Shown here in pieces: positions 1 through 64,000 of a DNA stretch of 64,000 nt. The translations under genes were made by a program, and so were the position numbers. Under the pieces are notes generated by a model, which saw nothing but the letters and a program-made list of their open reading frames with translations, did not search any database and was not told the DNA's origin. The first letter of the stretch is position 1, and each line of letters begins with the position of its first letter. This DNA comes from a bacterium (GTDB lineage Bacteria > Zhuqueibacterota > Zhuqueibacteria > Residuimicrobiales > Krinioviventaceae), in assembly GCA_963675755.2 (NCBI GenBank), contig CAXXMD010000001.1:224001-288000 (forward strand). Reading direction: 5' to 3'.

Positions 1-1
1 A

Positions 2-1333
2 ATAACTACAGAGCTAGAGTTGAATCCTCTCTTGGAAATTGATGCAGAACAAGAGATGGAACAAGAATTGGATGAGATAGATCGTGATACAGATAATGAG
101 AATGATGAAGAAGATGATGAACCTTTAAAAGAGGTCGAGGTGGAAAATGATAAAGATACTGAGGACATTGATTGGGATGAGATCCTGAACGATGAAGACA
201 GTTATGAAGTACATTTTCCCAAAGAAAAGGATTCTGAAGAATTCGAGAGACCTGAGGTTTATCGTGAAACACTGACCGATCACTTGATTAGTCAGTTGAA
301 TATGTCAACTTTGGAACCAGCAGAAATAACTATTGGTGAATACATTATCTGGAACATTAATAATGTAGGGTATCTGACAATAGATGTTGAAACCATTGCA
401 GAAAATTTAGAAGAGGATGTGGATACTATTGATCACATTCTAAGTACCATTCAATCATTTGATCCTCCGGGGATTGGTGCAAGAAATTTGCAGGAATGTT
501 TACTGATTCAATTATACCAGCAAAGACCCCAACACGAACTTGCTATTATGGCAGTACGTGATAATTTTGATGATTTTAAAAACAAACGCTATGAAAAACT
601 GGCAAAAATGTTAGAGATTGATCTTGATGAAGTCAAAGACATTATTGATCATATCATTAAACTGAATCCCAAGCCCGGTGAAGGTTATCTGACTTTTGAA
701 AACCATTATATCGTTCCGGATTTGGAAGTAAAAAAAGAAGATGATGAATTTAAAATATCGATGCATGACTGGAACATTCCCCATCTTCGTATTAATAATG
801 AATATCGTAAAATGATGCTTGACCGAAAAAAGTCAAATAAGGAAACCCGAGATTTTATAAGACAACGTTTGGAATCTGCCCGTTGGTTAATTAATTCCAT
901 ACACCAGCGTCGTATGACTATAATACGTACTGTTGAAGCCATAATTGAAAAGCAGCATGATTTTTTTGAATTTGGTCCAGAATACTTGAAGCCCATGATA
1001 TTGAAAGATATTGCTGAAGAAATTAGTATGGATATTTCTACAATCAGCCGTGTTACAAATGGAAAATATTTGCAAACAGAGTGGGGCGTATTTGAATTGA
1101 AATCCTTTTTCAGTGAAAAATATACCACTGATGATGGAGAAGATGTTTCAAATAAAAAGATCAAAGCCTTTATTAAAAATATTGTGGACAAAGAACCACC
1201 CAACAAGCCTTATAATGATCAAAAGATTTCAGAAATGCTGAAAAAAGAAGGCTTTCCGGTTGCCAGACGAACTGTTGCTAAATACAGAGAACAGATGTCA
1301 ATTCCTGTTTCTCGGTTGCGCCGTAAAATTTAA
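2..1333 (+). CDS. rpoN: RNA polymerase sigma-54 factor (5' end outside window)
   Basis: RpoN box ARRTVAKYRE, HTH DISTISRV, PPGIGARNLQECL; frame is open from position 2 (ITTELELNPLLE). Confidence 0.97.
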   Translation: MTTELELNPLLEIDAEQEMEQELDEIDRDTDNENDEEDDEPLKEVEVENDKDTEDIDWDEILNDEDSYEVHFPKEKDSEEFERPEVYRETLTDHLISQLNMSTLEPAEITIGEYIIWNINNVGYLTIDVETIAENLEEDVDTIDHILSTIQSFDPPGIGARNLQECLLIQLYQQRPQHELAIMAVRDNFDDFKNKRYEKLAKMLEIDLDEVKDIIDHIIKLNPKPGEGYLTFENHYIVPDLEVKKEDDEFKISMHDWNIPHLRINNEYRKMMLDRKKSNKETRDFIRQRLESARWLINSIHQRRMTIIRTVEAIIEKQHDFFEFGPEYLKPMILKDIAEEISMDISTISRVTNGKYLQTEWGVFELKSFFSEKYTTDDGEDVSNKKIKAFIKNIVDKEPPNKPYNDQKISEMLKKEGFPVARRTVAKYREQMSIPVSRLRRKI

Positions 1334-1345
1334 TTCAAGGAACTT

Positions 1346-1891
1346 ATGCATAATCCACAACAAATTTACGCAACAACAGTCATCGGGCTTATTCACAAAA
1401 ATAAAGCCGTATTGGCGGGAGATGGACAGGTTACCTATGGTGATCTGGTTTTAAAAGCCAATGCACGCAAAGTGCGAAGACTGTATAATGATCAGATATT
1501 AGCGGGTTTTGCCGGTGCGGCCGCAGATGCCTTTACCCTTTTTGAACGCTTTGAAGCACGTCTTGAAGAGTATAACGGTAACCTCGGACGTTCAGCGGTA
1601 GAACTTGCCAAAGATTGGCGTGCTGACAGATATTTACGTCGTCTTGATGCACAACTTGCAGTATTAGATAAAGAACGTATATTTTTAATTTCTGGAACTG
1701 GTGACGTGATTGAACCGGATGATAATATAATAGCAATTGGTTCAGGTGGACCTTTCGCCCTTGTTGCCGCAAGAGCTCTGCTTTCGCATTCTAAACTTGA
1801 TGCGGTCCAAATTGCCAAAGAATCTATGGAACTTACCGCACAGGTTTGCATTTATACAAATAATAATCTCACCATTGAAGTGCTGGATTAA
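1346..1891 (+). CDS. hslV: ATP-dependent protease peptidase subunit
   Basis: N-terminal ATTVI nucleophile, [26 protein letters not shown]; upstream of hslU. Confidence 0.96.
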
Positions 1892-1942
1892 TTATACGTT
1901 CCCATAACATTATTTGTATTCTTACGGGAAACTACATTGCAT

Positions 1943-3280
1943 ATGACTCCTAATGAAATTGTTAAAAAGCTTGATAAATATATTATTGGTCAAGATGATG
2001 CTAAAAAATCTGTTGCCATTGCGTTAAGAAATCGTTGGCGCAGACAACAGGTACCTGAGGAATTGCGTCAAGAGATCATGCCCAATAATATTATCCTTAT
2101 TGGACCTACAGGGGTAGGAAAAACCGAATTGGCCCGTCGTTTGGCAAAATTAGACAATGCTCCCTTTATCAAGGTAGAGGCCTCAAAATTTACCGAGGTG
2201 GGATATGTTGGCCGGGATGTTGAGTCTATCATTCGTGATCTGGTAGACCTTGCCGTCAGTATGGTAAGAAGTGAATATACTGAAAAAGTACAGGAAAAAG
2301 CTTATGAAATGGCTCTTGATAGAATGGTAGAAATTCTTTTACCCGCTCCGGATGCTCTTGATCTGAATATTGATCTGGCAGATATTGATCCTGTTAAAGA
2401 AGATCTGGAAATGCAGGACAAACTTTATAATCAGCTGATCAATGGTGAACTTGATGACAAGATTATAGAACTTGAAACTCAGAGTGATGCTTCACCCTTG
2501 ATGCAGATTATTTCTCCCATTGGTATTGAAGAAATGGGATTAAATATTCAAGACTTGTTGGGTCCCATGATGCCGCAAAAGACCCAAAAGCGTAAAGTTA
2601 AAGTTTATGAAGCCCTGGTTCATTTGCAGCAGGAAGAGGCAAGTAAACTGATTGATATGGAAGAAGTTATCCGGGATGCTATTTTCAGGGTGGAAGAAAC
2701 GGGTATAGTATTTCTGGATGAAATTGATAAAATCGCCGAAGATGAAGACGGTGGCCCTGATGTTTCGCGAGAAGGTGTACAAAGAGATTTGCTTCCGGTT
2801 ATTGAAGGCACAAATGTTATTACAAAATATGGTATGGTAAAATCAGACCATATTTTGTTTATCGCTTCTGGTGCTTTCCATGTATCAAAACCATCTGATC
2901 TGATACCCGAATTGCAGGGACGTTTTCCCATTCGTGTTGAACTCAACAGTTTGACAGCCGATGACTTTGAACGAATATTAACAGAGCCCAATAATGCTTT
3001 GATTAAGCAATATACAGCATTAATTGCAACTGAAAATGTTAAAATAAAATTTACCCGAGGTGCCATTAAGGAAATTGCCAGAATTGCTTTTGAAGTTAAT
3101 ATGGAAGCTGAGAATATTGGGGCACGCCGGTTACATACTGTAATGAGCTTGTTGTTGGAAGATTGCTTGTTTGACTTGCCCAACGCTGATATTAAACTCA
3201 TTAATGTGGACAAGAAAATGGTACAGGGAAAACTTGAAAAAGTTATTCTAAATGAAGATTTAAGCCAATACATTTTGTAA
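1943..3280 (+). CDS. hslU: ATP-dependent protease ATPase subunit
   Basis: GPTGVGKTE Walker [39 protein letters not shown]; ATG at 1943 preferred over TTG at 1937. Confidence 0.97.
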
Positions 3281-3290
3281 GGGAACTGCC

Positions 3291-4208
3291 ATGAAAAAAG
3301 ATTTTTTACTGATTACAGATCTTGTTACTGATGAAATTTATGAACTGTTTGATCTTGCAAAAGAACTAAAAGCAAAGACCAAAGCGCGTCAGGAACATCA
3401 TATTTTAAAGGGACAAACATTGGCAATGTTGTTCCAAAAACCTTCAACCCGTACCCGTGTTTCCTTTGAAGTGGGCATGTACCAACTTGGCGGTCATGCA
3501 TTGTATCTTAGTCCTGCAGAAGTTGGTTTAGGCAAGCGTGAATCTGTTGCTGATGTTGCACGTGTTTTGTCACGTTTTAACGATGGCATAATGGCGCGTG
3601 TATTTGGTCATGACATTGTAGACGAATTGGCTGAATATGCCAGTGTTCCTGTGATCAACGGATTGTCTGATCTGGCACATCCCTGTCAAATCTTGGGTGA
3701 TATGCTCACTATTATTGAGCATAAAGGTAAAGCAGAGAACCTGAAAATCGCTTATATTGGTGATGGTAATAATGTTACCAATTCCTGGATTAATTTAGCT
3801 TCAAGAATTCCTATGCAATTGTACGTAGGCTGTCCTGAAGGTTATGAACCTAATGTGGATCTGGTTAATGCTTCAAAAGCTAAAGGCTTGAGTGAAATTG
3901 TGGTAACCAATGATCCGGTTAAAGCAGTTGAAAAAGCAGATGTTGTATATACAGATGTTTGGGCTAGTATGGGCCAGGAAGAAGAAGCCGAAGCACGTAA
4001 AAAGATATTTAAGCCTTTTCAGGTAAACACAGATCTGGTGTCTCATGCTGCTGATGATTCTCTGGTATTGCATTGTTTGCCTGCACACAGGGGTGATGAA
4101 ATTACTGATGACATAATGGATGGATCGCACTCGGTTGTTTTTGATGAAGCTGAAAATAGACTGCATATCCAAAAAGCCATTATGGTTCAACTGATGAAAG
4201 ATAAATAA
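3291..4208 (+). CDS. argF: Ornithine carbamoyltransferase
   Basis: PSTRTR, HPCQ, DVWASMG, HCLPA, AENRLH motifs. Confidence 0.95.
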   Translation: MKKDFLLITDLVTDEIYELFDLAKELKAKTKARQEHHILKGQTLAMLFQKPSTRTRVSFEVGMYQLGGHALYLSPAEVGLGKRESVADVARVLSRFNDGIMARVFGHDIVDELAEYASVPVINGLSDLAHPCQILGDMLTIIEHKGKAENLKIAYIGDGNNVTNSWINLASRIPMQLYVGCPEGYEPNVDLVNASKAKGLSEIVVTNDPVKAVEKADVVYTDVWASMGQEEEAEARKKIFKPFQVNTDLVSHAADDSLVLHCLPAHRGDEITDDIMDGSHSVVFDEAENRLHIQKAIMVQLMKDK

Positions 4209-4219
4209 GGGGATCCGTT

Positions 4220-5197
4220 TTGGCACTGGAAATTGTTCGCTATACACAGTCGGATAGGGAAGCGTGGGAAGAATTTGCATGGTCTTCAAACAATGGTACC
4301 ATTTTTCATACACGCCAGTTTTTATCTTATCATCCCAAAGACAGGTTTGTTGATTATTCTTTGGTTTTTTTCAAAGAAGGTAAACGAATTGCTCAATTGC
4401 CTGCCGTAGATTTTAAAGAGGGTGATAAACGTATTTTAATTTCTCATCGCGGTGCGTCTTATGGTGGATTTATTTGCAAAGATACTTTGTCTATCAAAGA
4501 TTCCTTTACCATGGTCAAGGCACTTGTTGATTATCTAAAGTCAGAAAAATTTGACGGCATAGATATTACCCCCGTTCCCCAGGTCTATATGAGAAGACCC
4601 AGCAATTATATTGATTTTGCCATGGTTCAAAATGGCTTTACTTACCGCAAACGGGAAATCTCGAGCGTTATACCCCTGGATTTTAGTAGAGACCAGATTT
4701 TATCTACCTTTAATGAAGGCTCAAGACGTGCTGTCAGAAGAGCCTGGAAACAGGGAACTGTTGTTAGAGAATCTGATGATTATGCGGCATTTTATAAAAT
4801 TCTGGAAAAGAATTTAAGATTACGTCACAATGTTTCGCCTACTCATACTTTGCAGGAATTGGAATTATTGAAATCCATGTTTCCTCAAAGAATTAAGCTT
4901 TTTGCCGCATTCCATGATGATATTATGGTTGCAGGCGTTGTAATGTTTATCTGTAATCCCCAGGTTGTTCTTGCGTTTTACATTAGCCATAATGAAGATT
5001 ATCAGCAGTACAGAGGAGTGAATTTGCTGTTTCATGATATCATCCAATGGGGTATAGCAGAAAAATACAACTTTTTGGATTATGGTATTTTTACTGTAAA
5101 TGAAGATCCCAATTGGGGCCTGGCGCGTTTTAAAGAGAGTTTTGGTGCCCAGGGTGTGTTTAGAGACAGTTTACGATTGATGCTGAGTGATTCTTAA
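4220..5197 (+). CDS. FemAB-like / GNAT acyltransferase
   Basis: SHRGASYGG, FLDYG...GLARFKESFGA C-terminal motif typical of FemAB-related GNAT proteins in polysaccharide loci. Confidence 0.75.
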   Translation: MALEIVRYTQSDREAWEEFAWSSNNGTIFHTRQFLSYHPKDRFVDYSLVFFKEGKRIAQLPAVDFKEGDKRILISHRGASYGGFICKDTLSIKDSFTMVKALVDYLKSEKFDGIDITPVPQVYMRRPSNYIDFAMVQNGFTYRKREISSVIPLDFSRDQILSTFNEGSRRAVRRAWKQGTVVRESDDYAAFYKILEKNLRLRHNVSPTHTLQELELLKSMFPQRIKLFAAFHDDIMVAGVVMFICNPQVVLAFYISHNEDYQQYRGVNLLFHDIIQWGIAEKYNFLDYGIFTVNEDPNWGLARFKESFGAQGVFRDSLRLMLSDS

Positions 5198-5199
5198 AG

Positions 5200-6276
5200 A
5201 TGGCTGTTACAAAAATTTTACATATTGCTCCTTCTAATACCTCGGGCGTTCCCGGCCAACTTGTGCTGACTGAAAGGCGTATGGGATATGACAGCAGGCT
5301 GGTAACGCTATTTCATGATAAACGCAAGTATTATGAAGATATTTGCCTGCATCTGCCGTTTATTGATTTCTGGGGAACCAAACTATTAAAAAAAATTGTA
5401 TCCAATCCCGATAAAATTGTTGTTGATAATGTTTTAAAGATTCCAGATCAAATACCTGTTCAATGGAAACCCCATTCTCTGGCAGAAAAGGCATTGACAA
5501 GTATACGTGATATGCTTTGGAAGACCAAAATTGAATCCACTATTAAAAAATACAATCTTTTAGATTTTGATGTTGTTCAACTGGATGGCGGATTGGGATT
5601 TTATAGGCATTCCGGATTTGTTAAAAAAATGAAAGCAAATGGTAAAAAAATTATTTGCTTATATACCGGCAGTGATTTGCGTACACGGGGAGTGATTCCT
5701 GCTGTAGAGAAAATTTCAGACTATAATTTTACAGTTGAATATGACCACATGCAACTGCATCCAAATATAAAACATGTATTTTTCCCGTTTGATGCAGGGC
5801 AGTTTAAAACTAACCGACCGAAAAATACCAGGATTCGCGTTGGGCATGCTCCTACAAATCGCAGGGCAAAAGGCAGCGATATTATTGTACCCATTCTTCG
5901 CAAGTTGGCTTATTCTCATAATATTGAACCGGTCATTATTCAAAATTTACCCTATACTTTTGCAATGGAAACCAAGCAGACTTGTGATATTTTCATAGAT
6001 CAAATTGGTGATCTTGGGTATGGTATCAACTCTCTTGAAGCATTGGCGATGGGTATTCCCTGTTGTTCTTGTCTCGCAAAAGGTTTTGCGGAAACGTATC
6101 CTGACCATCCGTTTGTAGAAATAGATGCTGATAATCTTGAAGAAAAGCTGATTGACTTGATAAATGATACAGAAAAGCGTACTGAGCTTGGCATTAAAGG
6201 GCGTGAATGGGTAGAGAAATATCATGATGCTAAAAATATTGTAAAGCAGATCCATGAAATTGCCGGAATTGATTGA
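5200..6276 (+). CDS. GT-B fold glycosyltransferase (GT4-like)
   Basis: HAPTNRRAKGS, DQIGDLGYGINSLEALAMG. Confidence 0.8.
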   Translation: MAVTKILHIAPSNTSGVPGQLVLTERRMGYDSRLVTLFHDKRKYYEDICLHLPFIDFWGTKLLKKIVSNPDKIVVDNVLKIPDQIPVQWKPHSLAEKALTSIRDMLWKTKIESTIKKYNLLDFDVVQLDGGLGFYRHSGFVKKMKANGKKIICLYTGSDLRTRGVIPAVEKISDYNFTVEYDHMQLHPNIKHVFFPFDAGQFKTNRPKNTRIRVGHAPTNRRAKGSDIIVPILRKLAYSHNIEPVIIQNLPYTFAMETKQTCDIFIDQIGDLGYGINSLEALAMGIPCCSCLAKGFAETYPDHPFVEIDADNLEEKLIDLINDTEKRTELGIKGREWVEKYHDAKNIVKQIHEIAGID

Positions 6277-7376
6277 TTATGAATATCCTTTTTGTTAACA
6301 GTATACAAATGTTTGGTGGCGGGGAAATGTGGATGCTTCGTACTTTGAACGGTTTGCGTAAGAGAGGACATAACGTTCATTTAATTTGCAGACCGGGTAC
6401 CGAGCTGGAAAAACGAGCTCTTGAACAAGAAATTCCTGTCTATAGTTTCAAGATCAGGGGAGATTTTGGCCCTATTTCTATATTCAGGACCTGGAGATAT
6501 ATCAAACGTAATAATATAGATGTAATGCTTGCGAATATGGATAAAGAATTGAGATTCGCAGGAACAGCGGCTAAATTGGCAGGTAATTGTGCCGTAATAC
6601 CCAGACGCGGTAGTGATTATCCTTTAAAAGATAAAATACAATATAAATTTTCATATTTAACACTTGCTGACCTGGTGATTGCCAATTCGGATGCAACCAA
6701 GCAAACTCTTTTGCGCAATGCTCCCTGGTTACCGGGAAAAAAGATCCATATCCTTTATAATGGTATTGATCCACAAAATTTCATGATACCAGCAGAGACA
6801 GATCTTCGTGAAGAATGGAACATTCCCCGGGATGAGTTTGTCTTTGGATTTGTAGGGCAACTTGTAAAGCGTAAAGGTTTTGATACAATATTACCGGCAT
6901 TTGCCGAGCTTGCCCGAGAACGCCAGGTTCACCTGGTTCTGGTTGGTGAAGGCGAATTGCAGCAGGATATAGATAATTTTATAAAATCAAATGGATTGGA
7001 AAACAAACTCCATCGGGTTGGATTTCGTAAAGATGTTGAAAATGTTATGAAAGCTATTGATTGCCTTCTTTTACCATCCATACTTGAAGGCTTTGGTATT
7101 GTTTTGATTGAAGCAATGGCTGCGGGCAAACCTGCTATTACAACAAATGTTAGTTCTATGCCTGAAATTGTAGTACATGAGCAAACAGGTCTTGTGTTGT
7201 CGGTAAATGATAAAGAGGCCTTGCTGGAAGGTATGGAATATCTTTATGACAACCCGGATATTGTGAAACAATGGGGAGAAAACGGACGTAATCATGTATT
7301 AAATAAATTTACTTTAGATTTAATGCTTGATCGATTAGAACACCTTTTAAAGCTTGCCATGGAACATAAACAATAA
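6273..7376 (+). CDS. Glycosyltransferase family 4
   Basis: GGGE N-terminal motif, GQLVKRKG, EGFGIVLIEAMAAG. Confidence 0.92.
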   Translation: MIMNILFVNSIQMFGGGEMWMLRTLNGLRKRGHNVHLICRPGTELEKRALEQEIPVYSFKIRGDFGPISIFRTWRYIKRNNIDVMLANMDKELRFAGTAAKLAGNCAVIPRRGSDYPLKDKIQYKFSYLTLADLVIANSDATKQTLLRNAPWLPGKKIHILYNGIDPQNFMIPAETDLREEWNIPRDEFVFGFVGQLVKRKGFDTILPAFAELARERQVHLVLVGEGELQQDIDNFIKSNGLENKLHRVGFRKDVENVMKAIDCLLLPSILEGFGIVLIEAMAAGKPAITTNVSSMPEIVVHEQTGLVLSVNDKEALLEGMEYLYDNPDIVKQWGENGRNHVLNKFTLDLMLDRLEHLLKLAMEHKQ

Positions 7377-8484
7377 GGAAGTAATTTTGAAATTGTGGAG
7401 ACGAATTGAGCGCTTTTTCAAGCATAACCAATTAAGGTTTCTTGAAAAGTGGCTTGGTGTGCCAGAACTTTTACCTGAAAAATTTGAATTTGAAAAGATA
7501 AAAAAAATTATTGTTATACGTCAGCATGACCAGTTGGGTGATTTTTTACTCTCAACCCCCGTTTTTCATGCATTGCGAAATCAGTTTCCTGATGCACATA
7601 TTGCTGTCATGGCCCGAAAATATACTGCTTCACTAATGCAACACAATGAATATGTAGATACAGTAATTACTTTTTATGAACATGGAAAAGACTGGAACTT
7701 GGGGCGAATTACCAAGTTTATAAAATTATTGAGGCGTGGTTACGATCTAGCTATTGTCTTGAATACTGTATCACACTCTTTGACAAGTGATTTAGCCGCA
7801 CGATTATCAGGAGCAAAGTATGTTTTAGGTCCTGAACACCTGACCTTTCAAGGAACAACGCGAAACTTTTTTTATCATTTTAATGCCCCCTATATTAAAC
7901 AGGAAAGAAATCAGAGTTTAAGAAATTTGGATATTCTGAGTTATATTGGGATTCAAGCCGTTGAACCTTATGAGCATATTACCTTGTTGACAGAGGAGAA
8001 AAATGATGCTCGTGAATTATTGCTGCAAAAAGGTTGGGATGGAAAACAAATGTTGATCAGTGTGCATCCCGGAGCCGGAAAACTGATGAATCGGTGGCCA
8101 GTAGAAAATTTTGCTAAAGCCGCACAAGAGTTAGCTGACTATTATGATGCACAATTGCTTATAACATGGGGCCCCAATGAAAAAGAGCTGGGAGAATCAT
8201 TATGTTCGCAATTAAAAGGAAATATTATAACTGCAGTTGATCCGGATATCAGGCGTTTTGCATCAATCCTTTCTTGTTCTGATATGATTTTATGTAATGA
8301 TACGGGTGTGCTACATGTTGCTGCAGCAATCAATTTGCCGCTTGTTGTGGTATTTGGCCCAACAAATCCTGCAGAATGGAAGCCTTTTGGCAAAAAATTT
8401 GTAGCTTTACAAGGAGAAAGAGGCCGCTGTGATGAAATAGGCCCAGAAAAGGTAATTGAGGCTGCAAAAATGCTAATAAATTAA
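7354..8484 (+). CDS. Glycosyltransferase family 9 (LPS heptosyltransferase-like)
   Basis: DQLGDFLL, HPGAGK..RWP, NDTGVLHVAAA, FGPT; true start may be slightly downstream. Confidence 0.9.
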   Translation: MPWNINNKEVILKLWRRIERFFKHNQLRFLEKWLGVPELLPEKFEFEKIKKIIVIRQHDQLGDFLLSTPVFHALRNQFPDAHIAVMARKYTASLMQHNEYVDTVITFYEHGKDWNLGRITKFIKLLRRGYDLAIVLNTVSHSLTSDLAARLSGAKYVLGPEHLTFQGTTRNFFYHFNAPYIKQERNQSLRNLDILSYIGIQAVEPYEHITLLTEEKNDARELLLQKGWDGKQMLISVHPGAGKLMNRWPVENFAKAAQELADYYDAQLLITWGPNEKELGESLCSQLKGNIITAVDPDIRRFASILSCSDMILCNDTGVLHVAAAINLPLVVVFGPTNPAEWKPFGKKFVALQGERGRCDEIGPEKVIEAAKMLIN

Positions 8485-8567
8485 AAAAGTGCTTGTTTTT
8501 TTAATTAAAAAGTTTACAATTAGAAGGCGTTATTAAATAACAGTATTATTTGTACTATAAAAAATTC

Positions 8568-8612
8568 TTGCATTATTAGTTTCCATGTTGTATTTTTCGC
8601 CGCGGCGAAAAA
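8568..8612 (+). promoter_or_regulatory. sigma70-like promoter overlapped by a perfect 20-bp palindrome
   Basis: TTGCAT-N17-TATTTT (8568-8596); TTTTTCGCCGCGGCGAAAAA at 8593-8612. Confidence 0.5.
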
Positions 8613-8649
8613 CATGGAAAGTTTTGAAATTAACAAAAAAGAGGATACT

Positions 8650-8976
8650 ATGAGTGACAATTCAAACATTATTGATGATTATATTGATGATTCCTTTGAA
8701 AACAACGAATCTGAAGATGAAGAGTCGTTGAATGATGAGGAAGTGATTGATGAAGATTGGGATGAAATTCAAGAAGATGATGATTTGGATGAGATTGAAG
8801 AAGTAAGCGATGATTCCAGTGAGGATTGGGAGGAAGAATACTGGGAAGATGAAGAAGAAGAAGAAGAAGAGGAAGAAGACGATGCCGATTGGGGTGAAGA
8901 TGAAGAGGCATGGGATGATACTAATGATTGGATGGACAGAACACCTTCATGGGAAGGTGATGATGAATGGGACTGA
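8650..8976 (+). CDS. Small, extremely acidic, Trp-rich protein of unknown function
   Basis: GAGGA RBS before ATG at 8650; about 61 of 108 residues are D/E, 8 are W, 1 is R, none is K; same strand as the downstream genes. Confidence 0.7.
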   Translation: MSDNSNIIDDYIDDSFENNESEDEESLNDEEVIDEDWDEIQEDDDLDEIEEVSDDSSEDWEEEYWEDEEEEEEEEEDDADWGEDEEAWDDTNDWMDRTPSWEGDDEWD

Positions 8977-8994
8977 TAGTCCTGTTTTATAAAT

Positions 8995-9450
8995 ATGATA
9001 TCCAATGAGACGGACATTCGTATATATCCTCAACATCCACGTTTAGGAGTGGGCGTTGTCATATTTAAAGATGAACTAGTATTACTCATAAAGCGGGGGA
9101 AAGAGCCCAACAAAGGTATCTGGACAGTACCTGGCGGTCTGGTCCAAATCGGAGAATCTGTTGAACAAGCTGCTCATCGTGAAATATTGGAAGAATGTAA
9201 CATCACTATAAATCTCGCCGGATTGATTGATTATTTTGAGTTTGTTGAAAAAGATGATGAGCAAAAGATAAAATATCATTATGTCGTTCTTGATTTTGCT
9301 GCTGAATATGTATCGGGTAATCTTTTGGCATTAACTGATGCAGAAGATGCGAAATGGGTAAATCCTGACCAGTTGGAAAACTGGGAAATAACAGAAAAAA
9401 CTTTAATGTTGATTAATAAAGCATTATTATCAAAAGCCCGGATGAATTAA
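8995..9450 (+). CDS. NUDIX hydrolase
   Basis: Nudix box GGLVQIGESVEQAAHREILEE. Confidence 0.92.
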   Translation: MISNETDIRIYPQHPRLGVGVVIFKDELVLLIKRGKEPNKGIWTVPGGLVQIGESVEQAAHREILEECNITINLAGLIDYFEFVEKDDEQKIKYHYVVLDFAAEYVSGNLLALTDAEDAKWVNPDQLENWEITEKTLMLINKALLSKARMN

Positions 9451-9467
9451 TAACACCGGGCTTTTTT
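9432..9467 (+). terminator. Intrinsic terminator-like hairpin
   Basis: AAAAGCCCGG...CCGGGCTTTTTT overlapping the NUDIX stop codon. Confidence 0.6.
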
Positions 9468-9476
9468 ATAGGAATT

Positions 9477-10511
9477 ATGGATAATTATAACAAAATACTC
9501 GTAATTAAACTTCGTGCCATTGGTGATGTTTTACTATCAACAATTGTTATAAACAATTTGCGTTCTGCGTTTCCCGAGGCCCAAATAGATTTTTTAACTG
9601 AAAAAGCGGGTTCTAAAATTGTATTGGGCAATCCTGCGTTAGACAAAGTCCACATATTGACAAAGGACAGAAATAAATCTGGTTTTAGAAGATTTATGGA
9701 TGATGTCGCTTTTATCAGAAAAATCCAAAAAGAAAAGTACGATCTGGTTTTTGATTTTTTTGGAAATCCACGAAGTGCGATTCTAACTTTATTGTCTCAA
9801 GCTGATGTTCGTATTGGATATGATTATCGTTTACGGCAGCGTGCTTATAATCGGGTAGTGAAATCAAGAGCAAGTGAAATACATGAAGCACTTTGGCATT
9901 TGGATGCTTTGCAATATTTGGATATTCCTATCATTGATAAAAATTTAAATTTTTTCATCGATGATGTCAGTTTTGAATTTGCAAACCAATTTTGGAAACA
10001 GGAACAATTTGAAAACAAGCATGTTATAGGAATTAATTTTTCCGGAGGTTGGCCTGCAAAGAAATGGCCTGTTGACCGGTTTGCTCAACTTGTAGATAGA
10101 ATTAAAACAGATTATGATACTGAGGTGCTTGTGTTTTGGGGACCGGGAGAAAAAAAAGAAGCTCTTGAACTGGCAGAACTTGCAAATCAAAAGATCTGTT
10201 TGATCCCTGAAACAGATTTGAAACAACTTGGTGCGATTCTGAAAAAGATTGATATGCTGGTGACTACTGATTCAGGCCCCATGCATATAGCCGCATCTGT
10301 GAATACTCCGTGTGTTGCTATTTATGGACCTACCAATTTTCGATTACAGGGACCTTATGGTACCGGGCATGAAATTGTTTATAAAGATAAATTAGACTGT
10401 CTGGGTTGCAACCGATTGGATTGTGAGCATACAACTTGTATGAATGCGCTTACTGTTGATAGAGTTTATGAAAGCGTTAAGAATTGTTTAGTAAGAAACG
10501 GGATTTTTTAA
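9477..10511 (+). CDS. Glycosyltransferase family 9 (LPS heptosyltransferase-like)
   Basis: RAIGDVLL, KKWP, DSGPMHIAA, YGPT, CxxCxxxxC C-terminal Cys cluster. Confidence 0.92.
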   Translation: MDNYNKILVIKLRAIGDVLLSTIVINNLRSAFPEAQIDFLTEKAGSKIVLGNPALDKVHILTKDRNKSGFRRFMDDVAFIRKIQKEKYDLVFDFFGNPRSAILTLLSQADVRIGYDYRLRQRAYNRVVKSRASEIHEALWHLDALQYLDIPIIDKNLNFFIDDVSFEFANQFWKQEQFENKHVIGINFSGGWPAKKWPVDRFAQLVDRIKTDYDTEVLVFWGPGEKKEALELAELANQKICLIPETDLKQLGAILKKIDMLVTTDSGPMHIAASVNTPCVAIYGPTNFRLQGPYGTGHEIVYKDKLDCLGCNRLDCEHTTCMNALTVDRVYESVKNCLVRNGIF

Positions 10512-10512
10512 T

Positions 10513-11292
10513 ATGGAAAAAATTTCTGTATCTATTATCACGTTGAACGAAGAAAAGAATATTGGTGATTGTCTAAAGAGTGTAAACTGGGCCGATGAGA
10601 TTATTGTTGTTGACGGAGAAAGCACAGACAATACAGTTGAAATCTGCAAGCAATACACGGATAAAATATTCACAAAGCCTTTTGTTGAATTCTCATCGCA
10701 AAAACAATATGCACTCGACCAGTGTCAATATCCCTGGGTGCTTTCATTAGATTCCGATGAACGGGTGTTACCTGAATTAAAAGAGGAAATATTAGAACTT
10801 TTGGTGAGTAAAGAAATTTCTCATCAGGGTTATTATATTGCCAGACGTTCTTACTTTATGAACAAGTGGATTAAATATTGTGGCTGGTATCCCGGGTATC
10901 AATTGCGTCTATTTAAAAGAGATGTGACACATGTTAGCCCTAACCGGGTTCATGAAGGATTTATTGTAAAGGGCACTACTGCAAAATTGAAATATGATAT
11001 TGATCATTATTCTCATCCTACTATTGAAAGTAGTATAAAGAAACTCAATCACTATACAACACTTGAAGCAAGGGATCGTGTAAATAAAAAAAAAGTTGGG
11101 GTGCACAATTTTATTTTTAACCCACTTAGTGCTTTTCTTATTAAATATGTTCGTCAACAGGGATATCGGGATGGAATGCATGGCTTTCTGCTAAGTTGGA
11201 TTGCATCATTTCTTAAAATGGTTTTATATATGAAGATTTGGGTTTTACAAAAATATGGTGATTCTGTTGTCAATGCCGATGGAGAATCATGA
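10513..11292 (+). CDS. Glycosyltransferase family 2 (WaaE/KdtX-like)
   Basis: ITLNEE, VVDGESTD, LDSDE, RVHE, GYRDGMHG. Confidence 0.92.
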   Translation: MEKISVSIITLNEEKNIGDCLKSVNWADEIIVVDGESTDNTVEICKQYTDKIFTKPFVEFSSQKQYALDQCQYPWVLSLDSDERVLPELKEEILELLVSKEISHQGYYIARRSYFMNKWIKYCGWYPGYQLRLFKRDVTHVSPNRVHEGFIVKGTTAKLKYDIDHYSHPTIESSIKKLNHYTTLEARDRVNKKKVGVHNFIFNPLSAFLIKYVRQQGYRDGMHGFLLSWIASFLKMVLYMKIWVLQKYGDSVVNADGES

Positions 11293-12074
11293 TTATGAGT
11301 AAACTATCCGTTATTATAATTACTTTAAATGAAGAGCGACATATTGGTGCCTGTCTAAAAAGTGTGAACTGGGCAGATGAGATTATTGTAGTAGATGCGA
11401 AAAGTACTGACCGTACGGTAGAAATTGCAAAACAATATACTGAAAAAGTATATGTTAATGAATGGTTGGGATACTCTGAAAATAAAAATATTGCTTTGAG
11501 TCATGCGAGTAATGAATGGGTACTTTGGCTGGATGCTGATGAAAGAGTAACTCCCGAATTGGCACAGGAAATTCAGGACTTGTTAAAAACGAATCCTGCT
11601 GAAAATGGATTCGAGATGTCAAGGCGAGCGTATTTTCTTGGTAAATGGATTAAACATTGCGGTTGGTATCCTGATTATGTGATGCGTTTGTTTCGCCGTG
11701 AAAAAGGGATTTTTAATGATAATCGTGTACATGAAGGTGTTCAGCTTGAAGGAAGTAAGAGGCGTTTGAATCATGATTTGTTACATTTTACAGATGATTC
11801 TCTTGAACATTATTTGTGGAAATTTAATCGATATACAACGCTTGCCGCAGAAGAACAGGTTAAACGTAAAAAAAGATCAGGATTGTTTAAAATTTTATTT
11901 AGACCATTGCATACATGGTTAAAAATGTATATATTTAAATTAGGATTTCTTGATGGAGTTCAGGGATTTATTTTGTGTTCATTGTCTGCCGGGTATGTGG
12001 CTGTTAAATATGCAAAGACCTGGGAATTGGATCGCAAACTAGAGAATGACAGTTCAGGAGGTAACAATAAATGA
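11289..12074 (+). CDS. Glycosyltransferase family 2 (WaaE/KdtX-like), paralog of the preceding gene
   Basis: ITLNEE, LDADE, CGWYPD, RVHE, GFLDG. Confidence 0.92.
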   Translation: MIMSKLSVIIITLNEERHIGACLKSVNWADEIIVVDAKSTDRTVEIAKQYTEKVYVNEWLGYSENKNIALSHASNEWVLWLDADERVTPELAQEIQDLLKTNPAENGFEMSRRAYFLGKWIKHCGWYPDYVMRLFRREKGIFNDNRVHEGVQLEGSKRRLNHDLLHFTDDSLEHYLWKFNRYTTLAAEEQVKRKKRSGLFKILFRPLHTWLKMYIFKLGFLDGVQGFILCSLSAGYVAVKYAKTWELDRKLENDSSGGNNK

Positions 12075-12412
12075 ATTTTTTACTCGAAGAAGTTAATGAT
12101 GTTAAAATATTACGCATTAAAGAAGAACGGCTGGATACTGCTATTGCACCGGATTTAAAAGCACAACTGCTTGTGTTGATTAAAGAAAAGGACAATAAAG
12201 TTCTTGTAGATCTTTCTGATACAAAATATGCGGACAGTTCCGGTTTGGGCGCAATATTATTAGGTCTAAGACAAGCTCGTGAAATTGGAGCCAAGTTTGC
12301 GGTATTTGGGGCCCAAAAACGCGTAGAGAGCTTGATAGAAATTGCTCAATTGGGTGAAATTTTAATTAATTATGAAAATGAGTTCAAAGCACTTGAACAG
12401 TTTGGAGCTTGA
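12071..12412 (+). CDS. STAS-domain anti-sigma factor antagonist
   Basis: VDLSDTKYADSSGLG phosphoacceptor motif. Confidence 0.88.
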   Translation: MNFLLEEVNDVKILRIKEERLDTAIAPDLKAQLLVLIKEKDNKVLVDLSDTKYADSSGLGAILLGLRQAREIGAKFAVFGAQKRVESLIEIAQLGEILINYENEFKALEQFGA

Positions 12413-12419
12413 TTCATTA

Positions 12420-12647
12420 TTAAACATATTCGTATGAAAAGCCGGCATGTTTAATATATTTATTAAAGAATTGATCCCTAGATGCTGATTTAACCAGTTT
12501 ACTATAAATATAGTCTGGTACTCCAAGGTATTGAATTGTTTCGTTGTTTGAAAATTCAACAGTCAGGGTAAATAGATCAGCATCATATTGAAATGTACTT
12601 ATTTTGGGGGCGTTGTTTTTTATCTTTTCAAACAGAATCTCGACCAT
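12420..12647 (-). CDS. KTSC domain protein
   Basis: YD....LTVEF....QYLGVP..Y..L....S...FFN..IK pattern; GGAG RBS. Confidence 0.85.
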   Translation of the reverse strand: MVEILFEKIKNNAPKISTFQYDADLFTLTVEFSNNETIQYLGVPDYIYSKLVKSASRDQFFNKYIKHAGFSYEYV

Positions 12648-12797
12648 GTGATTTCATCTCCATATTGATTCAATTAGAAAAACTGTGAAAATATTTCATG
12701 TTTGTGCATATATTGCACCAATTGAAAATATTCTACTATTGTTTTTATTGTAGTTAAGTGTTGTAAGTAGCTTTTTTTACTTTCTGAACAATGTAAA

Positions 12798-12813
12798 AGC
12801 AAAATTTATGCCT
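12798..12813 (-). promoter_or_regulatory. Putative sigma-54 (-24/-12) promoter for the KTSC gene
   Basis: Minus strand AGGCATAAATTTTGCT = GG-N10-GC with TTGC. Confidence 0.5.
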
Positions 12814-12870
12814 TGTGTTGCCCCATCCCAATGAAATAAATGTAATGAATTAAAAATTGTAATGCAAGAA

Positions 12871-12900
12871 ATTTCGCCCTGTCAATAAGCAGGGCGAAAT
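12871..12900 (-). terminator. Hairpin ending the trp operon
   Basis: ATTTCGCCCTG-N8-CAGGGCGAAAT just after the trpA stop. Confidence 0.7.
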
Positions 12901-12904
12901 AATA

Positions 12905-13687
12905 TTAGATGGTCGATTTGAGTATTTTTACAAATTCCCCAGCAAAGTCTGCTTTGTTTTCTACTTTTTCCAGTTCTGCTATTAACCAGCTGCCTATGAT
13001 AACACAATCTGCTATCTCGCTTGCTGCTTTGGCATCCTGATTTGATGCAATTCCAAACCCGATTGCTAATGGCATATCAGTACTTTTACGTACAGATTGT
13101 ATAATGTTTTTCAATTCATCGCTAGCGTGAAAACCTTTACCGGTTGTACCGTAATTGGACACACAATATAAAAAGCCCTGAGAGGCCTTGGTGATCTTTT
13201 GTGTACGTTCATTCTCAAGTTCAGGTGCCATAAGCTGTATGAGCGAAATATCATATTTTTTACACTGTTCCATAAGATCATGACTTTCTTCAAAAGGCAA
13301 GTCTGCCATGATCAAACCATCTCCACCTGCTGAATTTAAATCTTTTGTAAAAGCTTCAAGACCATATTGGTAAACAGGATTATAATAACCCATCAATACA
13401 ACAGGTGTATTGTGTGTTTTCCGAAAGGATTTGACCAGATCCAATATCTTTGAAATATTAACATTGTTTTTTAATGCTCTGTTTGAAGCCCGTTGAATAA
13501 CCGGCCCATCAGCAATGGGATCAGAAAAGGGGACTCCCAATTCTATACAGTCAACTCCATTGTCAGCCATTGCTTTCATAATTTCAAGTGTGGTATCAAT
13601 ATCAGGATCTCCAGCGGTTATGTAGAGTATTAATCCTTTTTCCTGATTTTGTTTTAATGTATTTAAATGGGTTTCCAATCTGTTCAT
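12905..13687 (-). CDS. trpA: Tryptophan synthase alpha chain
   Basis: ELGVPFSDPIADGPVIQ, GFGI; ATG at 13687 follows a GAGGGA RBS. Confidence 0.96.
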   Translation of the reverse strand: MNRLETHLNTLKQNQEKGLILYITAGDPDIDTTLEIMKAMADNGVDCIELGVPFSDPIADGPVIQRASNRALKNNVNISKILDLVKSFRKTHNTPVVLMGYYNPVYQYGLEAFTKDLNSAGGDGLIMADLPFEESHDLMEQCKKYDISLIQLMAPELENERTQKITKASQGFLYCVSNYGTTGKGFHASDELKNIIQSVRKSTDMPLAIGFGIASNQDAKAASEIADCVIIGSWLIAELEKVENKADFAGEFVKILKSTI

Positions 13688-13697
13688 TTTTCCCTCT

Positions 13698-14861
13698 CTA
13701 ATCATGTTGTAAAGTTACAATATCTTTGTCGCCACGCCCAGATAAGCAAACCAGTATAGATTTGTCTTTTTCAAGCTGTGGTGCCAATTTCATGGTGTGT
13801 GCAATGGCGTGTGAGCTCTCAAGCGCAGGAATAATTCCTTCTTCACGAGCCAAGAGTTGATATGCCTCAATTGCTTCCTTGTCATAGATTTTAACATATT
13901 CTGCGCGTCCCGATTCTTTCAGGAATGAATGCTCCGGCCCTACTCCCGGGTAATCAAGTCCTGCTGCTATAGAGTGGGCCTCGGAAATTTGGCCATTTTC
14001 TGTTTGGATGAAATATGTTTTTTTACCGTGAAACACACCAATCGTACCAAAGGTGAGAGAAGATGAATTATCACCAATAGCATCGCCTCTGCCGCCTGCT
14101 TCAACACCTACAAGCTTGGCAGTTGTGTCGATAAAAGGATAAAAGGTACCCATTGAATTACTTCCACCACCTACACAAGCAACAACATAATCCGGTACAT
14201 CTATGTTATATGCCGGTAGCTGCTCACGTGCTTCACGGCCAATCACAGATTGAAAATCCCGCACCATTTGAGGAAAAGGGTGTGGTCCAATTACCGAACC
14301 CACCAGGTAATGAGTAGTCTTTACGCTTTGGGCCCATTCACGCATTGTTTCATTAACTGCGTCTTTTAATGTTTGCGAGCCACTTTCAACCGGAATAACC
14401 TGTGCACCCAATAGCTTCATGCGGAAAACATTCAGTTCCTGCCGAATTGTATCTTCCTTACCCATATAAATATGACATTCCATACCCAGCAACGCACACA
14501 CAGTAGCAGTTGCAACACCATGCTGTCCGGCTCCGGTTTCTGCAATGATTCGATTTTTACCCATTTTTTTTGCCAACAGTGCCTGCCCCAGGCAGTTGTT
14601 TAATTTGTGGGAACCGGTATGGTTCAGATCTTCACGTTTTAAAAAGATTTTTGCACCGCCGGCTTTTTCAGTAAGGTTTTTTGCATAGTAAACCGGTGTG
14701 GGCCTGCCGGAATAATTTGCCAGCAGATGGGCCAGCTCTTGTTGAAACTCAGGGTCTGATTTAGATTGTTCATAAAACGATTCAAGTTCTATCAATGCAG
14801 GCATCAGCAGTTCTGGAACAAACTGACCACCGAATTGACCAAAATATCCATGATTAGCCAT
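13698..14861 (-). CDS. trpB: Tryptophan synthase beta chain
   Basis: [11 protein letters not shown] (PLP Lys), [27 protein letters not shown]. Confidence 0.98.
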
Positions 14862-15465
14862 TATTATATATTTCCTTTACTGTTTTAATCAAGCGTTCCA
14901 TTTTTGAGTGATTTTTAATTCCGGGCGCATCTTCAATCCCGGAACTGGTATCAATTCCAAAAGGTGTAAATTCCGAAAGCAGCTCCAGTACAGTATCCGG
15001 TGTTATGCCACCAGCCAGTATTATTTCATCAAGGTTCAAATTCATAAGCAGCTGTTTGTCTATCAGTTTTCCGGTTCCACCAGCCTGACCAGGTACATAA
15101 GCATCAAATAATTTTTTAAATACCTGTTTGTAATTTTCAGAATTGGTGATAGTATCAGAATCTTTGACTCTGAAAGCCTTTATTACTGGTTTTTCGATTT
15201 GTTCACAATACGCTGGTGTTTCACTGCCATGCAGTTGAATATAATCAAGGTTGCATAGCGTTGCAGTATTGTTTACAAATGGTACTTCCTGATCCATAAA
15301 TACACCCACTTTGGGTACTTTTGTATTATTACAAATTTCTGCTGCAGCTTGCGGTGTTATCTGTCTCGGGCTTTTGGTGAAAATAAAGCCAACAGCATCA
15401 ACTCCCAGTTCCTGAGCATATAAAACATCCTCTAATCGGGTCATTCCACAATATTTAATCCACAT
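14854..15465 (-). CDS. trpF: Phosphoribosylanthranilate isomerase
   Basis: [27 protein letters not shown]. Confidence 0.95.
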
Positions 15466-16276
15466 GATTGATCCCTTTTAATTCGTTCAGAAATGACTCT
15501 TTATCCGGTTTTTTCATCAATGATTCTCCAATCAATGCCGCGTTAAAACCAGCCTCTTGCAACATGACAATATCATCACGACTAAAAATACCGCTTTCAC
15601 TCACCCGAATTGTTTCTTTTGGCATCAAACTGCTTAATCGTTTACTGGTATCCAGTGTGGTTTCAAAGGTTTCAAGGTTCCGGTTGTTCACACCAATGAT
15701 TGACGCATTTGTATTTACTGCTATTTCCAGTTCTTTTTCGTCATGCACTTCTACCAAGGCATCAAGATTCATTGAACCGGCTAATTGTAATAGATCTGAT
15801 AATTGTTGGGGATCCAGAGCTGCTACGATTAACAATATTGCACTTGCCGAATGGTTTACTGCTTCATAAACCTGATATTCGTCAACAATAAAGTCTTTGC
15901 GCAAAGTTGGTAAGCCGATGAACTCTGAAATTTCGTATAAATAGTTCAAATGACCCTGAAAATACAATTCTTCAGTTAGAACCGATATCGCTGCTGCACC
16001 ACCTTGTTCATATTGTTTGGCAAAAAAGAGAGGATAAAAATGCTCGCAAATCACTCCTTTACTGGGAGATGCTTTTTTTACCTCTGCAATGATTGCCATA
16101 TTATCAGATAAAAGTGAATCTCTGAAACGGAACGGCGTTTTGTTTTGTACTTTTTCTTCTGCAATTTTTCTAACTTTTAAAATGGAATTCAACTTTTTCC
16201 GTTCTACAAGCTGTTTTTTTGTATCTGTTATGATTTTATCTAATATATTCATTATTCTGCCAGTTTCAGTTCGCAT
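15455..16276 (-). CDS. trpC: Indole-3-glycerol phosphate synthase
   Basis: IAEVKKASPSKG, LRKDF, GVNNRNL, SESGI; alternative ATG at 16252. Confidence 0.96.
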   Translation of the reverse strand: MRTETGRIMNILDKIITDTKKQLVERKKLNSILKVRKIAEEKVQNKTPFRFRDSLLSDNMAIIAEVKKASPSKGVICEHFYPLFFAKQYEQGGAAAISVLTEELYFQGHLNYLYEISEFIGLPTLRKDFIVDEYQVYEAVNHSASAILLIVAALDPQQLSDLLQLAGSMNLDALVEVHDEKELEIAVNTNASIIGVNNRNLETFETTLDTSKRLSSLMPKETIRVSESGIFSRDDIVMLQEAGFNAALIGESLMKKPDKESFLNELKGINHVD

Positions 16277-17288
16277 TTACAGTGAGGGATTGGGTGAATT
16301 CTATGCATTCGTTTAGTTTATTTTTGGCTTTTCCGGAATAAATGGTTTCAAAAGCAAGCTCTACACCTTCCTTTATAGAGCTGCTTTTTCCACCAACATA
16401 CATCGCCGCGCCGGCATTTAATGCAGTAATATCCGTTTTTGCACCTTTTTCACCATCCAGAATAGATTTAATGATTTGTGCATTTTCATCGGCTTCATTG
16501 CCCTTGACTGATTCTATGGGTTGTTTTGAAATACCAACGGATTCCGGTGATATTGTGTATTGTTTGATCTCACCATTTACCAGTTCAAATACATCTGTAT
16601 CACTGCTGATGGAAAATTCATCCAATCCATCCTGACTGTGGATTACCATTATATGCTCACTGCCAAGCGATTTTAATACATTGACCATTTTTTCTGCAGT
16701 TTGAAGATTAAATGCTCCAATTACCTGGCGTTTGACCTGGGCAGGATTAGACATGGGGCCGAGAATGTTAAATACGGTTCGAATTCCCATTTCTCTTCGA
16801 GGAACAACCGCATGTTTCATAGAAGGGTGGAAGAGAGGAGCAAATAAAAAGACCAGACCGGTTTCATGCAGACACTTTTCCGCCTGTTCGGGAGACAGCT
16901 CAATATTCATTCCCAGTGCTTTAAACACATCGGCACTACCGCATTTGCTGGAGACGGACCGGTTTCCATGTTTGGCTACGGGAATGCCTGCAGCCGCAGT
17001 TACAATAGAAGATGCTGTTGAAATGTTAAAAGTTGAAGAGCCATCTCCGCCTGTACCGCAGGTGTCAATGGTTCCTGCAGGAGCGGATATTATATTGGCT
17101 TTGTTTAACATTGCTTTTACAAAAGCAGAAATTTCTTCTGTTGTTTCTCCTTTGATCTTTAATCCCATTAAAAATGCTGCAATCTGTACTGGGGTTAATT
17201 CTCCATTCATAATGGATAACATGGTTTCATATGCTTCGTCATTATTTAATGCAGTCTGGTTTGCAAGTTTATCTAAAACGGCTTTCAT
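16266..17288 (-). CDS. trpD: Anthranilate phosphoribosyltransferase
   Basis: DTCGTGGDG, FNIST, KHGNRSVSSKCGSAD. Confidence 0.97.
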   Translation of the reverse strand: MKAVLDKLANQTALNNDEAYETMLSIMNGELTPVQIAAFLMGLKIKGETTEEISAFVKAMLNKANIISAPAGTIDTCGTGGDGSSTFNISTASSIVTAAAGIPVAKHGNRSVSSKCGSADVFKALGMNIELSPEQAEKCLHETGLVFLFAPLFHPSMKHAVVPRREMGIRTVFNILGPMSNPAQVKRQVIGAFNLQTAEKMVNVLKSLGSEHIMVIHSQDGLDEFSISSDTDVFELVNGEIKQYTISPESVGISKQPIESVKGNEADENAQIIKSILDGEKGAKTDITALNAGAAMYVGGKSSSIKEGVELAFETIYSGKAKNKLNECIEFTQSLTVNAN

Positions 17289-17300
17289 AATTCTCTCCGG

Positions 17301-17867
17301 TTAATTTTTTCTTACAAAATTTTCAATTATTTTCATACCATCTTTGGTCATAATTGATTCTGGATGAAACTGAACGCCTTCAACAGGATATTCTTTGTGA
17401 CGAATTCCCATAATCTGGTGATCTGCTGTTTCTGCAGTGATTTCCAGACAATCAGGCAGGGTTTCACGTTCTACAATTAAAGAATGATATCTGCCGCCCT
17501 TTAATGGATTCGGAACATTTGCAAAGAGTCCTTTACCATCGTGATTAATATCGCTGTCTTTACCATGTACCAGTTCTTTTGCCTGAATAACTTTGCCTTG
17601 AAATGCTTCTGCAATGGACTGGTGTCCCAGACAGACGCCAAGCAATGGATATTTTTTATAGAATGTTTTAATTACATCCAGTGAAATACCGGCTGAATTC
17701 GGATATCCCGGTCCCGGAGAGATCACGATCTTGTCCGGATTCAACTTTTCTATTTCTTCCAAAGTAATTTCATCATTTCTTTTAACTATCAGTGTTTCAC
17801 CCAGCGAACCAATATATTGTACCAGGTTATACGTAAATGAATCATAATTATCAATTACCAGTATCAT
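17301..17867 (-). CDS. trpG: Anthranilate synthase component II
   Basis: [28 protein letters not shown]. Confidence 0.95.
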
Positions 17868-19336
17868 AACAAACCTCCCTGCGCATATTCTATTGCTGTC
17901 AAAAGCCCTTTGGCTTTGTTCAGTGTCTCCTGGTATTCACTTTCAGGTACAGAGTCGGCAACAATTCCTGCACCTGCCTGTACATAAGCATTGTTATCTT
18001 TTATATATATCGTTCTTATGGCAATACAAACATCCATATTGCCGTTAAATCCAAAATATCCTGCCGCACCAGCGTAAATTCCGCGTTTTGTTGGTTCCAG
18101 TTCTTCAATGATTTCCATTGCCCTAACCTTTGGCGCTCCCGAAACCGTACCGGCTGGAAAGCAGGCTTTAAAAACATCAATGGCATCCATGCCCTCTTTT
18201 AGTGTTCCGGTAACAGTTGAGACAATATGTATGACATGTGAATATTTTTCCGTTATCATTAAATCTTCAACTTTGACAGATCCATATTCAGCAATACGGC
18301 CAATATCATTTCGGCCCAGGTCAACCAGCATAGTATGCTCGGCTATTTCTTTGGGATCTGCCAACAAGTCGTCTATAATTTCCTTATCTTCCTGTTCATT
18401 CAAACCTCGTTTGCGTGTACCGGCAATGGGTTTAACCAAAACCTTACCGTCTTCAAGTTTAACCAGTGTTTCTGGTGATGAGCCAAGAATACTGGTATCA
18501 TTCATGTCGAGATAAAACATATAGGGGGAGGGATTGATAACGCGTAAAGCGCGGTATATATCAAAAGGATTGGTATCTGTGCTGACTCTGAGGCGTTGTG
18601 AGAGCACGCCCTGAAAGATATCACCCTTTTTAATATATTCTTTGGTTTTTTCAACTATTTCCTTGTATTCCTCTTTACTGACATTACTTTCAAAGTAATC
18701 TGATTTAAGTAAACTGGTTCTGCCATTTCGTAATTGGGGACTGGAATGAATAGAATCAATAATGTCTTTAATTTTATTAACAGCTTCTGCGTATTCTTTT
18801 TCAATGTTACCTTTTGTCATAACATTATAGATAATAGTGATCGTATTAAAAAGGTTGTCAAATACAATTACTTTTTGAGGAATGAACAATTGTATGTCCG
18901 GTAATTCCATATCATCCAGAGTTTGGTCAGGAAGTTTTTCAATATAACGGATAGAGTCGTAACCCATATAACCGAAAAATCCGTTATCGATGAATGGTAT
19001 TTGATGTGTACTGTTGCTTTTATATTGTTTGTATAAATTCTTGAGAACCTGAAATGGATTGTCTGTAAACGTCTCTTTTTCCCCTGAATAAACATACTCG
19101 ACATCTGTAACATTATTTTTGCATGTGAAAATTACAAGCGGGCTGTCACCAATTATTGAATAGCGCCCACGTTGTACTCCACCTTCAACGCTTTCCAGTA
19201 AAAAGCGAAAATTTCCGTTTGTTGCTTTCAGAAAAGTAGAGACGGGTGTGTCCATATCACCCAGGATCTCTGCTGTTACCGGATGAAAGTTTGAACTATA
19301 CTGTTCTCTAAATTCTTCAAATGTCGTAATTTTCAT
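17864..19336 (-). CDS. trpE: Anthranilate synthase component I
   Basis: [39 protein letters not shown]. Confidence 0.96.
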
Positions 19337-19350
19337 GATATCTCCTATAA

Positions 19351-19430
19351 ATAAAAAAGGCGCTGTGATTTTGAGAGCTCACAGCGCCTTAAACTAAAAA
19401 CGCCGTGAATGTAAAGGTACATCCACGGCG
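19351..19430 (-). terminator. Two tandem attenuator terminators in the trp leader
   Basis: Minus strand T1 CGCCGTGGATGTA-CCTT-TACATTCACGGCG-TTTTT (19396-19430), then T2 AAGGCGCTGTGA-N10-TCACAGCGCCTTTTTT (19353-19390). Confidence 0.85.
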
Positions 19431-19456
19431 AACATTTTTTTATATATTAAATTATT

Positions 19457-19528
19457 TTACCGATGGCGTACCTCAAAACTCCAGCGCCACCACCAATTTA
19501 AAAGATTTTGTAAAATAATTTGTGTCAT
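19457..19528 (-). CDS. trpL: trp operon leader peptide MTQIILQNLLNWWWRWSFEVRHR
   Basis: 23-codon ORF with 4 TGG codons, between a promoter and terminators upstream of trpE; absent from the ORF track. Confidence 0.9.
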   Translation of the reverse strand: MTQIILQNLLNWWWRWSFEVRHR

Positions 19529-19558
19529 TCTTTTTCCATAAAATTATTAACGAGACAA

Positions 19559-19587
19559 AACTTAAGATAATAAAATGTGAATGTCAA
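19559..19587 (-). promoter_or_regulatory. sigma70 promoter of the trp operon
   Basis: Minus strand TTGACA-N17-TAAGTT about 30 nt upstream of the leader ATG. Confidence 0.7.
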
Positions 19588-19653
19588 TACTTTTTTGACT
19601 TTTTTTGTGAATATGATAAAAAATTCAATAGAGCAGATGTTTTTAAAATTGAC

Positions 19654-19682
19654 TTGACTTGATTTTCTATTATTTATATATT
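19654..19682 (+). promoter_or_regulatory. sigma70-like promoter of the rib operon
   Basis: TTGACT-N17-TATATT. Confidence 0.55.
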
Positions 19683-19804
19683 GAGGTTCGAATTTTGTAG
19701 GCTTGGTTCTTTTTAAAAATAACTCAAAATTTAAGCCCAAGTATTTGGGCTGTTTTGTGTTTATTTTGTTTATTCAAGATTTAGAATAATATAAAGGTTT
19801 TTTT

Positions 19805-20938
19805 TTGACTAATCATTCAGATTCCAGTGTTACCGAGACAGATTTACAATTTATGAAACGGGCCCTGATCCTTGCTGAACGTGGGCGGGGTATGGTGAGC
19901 CCGAATCCTATGGTTGGGGCATTGGTAGTTAAAGATGGCAAAGTCGTAGGTGAGGGGTATCATGAAAAGTTTGGACACGCACATGCTGAAGTAATTGCGC
20001 TTGATAATGCAGGTGACGATTCCATAGGCGCAACTTTGTATGTTACTCTGGAACCCTGTTCTCACCACGGAAAAACACCTCCCTGTACAGAAAAAATTTA
20101 TGAAGCAGGTATTTCCCGGGTAGTTGTGGGAATGTCTGACCCTAATCCCATTGTGAATGGCAAAGGTATTAATTTTTTACGTTCAAAAGGGATTTCTGTC
20201 ACTGAAAATGTATTGCAGGATAAATGCCTGGAATTGAATGAAGGTTATATTTTTTATATCACTCATAACCGTCCTTTAATTACCTTAAAGTTTGCACAAA
20301 CTTTGGATGGTAGAATAGCTACCAGTACAGGTCACTCTAAATGGATTACATCTGAAGAATCGCGCTCGCAGGCACACAAACTGCGTGCCCGTAACGATGC
20401 TATATTGGTGGGCATTGGTACTGTATTGATGGATGATCCCAGTTTGACCGTGCATCTGGCAAAAGGTCCCTCGCCAAAACGAATTATCCTCGACAGTCAA
20501 CTTCGTGTTCCTTTGGATGCCGGGATTTTTTCGGATTCCATGACCAACCAGACTATAATTATGACAACAGATTCTGCATCAAAAGAAAAGATCAGCAGAA
20601 TTGAGGAAAAAGGAGCTTTTGTTTTAATTCTGGACCCAGATGAAAGAGGTTGGGTGCCACAGGAAAAATTGTGGAATAAACTTGCTGAAATTGGCATTAC
20701 ATCAGTAGTTGTTGAAGGAGGCAGTTCTATTTTTACGGAATGTCTCAGACATGGGTTTGCTGACAAGTTTTTTTGTTTTATTGCACCCAAAATATTAGGC
20801 AGCGGAATTGATACCATTGGTGATTTGAATATCCGTAATATTAATTCGGCAATTCAATTAACCAATATTAAAGTTAAAAGATTAAAAACAGATTTCCTGA
20901 TAACTGGAGATTTTAAAGATTTGTATCCTCTCGGTTAA
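19805..20938 (+). CDS. ribD: Riboflavin biosynthesis bifunctional deaminase/reductase
   Basis: PNPMVG, HAE, TLEPCSHHGKTPPC, VEGG. Confidence 0.96.
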   Translation: MTNHSDSSVTETDLQFMKRALILAERGRGMVSPNPMVGALVVKDGKVVGEGYHEKFGHAHAEVIALDNAGDDSIGATLYVTLEPCSHHGKTPPCTEKIYEAGISRVVVGMSDPNPIVNGKGINFLRSKGISVTENVLQDKCLELNEGYIFYITHNRPLITLKFAQTLDGRIATSTGHSKWITSEESRSQAHKLRARNDAILVGIGTVLMDDPSLTVHLAKGPSPKRIILDSQLRVPLDAGIFSDSMTNQTIIMTTDSASKEKISRIEEKGAFVLILDPDERGWVPQEKLWNKLAEIGITSVVVEGGSSIFTECLRHGFADKFFCFIAPKILGSGIDTIGDLNIRNINSAIQLTNIKVKRLKTDFLITGDFKDLYPLG

Positions 20939-20940
20939 AA

Positions 20941-21582
20941 ATGTTTACCGGTTTAATTGAAGAAATTGGTCAAATACGATCCATTGAAAATTTTGGTGAT
21001 GGATCCAGACTACATATAAATGCAACAAAAATCCTTGATGATATCAATCTGGGTGACAGTATAGCTGTAAATGGCGTCTGTTTAACAGTTGTATCCCACT
21101 CTGATAATTCGTTCAGTGTTGAAGCTGTAAAAGAAACCATGACACGTTCAGCACTATCTGAGTTAAAAATCCATCAAAATGTCAATCTGGAACGTGCATT
21201 AAAAGCTAACAGTCGTTTAGGTGGCCATTTTGTTCAAGGTCATGTTGATGGGATTGGTACGGTTTTGGCTATGGATAAACAGGATCCTGGTTATTTGTTA
21301 AAAATAAAATTACCAGCTGACCTGTCCAGGTTTTTGGTTGAAAAAGGATCAATCGCAATTAATGGCATCAGTTTGACCCTGGCATCTGTAGATAATGACC
21401 GTATCTCTTTGGCAATCATTCCACATACGGTGCAGGCAACAACATTACATGCACTCAAAAGTGGAGATTCAGTCAATATTGAAGTTGATGTGCTAGGTAA
21501 ATATATATATAAAATGGTTGGGCCGTTTGCCCAACAAAGTGGTATTACACTTGAAAAATTAAAAGATTTTGGATTTGATTAA
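20941..21582 (+). CDS. ribE: Riboflavin synthase
   Basis: MFTGLIEE, NGVCLTV, GGHFVQGHVDG. Confidence 0.96.
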   Translation: MFTGLIEEIGQIRSIENFGDGSRLHINATKILDDINLGDSIAVNGVCLTVVSHSDNSFSVEAVKETMTRSALSELKIHQNVNLERALKANSRLGGHFVQGHVDGIGTVLAMDKQDPGYLLKIKLPADLSRFLVEKGSIAINGISLTLASVDNDRISLAIIPHTVQATTLHALKSGDSVNIEVDVLGKYIYKMVGPFAQQSGITLEKLKDFGFD

Positions 21583-21596
21583 CAACAAGAGGCATT

Positions 21597-22814
21597 GTGA
21601 CTAGAGAAATAAAATTTAATACAATACCGGAAGCGATTGAAGCGTTAAAGCGGGGCGAGATTATTATTGTTTCTGATGATGAAGATCGTGAGAATGAGGG
21701 TGATTTTATTATGCTGGCGGACAAGGTCCGTCCTGAAGATATTAATTTTATGGTTACCCATGGCAGGGGACTTGTTTGTGTAGCAATGCCAGGGCAACGT
21801 TTGGAAGAACTTGATATACATTTAATGGTTGGTAGAAATACCGCATTACTTGGAACCAATTTTACTGTTTCAGTGGATTGTATGCATGGCATAGCTACCG
21901 GTATTTCTGCTTATGATCGTGCTACTACAATAAAAAAACTTATTGATCCTGAAGCACAACCCTCTGATTTTGCAAAACCGGGACATATTTTCCCAATTGC
22001 TGCAGAAGAAGGCGGTGTATTGAAACGTGCCGGTCATACTGAAGCTGTTGTCGATTTGGCTAATCTTGCAGGTGCTACTCCTGCTGGTGTTTTGTGCGAA
22101 ATTATGGAAGAAAATGGAGAGATGGCCCGTGTACCCTCTCTTATGAAAATTGCTAAAAAGTTTAATCTCTGTATAGTTTCTGTACGTGAGCTTATACATT
22201 ACCGCCATAAAAATGAAGTTTTGGTTGAAAAAATTGCATCAGCTGAATTTCCTACAAAATTTGGTCATTTTACATTGCATGCTTTTAAAAGCCAGTTAGA
22301 GACTGAAGAACATTTGGCAATTGTTAAAGGTGATGTCAATACAGATGATCCCATACTTGTACGTGTACATTCTCAGTGTCTGACTGGAGATATTTTGGGA
22401 TCAATGCGTTGCGATTGTGGAGATCAACTGCAAACAGCATTAAATGCAATTGAAGAAGAAGGCCGTGGTGTTGTTTTGTATATGAGACAAGAAGGCCGTG
22501 GTATTGGGCTGGGTAATAAAATTAAAGCCTATCATTTACAAGACAAGGGCAAAGATACGGTAGAAGCTAATCTTGAATTGGGCTTTAAAGCCGATTTACG
22601 TGATTATGGTATTGGAGCTCAGATTTTATTCGAACTTGGAATTCGCAATATAAAACTGTTGACCAATAATCCCAAAAAAATTGTAGGATTGGAAGGATAT
22701 GGCCTCAAGGTAGTTGAGCGTATTCCTATTGAAATACAAGCCAATGATGTAAATTCATGTTATCTGACAACCAAGCGAGACAAGCTTGGTCATATGATAA
22801 TGAACGATAAATAA
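21597..22814 (+). CDS. ribBA: DHBP synthase / GTP cyclohydrolase II
   Basis: DRENEGD, RAGHTEA, RVHSQCLTGD..S.RCDCG, QEGRGIG. Confidence 0.96.
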   Translation: MTREIKFNTIPEAIEALKRGEIIIVSDDEDRENEGDFIMLADKVRPEDINFMVTHGRGLVCVAMPGQRLEELDIHLMVGRNTALLGTNFTVSVDCMHGIATGISAYDRATTIKKLIDPEAQPSDFAKPGHIFPIAAEEGGVLKRAGHTEAVVDLANLAGATPAGVLCEIMEENGEMARVPSLMKIAKKFNLCIVSVRELIHYRHKNEVLVEKIASAEFPTKFGHFTLHAFKSQLETEEHLAIVKGDVNTDDPILVRVHSQCLTGDILGSMRCDCGDQLQTALNAIEEEGRGVVLYMRQEGRGIGLGNKIKAYHLQDKGKDTVEANLELGFKADLRDYGIGAQILFELGIRNIKLLTNNPKKIVGLEGYGLKVVERIPIEIQANDVNSCYLTTKRDKLGHMIMNDK

Positions 22815-22844
22815 GAAATTCATATAAATTATACAGGTGTAAAA

Positions 22845-23312
22845 ATGCCCAATATTTTAGAAGGACAATTATCGGCAAAAAATAAAAAATTTGCCATTGT
22901 TGTGAGTCGGTTTAATGAACTGATTTGCCGTAAACTTTTGGACGGAGCACTGGACTGTATCTCTCGTCATGATGGAGACCTTGGTAAAGTTGACATCGCC
23001 TGGGTACCTGGTTCATTTGAAATACCGGTTGCTACTAAAAAATTTGCTGATTCCAAAAAGTATGATGCCATTATATGCCTGGGTGCAGTGATTCGAGGTG
23101 CTACACCACATTTTGAATATATCTCCGCCGAAGTGACCAAAGGTATTGCACAGGTTAGTCTGGAATATGGCGTACCGGTTTCTTATGGTGTAATAACTCC
23201 GGATACACTTGAACAGGCACTTGAGCGTGCCGGAACCAAATCTGGTAACAAAGGGTGGGATGCCGCCATGAGTGCCATTGAAATGGCAGACTTGTTCACC
23301 AAAATGGCTTAA
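22845..23312 (+). CDS. ribH: 6,7-dimethyl-8-ribityllumazine synthase
   Basis: [27 protein letters not shown]. Confidence 0.96.
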
Positions 23313-23336
23313 TTTAATTCAGTTTTTACATTTTCG

Positions 23337-23368
23337 GGTGATAATTATTAAATTGTCACCCATTTCTT
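23337..23368 (+). terminator. Hairpin after ribH
   Basis: GGGTGATAATT...AATTGTCACCC followed by ATTTCTT. Confidence 0.45.
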
Positions 23369-23457
23369 TATATTGCTGTGAATAACGGGAACCCGTATAT
23401 TGTTCATAGAGTTTGATATACTAAACGAATTCAACCTGCAATAAGATTGGTTTATCT

Positions 23458-25617
23458 ATGAAAAAAAATATTCTAGTATGTTTGATGATTTTTGTCTCTG
23501 CAATATCTGGTTTTGCTGATGTTTCAGATTGGACAACTTTTACAAATGCCGATGATGTACGGGACTTTGTTATTGTTAATAACACATTGTGGAATGCAAC
23601 AAATGGTGGTCTTTTAACGCTGGACCTGGATACATTTGAATTTTCAAAATATACTAATATTGATGGATTAAAAGATATTCTCTTGTCAACGGTTACAGTT
23701 GATAAATATAATAATATCTGGGTAGCCATGGAAGATGGCACCATTCAGCGGTTTGATCCTGATTCTAATACCTGGGATATGATCTCTGATTACGAAGGAT
23801 ATACGGTAAATGATCTTTATGCAATTGGTGATTCTGTTTTCGTTGGTTTAAATATTGGTATAAGCCTGTTTGATTCATATCGCTGGGAAGTAAAAGAAAC
23901 ATATAAAATTGGTGATGTTAATAATCTCACTATTGTCAATAATACTATTTGGGCTGCAACCTCTTTGGGAGTAAAAACTGCAAACCTGGATTTTCCTAAT
24001 CTTATAGCGCCCAGTGCCTGGACAACCTATACGGCCTCTCATGGACTTCCTGATAATAATGTTATGGTCGTTCATGGCGTAGGTGATGTGATTTATGCCG
24101 GGACAGAAAACGGTCTTGCTGCTTTTCAGAATGGTGTGTGGGGAAACATTGCTTTTGCTGATGTTGAAGTCAAGGCTATTTGTGACTGGAACGATACCGT
24201 ATTATTATCAACTGTATCTGCAATTTATTATTTAAATGAAAATATCTGGACCCAACTTGCGGGTTACAGCAATATCACTCATCTTTGCTCGGAATCTAAC
24301 GGACATATTTGGGCCAGTCAGGGAGACAATGGTCTGTATACGTATGATGGAAGCAATTGGACACATCATATCCCCAATGGCCCATCTACCAATAATTTTG
24401 CTTCACTGGCTGTTGATAAAACGGGCAACTTGTGGACAGCTTCTGCTAGTGATGGAATTTCCATGTTTAATGGTACCGAGTGGTTTAATTATTCAACCCG
24501 TGATGGGTATTTAAATTCCAATGATTTTAGAGATCTTGAAGTTGACAATCAAAACAGAGTTTGGGCTGCAAGTTATGGTGGTGGTGTAACAGTCTTTACT
24601 CCTAACGGAGATGATACGTTTGATTTAACATTGTTTTATACAGATCACTTGTCAGGGAGTTCCGGAAGCCCCAATTATGTACCCACTCATGGTGTAAAAT
24701 TGGATGATCAGGGTAACATGTGGATTTTGAATTATGCTGCAGCCAGTAACAATCCGGTAGCCGTTGTGGATTCTACTTTTGAGCATTGGCAGTATTTTTC
24801 AGTATCGGACGGTATCAGAGCAAAGGACCTTGTTACCATGGAGTTTGATCAGTACGGACGGAAATGGTTCGGCTCTACAAGCGGTGGAGTATACGTTTTG
24901 AATGACAATAATACCCCGTTTGATAAATCTGATGATCAGCTTGAGGGAACTTTGTCCAGCGTTGATGGATTAGCGAGTAATAATATAACATCATTACTAA
25001 TGGACCTTGATTATATCATGTACATTGGTACCCCTGAAGGTTTAAATACCTATTTTTCAGGAGAATTGAGTGAGTATCTTGATAATCGTGTTGTTAACAG
25101 TACCATCAATACAATTATGTTAGATGGTGTTAACAATAAATGGGTTGGAACAAGTGGCGGTTTGAGTATGCTGCATTCTGACGGATTTGATACTACGCAT
25201 TATGTTTCAGAGACTCATCCATTGGTGTCAGATAATGTGACCAGCCTTGCATTTAATGAAGATACGGGAGAATTATTTATTGGTACTACTAATGGTCTCT
25301 CTCGGTTTGTTACACCCTATACACGTCCTCAGGAAACGTTAAATTTAGTAAAAGGATATCCTAATCCATTTGTGCTTGAATCCGCCATATCTCGATTTTA
25401 TATCGATAATTTGGGCAGAGAATCTCAGGTGCGTATTTTTACTGCTGAAGGTTTTTTTGTAACCCAGTTAACTGACAGTCAGGTAATGGGTTCACGTGCA
25501 GTTTGGGATGGTAAAAATGACCGAGGAGAATGGGTTTCCAGTGGAGTGTATCTATATCAAATAATCACCCAAGATGGTGATACAAGTGTGGGTAAGGTGG
25601 CTGTAGTTCATCCTTAA
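23458..25617 (+). CDS. Secreted double beta-propeller protein with C-terminal Ig-like (FlgD/T9SS-CTD-like) domain, PorZ-like
   Basis: Signal peptide; repeated D..(G/N)N.W.GT..G blades; C-terminal YPNPF...WDGKN..G..V.SGVYLY...GKVAVV. Confidence 0.75.
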   Translation: MKKNILVCLMIFVSAISGFADVSDWTTFTNADDVRDFVIVNNTLWNATNGGLLTLDLDTFEFSKYTNIDGLKDILLSTVTVDKYNNIWVAMEDGTIQRFDPDSNTWDMISDYEGYTVNDLYAIGDSVFVGLNIGISLFDSYRWEVKETYKIGDVNNLTIVNNTIWAATSLGVKTANLDFPNLIAPSAWTTYTASHGLPDNNVMVVHGVGDVIYAGTENGLAAFQNGVWGNIAFADVEVKAICDWNDTVLLSTVSAIYYLNENIWTQLAGYSNITHLCSESNGHIWASQGDNGLYTYDGSNWTHHIPNGPSTNNFASLAVDKTGNLWTASASDGISMFNGTEWFNYSTRDGYLNSNDFRDLEVDNQNRVWAASYGGGVTVFTPNGDDTFDLTLFYTDHLSGSSGSPNYVPTHGVKLDDQGNMWILNYAAASNNPVAVVDSTFEHWQYFSVSDGIRAKDLVTMEFDQYGRKWFGSTSGGVYVLNDNNTPFDKSDDQLEGTLSSVDGLASNNITSLLMDLDYIMYIGTPEGLNTYFSGELSEYLDNRVVNSTINTIMLDGVNNKWVGTSGGLSMLHSDGFDTTHYVSETHPLVSDNVTSLAFNEDTGELFIGTTNGLSRFVTPYTRPQETLNLVKGYPNPFVLESAISRFYIDNLGRESQVRIFTAEGFFVTQLTDSQVMGSRAVWDGKNDRGEWVSSGVYLYQIITQDGDTSVGKVAVVHP

Positions 25618-25700
25618 ATTTTATATTTTTATTTTTCTATTTGTATTGTTCAAAATCTTGCTTATTTTTTATCTGTTTATTACAGATTAGTTGAATTAAT

Positions 25701-27428
25701 ATGCTTAAAACATTATATATAAAAAATTTTGCCCTTGTAGATCAGTTAAAAGTAGATTTTAATACCGGTCTTAATATAATTACAGGAGAGACTGGTACTG
25801 GTAAATCTATTATAATTGGTGCATTGGGTATTATTCTGGGTGAGAAATTCAAGATCGATACTCTGCGGCATGGTGCAGATAAATCTGTACTGGAAGCAGA
25901 GTTTGAAATAGAAAATGCACCTGAATTGTTTGAATATTTGAATGAACAGGATGTTGATTCGGATGGAAACTATATTATTATTCGCCGGGAATTAAACGAA
26001 TCCGGACGTAGTAGAAGTTTTGTAAACGACACCCCTGTTTCAATGCCCATACTGGAGCATGTTGGCAATTTGCTGGTTGATTTACATGGTCAGCACCAAC
26101 ATCAGTTGTTATTACAGAGTTTTAGACATATTTCCTACCTTGATGAGTTTGCCAATATTTCAGAAAAGGTAGATGAATATAAAACAATCTATACAGGATA
26201 TTTGGAACTAAAAAAACAACTGGATGATATTGTAACTCGTGAAAAAGAAATCAAGCAGGCCAGTCAGATGTACGAGTTTCAATTGAACGAGATTAATACT
26301 GTTGATCCACAGCCGGAAGAGTTGGACGAGGCTGTCAAAGAAGAGCGGATTTTAAAAAATTCAGAAAAGCTTTATGATATAACTCATGCATTGTTCCGGC
26401 AATTGTATGAAGAAAAAGGTTCTGTTACTGAAATTTTGAGTTCTGCAAAAATTAAGTTGGATTCTCTAATACCTATTGATGAATCATTTGGAAATTTAAA
26501 AGAAGAATGTGAAAATGCGTCAATAATCATCCAGGAACTTGCAAATTCCCTGAGTGATTATAATAGTAAAATCCAATTTGATCCGGATCGCCTGGAAACA
26601 TTGCGTCAGCGAATTTCAGTTTTGAACGGTTTGTTGAAAAAGTATGGTGGCACGATTGATGCAGTTCTGGAGCACAAAGCACATTTGCAAAATGAACTGA
26701 ACCGTATTGATAATCTTGATGAAGAGATAGCTCATATTCGCAAGCAGGCTGATACTGCTTTAACTCAATTAAAAAATAAAGGGTTAGAGCTTTCAAAAAT
26801 CAGAAAAGAATTTGCAAAAAAATTAAGCGACTCTGTCACCAACGAATTGGCTTCTTTGGGCATGTCCAAATCAAGATTCGATGTATCAGTTCGTTACAAT
26901 GATTCGGGTAATGATAACAATATTTCTATTGATGGTAAGGATGTCAAAGTTTCCCAAAAAGGTCTCGATCGGGTAGAGTTTTTGATTTCTGCTAATCCCG
27001 GAGAAGCATTAAAACCCTTAACTATGGTTGCATCCGGTGGTGAGATATCCAGAATTATGCTTGCATTAAAGTCTTTATTAGCAAAAGCGGATCATGTTCC
27101 GGTTTTGATCTTTGATGAGATTGATATTGGTATTTCCGGAAGAATTGCACAGGCTGTTGGGAAAAGTATGAAAAAACTTGCCCATTCGCATCAGATCTTG
27201 TGTATTACCCATTTACCCCAAATTGCAAGTTTGGGCGACTATCACTATCTGGTTGAAAAAAATCAAGATGATCATTCAACGCAAACTTCAATACGAATTC
27301 TTGAAAAGTCTGAAAGAGTTGAGCACATTGCCCGATTGATTGGCGGCGATACCTTATCTGATGCGCATTTGCAAAGTGCTGCAGAATTGTTGAATGAATC
27401 TGAATCAAGTAAGACAAAAATTTTATAG
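25701..27428 (+). CDS. recN: DNA repair protein RecN
   Basis: TGETGTGKS, DLHGQH, ASGGEISRIMLA, FDEID.GISG, THLPQIA. Confidence 0.96.
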   Translation: MLKTLYIKNFALVDQLKVDFNTGLNIITGETGTGKSIIIGALGIILGEKFKIDTLRHGADKSVLEAEFEIENAPELFEYLNEQDVDSDGNYIIIRRELNESGRSRSFVNDTPVSMPILEHVGNLLVDLHGQHQHQLLLQSFRHISYLDEFANISEKVDEYKTIYTGYLELKKQLDDIVTREKEIKQASQMYEFQLNEINTVDPQPEELDEAVKEERILKNSEKLYDITHALFRQLYEEKGSVTEILSSAKIKLDSLIPIDESFGNLKEECENASIIIQELANSLSDYNSKIQFDPDRLETLRQRISVLNGLLKKYGGTIDAVLEHKAHLQNELNRIDNLDEEIAHIRKQADTALTQLKNKGLELSKIRKEFAKKLSDSVTNELASLGMSKSRFDVSVRYNDSGNDNNISIDGKDVKVSQKGLDRVEFLISANPGEALKPLTMVASGGEISRIMLALKSLLAKADHVPVLIFDEIDIGISGRIAQAVGKSMKKLAHSHQILCITHLPQIASLGDYHYLVEKNQDDHSTQTSIRILEKSERVEHIARLIGGDTLSDAHLQSAAELLNESESSKTKIL

Positions 27429-27439
27429 GAGAGGGGCTC

Positions 27440-28423
27440 ATGTCTGTTTTTAAAATTAAATCACTAGGGATATTGACTTTGACGTTAATGCTCTGTTTGT
27501 TTTGGGGATGTGCATCTCAACATGCATCCATAATGGAAGATGAATTTGACTCTGAAAGTGATATTGATGCAGAGCTTGAAGATCTGTTTGATTTAAACGA
27601 TATGAGTGTTGCAGAAAGTAACAATGAATTGAACACCAGTGATGACTTTTTAACCAGACTGGAATCTGATGCTCCTTTTCAACAAGCAGAAGAAGAACCT
27701 TTTACTCCTGTTGCTCAAAGTCAATCTGAAGAAGAATCTTTGCAAGAAGTTTTGGCACTGTTGCTAGATGACGATGAGGAAGAAGATCCCTTTCCTACAA
27801 CTATGGATTCATTTAATTCAATGGAGACGTTTACTCCTGCTGAACAGTCTGAATCAGAAACTACGGGATTGGAATCTTATGCGCTTGAAAATGATGTGTT
27901 GAGACTGGAAGACGAACTTGAAAATAAAAATCAGGAAGCCGAAAGATTACGTCGACTGATTGATGAAAAAAATAAACGAATTGAACAATTGGAACATAAT
28001 GGCACCCCTGCACAAACCCGTGCTCAACCCCGTTCTTCTGTTGTTGTAAATACCAGTCAGTTTTCAGAAGGCTATGCTTCTGCACGTTCTTTATTTGAGA
28101 GTTTTAAATATTCTGACGCGCTTTCAGCTTTTACCAGTTTGCTGGAATCTCAACCCAATCATTATATGGCTGACAATTGTCAGTATTGGATTGGTGAATG
28201 TTATTTTGGTCTCAAACAATATGACCAGGCAGTAGCCGCGTTTGAAAAGGTTTTTACGTTCAGTAGAAAAGATAAATATGACGATGCACAAATGATGATT
28301 GCGTTGTCTTATATTCGTAGTGGTCAACGAGATATGGCAAAGCAGGCTTTTGATAAACTGTTCAATGATTATCCTGATAGTGAATATACATCACGTGCCC
28401 GTAAAATGTACCAAAATTTATAA
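27440..28423 (+). CDS. CpoB/YbgF-like lipoprotein (acidic linker, coiled coil, TPR)
   Basis: Lipobox LFWGC; ADNCQYWIGECY, DDAQ, YPDSEY TPR motifs. Confidence 0.75.
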   Translation: MSVFKIKSLGILTLTLMLCLFWGCASQHASIMEDEFDSESDIDAELEDLFDLNDMSVAESNNELNTSDDFLTRLESDAPFQQAEEEPFTPVAQSQSEEESLQEVLALLLDDDEEEDPFPTTMDSFNSMETFTPAEQSESETTGLESYALENDVLRLEDELENKNQEAERLRRLIDEKNKRIEQLEHNGTPAQTRAQPRSSVVVNTSQFSEGYASARSLFESFKYSDALSAFTSLLESQPNHYMADNCQYWIGECYFGLKQYDQAVAAFEKVFTFSRKDKYDDAQMMIALSYIRSGQRDMAKQAFDKLFNDYPDSEYTSRARKMYQNL

Positions 28424-28538
28424 AAACTTTTTTTCTTCGAAATGAATTCTTGCGGGGTCATGTTGTAAAATATGACCCTGAAATTGTTTTTACAATTTCC
28501 CACCTTGAATATCTGAAATAAAATTCTGAGAGGTTCTA

Positions 28539-31500
28539 GTGTCCGAATTTATACATTTGCATAATCATACGCATTTTAGCCTGCTTGATGGCGCATGTCG
28601 TATTGAAGATATGGTAACACAAGCGCTTGAATATAATATGAATTCACTTGCCATTACGGACCATGGTTGTCTGTTTGGCGCTGTCGAGTTTTATCAAAAG
28701 TGTACGGCTCGTGAAGTAAAGCCTATTATCGGGTGCGAAGTGTATCTTGCTCCCGGTAGTCGGTTTGATAAAAAGGCTAATGATAAAACAGGTACCGCAT
28801 ATCATCTGGTTTTATTGAGCAAAAATGAAACCGGATATAAAAATTTAATGAAGCTGGTATCTATGGGGTACCTTGAAGGATTTTATTATAAGCCCAGAAT
28901 CGACTGGGAGATCCTCAAGCAATATTCTGAGGGTTTGGTAGCTCTTAGTGCGTGTTTAAAAGGTGAAGTCTCTCAGGCAATATTGAAAAAGGGTAAATCT
29001 GACGCTTTAGATGTAATTGAAAAATACAAAAACACCTTTGGTGATGATTTTTATCTTGAAGTTCAAAATCATGGTATACCGGAAGAGGATACCGTGAGAG
29101 AAAATATTATTCAAATCGCCAGTGAAAATGATCTCAAAGTTGTTGCTACAAACGATATCCACTATCTAAAAAAAGAACATCACGAAGCACACGATGTTTT
29201 GTTATGTTTGCAAACCGGTAAGGATTTTGATGATCCTAACCGTATGAAGTATTCAACCCACGAGCTTTATTTTAAAAGCCCTAAAGAAATGGCTCAAATG
29301 TTTCCCGGGCACCCCGAGCTGCTTGAAAATTCACTTGAAATCGCTGAAAAATGCAACATGACCATGAACTTTAAAGAGTATCTCATTCCTGATTTCGAGA
29401 TACCTCCTGATGATGGTTCAAAAGATTTAGGGGAATACCTTCGTAAACTTTCATTTGAGGGATTAAAAGAAAGATATGATGAAATAACACCCGAATTGAC
29501 TGAACGTCTTGATATGGAATTGGATATTATTATATCAATGGGATATGCAGGATATTTTCTTATTACCTGGGACTTTATCCGCTATGCAAGAGAAAATGAT
29601 ATACCTGTTGGTCCCGGACGTGGATCTGCTGCAGGTAGTTTGATCTCTTATTGTTTACATATCACAAACCTAGATCCCATGAGATATAATCTGATTTTTG
29701 AAAGGTTTTTGAATCCCGAACGTGTCAGCATGCCTGATATTGATATTGACTTTTGTTATGAACGCCGCGAAGAAGTAATTGATTATGTAAAAGAAAAGTA
29801 TGGTTATAATAATGTTTGCCAGATTATAACATTTGGTACAATGGCAGCTCGTGGAGTAATTCGTGATGTTGGCCGTGTTCTGAAAATGAGTTATGGTGAA
29901 GTAGACAAGATAGCCAAACTGGTTCCCACTCAAATCAACATAAAGCTGGCAAAAGCAATGGAGCAGGTTCAGGAGCTGCGAGAGTTGGAAAACAAAGACG
30001 CGCAGCATAAACGTTTGTTCCAGTTTTCACGGGTTCTGGAAGGTCTTGCACGTCATGCATCCACTCACGCTGCGGGCGTTGTAATTGCTCCACAGGAATT
30101 GACCAATTATGTGCCCTTGTATAAAACCAAAGATGGTGATGTTACTACCCAATATGAAATGAAGGTATTGGATGATGTGGGCTTGTTAAAAATGGACTTT
30201 TTGGGTTTGCGTACACTTACGGTTATTCAAAAAGCGGTTGACTCTTTAAAAGAGAAAAACATCCATATTGATATTGATCATATAGATATTCATGATAGTA
30301 AAGTTTACGAGTTGTTTGCCCGCGGTGAAACCGTTGGCGTGTTCCAGTTTGAATCTTCAGGTATGCAGGAATATCTCAAAAAACTACAGCCGGAATGTCT
30401 TGAAGATTTAATTGCTATGAACTCTTTGTATCGTCCGGGTCCTATGGATTTTATTGATGATTTTATCAGAGGTAAAAAGGACAATACCAAAGTTAAATAT
30501 ATTCACCCCATACTTGAAGATATTCTCAAAGAGACCTATGGTATTGCAGTATACCAGGAACAGGTTATGAAAATGGCAAGTGTGGTGGGTGGTTTTACCC
30601 TGGGTGGTTCTGATATTCTTCGCCGTGCTATGGGTAAAAAGAAAGTCGACGTAATGCAGGCCAAACGTGTGGAATTTGTTGAAGGTGCTGCAGAACGTGG
30701 TGTGTCCGAAAAGCAAGCCAATGAAATCTTTGACATGATGGAAAAGTTTGCCGGGTACGGTTTTAACAAGTCGCATGCGGCTTGTTATTCTCTGGTTGCG
30801 TTTCAAACTGCATTTTTGAAAACCCATTATCCTGCCGAATTTATGGCAGCAACCATAAGTAGTGAAATGGGCAGCTCTAACAGGGTTACCATTCTTTTGG
30901 AAGAATGCCGTAGAATGGGATTAAATGTTTTACCACCGGATGTGAATGAAAGTTTTTCTGATTTCAAGGTGATAGGGGATGAGATTCGTTTCGGATTAGG
31001 AGCGGTTAAAAATGTAGGTTTGGGAGCAATAAAAGCAATTGTTAAAGCCAGAGAAGAAAACGGAAGTTTTCAAACCATTTTTGAGCTGTGTCAGCGTGTA
31101 GATAAATCTACAGTGAATCGTAAGGCGCTTGAAAGTCTTGTGCTTGCCGGTGCTATGGATTCCCTGGATGGTACACGTGCCCAGCTTTTTGATGCTATTG
31201 ATACTGCTGTTGATTTTGCACAAAAAACACAGGCAGACAGTAATAGTAATCAGGCATCCATATTTGATATGGAAACAACTGAAATGGCAATTGCTGAACC
31301 TCTGTTAAATGATGTTGATGAATGGTCACAGACCGATGTGCTCAACAAGGAAAAAGAGATCCTTGGGTTTTATCTTTCAGGTCACCCGCTTGATAAATTC
31401 AGAGAAGAAGTCTATACCTATTCCACAGTTACCATCGATTCTGTAAGTGAACTAAAAGATGGATCAAGTGTGCGGTTATGTGGTATTATTACCGATTTAA

Positions 31501-31961
31501 AGAAACACATTGATCGTAAAAATCGTACTATGGCCTTTTTCAAGATTGAAGACTTTACCGGCAATATTGAAGGATTGGCTTTTTCAATTCCCTATGAAAA
31601 GTATAAAGATTTTATTTTTGAAGATTCTATGATAATGGCAATTGGCAAGATCAATACGCGCGAGTCAGAATCTCCTAAAATATTGATTGAAGAGATTATC
31701 TCGCTTGAGGAAGCACGAAAACGCTATACCAAAAATTTATGTGTGGCCTTACAAACCGATGTTATTACAGATGAATTACTTGCCGAAGTGAAACAGCTTT
31801 TAGAGCAATGTCAGGGTCAGGTCCCGGTATATTTTAATGTGAAAACGCCAGATAAAGGGGACTATATGCTGCGTTCCAAGTCTTTGAAAATTACACCCAA
31901 TCTTGATCTGGTAGAACAATTACGCGACAAGGTTGGAAGAGAAAATGTGTGGATTGGGTAA
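28539..31961 (+). CDS. dnaE: DNA polymerase III alpha subunit
   Basis: PHP HLHNHT..SLLDG, GRGSAAGS, MPDIDIDF, GFNKSH; no intein evident. Confidence 0.98.
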   Translation: MSEFIHLHNHTHFSLLDGACRIEDMVTQALEYNMNSLAITDHGCLFGAVEFYQKCTAREVKPIIGCEVYLAPGSRFDKKANDKTGTAYHLVLLSKNETGYKNLMKLVSMGYLEGFYYKPRIDWEILKQYSEGLVALSACLKGEVSQAILKKGKSDALDVIEKYKNTFGDDFYLEVQNHGIPEEDTVRENIIQIASENDLKVVATNDIHYLKKEHHEAHDVLLCLQTGKDFDDPNRMKYSTHELYFKSPKEMAQMFPGHPELLENSLEIAEKCNMTMNFKEYLIPDFEIPPDDGSKDLGEYLRKLSFEGLKERYDEITPELTERLDMELDIIISMGYAGYFLITWDFIRYARENDIPVGPGRGSAAGSLISYCLHITNLDPMRYNLIFERFLNPERVSMPDIDIDFCYERREEVIDYVKEKYGYNNVCQIITFGTMAARGVIRDVGRVLKMSYGEVDKIAKLVPTQINIKLAKAMEQVQELRELENKDAQHKRLFQFSRVLEGLARHASTHAAGVVIAPQELTNYVPLYKTKDGDVTTQYEMKVLDDVGLLKMDFLGLRTLTVIQKAVDSLKEKNIHIDIDHIDIHDSKVYELFARGETVGVFQFESSGMQEYLKKLQPECLEDLIAMNSLYRPGPMDFIDDFIRGKKDNTKVKYIHPILEDILKETYGIAVYQEQVMKMASVVGGFTLGGSDILRRAMGKKKVDVMQAKRVEFVEGAAERGVSEKQANEIFDMMEKFAGYGFNKSHAACYSLVAFQTAFLKTHYPAEFMAATISSEMGSSNRVTILLEECRRMGLNVLPPDVNESFSDFKVIGDEIRFGLGAVKNVGLGAIKAIVKAREENGSFQTIFELCQRVDKSTVNRKALESLVLAGAMDSLDGTRAQLFDAIDTAVDFAQKTQADSNSNQASIFDMETTEMAIAEPLLNDVDEWSQTDVLNKEKEILGFYLSGHPLDKFREEVYTYSTVTIDSVSELKDGSSVRLCGIITDLKKHIDRKNRTMAFFKIEDFTGNIEGLAFSIPYEKYKDFIFEDSMIMAIGKINTRESESPKILIEEIISLEEARKRYTKNLCVALQTDVITDELLAEVKQLLEQCQGQVPVYFNVKTPDKGDYMLRSKSLKITPNLDLVEQLRDKVGRENVWIG

Positions 31962-32251
31962 GTGAGGTTTTGGTGATAGATCGTGAAGAGCTGATAATAT
32001 TGTTGGTTGGCTTGGTTGCCATTACTGTTATAACCCGTATTATTGCTGCCAAAGTTGTTAAACATTTATCTCCCTCAATTGCCAGATATACCTTTATTTT
32101 TACGGGTGCATTGGGTTTATATTATCTTGTTGATATATTAATCCATAATTCACTTTTTTATCTCAATATTTATTTTTATTTTTGGCTGCTTGTTATCACA
32201 ATACAAATCATTTATTACATCCGATCAAAATACATGTGGAAAAATGACTAA
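31949..32251 (+). CDS. Small membrane protein, unknown function
   Basis: About 3 hydrophobic segments; fills the gap between dnaE and RNase H with overlaps; start uncertain. Confidence 0.55.
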   Translation: MDWVSEVLVIDREELIILLVGLVAITVITRIIAAKVVKHLSPSIARYTFIFTGALGLYYLVDILIHNSLFYLNIYFYFWLLVITIQIIYYIRSKYMWKND

Positions 32252-32774
32252 TGAAAAAAAAGTTTGGGATCTGATAAAATCCAAATCAAATGCTGAAACT
32301 TTTGGCGTATCAGATGCCGATTGGAATGCTTTTGTATTAAAAGTTGATGCCTGTTTTGATAAACCCAAAGCAGAAAAATATTATCTTTATTCTGATGGTG
32401 CTGCTCGCGGGAATCCTGGTCCTTCAGGAGTAGGTATTTATATTGAAGATGATCAAGGCAACATTGTGAAACAGCATTTTGAATATTTGGGTGAGCAAAC
32501 CAACAATTGTGCTGAATATCTGGCTCTGTCAATAGGGTTGGATATTGCAAAAGAAAAGGAATTGGACAATATAACTGTATATACAGATAGCGAATTAATG
32601 GCGAAACAGTTGAATGGCATTTATAAAGTAAAAAACAAATCGCTCATCGAATTGTATATGCAGGTTACGCAAAAAATTAATTCCTTTAGTAGTATAGAAA
32701 TACAACACGTAACTCGTGATAAAAATAAAAACGCTGACCGGTTGGCCAATATGGCAATCGATTCTCATGCTTGA
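32244..32774 (+). CDS. rnhA: Ribonuclease HI family protein
   Basis: SDGAARGNPG, TNNCAEY, TDSEL, ADRLAN catalytic DEDD motifs. Confidence 0.88.
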   Translation: MTNEKKVWDLIKSKSNAETFGVSDADWNAFVLKVDACFDKPKAEKYYLYSDGAARGNPGPSGVGIYIEDDQGNIVKQHFEYLGEQTNNCAEYLALSIGLDIAKEKELDNITVYTDSELMAKQLNGIYKVKNKSLIELYMQVTQKINSFSSIEIQHVTRDKNKNADRLANMAIDSHA

Positions 32775-32784
32775 GGGAGGAAAT

Positions 32785-33849
32785 ATGAAAGCCCTGATCA
32801 CCGCTGGCGGTAAAGGAACTCGCTTACGCCCGTTAACTCACACTCAAAATAAGCATATGCTTGCTATAGCAAATAAACCTATACTGCATTATGCTATTGA
32901 AAAAGTTGTGAATGCAGGGATCACTGAAATAGGTATAGTGACCAATCAGGAAGGCACAGAAGTTAAAGAGGCCATTGGTGATGGCAGCACCTGGGGAGTA
33001 AATATAACATATATTCCTCAAGATGCTCCTTTGGGTCTGGCCCATGTTGTAAAAATATCTCAGGATTTTATTGGTGATGACTCTTTCATCTTTTATCTTG
33101 GTGACAATATGGTTGTTGGCGGGTTGGAAAAGTTTATTCAGGCTTTTAAAGATTCCGGTACCAACTGTCATTTGACACTGGCTAAGGTTAAAGACCCTGA
33201 ACGCTTTGGAGTTCCGGAGCTTAAAGATGGTCGTATTATTGGTATAGAGGAAAAACCGGAAGCACCCAAAAGTGAATATGCGGTTTCGGGTATTTATATT
33301 TATGACAGCAATATTTTCAAAGCTGTTAATGCTATAGAACCCAGTGCAAGAGGTGAGCTTGAAATTTCAGATGCTCATCAATACCTGCTTGATAACGATT
33401 ATCAAATCAGCTATTCTGAAATTACCGGATGGTGGAAAGATACCGGCAAGCCTGAAGATATTCTGGAAGCAAACAGACTTGTACTGGAACATACGACCGG
33501 TGAGACTCTGGGAGAGGTAGATTCTAATTCAACAATAACCGGTGAAGTTGTCATTGAAAAAGGTGCTTCAGTCATCAATAGTGTAGTACGGGGACCGATT
33601 GTTATTGGAAGTAATACACGCATTGAGAACAGTTATGTGGGTCCCTTTACATCTATTGGCAAGAATTGTATCATAAACGAAAGTGAAGTTGAATTCAGTA
33701 TCATACTCGATTCATGCGAGATAAATGATGTTGGTGTTCGGATAGAAAATAGTTTGTTGGGAACCGGTGCACGTGTTGTACGTGCTACCTCACGACCGCA
33801 AACGCATCGTTTTATGGTGGGTGATCAAAGCTTGATTGAAATACGATAG
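32785..33849 (+). CDS. Glucose-1-phosphate thymidylyltransferase, long form
   Basis: GGKGTRLRPLT, PLGLAH, YLGDN, RGELEI, WWKDTG, C-terminal beta-helix; GGAGG RBS. Confidence 0.9.
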   Translation: MKALITAGGKGTRLRPLTHTQNKHMLAIANKPILHYAIEKVVNAGITEIGIVTNQEGTEVKEAIGDGSTWGVNITYIPQDAPLGLAHVVKISQDFIGDDSFIFYLGDNMVVGGLEKFIQAFKDSGTNCHLTLAKVKDPERFGVPELKDGRIIGIEEKPEAPKSEYAVSGIYIYDSNIFKAVNAIEPSARGELEISDAHQYLLDNDYQISYSEITGWWKDTGKPEDILEANRLVLEHTTGETLGEVDSNSTITGEVVIEKGASVINSVVRGPIVIGSNTRIENSYVGPFTSIGKNCIINESEVEFSIILDSCEINDVGVRIENSLLGTGARVVRATSRPQTHRFMVGDQSLIEIR

Positions 33850-33957
33850 TAAAATTATCATAATTTTAGTAATTTAAAATTACATCTTGCGATTCTAGAA
33901 AAAAAATCTTATTTTAAAGTAATAAAATTCTGCACGACAACTCTAAATTTGACATAC

Positions 33958-33999
33958 AACCCCGATCCGCTGATGGAAAGCTGGCGAATTGGGGTTTTT
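33958..33999 (+). terminator. Terminator-like hairpin upstream of carA
   Basis: AACCCCGATCCGC...GCGAATTGGGGTTTTT. Confidence 0.5.
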
Positions 34000-34037
34000 A
34001 GCACACTAATCAATCATTTTTTTTAGCAAAGATAATT

Positions 34038-35111
34038 ATGGAAAAAAAGAAAATCAAAGCAAGACTCGAACTAGAAGATGGCTCGGTTTTTCATGGATTT
34101 TCCTTCGGTGCCCAAAAATCTGTTGCGGGTGAGGTGGTTTTTAATACCAGCATGATGGGATACCCCGAAAGCATGACTGATCCGTCATATTATGGACAGA
34201 TACTGGTTCTAACATATCCACTTGTAGGAAATTACGGAATACCTGAAAAAGAACTTGTTGACGGTCTGGACCGTTGGTTTGAATCTTCAAATATCCAGAT
34301 CACAGGATTAATTGTTTCCGAATATTCTTTTAATTACAGTCACTGGAGCGCTGTAAAAAGCCTGGGTGATTGGCTTACCGAACATGATATTCCCGGATTG
34401 TATGGTATTGATACCCGTATGTTGACCATGCGTTTGCGAGATGAAGGTACAATGCTGGGACGCATGTTGTTTTTTACTGATGAAATAGATTTTTACGATC
34501 CGAACAAGAGCAATCTTGTTGAAAAAGTAAGTATTGACGAACCTGTTGAGTATGGCAAGTCTGGTCAAAAAGTCATTTTAATTGATTGTGGATGCAAAGA
34601 TAATATTATTAGAAACCTGGTAAGTCGCGATATTATAGTTAGACGGGTACCCTGGAATTATGACTTTACAAACGAAGATTATGATGGGGTGTTTATCTCT
34701 AATGGACCGGGAGACCCCAAAATGTGTCGTGAGACTGTAGACATTATCTCAAAAACACTGGAAGGTGATCGACCGGTTTTTGGTATTTGCATGGGCAACC
34801 AACTGCTTTCCCTGGCTGCCGGAGCAGATACTTATAAATTAAAGTTTGGTCATCGCAGTCAGAACCAGCCTTGTGTAGAAGTAGGTACAAAACGCTGTTA
34901 TATTACATCTCAGAATCACGGATTTGCAGTTGACGGACGTACCTTACAGGAAGGGTGGGAGCCCTGGTTTGTAAACGCCAATGATGGTACCAACGAAGGA
35001 ATTCGCCATGTGTCCAAACCATTTATGAGCGTTCAGTTTCACCCGGAAGCAGCTCCGGGACCGGTAGATACTTCTATACTTTTTGATGATTTTAAAAGGA
35101 TGCTTTTATGA
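34038..35111 (+). CDS. carA: Carbamoyl-phosphate synthase small subunit
   Basis: GEVVFNT, TDPSY.GQI, SNGPGDP, GICMG, SQNHG, QFHPE. Confidence 0.96.
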   Translation: MEKKKIKARLELEDGSVFHGFSFGAQKSVAGEVVFNTSMMGYPESMTDPSYYGQILVLTYPLVGNYGIPEKELVDGLDRWFESSNIQITGLIVSEYSFNYSHWSAVKSLGDWLTEHDIPGLYGIDTRMLTMRLRDEGTMLGRMLFFTDEIDFYDPNKSNLVEKVSIDEPVEYGKSGQKVILIDCGCKDNIIRNLVSRDIIVRRVPWNYDFTNEDYDGVFISNGPGDPKMCRETVDIISKTLEGDRPVFGICMGNQLLSLAAGADTYKLKFGHRSQNQPCVEVGTKRCYITSQNHGFAVDGRTLQEGWEPWFVNANDGTNEGIRHVSKPFMSVQFHPEAAPGPVDTSILFDDFKRMLL

Positions 35112-38100
35112 TAAATAAACCGAAAAAAGTCATAATTCTCGGCAGCTCGGCCTTAAAGATTGGAGAAGCCGGAGAGTTTGATTATTCCGGAAGTCAGGCC
35201 ATCAAGGCACTCAAAGAAGAAGGTGTATATACCATTCTGGTGAATCCCAATATTGCCACTATCCAAACTTCGGACCATTTGGCAGATCAGGTATATTTTT
35301 TACCTGTTACTCCATATTTTGTGGAACAGATCATTCAAAAGGAAAAACCGGATGGGATCCTTTTAGGTTTTGGCGGCCAAACTGCTCTGAATTGCGGTAT
35401 TGAACTTGAAAAAAGCGGTGTCTTGAGTCGGTATGGTGTTAATGTATTGGGAACTCAGGTTGAAGCTATTCTCAATACTGAAGACAGACAGTTGTTTGTT
35501 TCCAAGCTGGACCAGATTGAAGTGAAAACAGCAATAAGTAAAGCTGTTGAAAATATTGATGATGCTGTTAAATATGCGGAAAAGATCGGTTACCCGGTTA
35601 TGGTCCGTATTGCTTTTGCGTTGGGTGGTCTGGGATCAGGCATTTGTAGAAATGAAGAAGAATTACGTGAACTTGCCCAAAAGGCTCTTTCTTATACCAA
35701 CCAGATTTTGATTGAAGAATATCTGTTAGGTTGGAAAGAAGTAGAGTATGAGATTGTACGAGACCGGTTCGACAATTGTATTGCCGTATGTAATATGGAA
35801 AATTTTGACCCTATGGGTATCCATACCGGTGAGAGTATTGTTGTAGCACCCAGCCAGACATTATCTAATCGTGAATATCATAAACTTCGTGAGATTGGTA
35901 TTCGCACCGTACGTCATATGGGTATTGTTGGCGAGTGTAATATACAATATGCCTTTGACCCCTATTCGGAAGATTATCGTGTAATTGAGATTAATGCACG
36001 TTTGTCCCGAAGTTCCGCACTGGCATCTAAAGCAACCGGTTATCCATTAGCGTTTGTTGCTGCCAAACTGGCCCTGGGATATAGTTTAATTGACCTTCCC
36101 AATTCAGTTACAAAAATAACCAAAGCCTGCTATGAACCGGCACTTGATTATATTGTTGTGAAAATACCGAGATGGGACCTGAAAAAATTTAAACAAGTCT
36201 CGAAAAAAATCGGTTCCGGGATGAAATCCGTTGGTGAAGTTATGGCAATCGGAAGGACCTTTGAAGAAGCATTGCAAAAAGGTCTGAGAATGCTTGAAAT
36301 TGGCGCCAACGGTATTGTACAAAATCCCAGTATAACTATAGACGATATAAAACTGGAACTTGAAGAACCAACGGATCTCCGGGTTTATGCAGTGCCTGAA
36401 GCTTTGAAGCAGGGCATGACAGTAGACGATATACACAAATTGAGTCATATTGACCGGTGGTTTCTATATAAAATCGAAAATATTGTTCGTATTGAAAAAG
36501 AGTTGTTTGGTGTTGGTGAACAGCGTTGCCCAAAAGATTTGCTGCTTGAGGCTAAACAAGCAGGATTTTCTGACAAGCAAATCGGTTTGATTCTGGCCAA
36601 AGATGAATTAGAGGTTCGTCAGCTTCGTCAGAATTATGGTTTAACCCCTTGGGTAAAACAGATCGATACCCTTGCAGCCGAATATCCCGCGCAAACCAAT
36701 TATCTGTATCTGACATATAACGGTCAGGAAGATGATTTGTCATTTCTTGATAGAAATGCAGTAATGGTTTTGGGAAGCGGAGCCTACCGTATAGGAAGCT
36801 CGGTTGAGTTTGACTGGTGTTGTGTAAACTCTGTTAAAACCCTCAAAGATTTAAATTACCAGACCATTATGGTGAATTATAATCCCGAGACAGTTAGTAC
36901 GGATTATGATGAATGTGACAAACTTTATTTTGATGAAATCAGTTTTGAAACAGTTGTAGATATATATGAAAAAGAAAAAGCTACAGGTATTATCATATCC
37001 ATGGGCGGGCAGATTCCCAATAACCTTGCATTAAGATTGGACAAGTTTGGTGTTAAAGTGCTGGGTACATCCGCTAAAAATATTGATAATGCAGAAGATC
37101 GTCATAAATTTTCAAAGCTGCTCGATGATATAGGTGTAGATCAGCCGGAATGGAGCGAGCTCACATCCATGGAAGAAGCAAGATCTTTTGCGGAAAAAGT
37201 CGGGTATCCGGTACTCATTCGTCCATCGTATGTTTTGAGTGGTGCGGCTATGAGCGTGGCATCAAATGACGCAGAGCTTGAAAAATATCTGGGCAAAGCA
37301 TCTGATATTTCTGCGGACCATCCTGTAGTAATGAGCAAGTTTATTGAACGCGCCAAAGAGATCGAGATTGATGCGGTAGGGCAGGATGGTGAACTTTTGA
37401 TTTATGCCATCTCTGAGCATGTTGAAAATGCAGGTGTACATTCGGGTGATGCTACCCTGGTACTGCCACCCCAGCGTACCTATCTGGAAACAACACGACG
37501 TGTGAAAAAGATAGCCCGTAAAATTGCCAAAGCGTTACGGATTAATGGTCCGTTTAATATGCAGTTTGTTGCCAAAGATAACGATGTAAAAGTTATCGAG
37601 TGTAACTTGCGCGCGTCTCGTAGCTTTCCATTTGTCTCCAAAATTTTCAAAGTCAATTTTATTGACCTGGCAACCCGCGTGATTATGGAACGGCATGTAC
37701 CCAGAATTGATAAATCTGTATTTGAACTGGATTATGTAGGTGTCAAAGCTCCCCAGTTTTCATTTACAAGATTGATTGGCGCTGATCCTACACTGGGTGT
37801 TGAAATGGCATCAACAGGTGAAGTAGGATGTATTGGCTCTGATTTTGAGGAAGCGTTTTTGAAATCTCTCATCTCGGTCGGTTATAAATTACCGGTAAAA
37901 AATATACTGCTTTCCACAGGTCCCATTGAAAGCAAAGCCGAATTTTTAAACAGTACACGTCTGCTTGCGGATATGGGAATGAACTTTTTCGCAACCGGTG
38001 GAACCGCCCGGTTTATGGAAGACAATGGATTCGAGGTAACACATTTGCATTGGCCGCTTACGAAAAAGAGCCCCAATGTGATAGATTATCTCAGTGAGAA

Positions 38101-38299
38101 AAAAATTGATTTGGTAATCAATATCCCCAAGAACTTTCAGGAAGAAGAGCTTACCAATGATTATATCATCCGGCGTAAAGCAGTGGATTTTGCAATTCCC
38201 ATGTTCACCAATTTACAGCTAGCCAGACGATTTGTTGAAGCGATCAGCCGCAAAAATATAAAGAGTTTGTCAATCAAAAGCTGGAGCGAATACGAATAG
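35108..38299 (+). CDS. carB: Carbamoyl-phosphate synthase large subunit
   Basis: EFDYSGSQA, HTGES, SRSSALASKATGYPLA, IRPSYVLSG, MGS domain. Confidence 0.98.
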   Translation: MINKPKKVIILGSSALKIGEAGEFDYSGSQAIKALKEEGVYTILVNPNIATIQTSDHLADQVYFLPVTPYFVEQIIQKEKPDGILLGFGGQTALNCGIELEKSGVLSRYGVNVLGTQVEAILNTEDRQLFVSKLDQIEVKTAISKAVENIDDAVKYAEKIGYPVMVRIAFALGGLGSGICRNEEELRELAQKALSYTNQILIEEYLLGWKEVEYEIVRDRFDNCIAVCNMENFDPMGIHTGESIVVAPSQTLSNREYHKLREIGIRTVRHMGIVGECNIQYAFDPYSEDYRVIEINARLSRSSALASKATGYPLAFVAAKLALGYSLIDLPNSVTKITKACYEPALDYIVVKIPRWDLKKFKQVSKKIGSGMKSVGEVMAIGRTFEEALQKGLRMLEIGANGIVQNPSITIDDIKLELEEPTDLRVYAVPEALKQGMTVDDIHKLSHIDRWFLYKIENIVRIEKELFGVGEQRCPKDLLLEAKQAGFSDKQIGLILAKDELEVRQLRQNYGLTPWVKQIDTLAAEYPAQTNYLYLTYNGQEDDLSFLDRNAVMVLGSGAYRIGSSVEFDWCCVNSVKTLKDLNYQTIMVNYNPETVSTDYDECDKLYFDEISFETVVDIYEKEKATGIIISMGGQIPNNLALRLDKFGVKVLGTSAKNIDNAEDRHKFSKLLDDIGVDQPEWSELTSMEEARSFAEKVGYPVLIRPSYVLSGAAMSVASNDAELEKYLGKASDISADHPVVMSKFIERAKEIEIDAVGQDGELLIYAISEHVENAGVHSGDATLVLPPQRTYLETTRRVKKIARKIAKALRINGPFNMQFVAKDNDVKVIECNLRASRSFPFVSKIFKVNFIDLATRVIMERHVPRIDKSVFELDYVGVKAPQFSFTRLIGADPTLGVEMASTGEVGCIGSDFEEAFLKSLISVGYKLPVKNILLSTGPIESKAEFLNSTRLLADMGMNFFATGGTARFMEDNGFEVTHLHWPLTKKSPNVIDYLSEKKIDLVINIPKNFQEEELTNDYIIRRKAVDFAIPMFTNLQLARRFVEAISRKNIKSLSIKSWSEYE

Positions 38300-38325
38300 A
38301 TTTAACAGATTTATATCTGATTTTC

Positions 38326-38358
38326 AAGCCCTTTTTAAAATTTTAAAAAGGGCTTTTT
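38326..38358 (+). terminator. carAB terminator
   Basis: AAGCCCTTTTTAAAA/TTTTAAAAAGGGCTTTTT. Confidence 0.8.
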
Positions 38359-38479
38359 GTATTTATGATCTTATAAAAACGGTTGAAACCATTTTATCAA
38401 ATTATCAATCTAACCTCTCTAGCCCCAAAATTTAGATTATAATGTATTCCTGGACCATATTTTCACATTATAAATCAAA

Positions 38480-38693
38480 TAGCTCTAATATACTAATCTT
38501 GAAATCATATTTTAAATTTATTTTGATAATAGTGATTTAATAATTCAATTGGCATTTATTTATTGCGATCTTTGCTTTATTTGCACCCTCTGCGTTTTTT
38601 TAAAATTATAATACAAAACGCAGAGAACGCAGAGAATTTGCTGTGGTCGCAAAACGAACCATCAATGTATTGAAATTACTTTATTAGACACTA
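38480..38693. repeat. Long imperfect palindrome, MITE/REP-like relic
   Basis: Nested inverted repeats: TAGCTCTAATATACTAAT / ATTACTTTATTAGACACTA, TTGCGATC / GGTCGCAA, CTCTGCGTTTT / AAAACGCAGAG. Confidence 0.45.
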
Positions 38694-38773
38694 CCAATAT
38701 TTTCCTGATTTGTGTAAATTTGTGTTTTCAGAGTTTTTCGTGTTCTATTTTTTATTATCCAATGTACCAAAAT

Positions 38774-38806
38774 AAAAAATCCCCGGCATCAAATACCTGC
38801 CGGGGA
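38774..38806 (-). terminator. Terminator of the hybrid kinase gene
   Basis: Minus strand TCCCCGGCA-N9-TGCCGGGGATTTTTT. Confidence 0.75.
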
Positions 38807-38837
38807 AGACCACTGTGACGTGTTGTATTGTATAATA

Positions 38838-40376
38838 TCAGCTGTATGAGAGATCAAATAGTGTGGCCAGTTTTTGACTTGTTAAAGGTTTTGATACCAG
38901 TTTTTTGATACCCACAGATTGGGTAGTAGCTTCATTAACACTGTTTATATATCCCGTACAAAGAATGATTGGGATGGATGCATTGGTATTCAATAGCAAT
39001 CGGGATAGTTCAAGTCCGTCCATATTGGGCATATTCATATCTGTTACGACCAAATCATAAAATTCCGGATTGCTGTTAAAATTATCAAGTGCCGTTTTTC
39101 CATCACTGAATAAAGTGACCTTGTGTCCCATTTGCTGGAACAACATGCCTTGTACTTGAAGAACATCCTGATCATCATCGACCAACATGATGTGTAATTT
39201 TTTTTCATTTGTTGCCATAAAATAATCTTGGGCCATTTTTTTCTTTTCTTCTACCAAAGAAGGCAAATAGACATGAAAAATGGTACCAGAACCCGGTTTA
39301 CTTTTAACCGTTATGTCGCCATCATTGTTTTTTACAATGCTGTGCACGGTAGCAAGACCAATTCCTTTACCCTTGCCTTTGTCTTTGGTTGTAAAATAAG
39401 GATCGAAAATTTTGCTAATGATTTCTTGCGGAATTCCTGATCCTGTATCTTTAACGCAAATATCAATATACTTGCCCGGTTTTAAATTCAATAGCTTTGA
39501 AAGCAGCATATCTTCGGTATACTCGTGCTCACTCAGTTTAACAGTTAACTCTCCACCGTCTTCTTCCATAGCATGGATTGCGTTTGTGCAAAGGTTCATG
39601 AGTATCTGATGGATATGTATTGCATCTGCATTGATTCTTGAAATACCTGCTTTAACTGTATGTTCTATTTTAATATTATCCGGTGCAAGTCCTGAAATAA
39701 AGTTCAATACTTCTTTGATAATATTTTCTACCTGAATCGGTTCTTTTTTCTGTGTTTCCGGTTGTCCAAAAGTGTGTATTTGTTTAACCAGATCTTTGGC
39801 CCTTCCCGCAGCTTTTGAAATATTGTTTACATATTTAAAAATATTCCCCTCATTGGGTACCAGTTCAATAAGCAGATCTGAATAACCGATAATTGGGCTG
39901 AGAATGTTATTCAAATCATGTGCTATACCTCTTGCCATTTTACCTATTGAATCCATTTTTTCTGCCTGCTGTAAACGGATTTGCAGGGTTTTATTTCGCT
40001 GCCGGGTTTTGCAAAGTTGGGTAATGTCAGTTACAAAACCTTCATAATACAAGATATTATCATCATCATCTTTAACGATACAAACGTTTTCCGAAATCCA
40101 TAATTTTTGATCATTTTTGGTATGAATTTGAGAAACAAAATCCTTAACAATACCATGGGTCTGCATTTCGTGAATAAATTCCTGCCGACGTTCAGGGTCA
40201 ACATACAATTGGTCGGCAATATTAGTAATAGATTCAATCAGCTCTTCAGGTGAGTCGTATCCATACATTCTTGCAAGTGAAGGATTAACATTTAAATATT
40301 GGCCATCTGGGGTACTTTGAAAGATACCCTCAACAGCATTCATAAAAATAGAATGATAAACATTGTCAATGTGCAT
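38838..40376 (-). CDS. Cytoplasmic PAS-domain hybrid histidine kinase with receiver domain
   Basis: PAS; AHDLNN H-box; NLCTNA, DTGSG, FDPYFTTK, G.GL; receiver LVDDD, TDMNMP, KP; GGAGA RBS before ATG at 40376. Confidence 0.92.
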   Translation of the reverse strand: MHIDNVYHSIFMNAVEGIFQSTPDGQYLNVNPSLARMYGYDSPEELIESITNIADQLYVDPERRQEFIHEMQTHGIVKDFVSQIHTKNDQKLWISENVCIVKDDDDNILYYEGFVTDITQLCKTRQRNKTLQIRLQQAEKMDSIGKMARGIAHDLNNILSPIIGYSDLLIELVPNEGNIFKYVNNISKAAGRAKDLVKQIHTFGQPETQKKEPIQVENIIKEVLNFISGLAPDNIKIEHTVKAGISRINADAIHIHQILMNLCTNAIHAMEEDGGELTVKLSEHEYTEDMLLSKLLNLKPGKYIDICVKDTGSGIPQEIISKIFDPYFTTKDKGKGKGIGLATVHSIVKNNDGDITVKSKPGSGTIFHVYLPSLVEEKKKMAQDYFMATNEKKLHIMLVDDDQDVLQVQGMLFQQMGHKVTLFSDGKTALDNFNSNPEFYDLVVTDMNMPNMDGLELSRLLLNTNASIPIILCTGYINSVNEATTQSVGIKKLVSKPLTSQKLATLFDLSYS

Positions 40377-40421
40377 AAATTCTCCAATATCAGCGTCGTA
40401 GATTTTCATGCCTTGTCCCAA

Positions 40422-40473
40422 TGCAAAGAATGGGCCAAAAATTAACAAATGTTTAGCACGTAACTTGTTAATT
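40422..40473 (-). promoter_or_regulatory. Putative sigma-54 promoter with IHF-like site
   Basis: Minus strand TGGCCCATTCTTTGCA (40422-40437; GG-N10-GC); TAACTTGTTAATT (40461-40473) is one mismatch from YAA-N4-TTGATW. Confidence 0.65.
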
Positions 40474-40575
40474 TACAATGGGAATTTTGATTCCAGAATT
40501 TCAAGTGTTTCCTGAATGAGATTCAAGTACGGGAGGTGTGAACTGGATGGGACAATCAAGTTATCTGGTGTATTT

Positions 40576-40603
40576 CCCCGGTATTATCCATTTAATACCG
40601 GGG
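40576..40603. repeat. Perfect 11-bp inverted repeat
   Basis: CCCCGGTATTA-TCCATT-TAATACCGGGG; terminator or activator-binding site. Confidence 0.55.
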
Positions 40604-40676
40604 ATTTGTTTAACTTGATGTGAATATTGTTGTTGAAAGACGATTAAATTCTGGTTATGAAGAAAATTATTTATGA

Positions 40677-42074
40677 TTATATTTCATACTTGAACTGCAT
40701 TGAAATAAAGGAAGGATCATTAAAGAATTCCCTTGATAACAACATTTGTCCCTGCAGATGATCAGATAATGTGAATTGTAATCCTAAACAATCAAAGTTT
40801 TTGGTTTCAATTTCATATGATAGTGAAATTACCTCTGAGTATATTGAATATGTGAATTTTGTACTATTGGTTAATTTAAACGAAAAACCGTATGATAATT
40901 GAATAACGCCATCATGTAATTTACTGTCACTGTATGAATTCCTTTCAGAGGTTGAATCCTGTTCCTGATAGAAATATTTGTATGTTCCAATTTCCTTACT
41001 TTTACGTAAATAATTGGTAATGACAAAAGTTAAATAATTATTCATTTTATTGAAAATATTAAATTCTACACCTGCACCAACATTGATATTGCGAATACTA
41101 TTATCTTTGGTTCTATGAGTGTATCTATAATCCTCATCGGTTTGGATTGTATCTTGCGGATATGTTCTATAAGTATCTTTGATCCATGTAGAGTAATAAT
41201 ATTCCTGATAATAATCCATTTTAAAATAGTTAAATATAAATCTGGATTTAGATTTTTCATTAATCTGCCAATCCAATTGTATACCAAGTTTATATGTTTC
41301 AAATGATAGTTCAGGGGATATATCAGTAGATAGATAATATCGCTCATGTATTGTGTAATAAAAGTCTTCAAAAGTGCTCAATGTATTCCAGTAATTATTA
41401 ATTGATTCTATTTGACGATATGCTTTTTTCTGAAATGTGGAAATACCCAACACTGGATTTAGTATGAGCTTTTCATTGATTTTGATTTTACCGCCCAACT
41501 TTCCCTTGAATTCTTTCGAGTTTCCTTCTATGTTCAGCAAAGGATCCAGTATTTTTTCATTACCGGTATAGTTTAATGTCCAGTATGTATAAGAGTTTGG
41601 ATTATCTCTTTCCAAATATTGGAATGAAATGCCAATTCCTATTCGGGTATTAATTTTTTTGTTTAACAATAAAAGACAACTGTTGTATTTATCATCCAAC
41701 CTCGGTTTTAACTTGGGTTCAGAGTAATAATCATACTCATTATATACAGATGCTACTTTTTTATCAGCCATTAAACCGACGTTCCAGGACTTAATCGGGA
41801 GGAATACATTTAAATGTTCACTGTCAATGTAGGTGTTTGATATGTCATTATATGTACCAATTTTATTATATCTTGCACCTGTAAAAATAGTAAGATGATC
41901 AAAATCCATCATGGCGGGATTCAAATATGAATCCATAATGGGATCGGCAATAACTCCGGTAATGCGGTCTCCAGCTTTACTTTGTAATTGGAGCGATATG
42001 GGAGTTTGGGCCCAAAGCATATTTACTGTTAATGCATACCATACTACCGTTAATAACCATAATCTGTTTCGCAT
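40677..42074 (-). CDS. Putative outer-membrane beta-barrel protein, Tyr-rich (paralog A)
   Basis: Signal peptide, DSYLNPAMM, alternating aromatic beta-strands, C-terminal MQFKYEI. Confidence 0.6.
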   Translation of the reverse strand: MRNRLWLLTVVWYALTVNMLWAQTPISLQLQSKAGDRITGVIADPIMDSYLNPAMMDFDHLTIFTGARYNKIGTYNDISNTYIDSEHLNVFLPIKSWNVGLMADKKVASVYNEYDYYSEPKLKPRLDDKYNSCLLLLNKKINTRIGIGISFQYLERDNPNSYTYWTLNYTGNEKILDPLLNIEGNSKEFKGKLGGKIKINEKLILNPVLGISTFQKKAYRQIESINNYWNTLSTFEDFYYTIHERYYLSTDISPELSFETYKLGIQLDWQINEKSKSRFIFNYFKMDYYQEYYYSTWIKDTYRTYPQDTIQTDEDYRYTHRTKDNSIRNINVGAGVEFNIFNKMNNYLTFVITNYLRKSKEIGTYKYFYQEQDSTSERNSYSDSKLHDGVIQLSYGFSFKLTNSTKFTYSIYSEVISLSYEIETKNFDCLGLQFTLSDHLQGQMLLSREFFNDPSFISMQFKYEI

Positions 42075-42140
42075 GTTAATCTCACAGTTTGAAATTGTTT
42101 GTTTTGGAATTTAAAAAAAAGTTAGCAAAATATTTTTTAT

Positions 42141-43511
42141 TTACAAGCATAATTCAAACTGCATGGCATAAAAAGATGGTGTATTATAAAACTCTCGGGT
42201 ACATATAAAATTACCAGCCAGGCTGTCTGTTATTGACATTTTAAAACCGATCCAGTCAATGTTTTTGGTTTTATATTTTGTTCCATTAATACTTGTAACA
42301 TTAATTGCATAAGTCAATATAAATTGAGGTAAAATCCTGAAATGTAATCCATATGATATTTGGTCCACATTTTTGCTATGGTTTGATTGCCCCGGTTGAT
42401 CTTCTGTATAAGGTCTATCTTTGAAAAAATTCATATCATATTTATAGATGGTTTGGATATCATAATTTGTGCTAGTTATGGATATATAATTATTTATTCG
42501 ATTAAGAATATTAAATTCAATTCCAATTCCTACTGCCATAGTTTGTATAGATTTGTTTTCATATCGTCTATAGTCAAAGAAACTGGAACTGTATTCAATA
42601 CTATCCTGGGGCATTATCGTTATTACGCTTGATCCTTCATGATGTAGATGTGCTGTTTCAGTATATTTTAGTTTATTATAGTTTCCCCAAAATCTTGTTT
42701 TAACGTATTTATGAATATTATAGCTTCCAATAACAGAAAACGTACTTTTAGGAAAACTAAAAGCAGGATAATTATCATTGTTGTATGATATTGAATCATA
42801 AAATTTTACATAAAAGTCATTATAATTATATATATAATTGCTTTTAGAACGAATGGTATATTGATTGTTATATAATTCCTTATTTACTAATGAATAGGAG
42901 AATGATGGGCAAATATCCAGCTTTTTCTTATATTTTATTTTGCCACCAATTGTGAGTTTTTTGATTCCCATGTCTCCCTGAATTTTGTAAAGCGGATCAA
43001 GAATGTACTCATTACCTGTATAGTTGTAAATAGTATTGTACTCTTTGTATGTGTTATTCCGCTTTTGGTATTCCAATGATATACCCAAGCTGTGAACTGT
43101 GCTCAACTTTTTTGATATCGAGAATACATATTTTTCATTTATATGATCCAGATTTGGATTTTCATAATAATAAGTATCAAAATATATTGTGTTTATAATT
43201 TTATCTGCCATAATACCAAAAGACCAGGATTTGTAAGGGATAAATATATATAGGTGTTGTTGATCAAAATATGATTGAGATATATTGTCAAGTTCTTCAA
43301 TCCTTGTAAAACGTGCACCGCTATATATTGTTGGCTTTATAAAATCCATCATGGCGGGATTGATATAAGAATCCGTAATAGGGTCAGCAATAGTGCCTAA
43401 TATTTTTTCACCGGCTTTGCTTTGTAGTTCGAGTGAAACCGGTTGCTGCGAATATACTGATTTACATACGAATAATAAAATTGTTAAAAGAAACCAAAAT
43501 TTATTTGGCAA
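42141..43511 (-). CDS. Putative outer-membrane beta-barrel protein, Tyr-rich (paralog B)
   Basis: Signal peptide, DSYINPAMM, clear similarity to 40677-42074. Confidence 0.6.
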   Translation of the reverse strand: MPNKFWFLLTILLFVCKSVYSQQPVSLELQSKAGEKILGTIADPITDSYINPAMMDFIKPTIYSGARFTRIEELDNISQSYFDQQHLYIFIPYKSWSFGIMADKIINTIYFDTYYYENPNLDHINEKYVFSISKKLSTVHSLGISLEYQKRNNTYKEYNTIYNYTGNEYILDPLYKIQGDMGIKKLTIGGKIKYKKKLDICPSFSYSLVNKELYNNQYTIRSKSNYIYNYNDFYVKFYDSISYNNDNYPAFSFPKSTFSVIGSYNIHKYVKTRFWGNYNKLKYTETAHLHHEGSSVITIMPQDSIEYSSSFFDYRRYENKSIQTMAVGIGIEFNILNRINNYISITSTNYDIQTIYKYDMNFFKDRPYTEDQPGQSNHSKNVDQISYGLHFRILPQFILTYAINVTSINGTKYKTKNIDWIGFKMSITDSLAGNFICTREFYNTPSFYAMQFELCL

Positions 43512-43650
43512 AGTGTACCCCTGTCATTGTAATATTCTTGATATTGAAGATTGATTTATATCCCCCGATATTTCGTTTAGCCCGGAAAAGTTAAATATTC
43601 ATTGATTGTTTATTTCAAACTCTTTTCGTTCTTGAAAAGTTCCCCGTAAC

Positions 43651-46035
43651 TTATAAATTGAACCGGTATGAGCATTTTAACAACAGTATTCTATCGTCAA
43701 AATCGAAACTACGGGATTCTCCGGTAAATGATTCGTCGGAACGTCCTTCGTTATAGGCGAGGTATAAAAAGCTGCCGGGACGGTATTCCCAACTGATGAG
43801 AGTGCTCAACAGGTATTGGTTTTCTGTGACTTTGTCTCCATACCAGGTGGTACCAAAATTACCCTGCATATGTAATCGAAAATAAAAATCTTTGTTTAAC
43901 ATAAAGGTGGTATAGGATGAAAACTGCCAGAATTCACCATCCTTTTTATCAATAGGATTGAATGTCTTTGTATATTCACCTTCAAGGGTGGAGAGGATGT
44001 GAGTGTGCAAACGGCCGGTCCCTGCCAGGGTTACGCTTTGCAGTGAGCCCACATGTTTTTGCTTAAAGTTGTAAAATGTACCACCATTTGCCCCCAGAAT
44101 CATTTCAATCCTTGCTCCCTTGTTTACGGGGCGTGAAGTGAAATTAGCTACCCAGGTGTTTTCTGTATAGATTTCGGTTATTTCACTGCGTTGGGCTTGT
44201 TGTAAACCAGCTACAAAGATCATTTCATTCATCAACTGCACTTCAAGTTCTTCTTCCGCACGCCAGTTTTGAAAATCCCGTTTGCCGGGGCCAATCATTG
44301 CTGTTCCATCTGTATATGAAAAAGCACTCTCTCCAAATTCGTCGTTAAATACAATATTTGGATTTTCTTCCAACCAGTCTGTTATATATCTGTCTGTAAA
44401 ATGATCATAGCTGATTTCACCTTCGGTAGAGAAGCTGATGCGGCGGAGGATCTTACGGTTCAGCCGCGGACCATAGCGAAAGCCCGCTTCGTATTCGGTC
44501 TCACCGCGATTGGCTTCTTTGCGCATATAGCCAATCCGATTGACCTCAAAATAGGGATCGGTATGTGTATAACCCAGCGACATGCCGAAATCGTCACCGG
44601 TTGTGGTGAGTTCTGCATAATATGCATTGCTGTTGTCAGTATGCTGTTCCGTTTGTCCGGTAGCAGCCTGAGCATCCAGTAAAATATTTTTTTTCACCAC
44701 AAACGATCCATCAATACCCAGTACGCGGTTGTATTCATTGTCGTATTCTTTGGTAGCTCCCAGAATGCCAATGTTGCTGGAATTGAAAACATCTTTTTTA
44801 ACTCGAAAAACTCCATAATTGGCTTCTTCTGAAGCGGTATTATCTATCTGACTGTGTGACATTGCAGATTCGCCGGTAAAACAGCTAATAGCACCAAATT
44901 CAAATCCTTTAGCCAGCTTGCCGGTCATTTTACCACCGCCAAGAATATCGCCCATGGCGCCAATACGTCGACTGTAAAACAGCTCAAGCGGGGTGTTGAA
45001 AATATTGGTCCTTTCCGTAAAAAAAGGACGAAGTTCCTGAAAACGGGTTGGGTAGCGGGTCAGATTGATTTCAACCACATCTGCATCTATTTGCGCAAAA
45101 TCAGGATTAACAGTCAAATCCGCTGTAATACTGGTAGAGGGACTGTAGCGAAGATCCAGTCCGTAATTTAGTTGCCCGCTTCTTGGGTCTGGCGCGGTCT
45201 GTTCCATTCCGGTAAGTACATAGGGGCGAATCTCAAAATTTCGTCCGGCATTTATGTTTTTGATCCCGGTGATGTGTCCCATTGTTGACATGCGTGTTGT
45301 CATATCCCATTCCCACAGGTGCGGTTTCCATTGCCCTCTTGAACCGTTTTTGGAAATATTACGCATCACATTAAAGCCAAAGATATGTTCTTCCAGGTCA
45401 TTAAAACGCAGGTTAAAGAAAGGGATTTTAATTTCCGCATACCAGCCTTTATCGTCAATAGTAGCTTCAGAATACCAGACCCCGTTCCAGTTTCGGTCGC
45501 GTTTGATATCATCATATCGCAATTCATCACCCTGAACGCCGGCGGGGGAGACATTAAATTTATATCCTGTTCGATGATCGTGAAACGTATCCAGAAACAG
45601 ATTCAGATTGTCCGGTACGTTTGAACCACGCGGAGTGACCAGATTGACAATTTTATCCGGATCGCTGTCCCAGCACCAAACTCCGATATAGAGATTATTT
45701 GCATCATATAAAACAGCGAATTCGGTTTCGTCTGACATGGGTACTAGTGGATAGGGTTCTTTTTCAAGCAGATCATCTTCGTGTTCAGCAAGGTGCCATT
45801 CTTTTTCATCCAGAACACCATCAATATTGATTTCTGCATCATCATTCAGCCTTAGGGCCTCAATGCTGTATAGTTCTATTAATGTATCATAAACAGCGGT
45901 CCGGACCGAGTCGATATAGGTCTGCTCAAAATATTTAGGATCAATGTCTCTCTGGCTGTAAAGATTGGAGGTGAAACAATAAAGTGCAAGTATGAGTGTT
46001 TGAAGGAATAGAATAACTGTTGTTTTAAACTGCAT
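43651..46035 (-). CDS. DUF5916 protein with N-terminal CBM9-like domain
   Basis: IDGVLDE..W, LDTFHD, GWYAEIKIPF, VNPDFAQIDAD, E.RPFF.E, LFYSRRIG, YRPGS; C-terminal YRFNL. Confidence 0.85.
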   Translation of the reverse strand: MQFKTTVILFLQTLILALYCFTSNLYSQRDIDPKYFEQTYIDSVRTAVYDTLIELYSIEALRLNDDAEINIDGVLDEKEWHLAEHEDDLLEKEPYPLVPMSDETEFAVLYDANNLYIGVWCWDSDPDKIVNLVTPRGSNVPDNLNLFLDTFHDHRTGYKFNVSPAGVQGDELRYDDIKRDRNWNGVWYSEATIDDKGWYAEIKIPFFNLRFNDLEEHIFGFNVMRNISKNGSRGQWKPHLWEWDMTTRMSTMGHITGIKNINAGRNFEIRPYVLTGMEQTAPDPRSGQLNYGLDLRYSPSTSITADLTVNPDFAQIDADVVEINLTRYPTRFQELRPFFTERTNIFNTPLELFYSRRIGAMGDILGGGKMTGKLAKGFEFGAISCFTGESAMSHSQIDNTASEEANYGVFRVKKDVFNSSNIGILGATKEYDNEYNRVLGIDGSFVVKKNILLDAQAATGQTEQHTDNSNAYYAELTTTGDDFGMSLGYTHTDPYFEVNRIGYMRKEANRGETEYEAGFRYGPRLNRKILRRISFSTEGEISYDHFTDRYITDWLEENPNIVFNDEFGESAFSYTDGTAMIGPGKRDFQNWRAEEELEVQLMNEMIFVAGLQQAQRSEITEIYTENTWVANFTSRPVNKGARIEMILGANGGTFYNFKQKHVGSLQSVTLAGTGRLHTHILSTLEGEYTKTFNPIDKKDGEFWQFSSYTTFMLNKDFYFRLHMQGNFGTTWYGDKVTENQYLLSTLISWEYRPGSFLYLAYNEGRSDESFTGESRSFDFDDRILLLKCSYRFNL

Positions 46036-46244
46036 TTTACTACCCTGTCTGATATGTTTTTGTCATATCCGCAATTGAACCGGACGGATGAATTCAATCA
46101 ATAATTGATTTACATAATTTTACAATTTAATAAAAGTGAAAAATTGTAAAATTTAAACTTTCTGGTATTCTGTTGTTTGGTAGAATAACTGTTGACGCTT
46201 TTAATAGTAATTTGTATTTTAAATTTCAACAGGGAGGAGTAATA

Positions 46245-48068
46245 ATGTTAAAAAATACTACCAGACGATCATTTATCAAAACTATGGGTGCGGCTGCATT
46301 GACTTTGCCTGTAATGAATTGCTCTTTGCAAAAAGATCAGCCCAATATACTTTGGCTAACCAGTGAAGATAACAGCCCTTTCCTAGGTTGTTATGGAGAT
46401 GAACTGGCTAACACACCAAATTTTGATAAGTTTGCATCCGAATCTATTCTTTACGAAAATGCGTTTGCCAATGCACCGGTTTGCGCACCTGCCCGATCCA
46501 CAATTATTACCGGTATGTATGCCTGTTCTTTGGGTACACATCAGATGAGAAGCCAGAATCCTGTACCTGAGCAGGTACAATTCTTTCCACAATATCTGAG
46601 AAAAGCCGGTTATTATTGTACCAATAATCATAAAAAAGATTACAATACCATAGAGCCTGAAGGAGTTTGGGACGAGTCAAGCAGAGAAGCAACATATGAA
46701 AACTGCCCTGATGGCCAACCTTTTTTTGCGATATTTAATCATACAATTACTCATGAAAGTCAACTGCACAAGTGGCTTGAACCTGTGCACGATCCCTCAA
46801 AAATGAAATTACCTCCTTATCATCCGGATACGCCCGAGGTCCGTCATGACTGGGCGCAGTATTATGACAAGATTACTGAACTTGACAAGCAGATAGGTGA
46901 GAAACTGCAAAGATTGGAAGACTTGGGCCTTGCAGAAAACACCATCGTATTTTATTATGCAGATCATGGCGGGGTGTTGACCCGCAGTAAACGGTTTTTG
47001 TATGACTCTGGCACCCATGTTCCCATGATGGTACGGTTTCCCAAAAAGTATAAACATCTTGCAACGCATAAAGCCGGAGAACGAACCGATCGCCTGGTTA
47101 GCTTTGTAGATCTTGCTCCTACGGTTCTCAGTCTGGCAGGTATAACTGTTCCTGAAATTATGCAAGGAGAGGCATTCCTTGGCAAACAAGCCCTGAAAGA
47201 ACGGGACTATGTCTATCTGTTCCGTGGCAGAATGGATGAACGTTATGATCATATTCGAGCCATTCGGGATAAGCAATTTAAATATATACGTAATTATATG
47301 CCGCACAGGATCTGGGGGCAGCACCTCAATTATCTCTGGAGAATGCCAACAACCCGTGCATGGTATAAATTGCACCTTGAAGGAAAATTAAATCCGGTGC
47401 AAGATAAATTCTGGAATAAAAAGCCGAAAGAAGAATTGTTTGATACTACTTTAGATCCCTGGGAAGTGAAAAATCTTGCTGATGATCCCAAATACAAAGA
47501 TGTGCTTGAACGAATGCGCAGTGCATTAAATGACTGGGTGTTGGATGTTGGCGACCCCGGTTATCTGCCCGAAGCTGAAATGGTCATGCGTGCTGAGGGA
47601 TCAACTGTCTATGAAATGGGTCAGGATCCACAGAAATATAATCAAAAACGCATCATGCAAGTGTTGGATATTGTAAATGATTGTGATGAGAAGAATATTC
47701 CACAATTGATTGCATGGTTATCTGATGAGGATAGTGCTGTACGGTACTGGGCAGCAGAAGGTTTTATTGCATTGGGCGAAAAAGCTCAAACAGCCAAGAC
47801 CGAGCTGATCAAAGCGCTTGAAGATTCTGCTCCCAATGTGCGAATTGCAGCTGCTGAAGCCATTTTCAAGTTTGAGAATTCTGAAAAAGCATGGCAGGTA
47901 ATCATTCAGGCACTTGACCATCCTGTTGAATGGGCAAGACTGCAAGCAGCCAATGTAATGGATTTTCAGGATAAGCGGGCCAGAAAGTATTTATCAATTA
48001 TGAAAAGTAAGCTGGAAGATGGGTATCCCGGCAGGGTTATGCTTTCAGCAATAGAAGAGATTCAATAA
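46245..48068 (+). CDS. Sulfatase (Cys-type) with C-terminal HEAT repeats, Tat-like signal
   Basis: TRRSFIK, PNILW..SED, CAPARS formylglycine motif, YADHG; GGAGG RBS; TTGACG-N17-TATTTT promoter upstream. Confidence 0.92.
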   Translation: MLKNTTRRSFIKTMGAAALTLPVMNCSLQKDQPNILWLTSEDNSPFLGCYGDELANTPNFDKFASESILYENAFANAPVCAPARSTIITGMYACSLGTHQMRSQNPVPEQVQFFPQYLRKAGYYCTNNHKKDYNTIEPEGVWDESSREATYENCPDGQPFFAIFNHTITHESQLHKWLEPVHDPSKMKLPPYHPDTPEVRHDWAQYYDKITELDKQIGEKLQRLEDLGLAENTIVFYYADHGGVLTRSKRFLYDSGTHVPMMVRFPKKYKHLATHKAGERTDRLVSFVDLAPTVLSLAGITVPEIMQGEAFLGKQALKERDYVYLFRGRMDERYDHIRAIRDKQFKYIRNYMPHRIWGQHLNYLWRMPTTRAWYKLHLEGKLNPVQDKFWNKKPKEELFDTTLDPWEVKNLADDPKYKDVLERMRSALNDWVLDVGDPGYLPEAEMVMRAEGSTVYEMGQDPQKYNQKRIMQVLDIVNDCDEKNIPQLIAWLSDEDSAVRYWAAEGFIALGEKAQTAKTELIKALEDSAPNVRIAAAEAIFKFENSEKAWQVIIQALDHPVEWARLQAANVMDFQDKRARKYLSIMKSKLEDGYPGRVMLSAIEEIQ

Positions 48069-48099
48069 AAAAAGCGGCTTGATTCAAGCCGCTTTTTTT
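48067..48099. terminator. Bidirectional intrinsic terminator
   Basis: A7-GCGGCTTGA-T-TCAAGCCGC-T7 between convergent genes. Confidence 0.9.
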
Positions 48100-48109
48100 A
48101 TGTGCTAAA

Positions 48110-50371
48110 TTATTTTGCAATTCCCCATTTTTTGTTGGGTTCAGGACCCATCTCAAACACCAAAGTCCCGCCCTTAACCAGCTCTTTATGAGTTATATGG
48201 CTCTTGTTATAGGACTTGCCATTTAACATAGCCGATTGGATGTAAATATTGTCTTTTGTCAAATTATTTGCCTCAATAACCATAGATTTTCCATTGTAAT
48301 AATCGGGGTCGAGTTTGATTTCAACTCGATCAAAAATAGGAGCCGTAATTTGATAAACCGGATCGCCCACACTGATCTGAAACAACCCCATAGAGCTTAA
48401 TACATACCAGGCTGCCATACAACCATAATCGTCATCCATTTCGATCAGGTATCCATCCGGAGTAGTTTTATAGATATAATCTACAATTGGTTCAGGAAAA
48501 ATCTGGTGTGTACCATATTGCTGAGGAAAGGGTTCGGTTAGTATCTTGCGGACCCATTTTTGTGTCAACCAGGGAGCTCCGGCAGGATTAAAAAGATATG
48601 GAGTTTGTATATCCGGCTGGTTTCCTGCCTGATACAGATCATTATTGAAAAAGTAATCCAACTGTTCTACAAAATAATCTTTACCGCCAAATAACTCAAT
48701 CAAACCCGGTACATCATGAAGCACAAACCAGCGCCAGTGCCACTTGCTGCCTTCATAGGTGTATTTTTCCCGATTCATTCTGGGATCCTCTGGGAAATCC
48801 AGCCATTTTCCGTTTGCAGCTTTTGCCCGGAAATATTTAATAGACGGGTCCCATACATTTTTATAATAGTTTGCCCGTTTACTGAATTTTTTATAATCGT
48901 CTTTTTCACCCACTGCTTTGGCAACCTGAGCAACGCACCAGTTTGCGTAAGAATATTCATTCGTTTGGTCCGGTCGTTCAGGAATATATCCAAATTTTTC
49001 AAATTTATCAGGCATTTGCATCATCATCTCGTTGCGAATACCAGGGTAAATGGTTTTCATATCAACATCAACCAGACCTTTGAAATACGCATCGGTAGGA
49101 ATGGATAACATGTGTTCATTTCGACAAGAGCGGATCGGTTGATAACCATTAGGCCCCTTGGGCGCGAGTCCGGGACTGTTGTGCGGTTTATGGTCTGAAT
49201 CGGGAAAGGGTGCGTAATTGTCAACCTGGTCATAGATGTCCCGAATGGATAATGTGATATCATGCATCAATTTGGGAGCAGTTATGCTGTATAGCGGGTA
49301 CTTTGTTCGGAATGAGTCCCAGAATGCATAATTATCATAATGGGTATATCCAACCGCTTTATGATTTTGAATATCGTGACCTGGGTATGTTCCGTCAACG
49401 TCTGTTGTCGTGACCGGTAAAAAATAAGTGTGATATAAAGCAGTATAGAATATGGTCATATCTCGTTTACTGCCTTCAACCTTGATTCTGTCAAGATAAT
49501 AACTCCATTTTTTTGCTGCTTTTTTGATTGTATTTTGAATTTTCCAGTCTGTGATTTCATATTCCAGATTAGTCATTGCACCTTCCAGGGATGCAGAAGA
49601 CATGCCGGATTTTATTGATATTTTATCACCCGCTTTAACAGCAAAGTCAAAAACTATTGCTGTATTTTTGCCATTTATACTTGATGTTATTTCCATTTGG
49701 TCTTTAAATGCAGTAAATTTTTCAAAAGGTTTGTTAAAGACCATATGCATATAGAATTTGGCTTGTCCATAAGTTAATTCGCAATTGAGTTCAGTATCGG
49801 AAAGAATATCTATTTTAAAATTCCGTGTACGCGCCCAGTTACCCGGATATAATAGTATGTGGGCTGTTCCCTCGTTATTAAAAGTATATTGATGATACCC
49901 TGAATGTGTGTCAGCTGAGAGCAAGGCGTCTATTTTATTTTCCTGTAATGAAACTGAATAAACACCAGGGCTGGCCTTTTCAGTTTTTTTATCAATAGGG
50001 AGGTAGGGATTTTTAAGATCAATTTCACCATAGTAGGGTAGAATAGAGATATAACCGGCCCTGTCACCAACGGTGGTACCGCCAGAGCTGCCAGAGTGAA
50101 AATGACTGAATCCGCGCACATGATCATCTGCGTAATTGTAACCGGAATGTGCCCAATCACCGTCTCCTGTCAAGCTGGATGGGTAAGAATCGGGGCCCAG
50201 TTTAACGAGTCCATTGGGTACCAATGCAGATGGATGCCAATGCCCATGATCTCCTTCAGTACAAATAAATGGATCAACATATTCTAATGCTGAAAAATTT
50301 TTTTGCGTGCAAGCTGCAAAGAATAATGCTGCAAGCAGAAAGACAATACTACAGATTTTAACATGTTTCAT
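48110..50371 (-). CDS. GH92-family glycoside hydrolase lipoprotein (putative alpha-mannosidase)
   Basis: Lipobox FAAC; YVDPFI, FYTALYH, WDSFR, GNQPD, DDYGCMAAWY, NIYIQS..LNG. Confidence 0.9.
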   Translation of the reverse strand: MKHVKICSIVFLLAALFFAACTQKNFSALEYVDPFICTEGDHGHWHPSALVPNGLVKLGPDSYPSSLTGDGDWAHSGYNYADDHVRGFSHFHSGSSGGTTVGDRAGYISILPYYGEIDLKNPYLPIDKKTEKASPGVYSVSLQENKIDALLSADTHSGYHQYTFNNEGTAHILLYPGNWARTRNFKIDILSDTELNCELTYGQAKFYMHMVFNKPFEKFTAFKDQMEITSSINGKNTAIVFDFAVKAGDKISIKSGMSSASLEGAMTNLEYEITDWKIQNTIKKAAKKWSYYLDRIKVEGSKRDMTIFYTALYHTYFLPVTTTDVDGTYPGHDIQNHKAVGYTHYDNYAFWDSFRTKYPLYSITAPKLMHDITLSIRDIYDQVDNYAPFPDSDHKPHNSPGLAPKGPNGYQPIRSCRNEHMLSIPTDAYFKGLVDVDMKTIYPGIRNEMMMQMPDKFEKFGYIPERPDQTNEYSYANWCVAQVAKAVGEKDDYKKFSKRANYYKNVWDPSIKYFRAKAANGKWLDFPEDPRMNREKYTYEGSKWHWRWFVLHDVPGLIELFGGKDYFVEQLDYFFNNDLYQAGNQPDIQTPYLFNPAGAPWLTQKWVRKILTEPFPQQYGTHQIFPEPIVDYIYKTTPDGYLIEMDDDYGCMAAWYVLSSMGLFQISVGDPVYQITAPIFDRVEIKLDPDYYNGKSMVIEANNLTKDNIYIQSAMLNGKSYNKSHITHKELVKGGTLVFEMGPEPNKKWGIAK

Positions 50372-50392
50372 GTTACTCCCTTTGTGTATGAT

Positions 50393-52720
50393 TTATTTGC
50401 GCCAAAAATAAGTTAGTTTTAACATTAATGCGCGGTTTGAAACCAGGCCATCTGATGCGCCGAATAATCTGGTATCGTTATAAACAATATAGAAATCACT
50501 ACCGGGACGATATGTCCATCTAAACAACAAATTTGCAAGAGATATACGATCTCCATCATTGTTTAATTTATCATCATTAAACTGGATATATGCTTTCAGG
50601 TACATTTTGGTTGAAAAATAGTAATACAATCTGCAGCTAAATGTTTGTGCTTGAAAATCACCTTCAGGTAAACTGACATAATTAATATCAAAATTAAATT
50701 CAGCGTTCATTCTGTTAATCGATGTTGATACAATTTCCGGTGCCATAGAGAACCGGGTGCCTGTAAAATAATCACCATACGTCATTCTTAACCGACCAAA
50801 TAAATCCTTACTTTCATCAGTTTGCATGAATAAAAATGAACTCAAATCATCATAGGTTTCCATGGGGATAATAAAACCCGGGCGGACTTCCCAATCTTCG
50901 TCAATAAATTCTTTTTTATGGGCAAGTCCGGCATATATAAAACCACCATTTTGAAATCGCACTCCGATCATGGAGCTTATTTCAGCTTCCAGCATTTTAT
51001 CCTTTTGATCTGTCAGATATGACAGTTCGGTTTGCCATCTGTACTGACGAATTGATTTAAATTTATGAGAGCGGGGAGAAAAATCAATTTCACTAGCTGT
51101 ATTTTTGATGCCAGTTCGGCGTATGTAACCCATTTCTGCGTTGAAATTTTCCTGAATATTTAAATGTGAAAATGCAACATCAAGCAGATCAGAATCAAAT
51201 GCAGCACCCAGATTGCCGGCAAGATTATCTTCATCCATTTTATAGAATTCATCATCTTCGGTATAATCCGGACCCAGTGTTTGAGCGATAGAACCGTTAA
51301 TTTTAAATCTGTCTGTAATTGGGAAATTGCCATCGAATCCTACAGAACGATTGTAAAATGTACTGTCTATTTGTTCTTTATTAAGAAACATCATACCAAT
51401 ACTGGATCGTTTCAGGATATCACGACGCAGCCGAAAAACTGTAAAGTTGCTGGATTTGAAATTCTTCCATTCTCCTGTGCTTTCAGAAGCATTTTCATCA
51501 TCATTGTCATCGTCGTCATCATCCTCGTCGTAAATATTGATTTCATCTGTTAACACATTTATCAAACCCATTTGATATTTTCCTGATTTACCAAATAACT
51601 TTACACCATTATTTATGGGTTGCTGAAATCCGTCTTCAATACCAATTCTTCTGCTGTAAAAGAGCCGAATACCATTGCTTGGCCCTCTACCGCTGATACT
51701 TTGCCCACCAAAATTAAAGATTTCCGCTCCGTCAAGAAAGAAATCTCTTTTCTCCGGAAAGTAGAGAGAGAATCGCGTAAGGTTAACGCGCTCCTGGTCT
51801 GCCTCAACTTGTGCGAAATCCGTGTTCCAGGTAAAGTTCATGGAAATATTGGAGGTGATATTAAATTTTGACTCGAATCCCCAATTGCCTTTTGTTTCAA
51901 GATCAAAATTTGTATTGGCATCTTTGGTGGCGCTTGAGAGTAAATAAGGTTCAATTTCCAGATTTCCCCCGGCTTGCATACCACTCAAGCCGGTGAGGGT
52001 ACCCGCTTGTGAGACACGAAAAAATCCCATTCTGCCAGCATCACGAGGTACAAGCTGCCAAAAATCAGTTTCATTTTTGCGACGAATTTCTCTGGAAAAG
52101 TTAATTCCCCATGTTAAAGAATCACCTTTGCCAAATCGCAGGGTTTTCCATGGAATGGCAATTTCTGCGAACCAACCCTGATCATTAATTTGTGTTTCGC
52201 ATTCCCAAATTCCATTCCATTCAGAATTGTAACTGGTACCTTCATCCCCAAAGGTAGCATCTCTTCTACATCCATTTGGATTGATATTGAAATAGAACCC
52301 GTTCCTGCGATCATTAAATGTATCGAAAACTATTCTGAAATTATCGTCATTGTCAAGATGCGCATCTCTACGCATTTCACGAGCAATGATTTTATCAGGT
52401 TCTTTGTCAAAACATTTAATGGCTATATAAAGTTTGCTTTGATTATAAAGTAGTGCAATTTTTGTATCTTCTGTTGCAGGATCACCTACATCAGGTTCAC
52501 GTTGTATAAAGTTGCCAATAAATTGAATTTTCTCCCATTCTTCTTCATCTATTTTTCCATCAATATTTAAAAAAGATTGAATTTGTGTAGCTGAAATGTT
52601 TCGAAAGGGAATGGTAAAGTCTCTGTGTTCGTTTGACAAGTCTTGTGCAGCGTGTAATTGAAATAAAAATCCCCATAAAACTATGATTAGACATACTAAT
52701 CCGAATACTACCCGTTTCAT
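50393..52720 (-). CDS. DUF5916 protein with N-terminal CBM9-like domain
   Basis: IDGKIDE..W, GWFAEIAIPW, NTDFAQVEAD, FPEKRDFF, LFYSRRIG, YRPGSD; C-terminal LTYFW. Confidence 0.87.
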   Translation of the reverse strand: MKRVVFGLVCLIIVLWGFLFQLHAAQDLSNEHRDFTIPFRNISATQIQSFLNIDGKIDEEEWEKIQFIGNFIQREPDVGDPATEDTKIALLYNQSKLYIAIKCFDKEPDKIIAREMRRDAHLDNDDNFRIVFDTFNDRRNGFYFNINPNGCRRDATFGDEGTSYNSEWNGIWECETQINDQGWFAEIAIPWKTLRFGKGDSLTWGINFSREIRRKNETDFWQLVPRDAGRMGFFRVSQAGTLTGLSGMQAGGNLEIEPYLLSSATKDANTNFDLETKGNWGFESKFNITSNISMNFTWNTDFAQVEADQERVNLTRFSLYFPEKRDFFLDGAEIFNFGGQSISGRGPSNGIRLFYSRRIGIEDGFQQPINNGVKLFGKSGKYQMGLINVLTDEINIYDEDDDDDDNDDENASESTGEWKNFKSSNFTVFRLRRDILKRSSIGMMFLNKEQIDSTFYNRSVGFDGNFPITDRFKINGSIAQTLGPDYTEDDEFYKMDEDNLAGNLGAAFDSDLLDVAFSHLNIQENFNAEMGYIRRTGIKNTASEIDFSPRSHKFKSIRQYRWQTELSYLTDQKDKMLEAEISSMIGVRFQNGGFIYAGLAHKKEFIDEDWEVRPGFIIPMETYDDLSSFLFMQTDESKDLFGRLRMTYGDYFTGTRFSMAPEIVSTSINRMNAEFNFDINYVSLPEGDFQAQTFSCRLYYYFSTKMYLKAYIQFNDDKLNNDGDRISLANLLFRWTYRPGSDFYIVYNDTRLFGASDGLVSNRALMLKLTYFWRK

Positions 52721-52937
52721 TACTTCTCCTGGGAGATTAATTCTTTTCCTACTTCCATCTTAATATATAAAAAACATAAATTAAATAATGTAAAAAATTG
52801 TAAGTATTTTGTTTTGTTTCTTTGATGTGATAATAATTTTTTATATTTTAGTAGATTAAAATTTAAATATTAAGTTTAAATATTAGAATTTAGTATTTTT
52901 ATTTTTCTTTATTAAAAATATATAGGAGCTTGAGGAA

Positions 52938-54401
52938 ATGAGTGGAATAACACGAAGAGATTTTGTGAAAAATTCCGTTGGTGCTGGTATCGCATTATCC
53001 TTATCCAGTGCTTCAATGTCTAAAGTATTAGGTGCAAATGATACTATCAATATGGCTGTCATCGGTATACGAAGTAAAGGTGCACAACATATAAATGTTT
53101 TTCATGAATTACCAAATGTGAATGTTGTTGCATTGTGTGATGTTGATAAAGAAATTTTGGATCGAGAAGTTAAAAAATTTACAGATCGTGGTGAAAAAGT
53201 CAAGGCATATACCGATTTCCGCAAGGTATTAGATGACAAAGATGTAGATGCTGTATGTATTGCAACTCCCAATCACTGGCATTCATTAATATCTATTATG
53301 GCTTGCCAGGCAAAAAAAGACGTTTATGTTGAAAAACCCATTTCTCACAATGTGTGGGAGGGACGTCAACTGGTCAAAGCTGCTCAAAAATATAAACGAA
53401 TAGTACAGGCAGGAACCCAAAACAGATCTGATGTGGGTTTGCGTGAAGTTTGGCAATACCTGAATGATGGTGGTATTGGTAAAATTAAAGCTGCACGCGG
53501 ATTTTGTTATAAACGAAGAGCAAGTATTGGTAAAGTAGCCGGACCTCAACCTATTCCTTCTACAGTTGATTATGATATGTGGAGTGGTCCCTCAGCGTTG
53601 CAACCACTGATGCGTGAAAGTTTACATTATGATTGGCATTGGCAATGGCATCAGGGTAATGGTGATTTAGGCAATCAGGGAATTCACGAAATGGATTTGT
53701 GCCGCTGGTTCCTGGGTGCTGATGGATATCCCAAAAATGTTATGAGTATCGGTGGACGTCTTGGTTATGATGATGATGGTACCACTGCAAATACACAGCT
53801 TATCTTGATGGAATATGAGCAAGCTCCAATTCTGTTCGAAGTACGCGGACTACCTACTAAAAAAGGTGAATCGGGTATGGACAATTATAAAGGCATTCGT
53901 ATCGGTGTTGTTATTGAAGGAGAAGACGGTTATTTTGCCGGTGGTCGCGGTGGCGGCTGGATTTATGATAATGCCGGTAAAAAAGTTAAACAATTCAAAG
54001 GTGATGGTGGCGGTACCCACCAGGCTAATTTTATTGATGCTGTAAGAAGCCGCAAAACCAGTGATTTAATTGCGCCAGTAATTGAAGGTCATTTGTCTTC
54101 TGCTTTGTGTCATCTTGGAAATATTTCATACAGACTGGGCGAAGAAACCCCAACTGAAGATATTAAAGAAGCAATAAAGTCTGAAAAATTACTGCCAGAA
54201 GGATTCTATAGAATGCAGGATCATTTGTTCCAGAATTGGGTGGACTTGAAAGAAACACCGGCAAAACTTGGACCTAAATTGACCTTTGATTCCGCTTCAG
54301 AAAAATTCATTTCAAATGAAAAATATGATAGTGGATACTGGGCAAATACCATGTTGAAACGTAAATATCGTGAACCTTTTGTAGTTCCTGAAAAGGTTTG
54401 A
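52938..54401 (+). CDS. Tat-exported Gfo/Idh/MocA-family oxidoreductase
   Basis: TRRDFVK Tat signal, IATPNHWH, VYVEKP, GTQNRS, QGIHEMD. Confidence 0.9.
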   Translation: MSGITRRDFVKNSVGAGIALSLSSASMSKVLGANDTINMAVIGIRSKGAQHINVFHELPNVNVVALCDVDKEILDREVKKFTDRGEKVKAYTDFRKVLDDKDVDAVCIATPNHWHSLISIMACQAKKDVYVEKPISHNVWEGRQLVKAAQKYKRIVQAGTQNRSDVGLREVWQYLNDGGIGKIKAARGFCYKRRASIGKVAGPQPIPSTVDYDMWSGPSALQPLMRESLHYDWHWQWHQGNGDLGNQGIHEMDLCRWFLGADGYPKNVMSIGGRLGYDDDGTTANTQLILMEYEQAPILFEVRGLPTKKGESGMDNYKGIRIGVVIEGEDGYFAGGRGGGWIYDNAGKKVKQFKGDGGGTHQANFIDAVRSRKTSDLIAPVIEGHLSSALCHLGNISYRLGEETPTEDIKEAIKSEKLLPEGFYRMQDHLFQNWVDLKETPAKLGPKLTFDSASEKFISNEKYDSGYWANTMLKRKYREPFVVPEKV

Positions 54402-54418
54402 GCTATAGAGTAATTTAC

Positions 54419-54453
54419 AAGCCGGTTGCTTAAAAGTAACCGGCTTTTTTTTT
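54419..54453 (+). terminator. Intrinsic terminator
   Basis: AAGCCGGTTGCT-TAAA-AGTAACCGGC followed by a long T-run. Confidence 0.85.
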
Positions 54454-54550
54454 ATTTTCTACAGCTACCAGGGGGAAATCAAACTGTTTTATTCTGATTT
54501 CCAAGTTTTAAATATATTTTAACAACTGTGATGTGATGTGATGTTTTTTA

Positions 54551-54584
54551 TTGCATTTTTCAATATTTTATTGTATGATACAAT
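54551..54584 (+). promoter_or_regulatory. sigma70 promoter with overlapping palindromic operator
   Basis: TTGCAT-N17-TATGAT; ATTGTATGATACAAT dyad (54570-54584) covers the -10 box. Confidence 0.7.
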
Positions 54585-54587
54585 GTT

Positions 54588-55601
54588 ATGAAAAGTATGC
54601 CCGTATATAAAAGACTGTTTGAGAATTATAAGCAGGCTATTCTTACCCAGCAATATGCTCCGGGTTCAAGGATTGATTCAATTAACAGCATGATGGATCG
54701 ACACCGCGTATCCAGAGAGACCGCCAAGTTGGTATTGAATCTTTTAGCACAGGAAAAGTTAATTGAAAAGATTGCTGGTAAAGGATCTTTTGTTGCTGAT
54801 CTGGGTCCCAGAAAACCGGTTTGGGGTGTGATTGTACCATTCTTGTCTGCTCAGATTGATGACCTGCTGCTACATTTAGGTAGATTTGCAAGTGATGCTG
54901 GTAACCGTCTTGAATGTTTTGTGGATTATAACAGTTGGCAGGAAGAAATTCGTTTAACCGGTACCCTGATCAATCAGGGATATGAAGCAGTCGTGGTTAT
55001 TCCAACTTTTGATGAGCGTAAAACTGCCTCATTTTATCAAAATCTCGTCTCTGGTGGAACTGTTGTAACTTTACTGGATCATACTATGGCGGGTTCTTAT
55101 TTTACCTATGCAATTCAGAGTTATGATCTGGGAGTAAAGCGTGCAGCGCAATATCTTGATAAAAGTGATGGAAAACTCGCATTTGTAAAAAATGCCATGT
55201 GGGCCGGACGTAATATGGTGCAGGAAGTAATGGAAGAAACGTTTAAAACTTTTAACGGCACTGAAAATACAAAGGTAGTGGATCGATTTGATATTATTAC
55301 CCCTGATTTTATAGAAAAAAATAATATAAAAGGATTGTTTTGCTGTGATGACATTGATGCAATCCGAATTGTTGGCAGATTAAAAGAAGCCGGATTAGTA
55401 TTTCCTGATGATATATCCATTGTCAGTTACGGGAATACAGATATGGCAAAATATTTTACCCCAAGCATTACTTCGGTTGATTGTCACAATGAACAATTGG
55501 CCCTGAAAACATCAGAAATCATAATAAACTATCGCAATGGAATTGATGTTTCAAAAAGTCAGTATGTCATACAACCAGAGCTTGTAGTACGTGAAACCTA
55601 A
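54588..55601 (+). CDS. GntR-HTH / LacI-type sensor hybrid regulator (AraR-like architecture)
   Basis: VSRETAK..L..L..E.LI....GKGSFV wHTH; periplasmic-binding-like C-terminus PDDISIVSY..PSITSV..PELVVRET. Confidence 0.88.
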   Translation: MKSMPVYKRLFENYKQAILTQQYAPGSRIDSINSMMDRHRVSRETAKLVLNLLAQEKLIEKIAGKGSFVADLGPRKPVWGVIVPFLSAQIDDLLLHLGRFASDAGNRLECFVDYNSWQEEIRLTGTLINQGYEAVVVIPTFDERKTASFYQNLVSGGTVVTLLDHTMAGSYFTYAIQSYDLGVKRAAQYLDKSDGKLAFVKNAMWAGRNMVQEVMEETFKTFNGTENTKVVDRFDIITPDFIEKNNIKGLFCCDDIDAIRIVGRLKEAGLVFPDDISIVSYGNTDMAKYFTPSITSVDCHNEQLALKTSEIIINYRNGIDVSKSQYVIQPELVVRET

Positions 55602-55613
55602 GCAGGTAAAAAA

Positions 55614-56975
55614 ATGAATAGTAGAGATCTTGTAATAAATGCGATACAAAGAAAGCCTATTGAGCGAGTACCCTGGGTACCTTTTGTGGGTGTGCATGGC
55701 GCCGCATTGCTGGGTACAGATGCAAAAACATATTTATATTCTCCGGAAATGATATTTCAGGGAGCCAAGCTTGCTGTAGAAAAATATCATGCTGATGGCC
55801 TGCCGGTTACCTTTGACCTGCAAATTGAACCGGAATGTCTGGGTTGTGAATTAAAATGGAACGATAAAAATCCACCTGCCGTTGTAACTCATCCATTGAC
55901 TGCCGGTGTCAAGTTGGAAGATTTAAAAGTACCGGGCCCTGATGATGGACGAATTCCAATTGTAATGGAAGCTGCTCGCAAGATTCGTAAAGAATTCCCG
56001 GATATTGCACTTTATGGATTGGTTGCAGGTCCTTTTACCCTGGCACTTCATTTATTGGGCACAGAAGTATTTATGAAAATGTTTGATTCTCCGGAATATG
56101 TTTATTCAGTCCTGGAATTCTGTTCGCAAGTTACCATGGCAATGACCGATTATTATTGTGATGCCGGATGTGATATTATTGCGGTTGTTGATCCCATGAC
56201 CAGCCAGATTGGTGAGGACCAATTCAGGCAATTTGTTACAAAACCTGCCACCATCGTATTTGATCATATTCGTGCCAAAGGAAAGTATTCGTCCTTTTTT
56301 GTTTGCGGGCATGCGCAGCATAATATTAAAGCCATGTGTGAATGTGGGCCGGATAATATTTCAGTTGATGAAAACGTTCCTCTGGATTATGTAAGAGATA
56401 TTGCCAAAGCTCACAATATCAGTATGGGGGGAAATTTAAAACTGACTGTAGTACTGTTGTTTGGTGATCAGGTTGATTCACAGCAGAATGCAATGCGCTG
56501 TATACAACAGAGTGAGGGAGAAGGCTTTATTCTTTCACCAGGCTGCGATTTGCCCTTTGATACGCCTCCTGAAAATTTGGCTGTGGTAGGAAATCTTGTC
56601 CGTGATCCTTATCAACAACAGGTTGTGCTCAGTATGGCTGCCCACGCCGAGGATGATGACCTTCCGGATTTGAGTAATTATGGTACTGATGGGCCAGTAC
56701 AGATTGATATCATAACACTGGACTCTGAATCTTGTCCGCCTTGTCAATATATGGTTGAAGCTGTGCAGCGGATTATTCCCGAATTTCATGGCAAAGCTGA
56801 ATGGCGCGAGCACCCCATAAAAGAACCGGCAGCAGTCAAATTTATGAAAGCGCTGGGAGTAAAGAATATACCCACTATATGTATTGATAGTAAACCGGCG
56901 TTTGTTTCCATCATTCCCAAAAGAGATGAGCTCATGCAGGCAATTCAAGATCGTATTGATGAGAAAAAGGTCTAG
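55614..56975 (+). CDS. URO-D/MtaA-family methylcobamide methyltransferase fused to a C-terminal thioredoxin-like domain
   Basis: RVPWVPFVG, GPFTLA, FFVCG, GGNL, ILSPGCDLP..TP.EN; C-terminal CPPCQYM and GVKNIPTICI (cis-Pro). Confidence 0.82.
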   Translation: MNSRDLVINAIQRKPIERVPWVPFVGVHGAALLGTDAKTYLYSPEMIFQGAKLAVEKYHADGLPVTFDLQIEPECLGCELKWNDKNPPAVVTHPLTAGVKLEDLKVPGPDDGRIPIVMEAARKIRKEFPDIALYGLVAGPFTLALHLLGTEVFMKMFDSPEYVYSVLEFCSQVTMAMTDYYCDAGCDIIAVVDPMTSQIGEDQFRQFVTKPATIVFDHIRAKGKYSSFFVCGHAQHNIKAMCECGPDNISVDENVPLDYVRDIAKAHNISMGGNLKLTVVLLFGDQVDSQQNAMRCIQQSEGEGFILSPGCDLPFDTPPENLAVVGNLVRDPYQQQVVLSMAAHAEDDDLPDLSNYGTDGPVQIDIITLDSESCPPCQYMVEAVQRIIPEFHGKAEWREHPIKEPAAVKFMKALGVKNIPTICIDSKPAFVSIIPKRDELMQAIQDRIDEKKV

Positions 56976-56982
56976 GTAGAGC

Positions 56983-57894
56983 TTGGCAGATTCAATTAAA
57001 ATACCATTCTTTCTGGTTACCGGATTCCTTGGCAGTGGAAAAACCAGCTTTTTAAAGCGCTTTCTTTCCATATATTCAAAACATTACCGGATTGCCATTG
57101 TGCAAAATGAATTTTCATCAGTTAATATTGATGGAAAAGAATTGCATCATATCGACAAATCGGTCAAGATTGTAGAGATGAATAACGGTTCTGTTTTTTG
57201 TGTTTGCATGATCTCGGATTTCAAACAAACGTTGCATGATCTTGTAGATCATAAAGTTTTTGATGCAATTATTGTTGAAGCAACGGGCTTGGCTGACCCT
57301 ATTGCGGTTACACAGGTTTTTCATGATCCTTTTCTTGCAGAAAATTTGTATCTTGCACATATCTGGACGATAGTGGATGCCGAAAATTATTCTAAAATTG
57401 AAAAGATAAAAAGTGCGGAACGACAAATTCGTTTTGCAGATACTATCATCTTGAACAAAATGGACCGATTTACAGGAGATGTAGAGGCTCTGACTCTAAA
57501 CGTGGCCCAAATGAACAAGACTGCAAATCTGGAATTAGCGGAATTTAGTAATGTATCCCTGCCAGATGATTTATCCTCTATACTTGCGGTTCCTGTTAAA
57601 GATAAGAAATTGAGTGGTATACCTGCTAAACGTCCGGCAGTTGATACCATTGTAATCAAAGATGAAAAAAGTATTACCCGGCAACAATTTGAAATGTTTA
57701 TCAACAAGATTAAAGGGAATATATATAGATTAAAAGGTTTTTTGAAAATGGATGGAAATACTTTTCTGATTCAAAAAACATTTGGACAAATTGAATATAA
57801 TCAATTACATTACAATAATAATACTGAACTGATTATTATAGGCACTGATCTGGATAATGAAAAGGTTCAGCAGTTATGGCAAGATCCACTCTGA
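56983..57894 (+). CDS. CobW/COG0523-family GTPase
   Basis: TGFLGSGKT, VQNEF, GSVFCVC, EATGLADP, LNKMD, YRLKG. Confidence 0.88.
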   Translation: MADSIKIPFFLVTGFLGSGKTSFLKRFLSIYSKHYRIAIVQNEFSSVNIDGKELHHIDKSVKIVEMNNGSVFCVCMISDFKQTLHDLVDHKVFDAIIVEATGLADPIAVTQVFHDPFLAENLYLAHIWTIVDAENYSKIEKIKSAERQIRFADTIILNKMDRFTGDVEALTLNVAQMNKTANLELAEFSNVSLPDDLSSILAVPVKDKKLSGIPAKRPAVDTIVIKDEKSITRQQFEMFINKIKGNIYRLKGFLKMDGNTFLIQKTFGQIEYNQLHYNNNTELIIIGTDLDNEKVQQLWQDPL

Positions 57895-57934
57895 TAATAA
57901 AACAATAAATAAATAAATACAACTAGAGGTCGAC

Positions 57935-58600
57935 ATGAGTGAAATGATTGAAATTTTGGCAACTTGTATTGAACGTGGTAAAGTAGACAAAAACTCTCCA
58001 TTTCCTCCGGATTTAAAAGATCAGGATGGTGCGGATGAATATGCAAAAAAGGCAGTAGATGATGGATTGGCACCAGATGATATATTAAAGGCCTGTATGA
58101 TTGGTATGCAGCGAATTGGTGAAAAATTCAGCAAAAACCAGGCTTTTGTGCCTGAATTATTAATGTCAGCCAAAGCGATGAATGCTGTTATGGTACATTT
58201 GCGTCCATTTTTTCAAAGCGGCAGTGTTAAACACAAAGGTACTTTTATTGTGGGTACTGTTACAGGTGATCTGCACGATATTGGTAAGAATCTGGTAGCC
58301 ATGGTTATAGAAGGTAATGGCTGGCAGGTTGTTGATTTGGGTGTTGATGTTTCTGCTGATAAATTTGTAAATGCTGTTAAAGAATATCCCAATTGTGTTG
58401 TAGGACTTAGTGCGTTACTTACAACGACCATGGTAAATATGGAATCCATTATTCAGGCAATTAAAAATGAAAATCCTGATGTACCGGTTATTGTTGGCGG
58501 AGCACCATTGTCTCAGGATTTTGCCAATAAAATCAATGCAGATGGTTATGCTTCCGATCCACATAATGCTGTTCAGTTAATTTCTAAATATGCTGCCTAA
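57935..58600 (+). CDS. Corrinoid (B12-binding) protein
   Basis: Cap domain FVPELLMSAKAM; GDLHDIGKNLV (DxHxxG), DLGVDV, GLSALLTTT, VGGAP. Confidence 0.93.
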   Translation: MSEMIEILATCIERGKVDKNSPFPPDLKDQDGADEYAKKAVDDGLAPDDILKACMIGMQRIGEKFSKNQAFVPELLMSAKAMNAVMVHLRPFFQSGSVKHKGTFIVGTVTGDLHDIGKNLVAMVIEGNGWQVVDLGVDVSADKFVNAVKEYPNCVVGLSALLTTTMVNMESIIQAIKNENPDVPVIVGGAPLSQDFANKINADGYASDPHNAVQLISKYAA

Positions 58601-58613
58601 TCTCTTCCCTTTT

Positions 58614-58641
58614 GCCCCTGTAACAAACAGGGGCTTTTTTT
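58614..58641 (+). terminator. Intrinsic terminator
   Basis: GCCCCTG-TAACAAA-CAGGGGC followed by a T-run. Confidence 0.85.
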
Positions 58642-58764
58642 CCGTTAATATTAACAATTAAATAAAAAATATTGGAATTCATTGCTGAATTGTTAAATTT
58701 CAATATTGAATTCGTATTCAAAGCTATATTTGAATTGTACCCAGACACTGTCAGGAGGAACAGG

Positions 58765-61020
58765 ATGATCAAATCCATTTTTCGTATTACTCTAGTATTG
58801 CTGTTGTTTATTTCCGTTTCATTTTCACAAAGTATTTATGATAAATTTGTGACATCTGAAAAACCTTCTACCCCTGTAGACTATGTTGATCCTTATATTG
58901 GCGGCATCAGCCATACATTACAGCCAACTCGTCCTACAGTGCATTTACCGCTGTCAATGATCCGGTTGCTTCCTAATTTTTCATCACAGATCCCGGACAT
59001 TTATCTTGCTTCACGAATTGAAAGCTTTTCAATAAACATACCTTCCCATCGTGAACCCTACGTTTCAAGTATTATGGCGTTAACCGGTGATTCCAAAGTT
59101 GATGAATATACCGGTACCAAATTCGATCATGATTTTGAAAAAGTAACTCCCTATTTATATTCAGTTCTCCTGGAAGATGAAAACATAATTGCAGAATATT
59201 CTCCCGCTCATAAAGCGCAAATGTTTCGTTTTCAGGCATTGGATGACAAACCCGTATCTGTATTGCTTACATTCAAAACCAGTGCACAGATCAAGATATT
59301 GGATGATAAAACCCTTACAGGTTATGAATCTTTTAAAGATATGAAGCAATATTTCTATTTGCAATTTGATCAACCCATGGATCTGCAATACAGTAACGCG
59401 CAGGCCAAAGATGATCAATATGCCGGTGATAATATTCAGATCCAATGTGTTTTTAAAAATCCAAAATCCAATACAGTTCTCGTAAGAACAGGTATCTCTT
59501 ATATCGATGACGACCAGGCTAAAGAAAATCTTGTCAAAGAGATTAACCATTGGGATTTTGATCGTCTGGTTTCAGATGCCAAAGCCGAGTGGAATAAAAC
59601 TTTGGGGAAAATATCTATAACCGGTGGTACAGTGGACCAAAAAGTTGTATTTTACACCTCTCTTTATCGTTGTATGGAACGTATGGTAAATATAAACGAA
59701 TATGGACGTTATTACAGTGGTTTTGATGACAAGGTCCACAAAGATGATCGCGCTTTTTATGTAGATGATTGGGTATGGGACACCTATCGTTCCCTGCATC
59801 CATTGCGTCTTTTAATTATGCCGGATGTGGAACAGGATATGGTCCAGTCTTATGTTACCATGTATGAACAAAGCGGATGGGTACCCAGTTTCCCCAAAGT
59901 ATATGGTGATTACGGAGCAATGATTGGCCATCACCAGGCAGCTTTGATTACCGATACTTATTTTAAAGGATACCGTAATTTTGATGTAAAAACTGCCTAT
60001 GAAGGATTGAAAAAGAATGCAATGGAAGGAACCATGATTCCATGGCGTGAAGGACCTACAACTGTATTGGATGATCATTACAGAAGTCATGGTTATTTCC
60101 CGGCAATTGGTCCTGATGAAGAAGAAACCATTCCTGAAGTTCATAGCTTTGAACGACGTCAAGCAGTTGCGGTTACTCTTGAACATGCACATGATGATTG
60201 GTGCTTGTCCAATCTGGCAAAAGAGTTGAACAAGGATGATGATTATGAAATGTTTAAAAAACGTGGACAAAATTATCGCAATCTGTTTAATCCTGAAATA
60301 GGATTTATGGCTCCCAAAGATATCAACGGTAACTGGATTCAGCCGTTTGATCCCAAAATGTCCGGAGGAATTGGCGGCCGTTTGTATTATGCCGAAATGA
60401 ACAGCTATACCTATACCTGGTATGTTCCACAGGATATTGATGGTTTGACCGAACTTTTGGGCGGCAAAGATGCGTTTGTAAACAAGCTTGATGCCATGTT
60501 TGAAGAAGGCTTTGGTCGTATAAAATGGCGCCACTTTGCTCAATTTCCGGATGCTACCGGTATGGTTGGTCAGTTTTCTATGGGTAATGAACAAAGTTTT
60601 CATATCCCTTATCTTTATTCTGTTCAAGGTGTTGCCTGGAAATCTCAGAAACGTGTTCGTCAATTGATGGATCAATGGTTCCGTAATGATTTAATGGGCG
60701 TAAGTGGTGATGAAGATGGTGGTGGTTTATCTTCATTTTATGTGTTCAGTGCATTGGGTTTTTACCCGGTATGTGCTGGTAACCCGGTTTATTATATTGG
60801 TACTCCATTGTTTAAAACGGCTATTCTGGATATGGGTAACGGTAAAAAACTGGAACTGGTTGCCAACAATGTTTCTGACCAGAATAAATACATCCAGTCT
60901 ATGAAACTCAATGGCAAAACGTGGAATAAAGCCTGGTTTAATCATAAAGATATTAAAGATGGCGGCAAGATCGTCTTTGAAATGGGCCCCCGTCCCAATA
61001 AAAGCTGGGGCACCAAATAA
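58765..61020 (+). CDS. GH92-family glycoside hydrolase (putative alpha-mannosidase)
   Basis: Signal peptide after AGGAGG RBS; YVDPYIG, WDTYR.LHP, YAEMN, MGNEQSFH, GDEDGG.LSSFYVFSALGFYP. Confidence 0.92.
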   Translation: MIKSIFRITLVLLLFISVSFSQSIYDKFVTSEKPSTPVDYVDPYIGGISHTLQPTRPTVHLPLSMIRLLPNFSSQIPDIYLASRIESFSINIPSHREPYVSSIMALTGDSKVDEYTGTKFDHDFEKVTPYLYSVLLEDENIIAEYSPAHKAQMFRFQALDDKPVSVLLTFKTSAQIKILDDKTLTGYESFKDMKQYFYLQFDQPMDLQYSNAQAKDDQYAGDNIQIQCVFKNPKSNTVLVRTGISYIDDDQAKENLVKEINHWDFDRLVSDAKAEWNKTLGKISITGGTVDQKVVFYTSLYRCMERMVNINEYGRYYSGFDDKVHKDDRAFYVDDWVWDTYRSLHPLRLLIMPDVEQDMVQSYVTMYEQSGWVPSFPKVYGDYGAMIGHHQAALITDTYFKGYRNFDVKTAYEGLKKNAMEGTMIPWREGPTTVLDDHYRSHGYFPAIGPDEEETIPEVHSFERRQAVAVTLEHAHDDWCLSNLAKELNKDDDYEMFKKRGQNYRNLFNPEIGFMAPKDINGNWIQPFDPKMSGGIGGRLYYAEMNSYTYTWYVPQDIDGLTELLGGKDAFVNKLDAMFEEGFGRIKWRHFAQFPDATGMVGQFSMGNEQSFHIPYLYSVQGVAWKSQKRVRQLMDQWFRNDLMGVSGDEDGGGLSSFYVFSALGFYPVCAGNPVYYIGTPLFKTAILDMGNGKKLELVANNVSDQNKYIQSMKLNGKTWNKAWFNHKDIKDGGKIVFEMGPRPNKSWGTK

Positions 61021-61028
61021 ATTTTCTC

Positions 61029-61060
61029 ATCCGCTCCCTGCAACGGGGAGCGGATTTTTT
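61029..61060 (+). terminator. Intrinsic terminator-like hairpin
   Basis: ATCCGCTCCCTG-CAA-CGGGGAGCGGATTTTTT. Confidence 0.8.
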
Positions 61061-61112
61061 GCTGTTTTGATAAACGATACATTTCACTCTTTACCTGCTG
61101 CAAGAGTTGGTT

Positions 61113-62972
61113 ATGAAAAAATTATTTCTGTTAATACCATTTCTTCTTTTGTCTTGTCATAAACCTGTTGAAAATATAAATTTCAAATCCGCTTGTATTG
61201 AAACTTTGACAGTTTTTACTGACACCTTGATTGATTTACAAATTAAAAATCCCAATAGTCCTGATTATGGTGCAATACAGTGTCATGCTTGTGATGTGCT
61301 GCATACTAGAGCAGCTGAAGCTGTCTTTCCCTTTGTTGTGCGTTACCAGGAAACCGGGGATGAAAAGTGGCTCGATGCGGCTATCCGTTTGGGGAATTGG
61401 CTTATTCAACAGCAGCAATCCGATGGTTCCTGGAAAGAAACACCGGAAGAGTGGACCGGTACAACAACCGATCAGTTGTTAATGCTGCTGAAAGCATGGC
61501 CCGTATTAAAAACAAAATTAAATCCTGATGAAATAACAGCCTGGCAGCAGTCAATGATAGACGCAGCAGGTTTTTTGGTAAAGGAAATGAGTCCTGATTT
61601 TGCCAGTATAAATTATTGTGCAACAACAACAGCAACACTTGCATTGATGAATGAGCATTTTCCCGATGCACGCTATCTTGATAAAGCCGGACAATTGGCT
61701 TTTCAGGTTTTATCTAAAATGAATGATGATGGATTTATTTGTGCCGAGGGAGACCGTGTTTATGGTGTTAAATATGGAGCGGATGTTGGATATGAAATAG
61801 ACATGTCGTTGTGGGGTCTTGGCATGTATGCCAAAATCACAGGTGATACCCTCACAGAAAGTTATGTTACAGAATCTTTAAAGAACCATCTTGCTTTTGT
61901 ATATCCTAATGGAGCTATTGACGGCTCATGGGGGATACGTTCAAACAAATGGACAACTTTTGGCAGTGAAACTGCAGATGGCTGCCAGGTGTTATTTGCA
62001 ATGTTTGCGGACAAAGATCCACGTTATATACGTGCTGCTTTTCTTAATTTACAATATTTGAATGGTATGATACACAACGGGCTGTTAGGATACGGCCCCC
62101 AATATTTTGAATTGTTCGATAAACCCCCTTGCATATATCCTACTTTTGTCAGATCCAAAAATCTGGCAATGGCTGCGAGTATGGATCTAGATGTTGTCGA
62201 TATTTCATCCAGACTTTATTCTGAACAACCCGGATTTTTTAAATTTTACCCGTCAGTAGATGTTGCTTTGGTTCGTACAAAAGAATTTATGGCTACAGTA
62301 ACTTCATATGGATATGAAGAATTAAAAAAACGAAATAAAAGCAAGTATATGCATCGTCCAACAGGTGGGTCCATATCCAATCTTTGGGTTAAAGATCATG
62401 GCTTTTTGCAGTTATCCAGCCAGACAGAATATCATCGCTGGGAGCCCATGCATTTTCCTGAAATTGGAGATGTATTGCCATTAACCTCCCGGATTGAGTT
62501 TACCAATGAGAATGGGTATTTTACCAATTTGTATGAATATGATGCAAGGATGGATGTAGATAAAGATAGCAATAGTATTACAATAGCTGGAGAGTTGAAA
62601 AATAACATGTTGCTGCAGGGTGGTGTTGCCTACAAGTGGCAATATTCATTTTCTGATAATGCTATTGTGAAAAATGTACATTTACGATACCACGATGGAA
62701 CAAGAAATGTGAAAATTATTGAACCGGTAATTTTGATTGATGGATTAACTATTGAACAAAAAGATGAAAAAACTGTGAATATTAAAGGACCCCATAAAAC
62801 TATACAGCTCAAAGTACTTGAAGGCTCTGTAACACTCGAGAGTGGTGTTGATAAAGAAAAGTACTGGGCTGCTTTTCCATCTGTAAAAGCATATCCACTG
62901 GTATTAAAGGTAAATTGTCCAAAGGATCAATTCAGACAATCTGTTCGTTATGCGATTCAGGTTTTGCACTAG
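61113..62972 (+). CDS. Lipoprotein of unknown function; predicted alpha/alpha toroid plus beta-rich C-terminus
   Basis: Lipobox LLSC; Y.ETGDEKWLDAA.RLG.WL..QQ.DGSW helical-barrel repeats; CHAC motif. Confidence 0.65.
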   Translation: MKKLFLLIPFLLLSCHKPVENINFKSACIETLTVFTDTLIDLQIKNPNSPDYGAIQCHACDVLHTRAAEAVFPFVVRYQETGDEKWLDAAIRLGNWLIQQQQSDGSWKETPEEWTGTTTDQLLMLLKAWPVLKTKLNPDEITAWQQSMIDAAGFLVKEMSPDFASINYCATTTATLALMNEHFPDARYLDKAGQLAFQVLSKMNDDGFICAEGDRVYGVKYGADVGYEIDMSLWGLGMYAKITGDTLTESYVTESLKNHLAFVYPNGAIDGSWGIRSNKWTTFGSETADGCQVLFAMFADKDPRYIRAAFLNLQYLNGMIHNGLLGYGPQYFELFDKPPCIYPTFVRSKNLAMAASMDLDVVDISSRLYSEQPGFFKFYPSVDVALVRTKEFMATVTSYGYEELKKRNKSKYMHRPTGGSISNLWVKDHGFLQLSSQTEYHRWEPMHFPEIGDVLPLTSRIEFTNENGYFTNLYEYDARMDVDKDSNSITIAGELKNNMLLQGGVAYKWQYSFSDNAIVKNVHLRYHDGTRNVKIIEPVILIDGLTIEQKDEKTVNIKGPHKTIQLKVLEGSVTLESGVDKEKYWAAFPSVKAYPLVLKVNCPKDQFRQSVRYAIQVLH

Positions 62973-63117
62973 ATTGTTTGTTTTTAAATAGTGTATTTCA
63001 CGTTTCCTAATCGTTCGTACAATTGTTTACTTGATAGAACTGTGATTTTTTTTAAATTTTATATAGGTTTGAATGGATATTCAAACTTGCTAAAAAATGA
63101 TGTAAAAGAGGATTGTG

Positions 63118-64000
63118 ATGAAAAAATTAATCATGTTATTTGTTTTTTTCTTGTCCGGCGTTTCATTATCAATGGAATCAGATACTCTCACCGTATTGCA
63201 AATGACAGATATACATTTTTGCAATTTGGCGGGCTACCATCCACGTTTTGTGGAAAAGAGAAATCATTATGGCAATGTAGCAGAAACTTTTCAATCCTTT
63301 TTAAAAGATAAACCCAAACAGGTAAATGCTGATCTTGTTGTTATAACCGGTGATTTAATCGATTATTATGAAGCAGAGACAGCCAGAGGCCCCTGGCAGG
63401 CAACCCAGGTTGAGCAATTTGTTCCTATGTTGAGTGTTTGTCCGGTTCCGGTTTATTTGACTTTGGGCAACCATGATATTGCTTCTTATTGGATAGTTGA
63501 TAATGAAAAGGACCAGTTTCAGGTTTATGTTCAGCGTGCAAGAGCAGACTGGATCCGTAATGCCCCAAGCTTTGCACAAGGCACATGGTACAGTCGGGAT
63601 GTTAAAGTTGGTAATTCTGAAATGCATTTTATTTTTCTGGACAATGGTTATAGTCTTGAAAATGGAAATTATATCGAGAAAATACAACTGGATTGGTTGA
63701 AAAATGATCTCAAGCAGTCAGGCGATAAACCTGTTATCATCTTTATGCATAAATATCTTCCGGTTAAAGACTATAACAATGACGGAAATGTATTTAATAG
63801 AGATACTCAATTAGAAATGACTATTGAAAACTGTTCAAAAGACATTTTTAAAATTTTGAATGATAATTCAAATATTCAGGCATTATTTACAGGACATGGC
63901 CACCGAAGCATAACAGAACCCATACAGTTTCCAGCAGGACACACAATATTGCAGATAGAAACTGCAGCGTTTGCTCAAAATACCGAAAAACATTGGAGAG
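63118..64000 (+). CDS. Secreted metallophosphoesterase (3' end outside window)
   Basis: Translated by hand from ATG 63118: MKKLIMLFVFF signal, TDIH, TGDLID, LGNHD, FMH, TGHGH; absent from the ORF track because it has no stop in the window. Confidence 0.88.
   Translation, partial: MKKLIMLFVFFLSGVSLSMESDTLTVLQMTDIHFCNLAGYHPRFVEKRNHYGNVAETFQSFLKDKPKQVNADLVVITGDLIDYYEAETARGPWQATQVEQFVPMLSVCPVPVYLTLGNHDIASYWIVDNEKDQFQVYVQRARADWIRNAPSFAQGTWYSRDVKVGNSEMHFIFLDNGYSLENGNYIEKIQLDWLKNDLKQSGDKPVIIFMHKYLPVKDYNNDGNVFNRDTQLEMTIENCSKDIFKILNDNSNIQALFTGHGHRSITEPIQFPAGHTILQIETAAFAQNTEKHWR

Follow-up and report, generated by a model that had tools for sequence, protein, structure and literature searches.

A widespread MtaA-like barrel enzyme with a fused CxxC thioredoxin domain, its COG0523 GTPase partner, and its possible place in a corrinoid methyl-transfer hub

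The window analysed here (the whole 64,000-nucleotide stretch of DNA) contains a single open frame in which a barrel resembling that of the methanogen methyltransferase MtaA is fused to a CxxC-containing domain, and in which the zinc site known from MtaA is altered. This raises the question of what such an enzyme acts on, and what its dithiol domain contributes. The gene and its barrel are located as follows.

55614..56975, + strand: URO-D/MtaA-like barrel plus CxxC thioredoxin domain, 453 aa, single open frame
55620..56633, + strand: URO-D (beta/alpha)8 barrel, residues 3-340 (PF01208 at residues 3-330; superposition on 4AY7_A)

The Pfam URO-D match of the protein is strong (PF01208, E 9.7e-63, residues 3-330), and its relatives are named "uroporphyrinogen decarboxylase (family protein)" in databases, both of which would suit a genuine decarboxylase carrying an unrelated redox domain. 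However, MtaA of M. mazei (4AY7) is both the best solved sequence match (phmmer, E 4.6e-26) and, according to Foldseek, the closest solved fold (TM 0.90-0.91 on the target, rmsd 2.0 A). VIA superposes residues 1-334 of the model on 4AY7_A with a Z of 43.3 and an rmsd of 1.7 A (324 aligned, 24% identity), whereas decarboxylases reach a Z of 35-37; its wide search, in which the thioredoxin part was barely probed, returned no solved chain covering both domains. All NCBIfam scores are below their cut-offs, with mtaA_cmuA (TIGR01463) as the top match at 156.6 bits (cut-off 235.4), and with 130.9 bits against 400 for the MtaA model NF040654, 118.5 against 600 for the MtbA model NF041608, and 80.8 against 302.95 for the hemE model TIGR01464. 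The genome already has a separate hemE gene elsewhere, which scores 422.5 bits, and a corrinoid protein is a conserved neighbour of the enzyme gene. Within the limits of what they can show, sequence and context refute the decarboxylase reading, and we give it practically no credence; the database name is wrong for the fused family. The evidence supports an MtaA-like barrel, and the initial annotation, which had proposed an MtaA-like methyltransferase type unless the protein proved to be a true uroporphyrinogen decarboxylase, is borne out as to the barrel. Among the features of the MtaA/CmuA family, the enzyme has the MtaA-closest barrel and a cognate corrinoid protein; it lacks the His-Cys-Cys triad and falls below the model cut-offs.

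The loss of that triad is localized to two short motifs.

56298..56312, + strand: F-V-C-G-H, residues 229-233, with Phe229 in place of the MtaA zinc-ligand His and with Cys231 kept
56538..56549, + strand: P-G-C-D, residues 309-312, in which Cys311 corresponds to the second zinc-site Cys of MtaA

In the phmmer alignment to 4AY7, 'FFVCGH' stands opposite 'LHICGN' and 'SPGCDL' opposite 'APGCGI', and thus the His of H-x-C is Phe in the enzyme and both Cys are kept. Residue counts were based on 231 aligned family members. Phe229, Cys231, Cys311, Cys374, and Cys377 are each present in 230 of these, Asp312 and the cis-Pro at residue 420 in all 231, and Cys423 in 228; conservation of Phe229, both barrel Cys, the CxxC, and the cis-Pro is far above chance. 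The replacement of the canonical His, noted initially from the window alone, is therefore family-wide, and the alignment of homologs then suggested as a check on FFVCG and CxxC came out in favour of both. The His of 'CGH' (His233), a possible substitute ligand, fared differently, as it occurs in only 183 of the 231 members (Tyr in 30, Gln in 11, Asp in 4, Asn in 2, Arg in 1), and is thus neither a conserved substitute nor a relocated zinc ligand. His28 and His146 were considered for the same role and set aside; they are conserved also in relatives retaining H-x-C, and so do not look compensatory.

The accessible portion of Kountz and Balskus (PMC10418091) assigns His-Cys-Cys ligands to the S/Se methyltransferases of this superfamily and carboxylates in place of Cys to its O-methyltransferases; by this rule the two retained Cys of the enzyme would favour a soft site. 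On the other hand, CdmB, as described in the part of PMC13222342 available to us, is a URO-D methyltransferase active without zinc, and since such zinc-free enzymes exist, the Cys pair need not bind metal.

The C-terminal part of the protein consists of a linker and a compact domain.

56634..56696, + strand: inter-domain linker of about 20 residues, residues 341-361 (AlphaFold2 model)
56697..56969, + strand: thioredoxin-fold domain, residues 362-452 (Pfam, NCBIfam, AlphaFold2, and 1NHO match)
56733..56744, + strand: C-P-P-C, residues 374-377, within the family signature T-L-D-S-x-x-C-x-P-C-Q-Y-M
56865..56876, + strand: N-I-P-T, residues 418-421, with cis-Pro420, followed by Cys423

Thioredoxin_3 (PF13192) matches residues 365-444 with 21.6 bits, just below its gathering score of 24.8, and is present in the precomputed domain listings of relatives. 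Among solved structures the domain is matched best in sequence by 1NHO, a small thioredoxin (E 2.6e-4), and among named families it comes closest to a UxxC selenoprotein thioredoxin (NF047660, 34.6 bits). AlphaFold2 models residues 362-452 as beta-alpha-beta-alpha-beta-beta-alpha, with the CPPC at the N-terminus of the first helix and the cis-Pro before strand 3, as in the thioredoxin topology. The fused CxxC domain is thus predicted to be a genuine thioredoxin fold of a redox-competent type (CxPC at a helix N-terminus plus cis-Pro), and the C-terminal CPPC and NIPT domain recognized in the initial annotation stands. The model of all 453 residues has a pTM of 0.90, compared to at most about 0.79 by our own estimate if some 100 residues floated, suggesting that the two domains are confidently docked; the linker is the only low-confidence stretch (mean pLDDT of 65 in block 341-350). 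Most relatives carry a second, degenerate thioredoxin domain, also fused. Apparently stand-alone thioredoxin-domain proteins (187 aa and similar) begin either within the barrel or at an internal Met ('..NMKDYG..'), and were rejected as fragments.

The initial annotation had offered the fused dithiol as a built-in methyl acceptor, a fourth zinc ligand, or a redox partner of the thiol or Co centre. One way to connect the two halves along these lines is that the CxxC reaches into the barrel and, together with Cys231 and Cys311, makes up a Cys4 metal site, in which one thiolate would serve as methyl acceptor or relay, either Ada-like or as a protein-borne 'coenzyme M'. The four Cys are conserved jointly in 230 of the 231 members, the one exception (P0129) having lost all four together with Phe229, and a second divergent member (P0169) lacks Cys231 and Cys377. 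Moreover, loss of the His leaves the metal site short of ligands, the linker is flexible, and loci of the single-thioredoxin form often have no second methyltransferase gene (homocysteine methyltransferase in 0/12). However, the co-loss involves two sequences only, and P0129, for which a Cys-less clade was considered and dismissed, is a singleton with no relative closer than 41% identity. Unfused relatives with the F-x-C-G motif also exist (P0125, P0127, P0132, P0139, and others), and such barrels can therefore do without a thioredoxin in cis; a metagenome scan with an alignment of these unfused relatives returned loci 40-49% identical to the query, i.e., the fused family or genes cut by contig ends. 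Sitting on the zinc funnel, the CxxC domain would shut out the corrinoid domain, so that its action there could only be transient, and a protein S-methyl-Cys would require a further acceptor. Su et al. 2007 reportedly found that a cis-Pro beside the CxxC disfavours metal binding by thioredoxin-fold thiolates, which also speaks against this arrangement. On balance we regard it as improbable. The same low probability applies to its broader form, in which the orphaned barrel Cys pair and the CxxC would make up an inter-domain thiolate site assembled by a GTPase, with protein-borne or thioredoxin-delivered sulfur (derived from sulfide or persulfide) as the methyl acceptor; if true, it would represent a bacterial, coenzyme-M-free discharge of methyl groups from a corrinoid hub, e.g., as methanethiol or through an S-methyl-cysteine relay.

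The GTPase in question is encoded next to the enzyme, in a four-gene operon consisting of a regulator, the enzyme, a COG0523/CobW-like GTPase, and a corrinoid protein.

54419..54446, + strand: terminator-like hairpin closing the upstream GFO/IDH/MocA gene and marking the upstream operon boundary (12-pair stem, 6 GC pairs, T-run)
54588..55601, + strand: regulator, 337 aa, GntR-type HTH (PF00392, 31.6 bits) plus LacI-like sugar-binding periplasmic-binding-protein domain (PF13377, 58 bits)
56983..57894, + strand: COG0523/CobW-like G3E GTPase, 303 aa, TTG start (PF02492, 136.5 bits; PF07683, 44.2 bits)
57022-57045, + strand: P-loop of the GTPase, GFLGSGKT
57196-57207, + strand: metal motif of the GTPase in reduced form, F-C-V-C
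57935..58600, + strand: corrinoid protein, 221 aa, B12-binding_2 cap plus B12-binding domain (Pfam, NCBIfam)
58268-58285, + strand: D-L-H-D-I-G of the corrinoid protein
58614..58634, + strand: terminator-like hairpin ending the four-gene unit, before a GH92 gene (8-pair stem, 6 GC pairs, T7)

The enzyme gene begins after a gap of 12 nt from the regulator, a type (cluster c23) found in 4 of 81 loci, and the GTPase starts 7 nt past the enzyme stop. Absent from the initial annotation, the GTPase has Cys73 and Cys75 in 60/60 aligned sequences, giving an F-C-x-C motif with two Cys only, compared to the canonical CxCC. A CobW-like gene is present in 65 of the 81 genome loci and in 25 of the 27 metagenome loci with enough flank. 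Across 41 related genomes, enzyme and GTPase occur together in 28 and are both missing from 12; the single enzyme-only genome (G032) is 89% complete, and its gene lies 530 nt from a contig end. The enzyme and the COG0523 GTPase are an obligate pair. Complex prediction with both proteins and a zinc ion gave an ipSAE of 0.56 (best of 3 controls 0.00), a value in the weak band, in which most passes turn out wrong unless the complex was likely to begin with; the runs agree in at least 72% of contacts with a partner pLDDT of at least 73, and they give weak support to a predicted enzyme-GTPase complex.

Such a pair could be a maintenance machine for the corrinoid protein, in which the barrel docks on the carrier and the dithiol domain and GTPase reduce, de-alkylate, or load its cobamide; driven by thiols and GTP, the machine would be an equivalent of RamA/RACE activases or of MeaB-type chaperones. 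The loci examined showed no RamA/RACE gene, no other gene set is as tightly linked to the carrier gene as the enzyme-GTPase pair, G3E GTPases are B12 chaperones in other systems, and MetH reactivation in vitro is driven by dithiols. Nevertheless, the corrinoid protein occurs without the pair in 12 of the 41 related genomes, 9 of them at least 89% complete, and thus the carrier can do without the pair. Many loci, and this genome too, already have a MetH-activation-like protein, and potentials of the thioredoxin type lie a long way from that of the Co(II)/Co(I) couple. We consider a maintenance role doubtful.

The corrinoid protein of the operon is the only stand-alone one in the genome. It is found in 53 of the 81 genome loci, in 23 of the 27 metagenome loci with enough flank, and in 41/41 related genomes. 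All 41 also have a homocysteine methyltransferase homologue (mostly a frame of ~300 aa), whereas only 29 have the enzyme, which is best read as an optional module. In relatives the operon further carries a homocysteine S-methyltransferase and a MetH-activation-like protein; in this genome both are at a second locus, which comes after a GH29 fucosidase and consists of a short His-Cys-Cys URO-D protein, a PF02574 protein, and a PF02965 protein.

G000:C2:22896-23795: PF02574 protein, 300 aa

The genome thus combines a stand-alone corrinoid protein with a stand-alone homocysteine S-methyltransferase, as in a split MetH-like system, and PF00809 matches only twice in it, once within an 804-aa MetH and once in a 290-aa frame, with none in the operon. 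Split methionine synthases are said to be treated by Price et al. 2018 (PMC5764234) as well. In metagenome loci, a homocysteine methyltransferase occurs only beside the two-thioredoxin form (12/15, vs. 0/12 for the single-thioredoxin form). Judging from the operon partners in relatives, the acceptor of the hub would be homocysteine. Methyl transfer without coenzyme M, as suggested initially, is to be expected from these partners in any case.

The surroundings of the operon bear on a rival reading, on the donor side. The operon sits among GH92 genes, DUF5916/CBM9 proteins, and a sulfatase, its regulator has a periplasmic-binding fold of the sugar-binding type, some related loci have GH120, GFO-type oxidoreductases, and GntP permeases, and the GH29 fucosidase precedes the second locus. 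The enzyme could accordingly be an O-demethylase (MT1) that moves methyl groups from O-methylated sugars, set free by the neighbouring glycoside hydrolases, to the corrinoid protein and, via the homocysteine methyltransferase, to methionine, i.e., an oxygen-free sugar demethylation. Yet a GH92 linkage was rejected, with such neighbours in 1/81 loci, and no carbohydrate gene is conserved beside the enzyme-GTPase pair. Other URO-D paralogues in this genome, with H-x-C...H-N motifs and directly inside glycan loci, are better candidates, and neither the thioredoxin domain nor the GTPase is explained. Both Cys are kept, whereas O-methyltransferases swap Cys for carboxylates, as far as the portion of PMC10418091 seen here describes them. 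This reading is unlikely, but it retains some weight.

Based on the gene context and the motifs, we tentatively favour, at a little short of an even chance, a corrinoid-protein-dependent methyltransferase of the MtaA superfamily as an optional module of a folate-independent hub; the GTPase would serve a Cys2 metal site of the enzyme, and the CxxC domain would be redox-active. The enzyme would act on the corrinoid protein encoded two genes downstream, as a substrate-specific module plugged into a 'split MetH-like' hub, the parts of which would be the stand-alone corrinoid carrier, the stand-alone homocysteine S-methyltransferase making methionine, the MetH-activation-like protein, and several other URO-D-type methyltransferases dispersed in glycan loci. 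Cys231 and Cys311, deprived of the His, would form a soft, coordinatively open metal site, probably loaded or maintained by the COG0523 partner. The CxxC domain, held against the barrel, would be no permanent metal ligand but a dithiol partner in cis, serving either the exposed Cys pair or a substrate or product of the sulfur type. The analysis shows the fold, the motifs with their conservation, the operon, the obligate GTPase pairing, and the presence of the hub parts in this genome. The identity of the metal, the direction of methyl flow, a substrate of the thiol or thioether type, and the redox role are what we infer here. Retention of both Cys, under the ligand rule above, was counted in favour of this methyltransferase. 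Counted against it were the NCBIfam and Thioredoxin_3 scores below cut-off, the location of the homocysteine methyltransferase outside this operon, the unfused F-x-C-G relatives, the zinc-free URO-D methyltransferases, and the weak band of the complex prediction.

Compared with known systems, the closest likeness is to MtaA/MtbA/MtsA of Methanosarcina (4AY7/4AY8), which share the barrel, both zinc-site Cys, and a corrinoid protein encoded alongside. The enzyme differs from them by Phe in place of His (230/231), the fused CxxC thioredoxin, and the COG0523 partner, and members of its family come from Bacteroidota, Planctomycetota, KSB1, Lentisphaerota, and further groups, for which no use of coenzyme M is known. 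Cultured carriers include Mariniphaga anaerophila DSM 26910, Maribellus sediminis, and Crateriforma conspicua. Small archaeal thioredoxins (1NHO/MJ0307, Thioredoxin_3) share with the C-terminal domain the minimal fold of ~85 residues, the CxxC at the first helix, and the cis-Pro; the domain here is fused and has an extended invariant surface (TLDSxxCxPCQYM, W397, E399, H400, NIPTICID) that is missing from generic thioredoxins.

Among bacterial systems, the type 1 mlp clusters (Mlp1-3, corrinoid protein, and Ram/RACE) are mostly in Firmicutes, and their Cys-rich ligands led to the proposal of an S/Se-type substrate; in the available portion of PMC10418091 they likewise combine MtaA-like proteins with a corrinoid protein and do so without a folate methyltransferase. 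The Mlps, however, have His-Cys-Cys and a Ram/RACE activase, whereas the present enzyme has Phe-Cys-Cys, a GTPase, and MetH-derived parts, and no Ram/RACE-like cluster is found among the conserved neighbours of the examined loci. Neither CobW nor a thioredoxin fusion gave a match in the text of PMC10418091. Similarly, in the portion of Mausz et al. 2025 (PMC12478193) at hand, the Rhodobacterales split methionine synthase/MtgC-MtgD hub has a stand-alone cobalamin-binding protein that serves methionine synthesis as well as the demethylation of a different substrate; that hub uses folate-type bidirectional and glycine-betaine methyltransferases, whereas the present one is of the URO-D type, with an operon that has no pterin-binding module. 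Haas et al. 2009 (PMC2770081), in the part available, report a COG0523 subfamily that co-localizes with corrinoid methyltransferases; this subfamily 13, compared by description, is CobW-like and lies beside corrinoid-dependent methyltransferase genes as our GTPase does; our GTPase has CxC in place of the canonical CxCC, and that part makes no mention of a thioredoxin-fused barrel as a strict one-to-one partner. As with the enzyme family, CdmB (PMC13222342, in the portion available) and the O-demethylase MT1s are URO-D-family barrels, which methylate Co(I) without a His-Cys-Cys zinc site; CdmB has an aromatic, metal-free cavity, in contrast to the two invariant Cys and metallochaperone-type partner of the present family.

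If the enzyme is a methyltransferase of a folate-independent hub, it bears on methyl disposal and salvage in anaerobic and microaerobic heterotrophs, on why many such bacteria need corrinoids, and on the role of COG0523 GTPases beside corrinoid enzymes. Phe for His, combined with a dithiol domain in the same chain, departs in a clean and testable way from the zinc-thiolate mechanism common to MtaA, MetE, MetH, and BHMT. In a quick tree the outgroup was not monophyletic, and no rooting or donor reading was drawn from it. We found no paper on the fused family in the literature outside subscription journals; the family is previously unstudied and very widespread, with at least 5114 proteins at an E-value of 1e-10 or better among the 8000 candidates examined by word-indexed search, and at least 575 confirmed loci in the genome collection. 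The bacteria that carry it degrade polysaccharides and come from sediments, guts, and digesters.

The window frame at 55614-56975 (+) is uninterrupted over 453 codons, with a URO-D domain at residues 3-330 (Pfam, E 9.7e-63) and a Thioredoxin_3 match at residues 365-444 (Pfam, 21.6 bits, slightly under the gathering score of 24.8). Its top NCBIfam family is MtaA/CmuA, at 156.6 bits under a cut-off of 235.4; the hemE model gives 80.8 bits (cut-off 302.95), and the C-terminal part matches the UxxC selenoprotein thioredoxin family NF047660 at 34.6 bits, under the cut-off of 105. When the enzyme is aligned with the MtaA structure from Methanosarcina mazei (4AY7; E 4.6e-26), its 'FFVCGH' pairs with 'LHICGN' and its 'SPGCDL' with 'APGCGI'; Phe229 therefore stands where MtaA has the His of its H-x-C zinc motif, with Cys231 and Cys311 retained. 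The initial annotation had described F-V-C in place of H-x-C, together with PGCD and a C-terminal CPPC and NIPT, and all of these motifs are present.

Features of the enzyme and its operon
54419-54446, strong terminator-like hairpin
54588-55601, regulator with a GntR-HTH and a sugar-binding fold, first gene of the operon
56983-57894, CobW-like GTPase, 7 nt after the enzyme
57935-58600, corrinoid protein with D-L-H-D-I-G, after the GTPase gene
58614-58634, strong terminator-like hairpin
enzyme residues 374-377, CPPC
enzyme residues 418-421, NIPT

Since the two hairpins bracket them, the genes for the regulator, enzyme, GTPase, and corrinoid protein form a unit of their own, apart from the flanking GH92 genes.

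The AlphaFold2 model of the enzyme, based on 94 aligned relatives, has a mean pLDDT of 94.8 and a pTM of 0.90, and its sole weak stretch is the linker (block 341-350, mean pLDDT 65). Residues 362-452 are modeled as beta-alpha-beta-alpha-beta-beta-alpha with CPPC opening the first helix, a predicted minimal thioredoxin fold, and by sequence this domain is closest, among solved structures, to the small thioredoxin 1NHO (E 2.6e-4). Because the pTM exceeds the bound near 0.79 that we estimate for about 100 of 453 residues being loosely placed, the thioredoxin domain appears to be docked on the barrel in the model. The closest fold to the modeled barrel is that of MtaA, with a Foldseek TM of 0.90-0.91 on the target (rmsd 2.0 A) and a VIA-align Z of 43.3 (rmsd 1.7 A over 324 residues), compared with Z 35-37 for true decarboxylases. 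The initial annotation had left room for a true uroporphyrinogen decarboxylase; given that the genome has a separate hemE at 422.5 bits, above the equivalog cut-off, and that the barrel is nearer to MtaA, this identity is ruled out and its probability is negligible.

The fused feature is real and strongly conserved. Of 8000 candidates in a word-indexed search, at least 5114 proteins reached E 1e-10 or better. The best 119 relatives listed (the window's own entry aside) are 535-550 aa long and 56-62% identical, and PF13192 and PF01208 are present in every one. They exceed the enzyme in length because of a second, degenerate thioredoxin-like domain that is absent from the window protein. These listed relatives are named 'uroporphyrinogen decarboxylase', 'MtaA/CmuA family methyltransferase', or 'thioredoxin family protein'; public database names misannotate the family. 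Across 231 aligned members, Asp312, His146, Cys78, Tyr379, and cis-Pro420 are invariant; Phe229, Cys231, Cys311, Cys374, Cys377, and His28 each occur in 230, His400 in 229, Cys423 in 228, and His233 in only 183. The homolog alignment thus bears out the conservation of Phe-x-Cys and CxxC on which the initial annotation depended. An independent metagenome sample has F-x-C-G, G-C-D, and C-x-x-C in 60/60 complete fused genes, eight of which missed the strict motif pattern and were confirmed by eye. An exhaustive search of 50%-identity representatives gave 2969 matches at E 0.001 or better and 115 at 1e-30; among these, F-x-C-G is common to unfused relatives of 333-430 aa, and more distant ones have H-x-C. 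F-x-C-G is thus shown to be a clade trait.

The one exception among the 231 aligned members, P0129 (455 aa, no relative closer than 41% identity), keeps the two-domain architecture and has lost Phe229, Cys231, Cys311, and both CxxC cysteines, and a second divergent representative, P0169, is without Cys231 and Cys377. This joint loss of all four cysteines in one, perhaps two, sequences supports the earlier proposal that the CxxC is a built-in methyl acceptor or metal ligand. A cis-Pro next to a CxxC disfavors metal binding, however, and the corrinoid domain would have to cover the same funnel; for these two reasons a dynamic redox role is favored over a permanent ligand role. We regard the built-in acceptor or ligand as distinctly unlikely.

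The window copy is a trimmed, single-thioredoxin form. A short form in a same-genus genome is 95% identical to it, and a single thioredoxin domain occurs in 31/60 metagenome genes; the second domain is dispensable. Identity to copies from other genera of its family is only 54-60%. In a quick tree with unreliable rooting, the window protein, 452-aa Planctomycetota forms, and a large 448-461 aa clade fall in three separate places, and the window protein adjoins Planctomycetota sequences. Horizontal acquisition of the gene is possible.

Neighboring ORFs were clustered for 80 genome loci plus the window, many of them on short contigs. A CobW-like GTPase is a neighbor in 65/81 loci, a corrinoid protein in 53, a ~294-aa homocysteine S-methyltransferase (PF02574) in 45, an AraC regulator in 31, and a MetH-activation-domain-like protein (PF02965) in 20; short URO-D paralogues inside these operons have a canonical H-I-C-G ... 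G-C-E motif. With the enzyme, the corrinoid protein, homocysteine S-methyltransferase, and MetH-activation-like protein would belong to a folate-independent hub, whose partners end in homocysteine. GH92 is a neighbor in 1/81. A donor-side O-methyl-sugar demethylase would match the glycan surroundings and the sugar-binding-fold regulator of the window; since such glycan neighbors are unconserved and the ligand chemistry does not fit, we consider this reading rather unlikely.

Among metagenome loci with enough flank (15 two-thioredoxin and 12 one-thioredoxin), the GTPase is present in 15/15 and 10/12 respectively, the corrinoid protein in 13/15 and 10/12, and the MetH-activation-like protein in 6/15 and 9/12. 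The homocysteine methyltransferase is split, 12/15 versus 0/12, a hint of some link between the second thioredoxin-like domain and the stand-alone homocysteine S-methyltransferase.

In 41 related genomes, which are non-independent kin, so that the counts describe this sample, the enzyme is present in 29 and the GTPase in 28, with both in 28 and neither in 12; in the single mismatch, G032, the enzyme gene lies 530 nt from the end of its contig. All 41 have the corrinoid protein and a homocysteine methyltransferase homologue (mostly a ~300-aa frame), and 25 have a short His-Cys-Cys URO-D. Thus, enzyme and GTPase form an obligate pair, itself an optional supplement to the core of carrier and homocysteine methyltransferase. 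Its absence from 12 genomes that retain the carrier argues for a substrate-specific role rather than general carrier maintenance, and weakens a thiol/GTP-driven maintenance machine, which we hold to be improbable. The GTPase, of metallochaperone type, has a P-loop and both CobW domains (Pfam), and its metal motif is F-C-x-C instead of the canonical CxCC, with Cys73 and Cys75 in 60/60 aligned. Complex prediction of enzyme, GTPase, and a zinc ion lends weak support to their contact (median ipSAE 0.56, best of three controls 0.00; contacts agree at least 72% between runs, partner pLDDT at least 73), in a calibration where the mark was reached by 116/157 solved complexes and 2/215 mismatched pairs, and where scores of 0.60 or less include only 18 of the 157 and both mismatches.

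By its sequence, the enzyme is most readily placed in the MtaA superfamily, as a corrinoid methyltransferase whose site is Phe-Cys-Cys, which is fused to a CxxC thioredoxin and has a COG0523 GTPase as its obligate partner; our literature search found no description of a fused barrel-thioredoxin family. It would transfer methyl between the carrier and a substrate held at a soft Cys2 metal site, with the GTPase loading or maintaining this under-coordinated site. As a dithiol in cis, the thioredoxin domain would keep the exposed Cys pair reduced or else act on a substrate or product of the disulfide or persulfide type. Haas et al. (2009, PMC2770081) had already noted that COG0523 genes occur next to those of corrinoid methyltransferases. 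According to Kountz and Balskus (PMC10418091), S/Se methyltransferases of the superfamily have His-Cys-Cys and O-methyltransferases have carboxylates in place of Cys; by this rule, and because both Cys are kept, the substrate would lean toward a sulfur type. Zinc binding is not certain, since a URO-D methyltransferase can do without metal, as CdmB shows (PMC13222342). That the core is a corrinoid-dependent methyltransferase module served by a GTPase of its own is quite probable; the whole reading, from methyl transfer at a soft Cys2 site through GTPase loading and redox CxxC to a sulfur-type substrate, is tentative, falling a little short of an even chance. The enzyme may work like MtaA-type MT2 enzymes, yet misses their family cut-offs and His-Cys-Cys triad. 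Type 1 mlp clusters differ in phyla, ligands, and activase, and the MtgC/MtgD hub (PMC12478193) uses folate-type methyltransferases, unlike the URO-D-type ones here.

The genome has 12 URO-D-family matches, an 804-aa MetH, and one stand-alone corrinoid protein, that of the window, and therefore the window operon must supply the carrier common to all its hub enzymes. Further URO-D paralogues with H-x-C ... H-N motifs lie within glycan loci.

Other loci in the genome of the window (G000)
G000:C2:21862-24500 (locus L092, 9863-12503), second hub locus on another contig, GH29 fucosidase and cupin, then three hub genes
L093 (G000:C1:312000-330000), 7028-8173 and 12454-13488, two URO-D paralogues on the contig of the window, ~30 kb downstream of it

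After the cupin, L092 encodes a short His-Cys-Cys URO-D (343 aa), a homocysteine S-methyltransferase (300 aa), and a MetH-activation-like protein (235 aa); no corrinoid protein lies at this locus, so its enzymes must use that of the window. The L093 paralogues, one with an H-S-C-G ... H-N motif, are candidate sugar-directed methyltransferases. Their neighbors include genes for a 3-keto-disaccharide hydrolase, an MFS transporter, and a GFO-type oxidoreductase, and pectate-lyase/GH76-like genes.

Elsewhere in the window, a 621-aa ORF of no Pfam family (61107-62972, +) lies downstream of a GH92 gene and its terminator-like hairpin. Also of no Pfam family is an adjacent pair of ORFs (465 and 456 aa; 40677-42074 and 42141-43511, -) in the lowest-GC part of the window (0.31-0.32 versus ~0.38). 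The DUF5916/sulfatase/GH92 glycan-degradation island is not organized as a SusC/SusD locus; its large DUF5916 proteins (43651-46035 and 50393-52720, -), one with a CBM9-like domain, flank the sulfatase and GH92.
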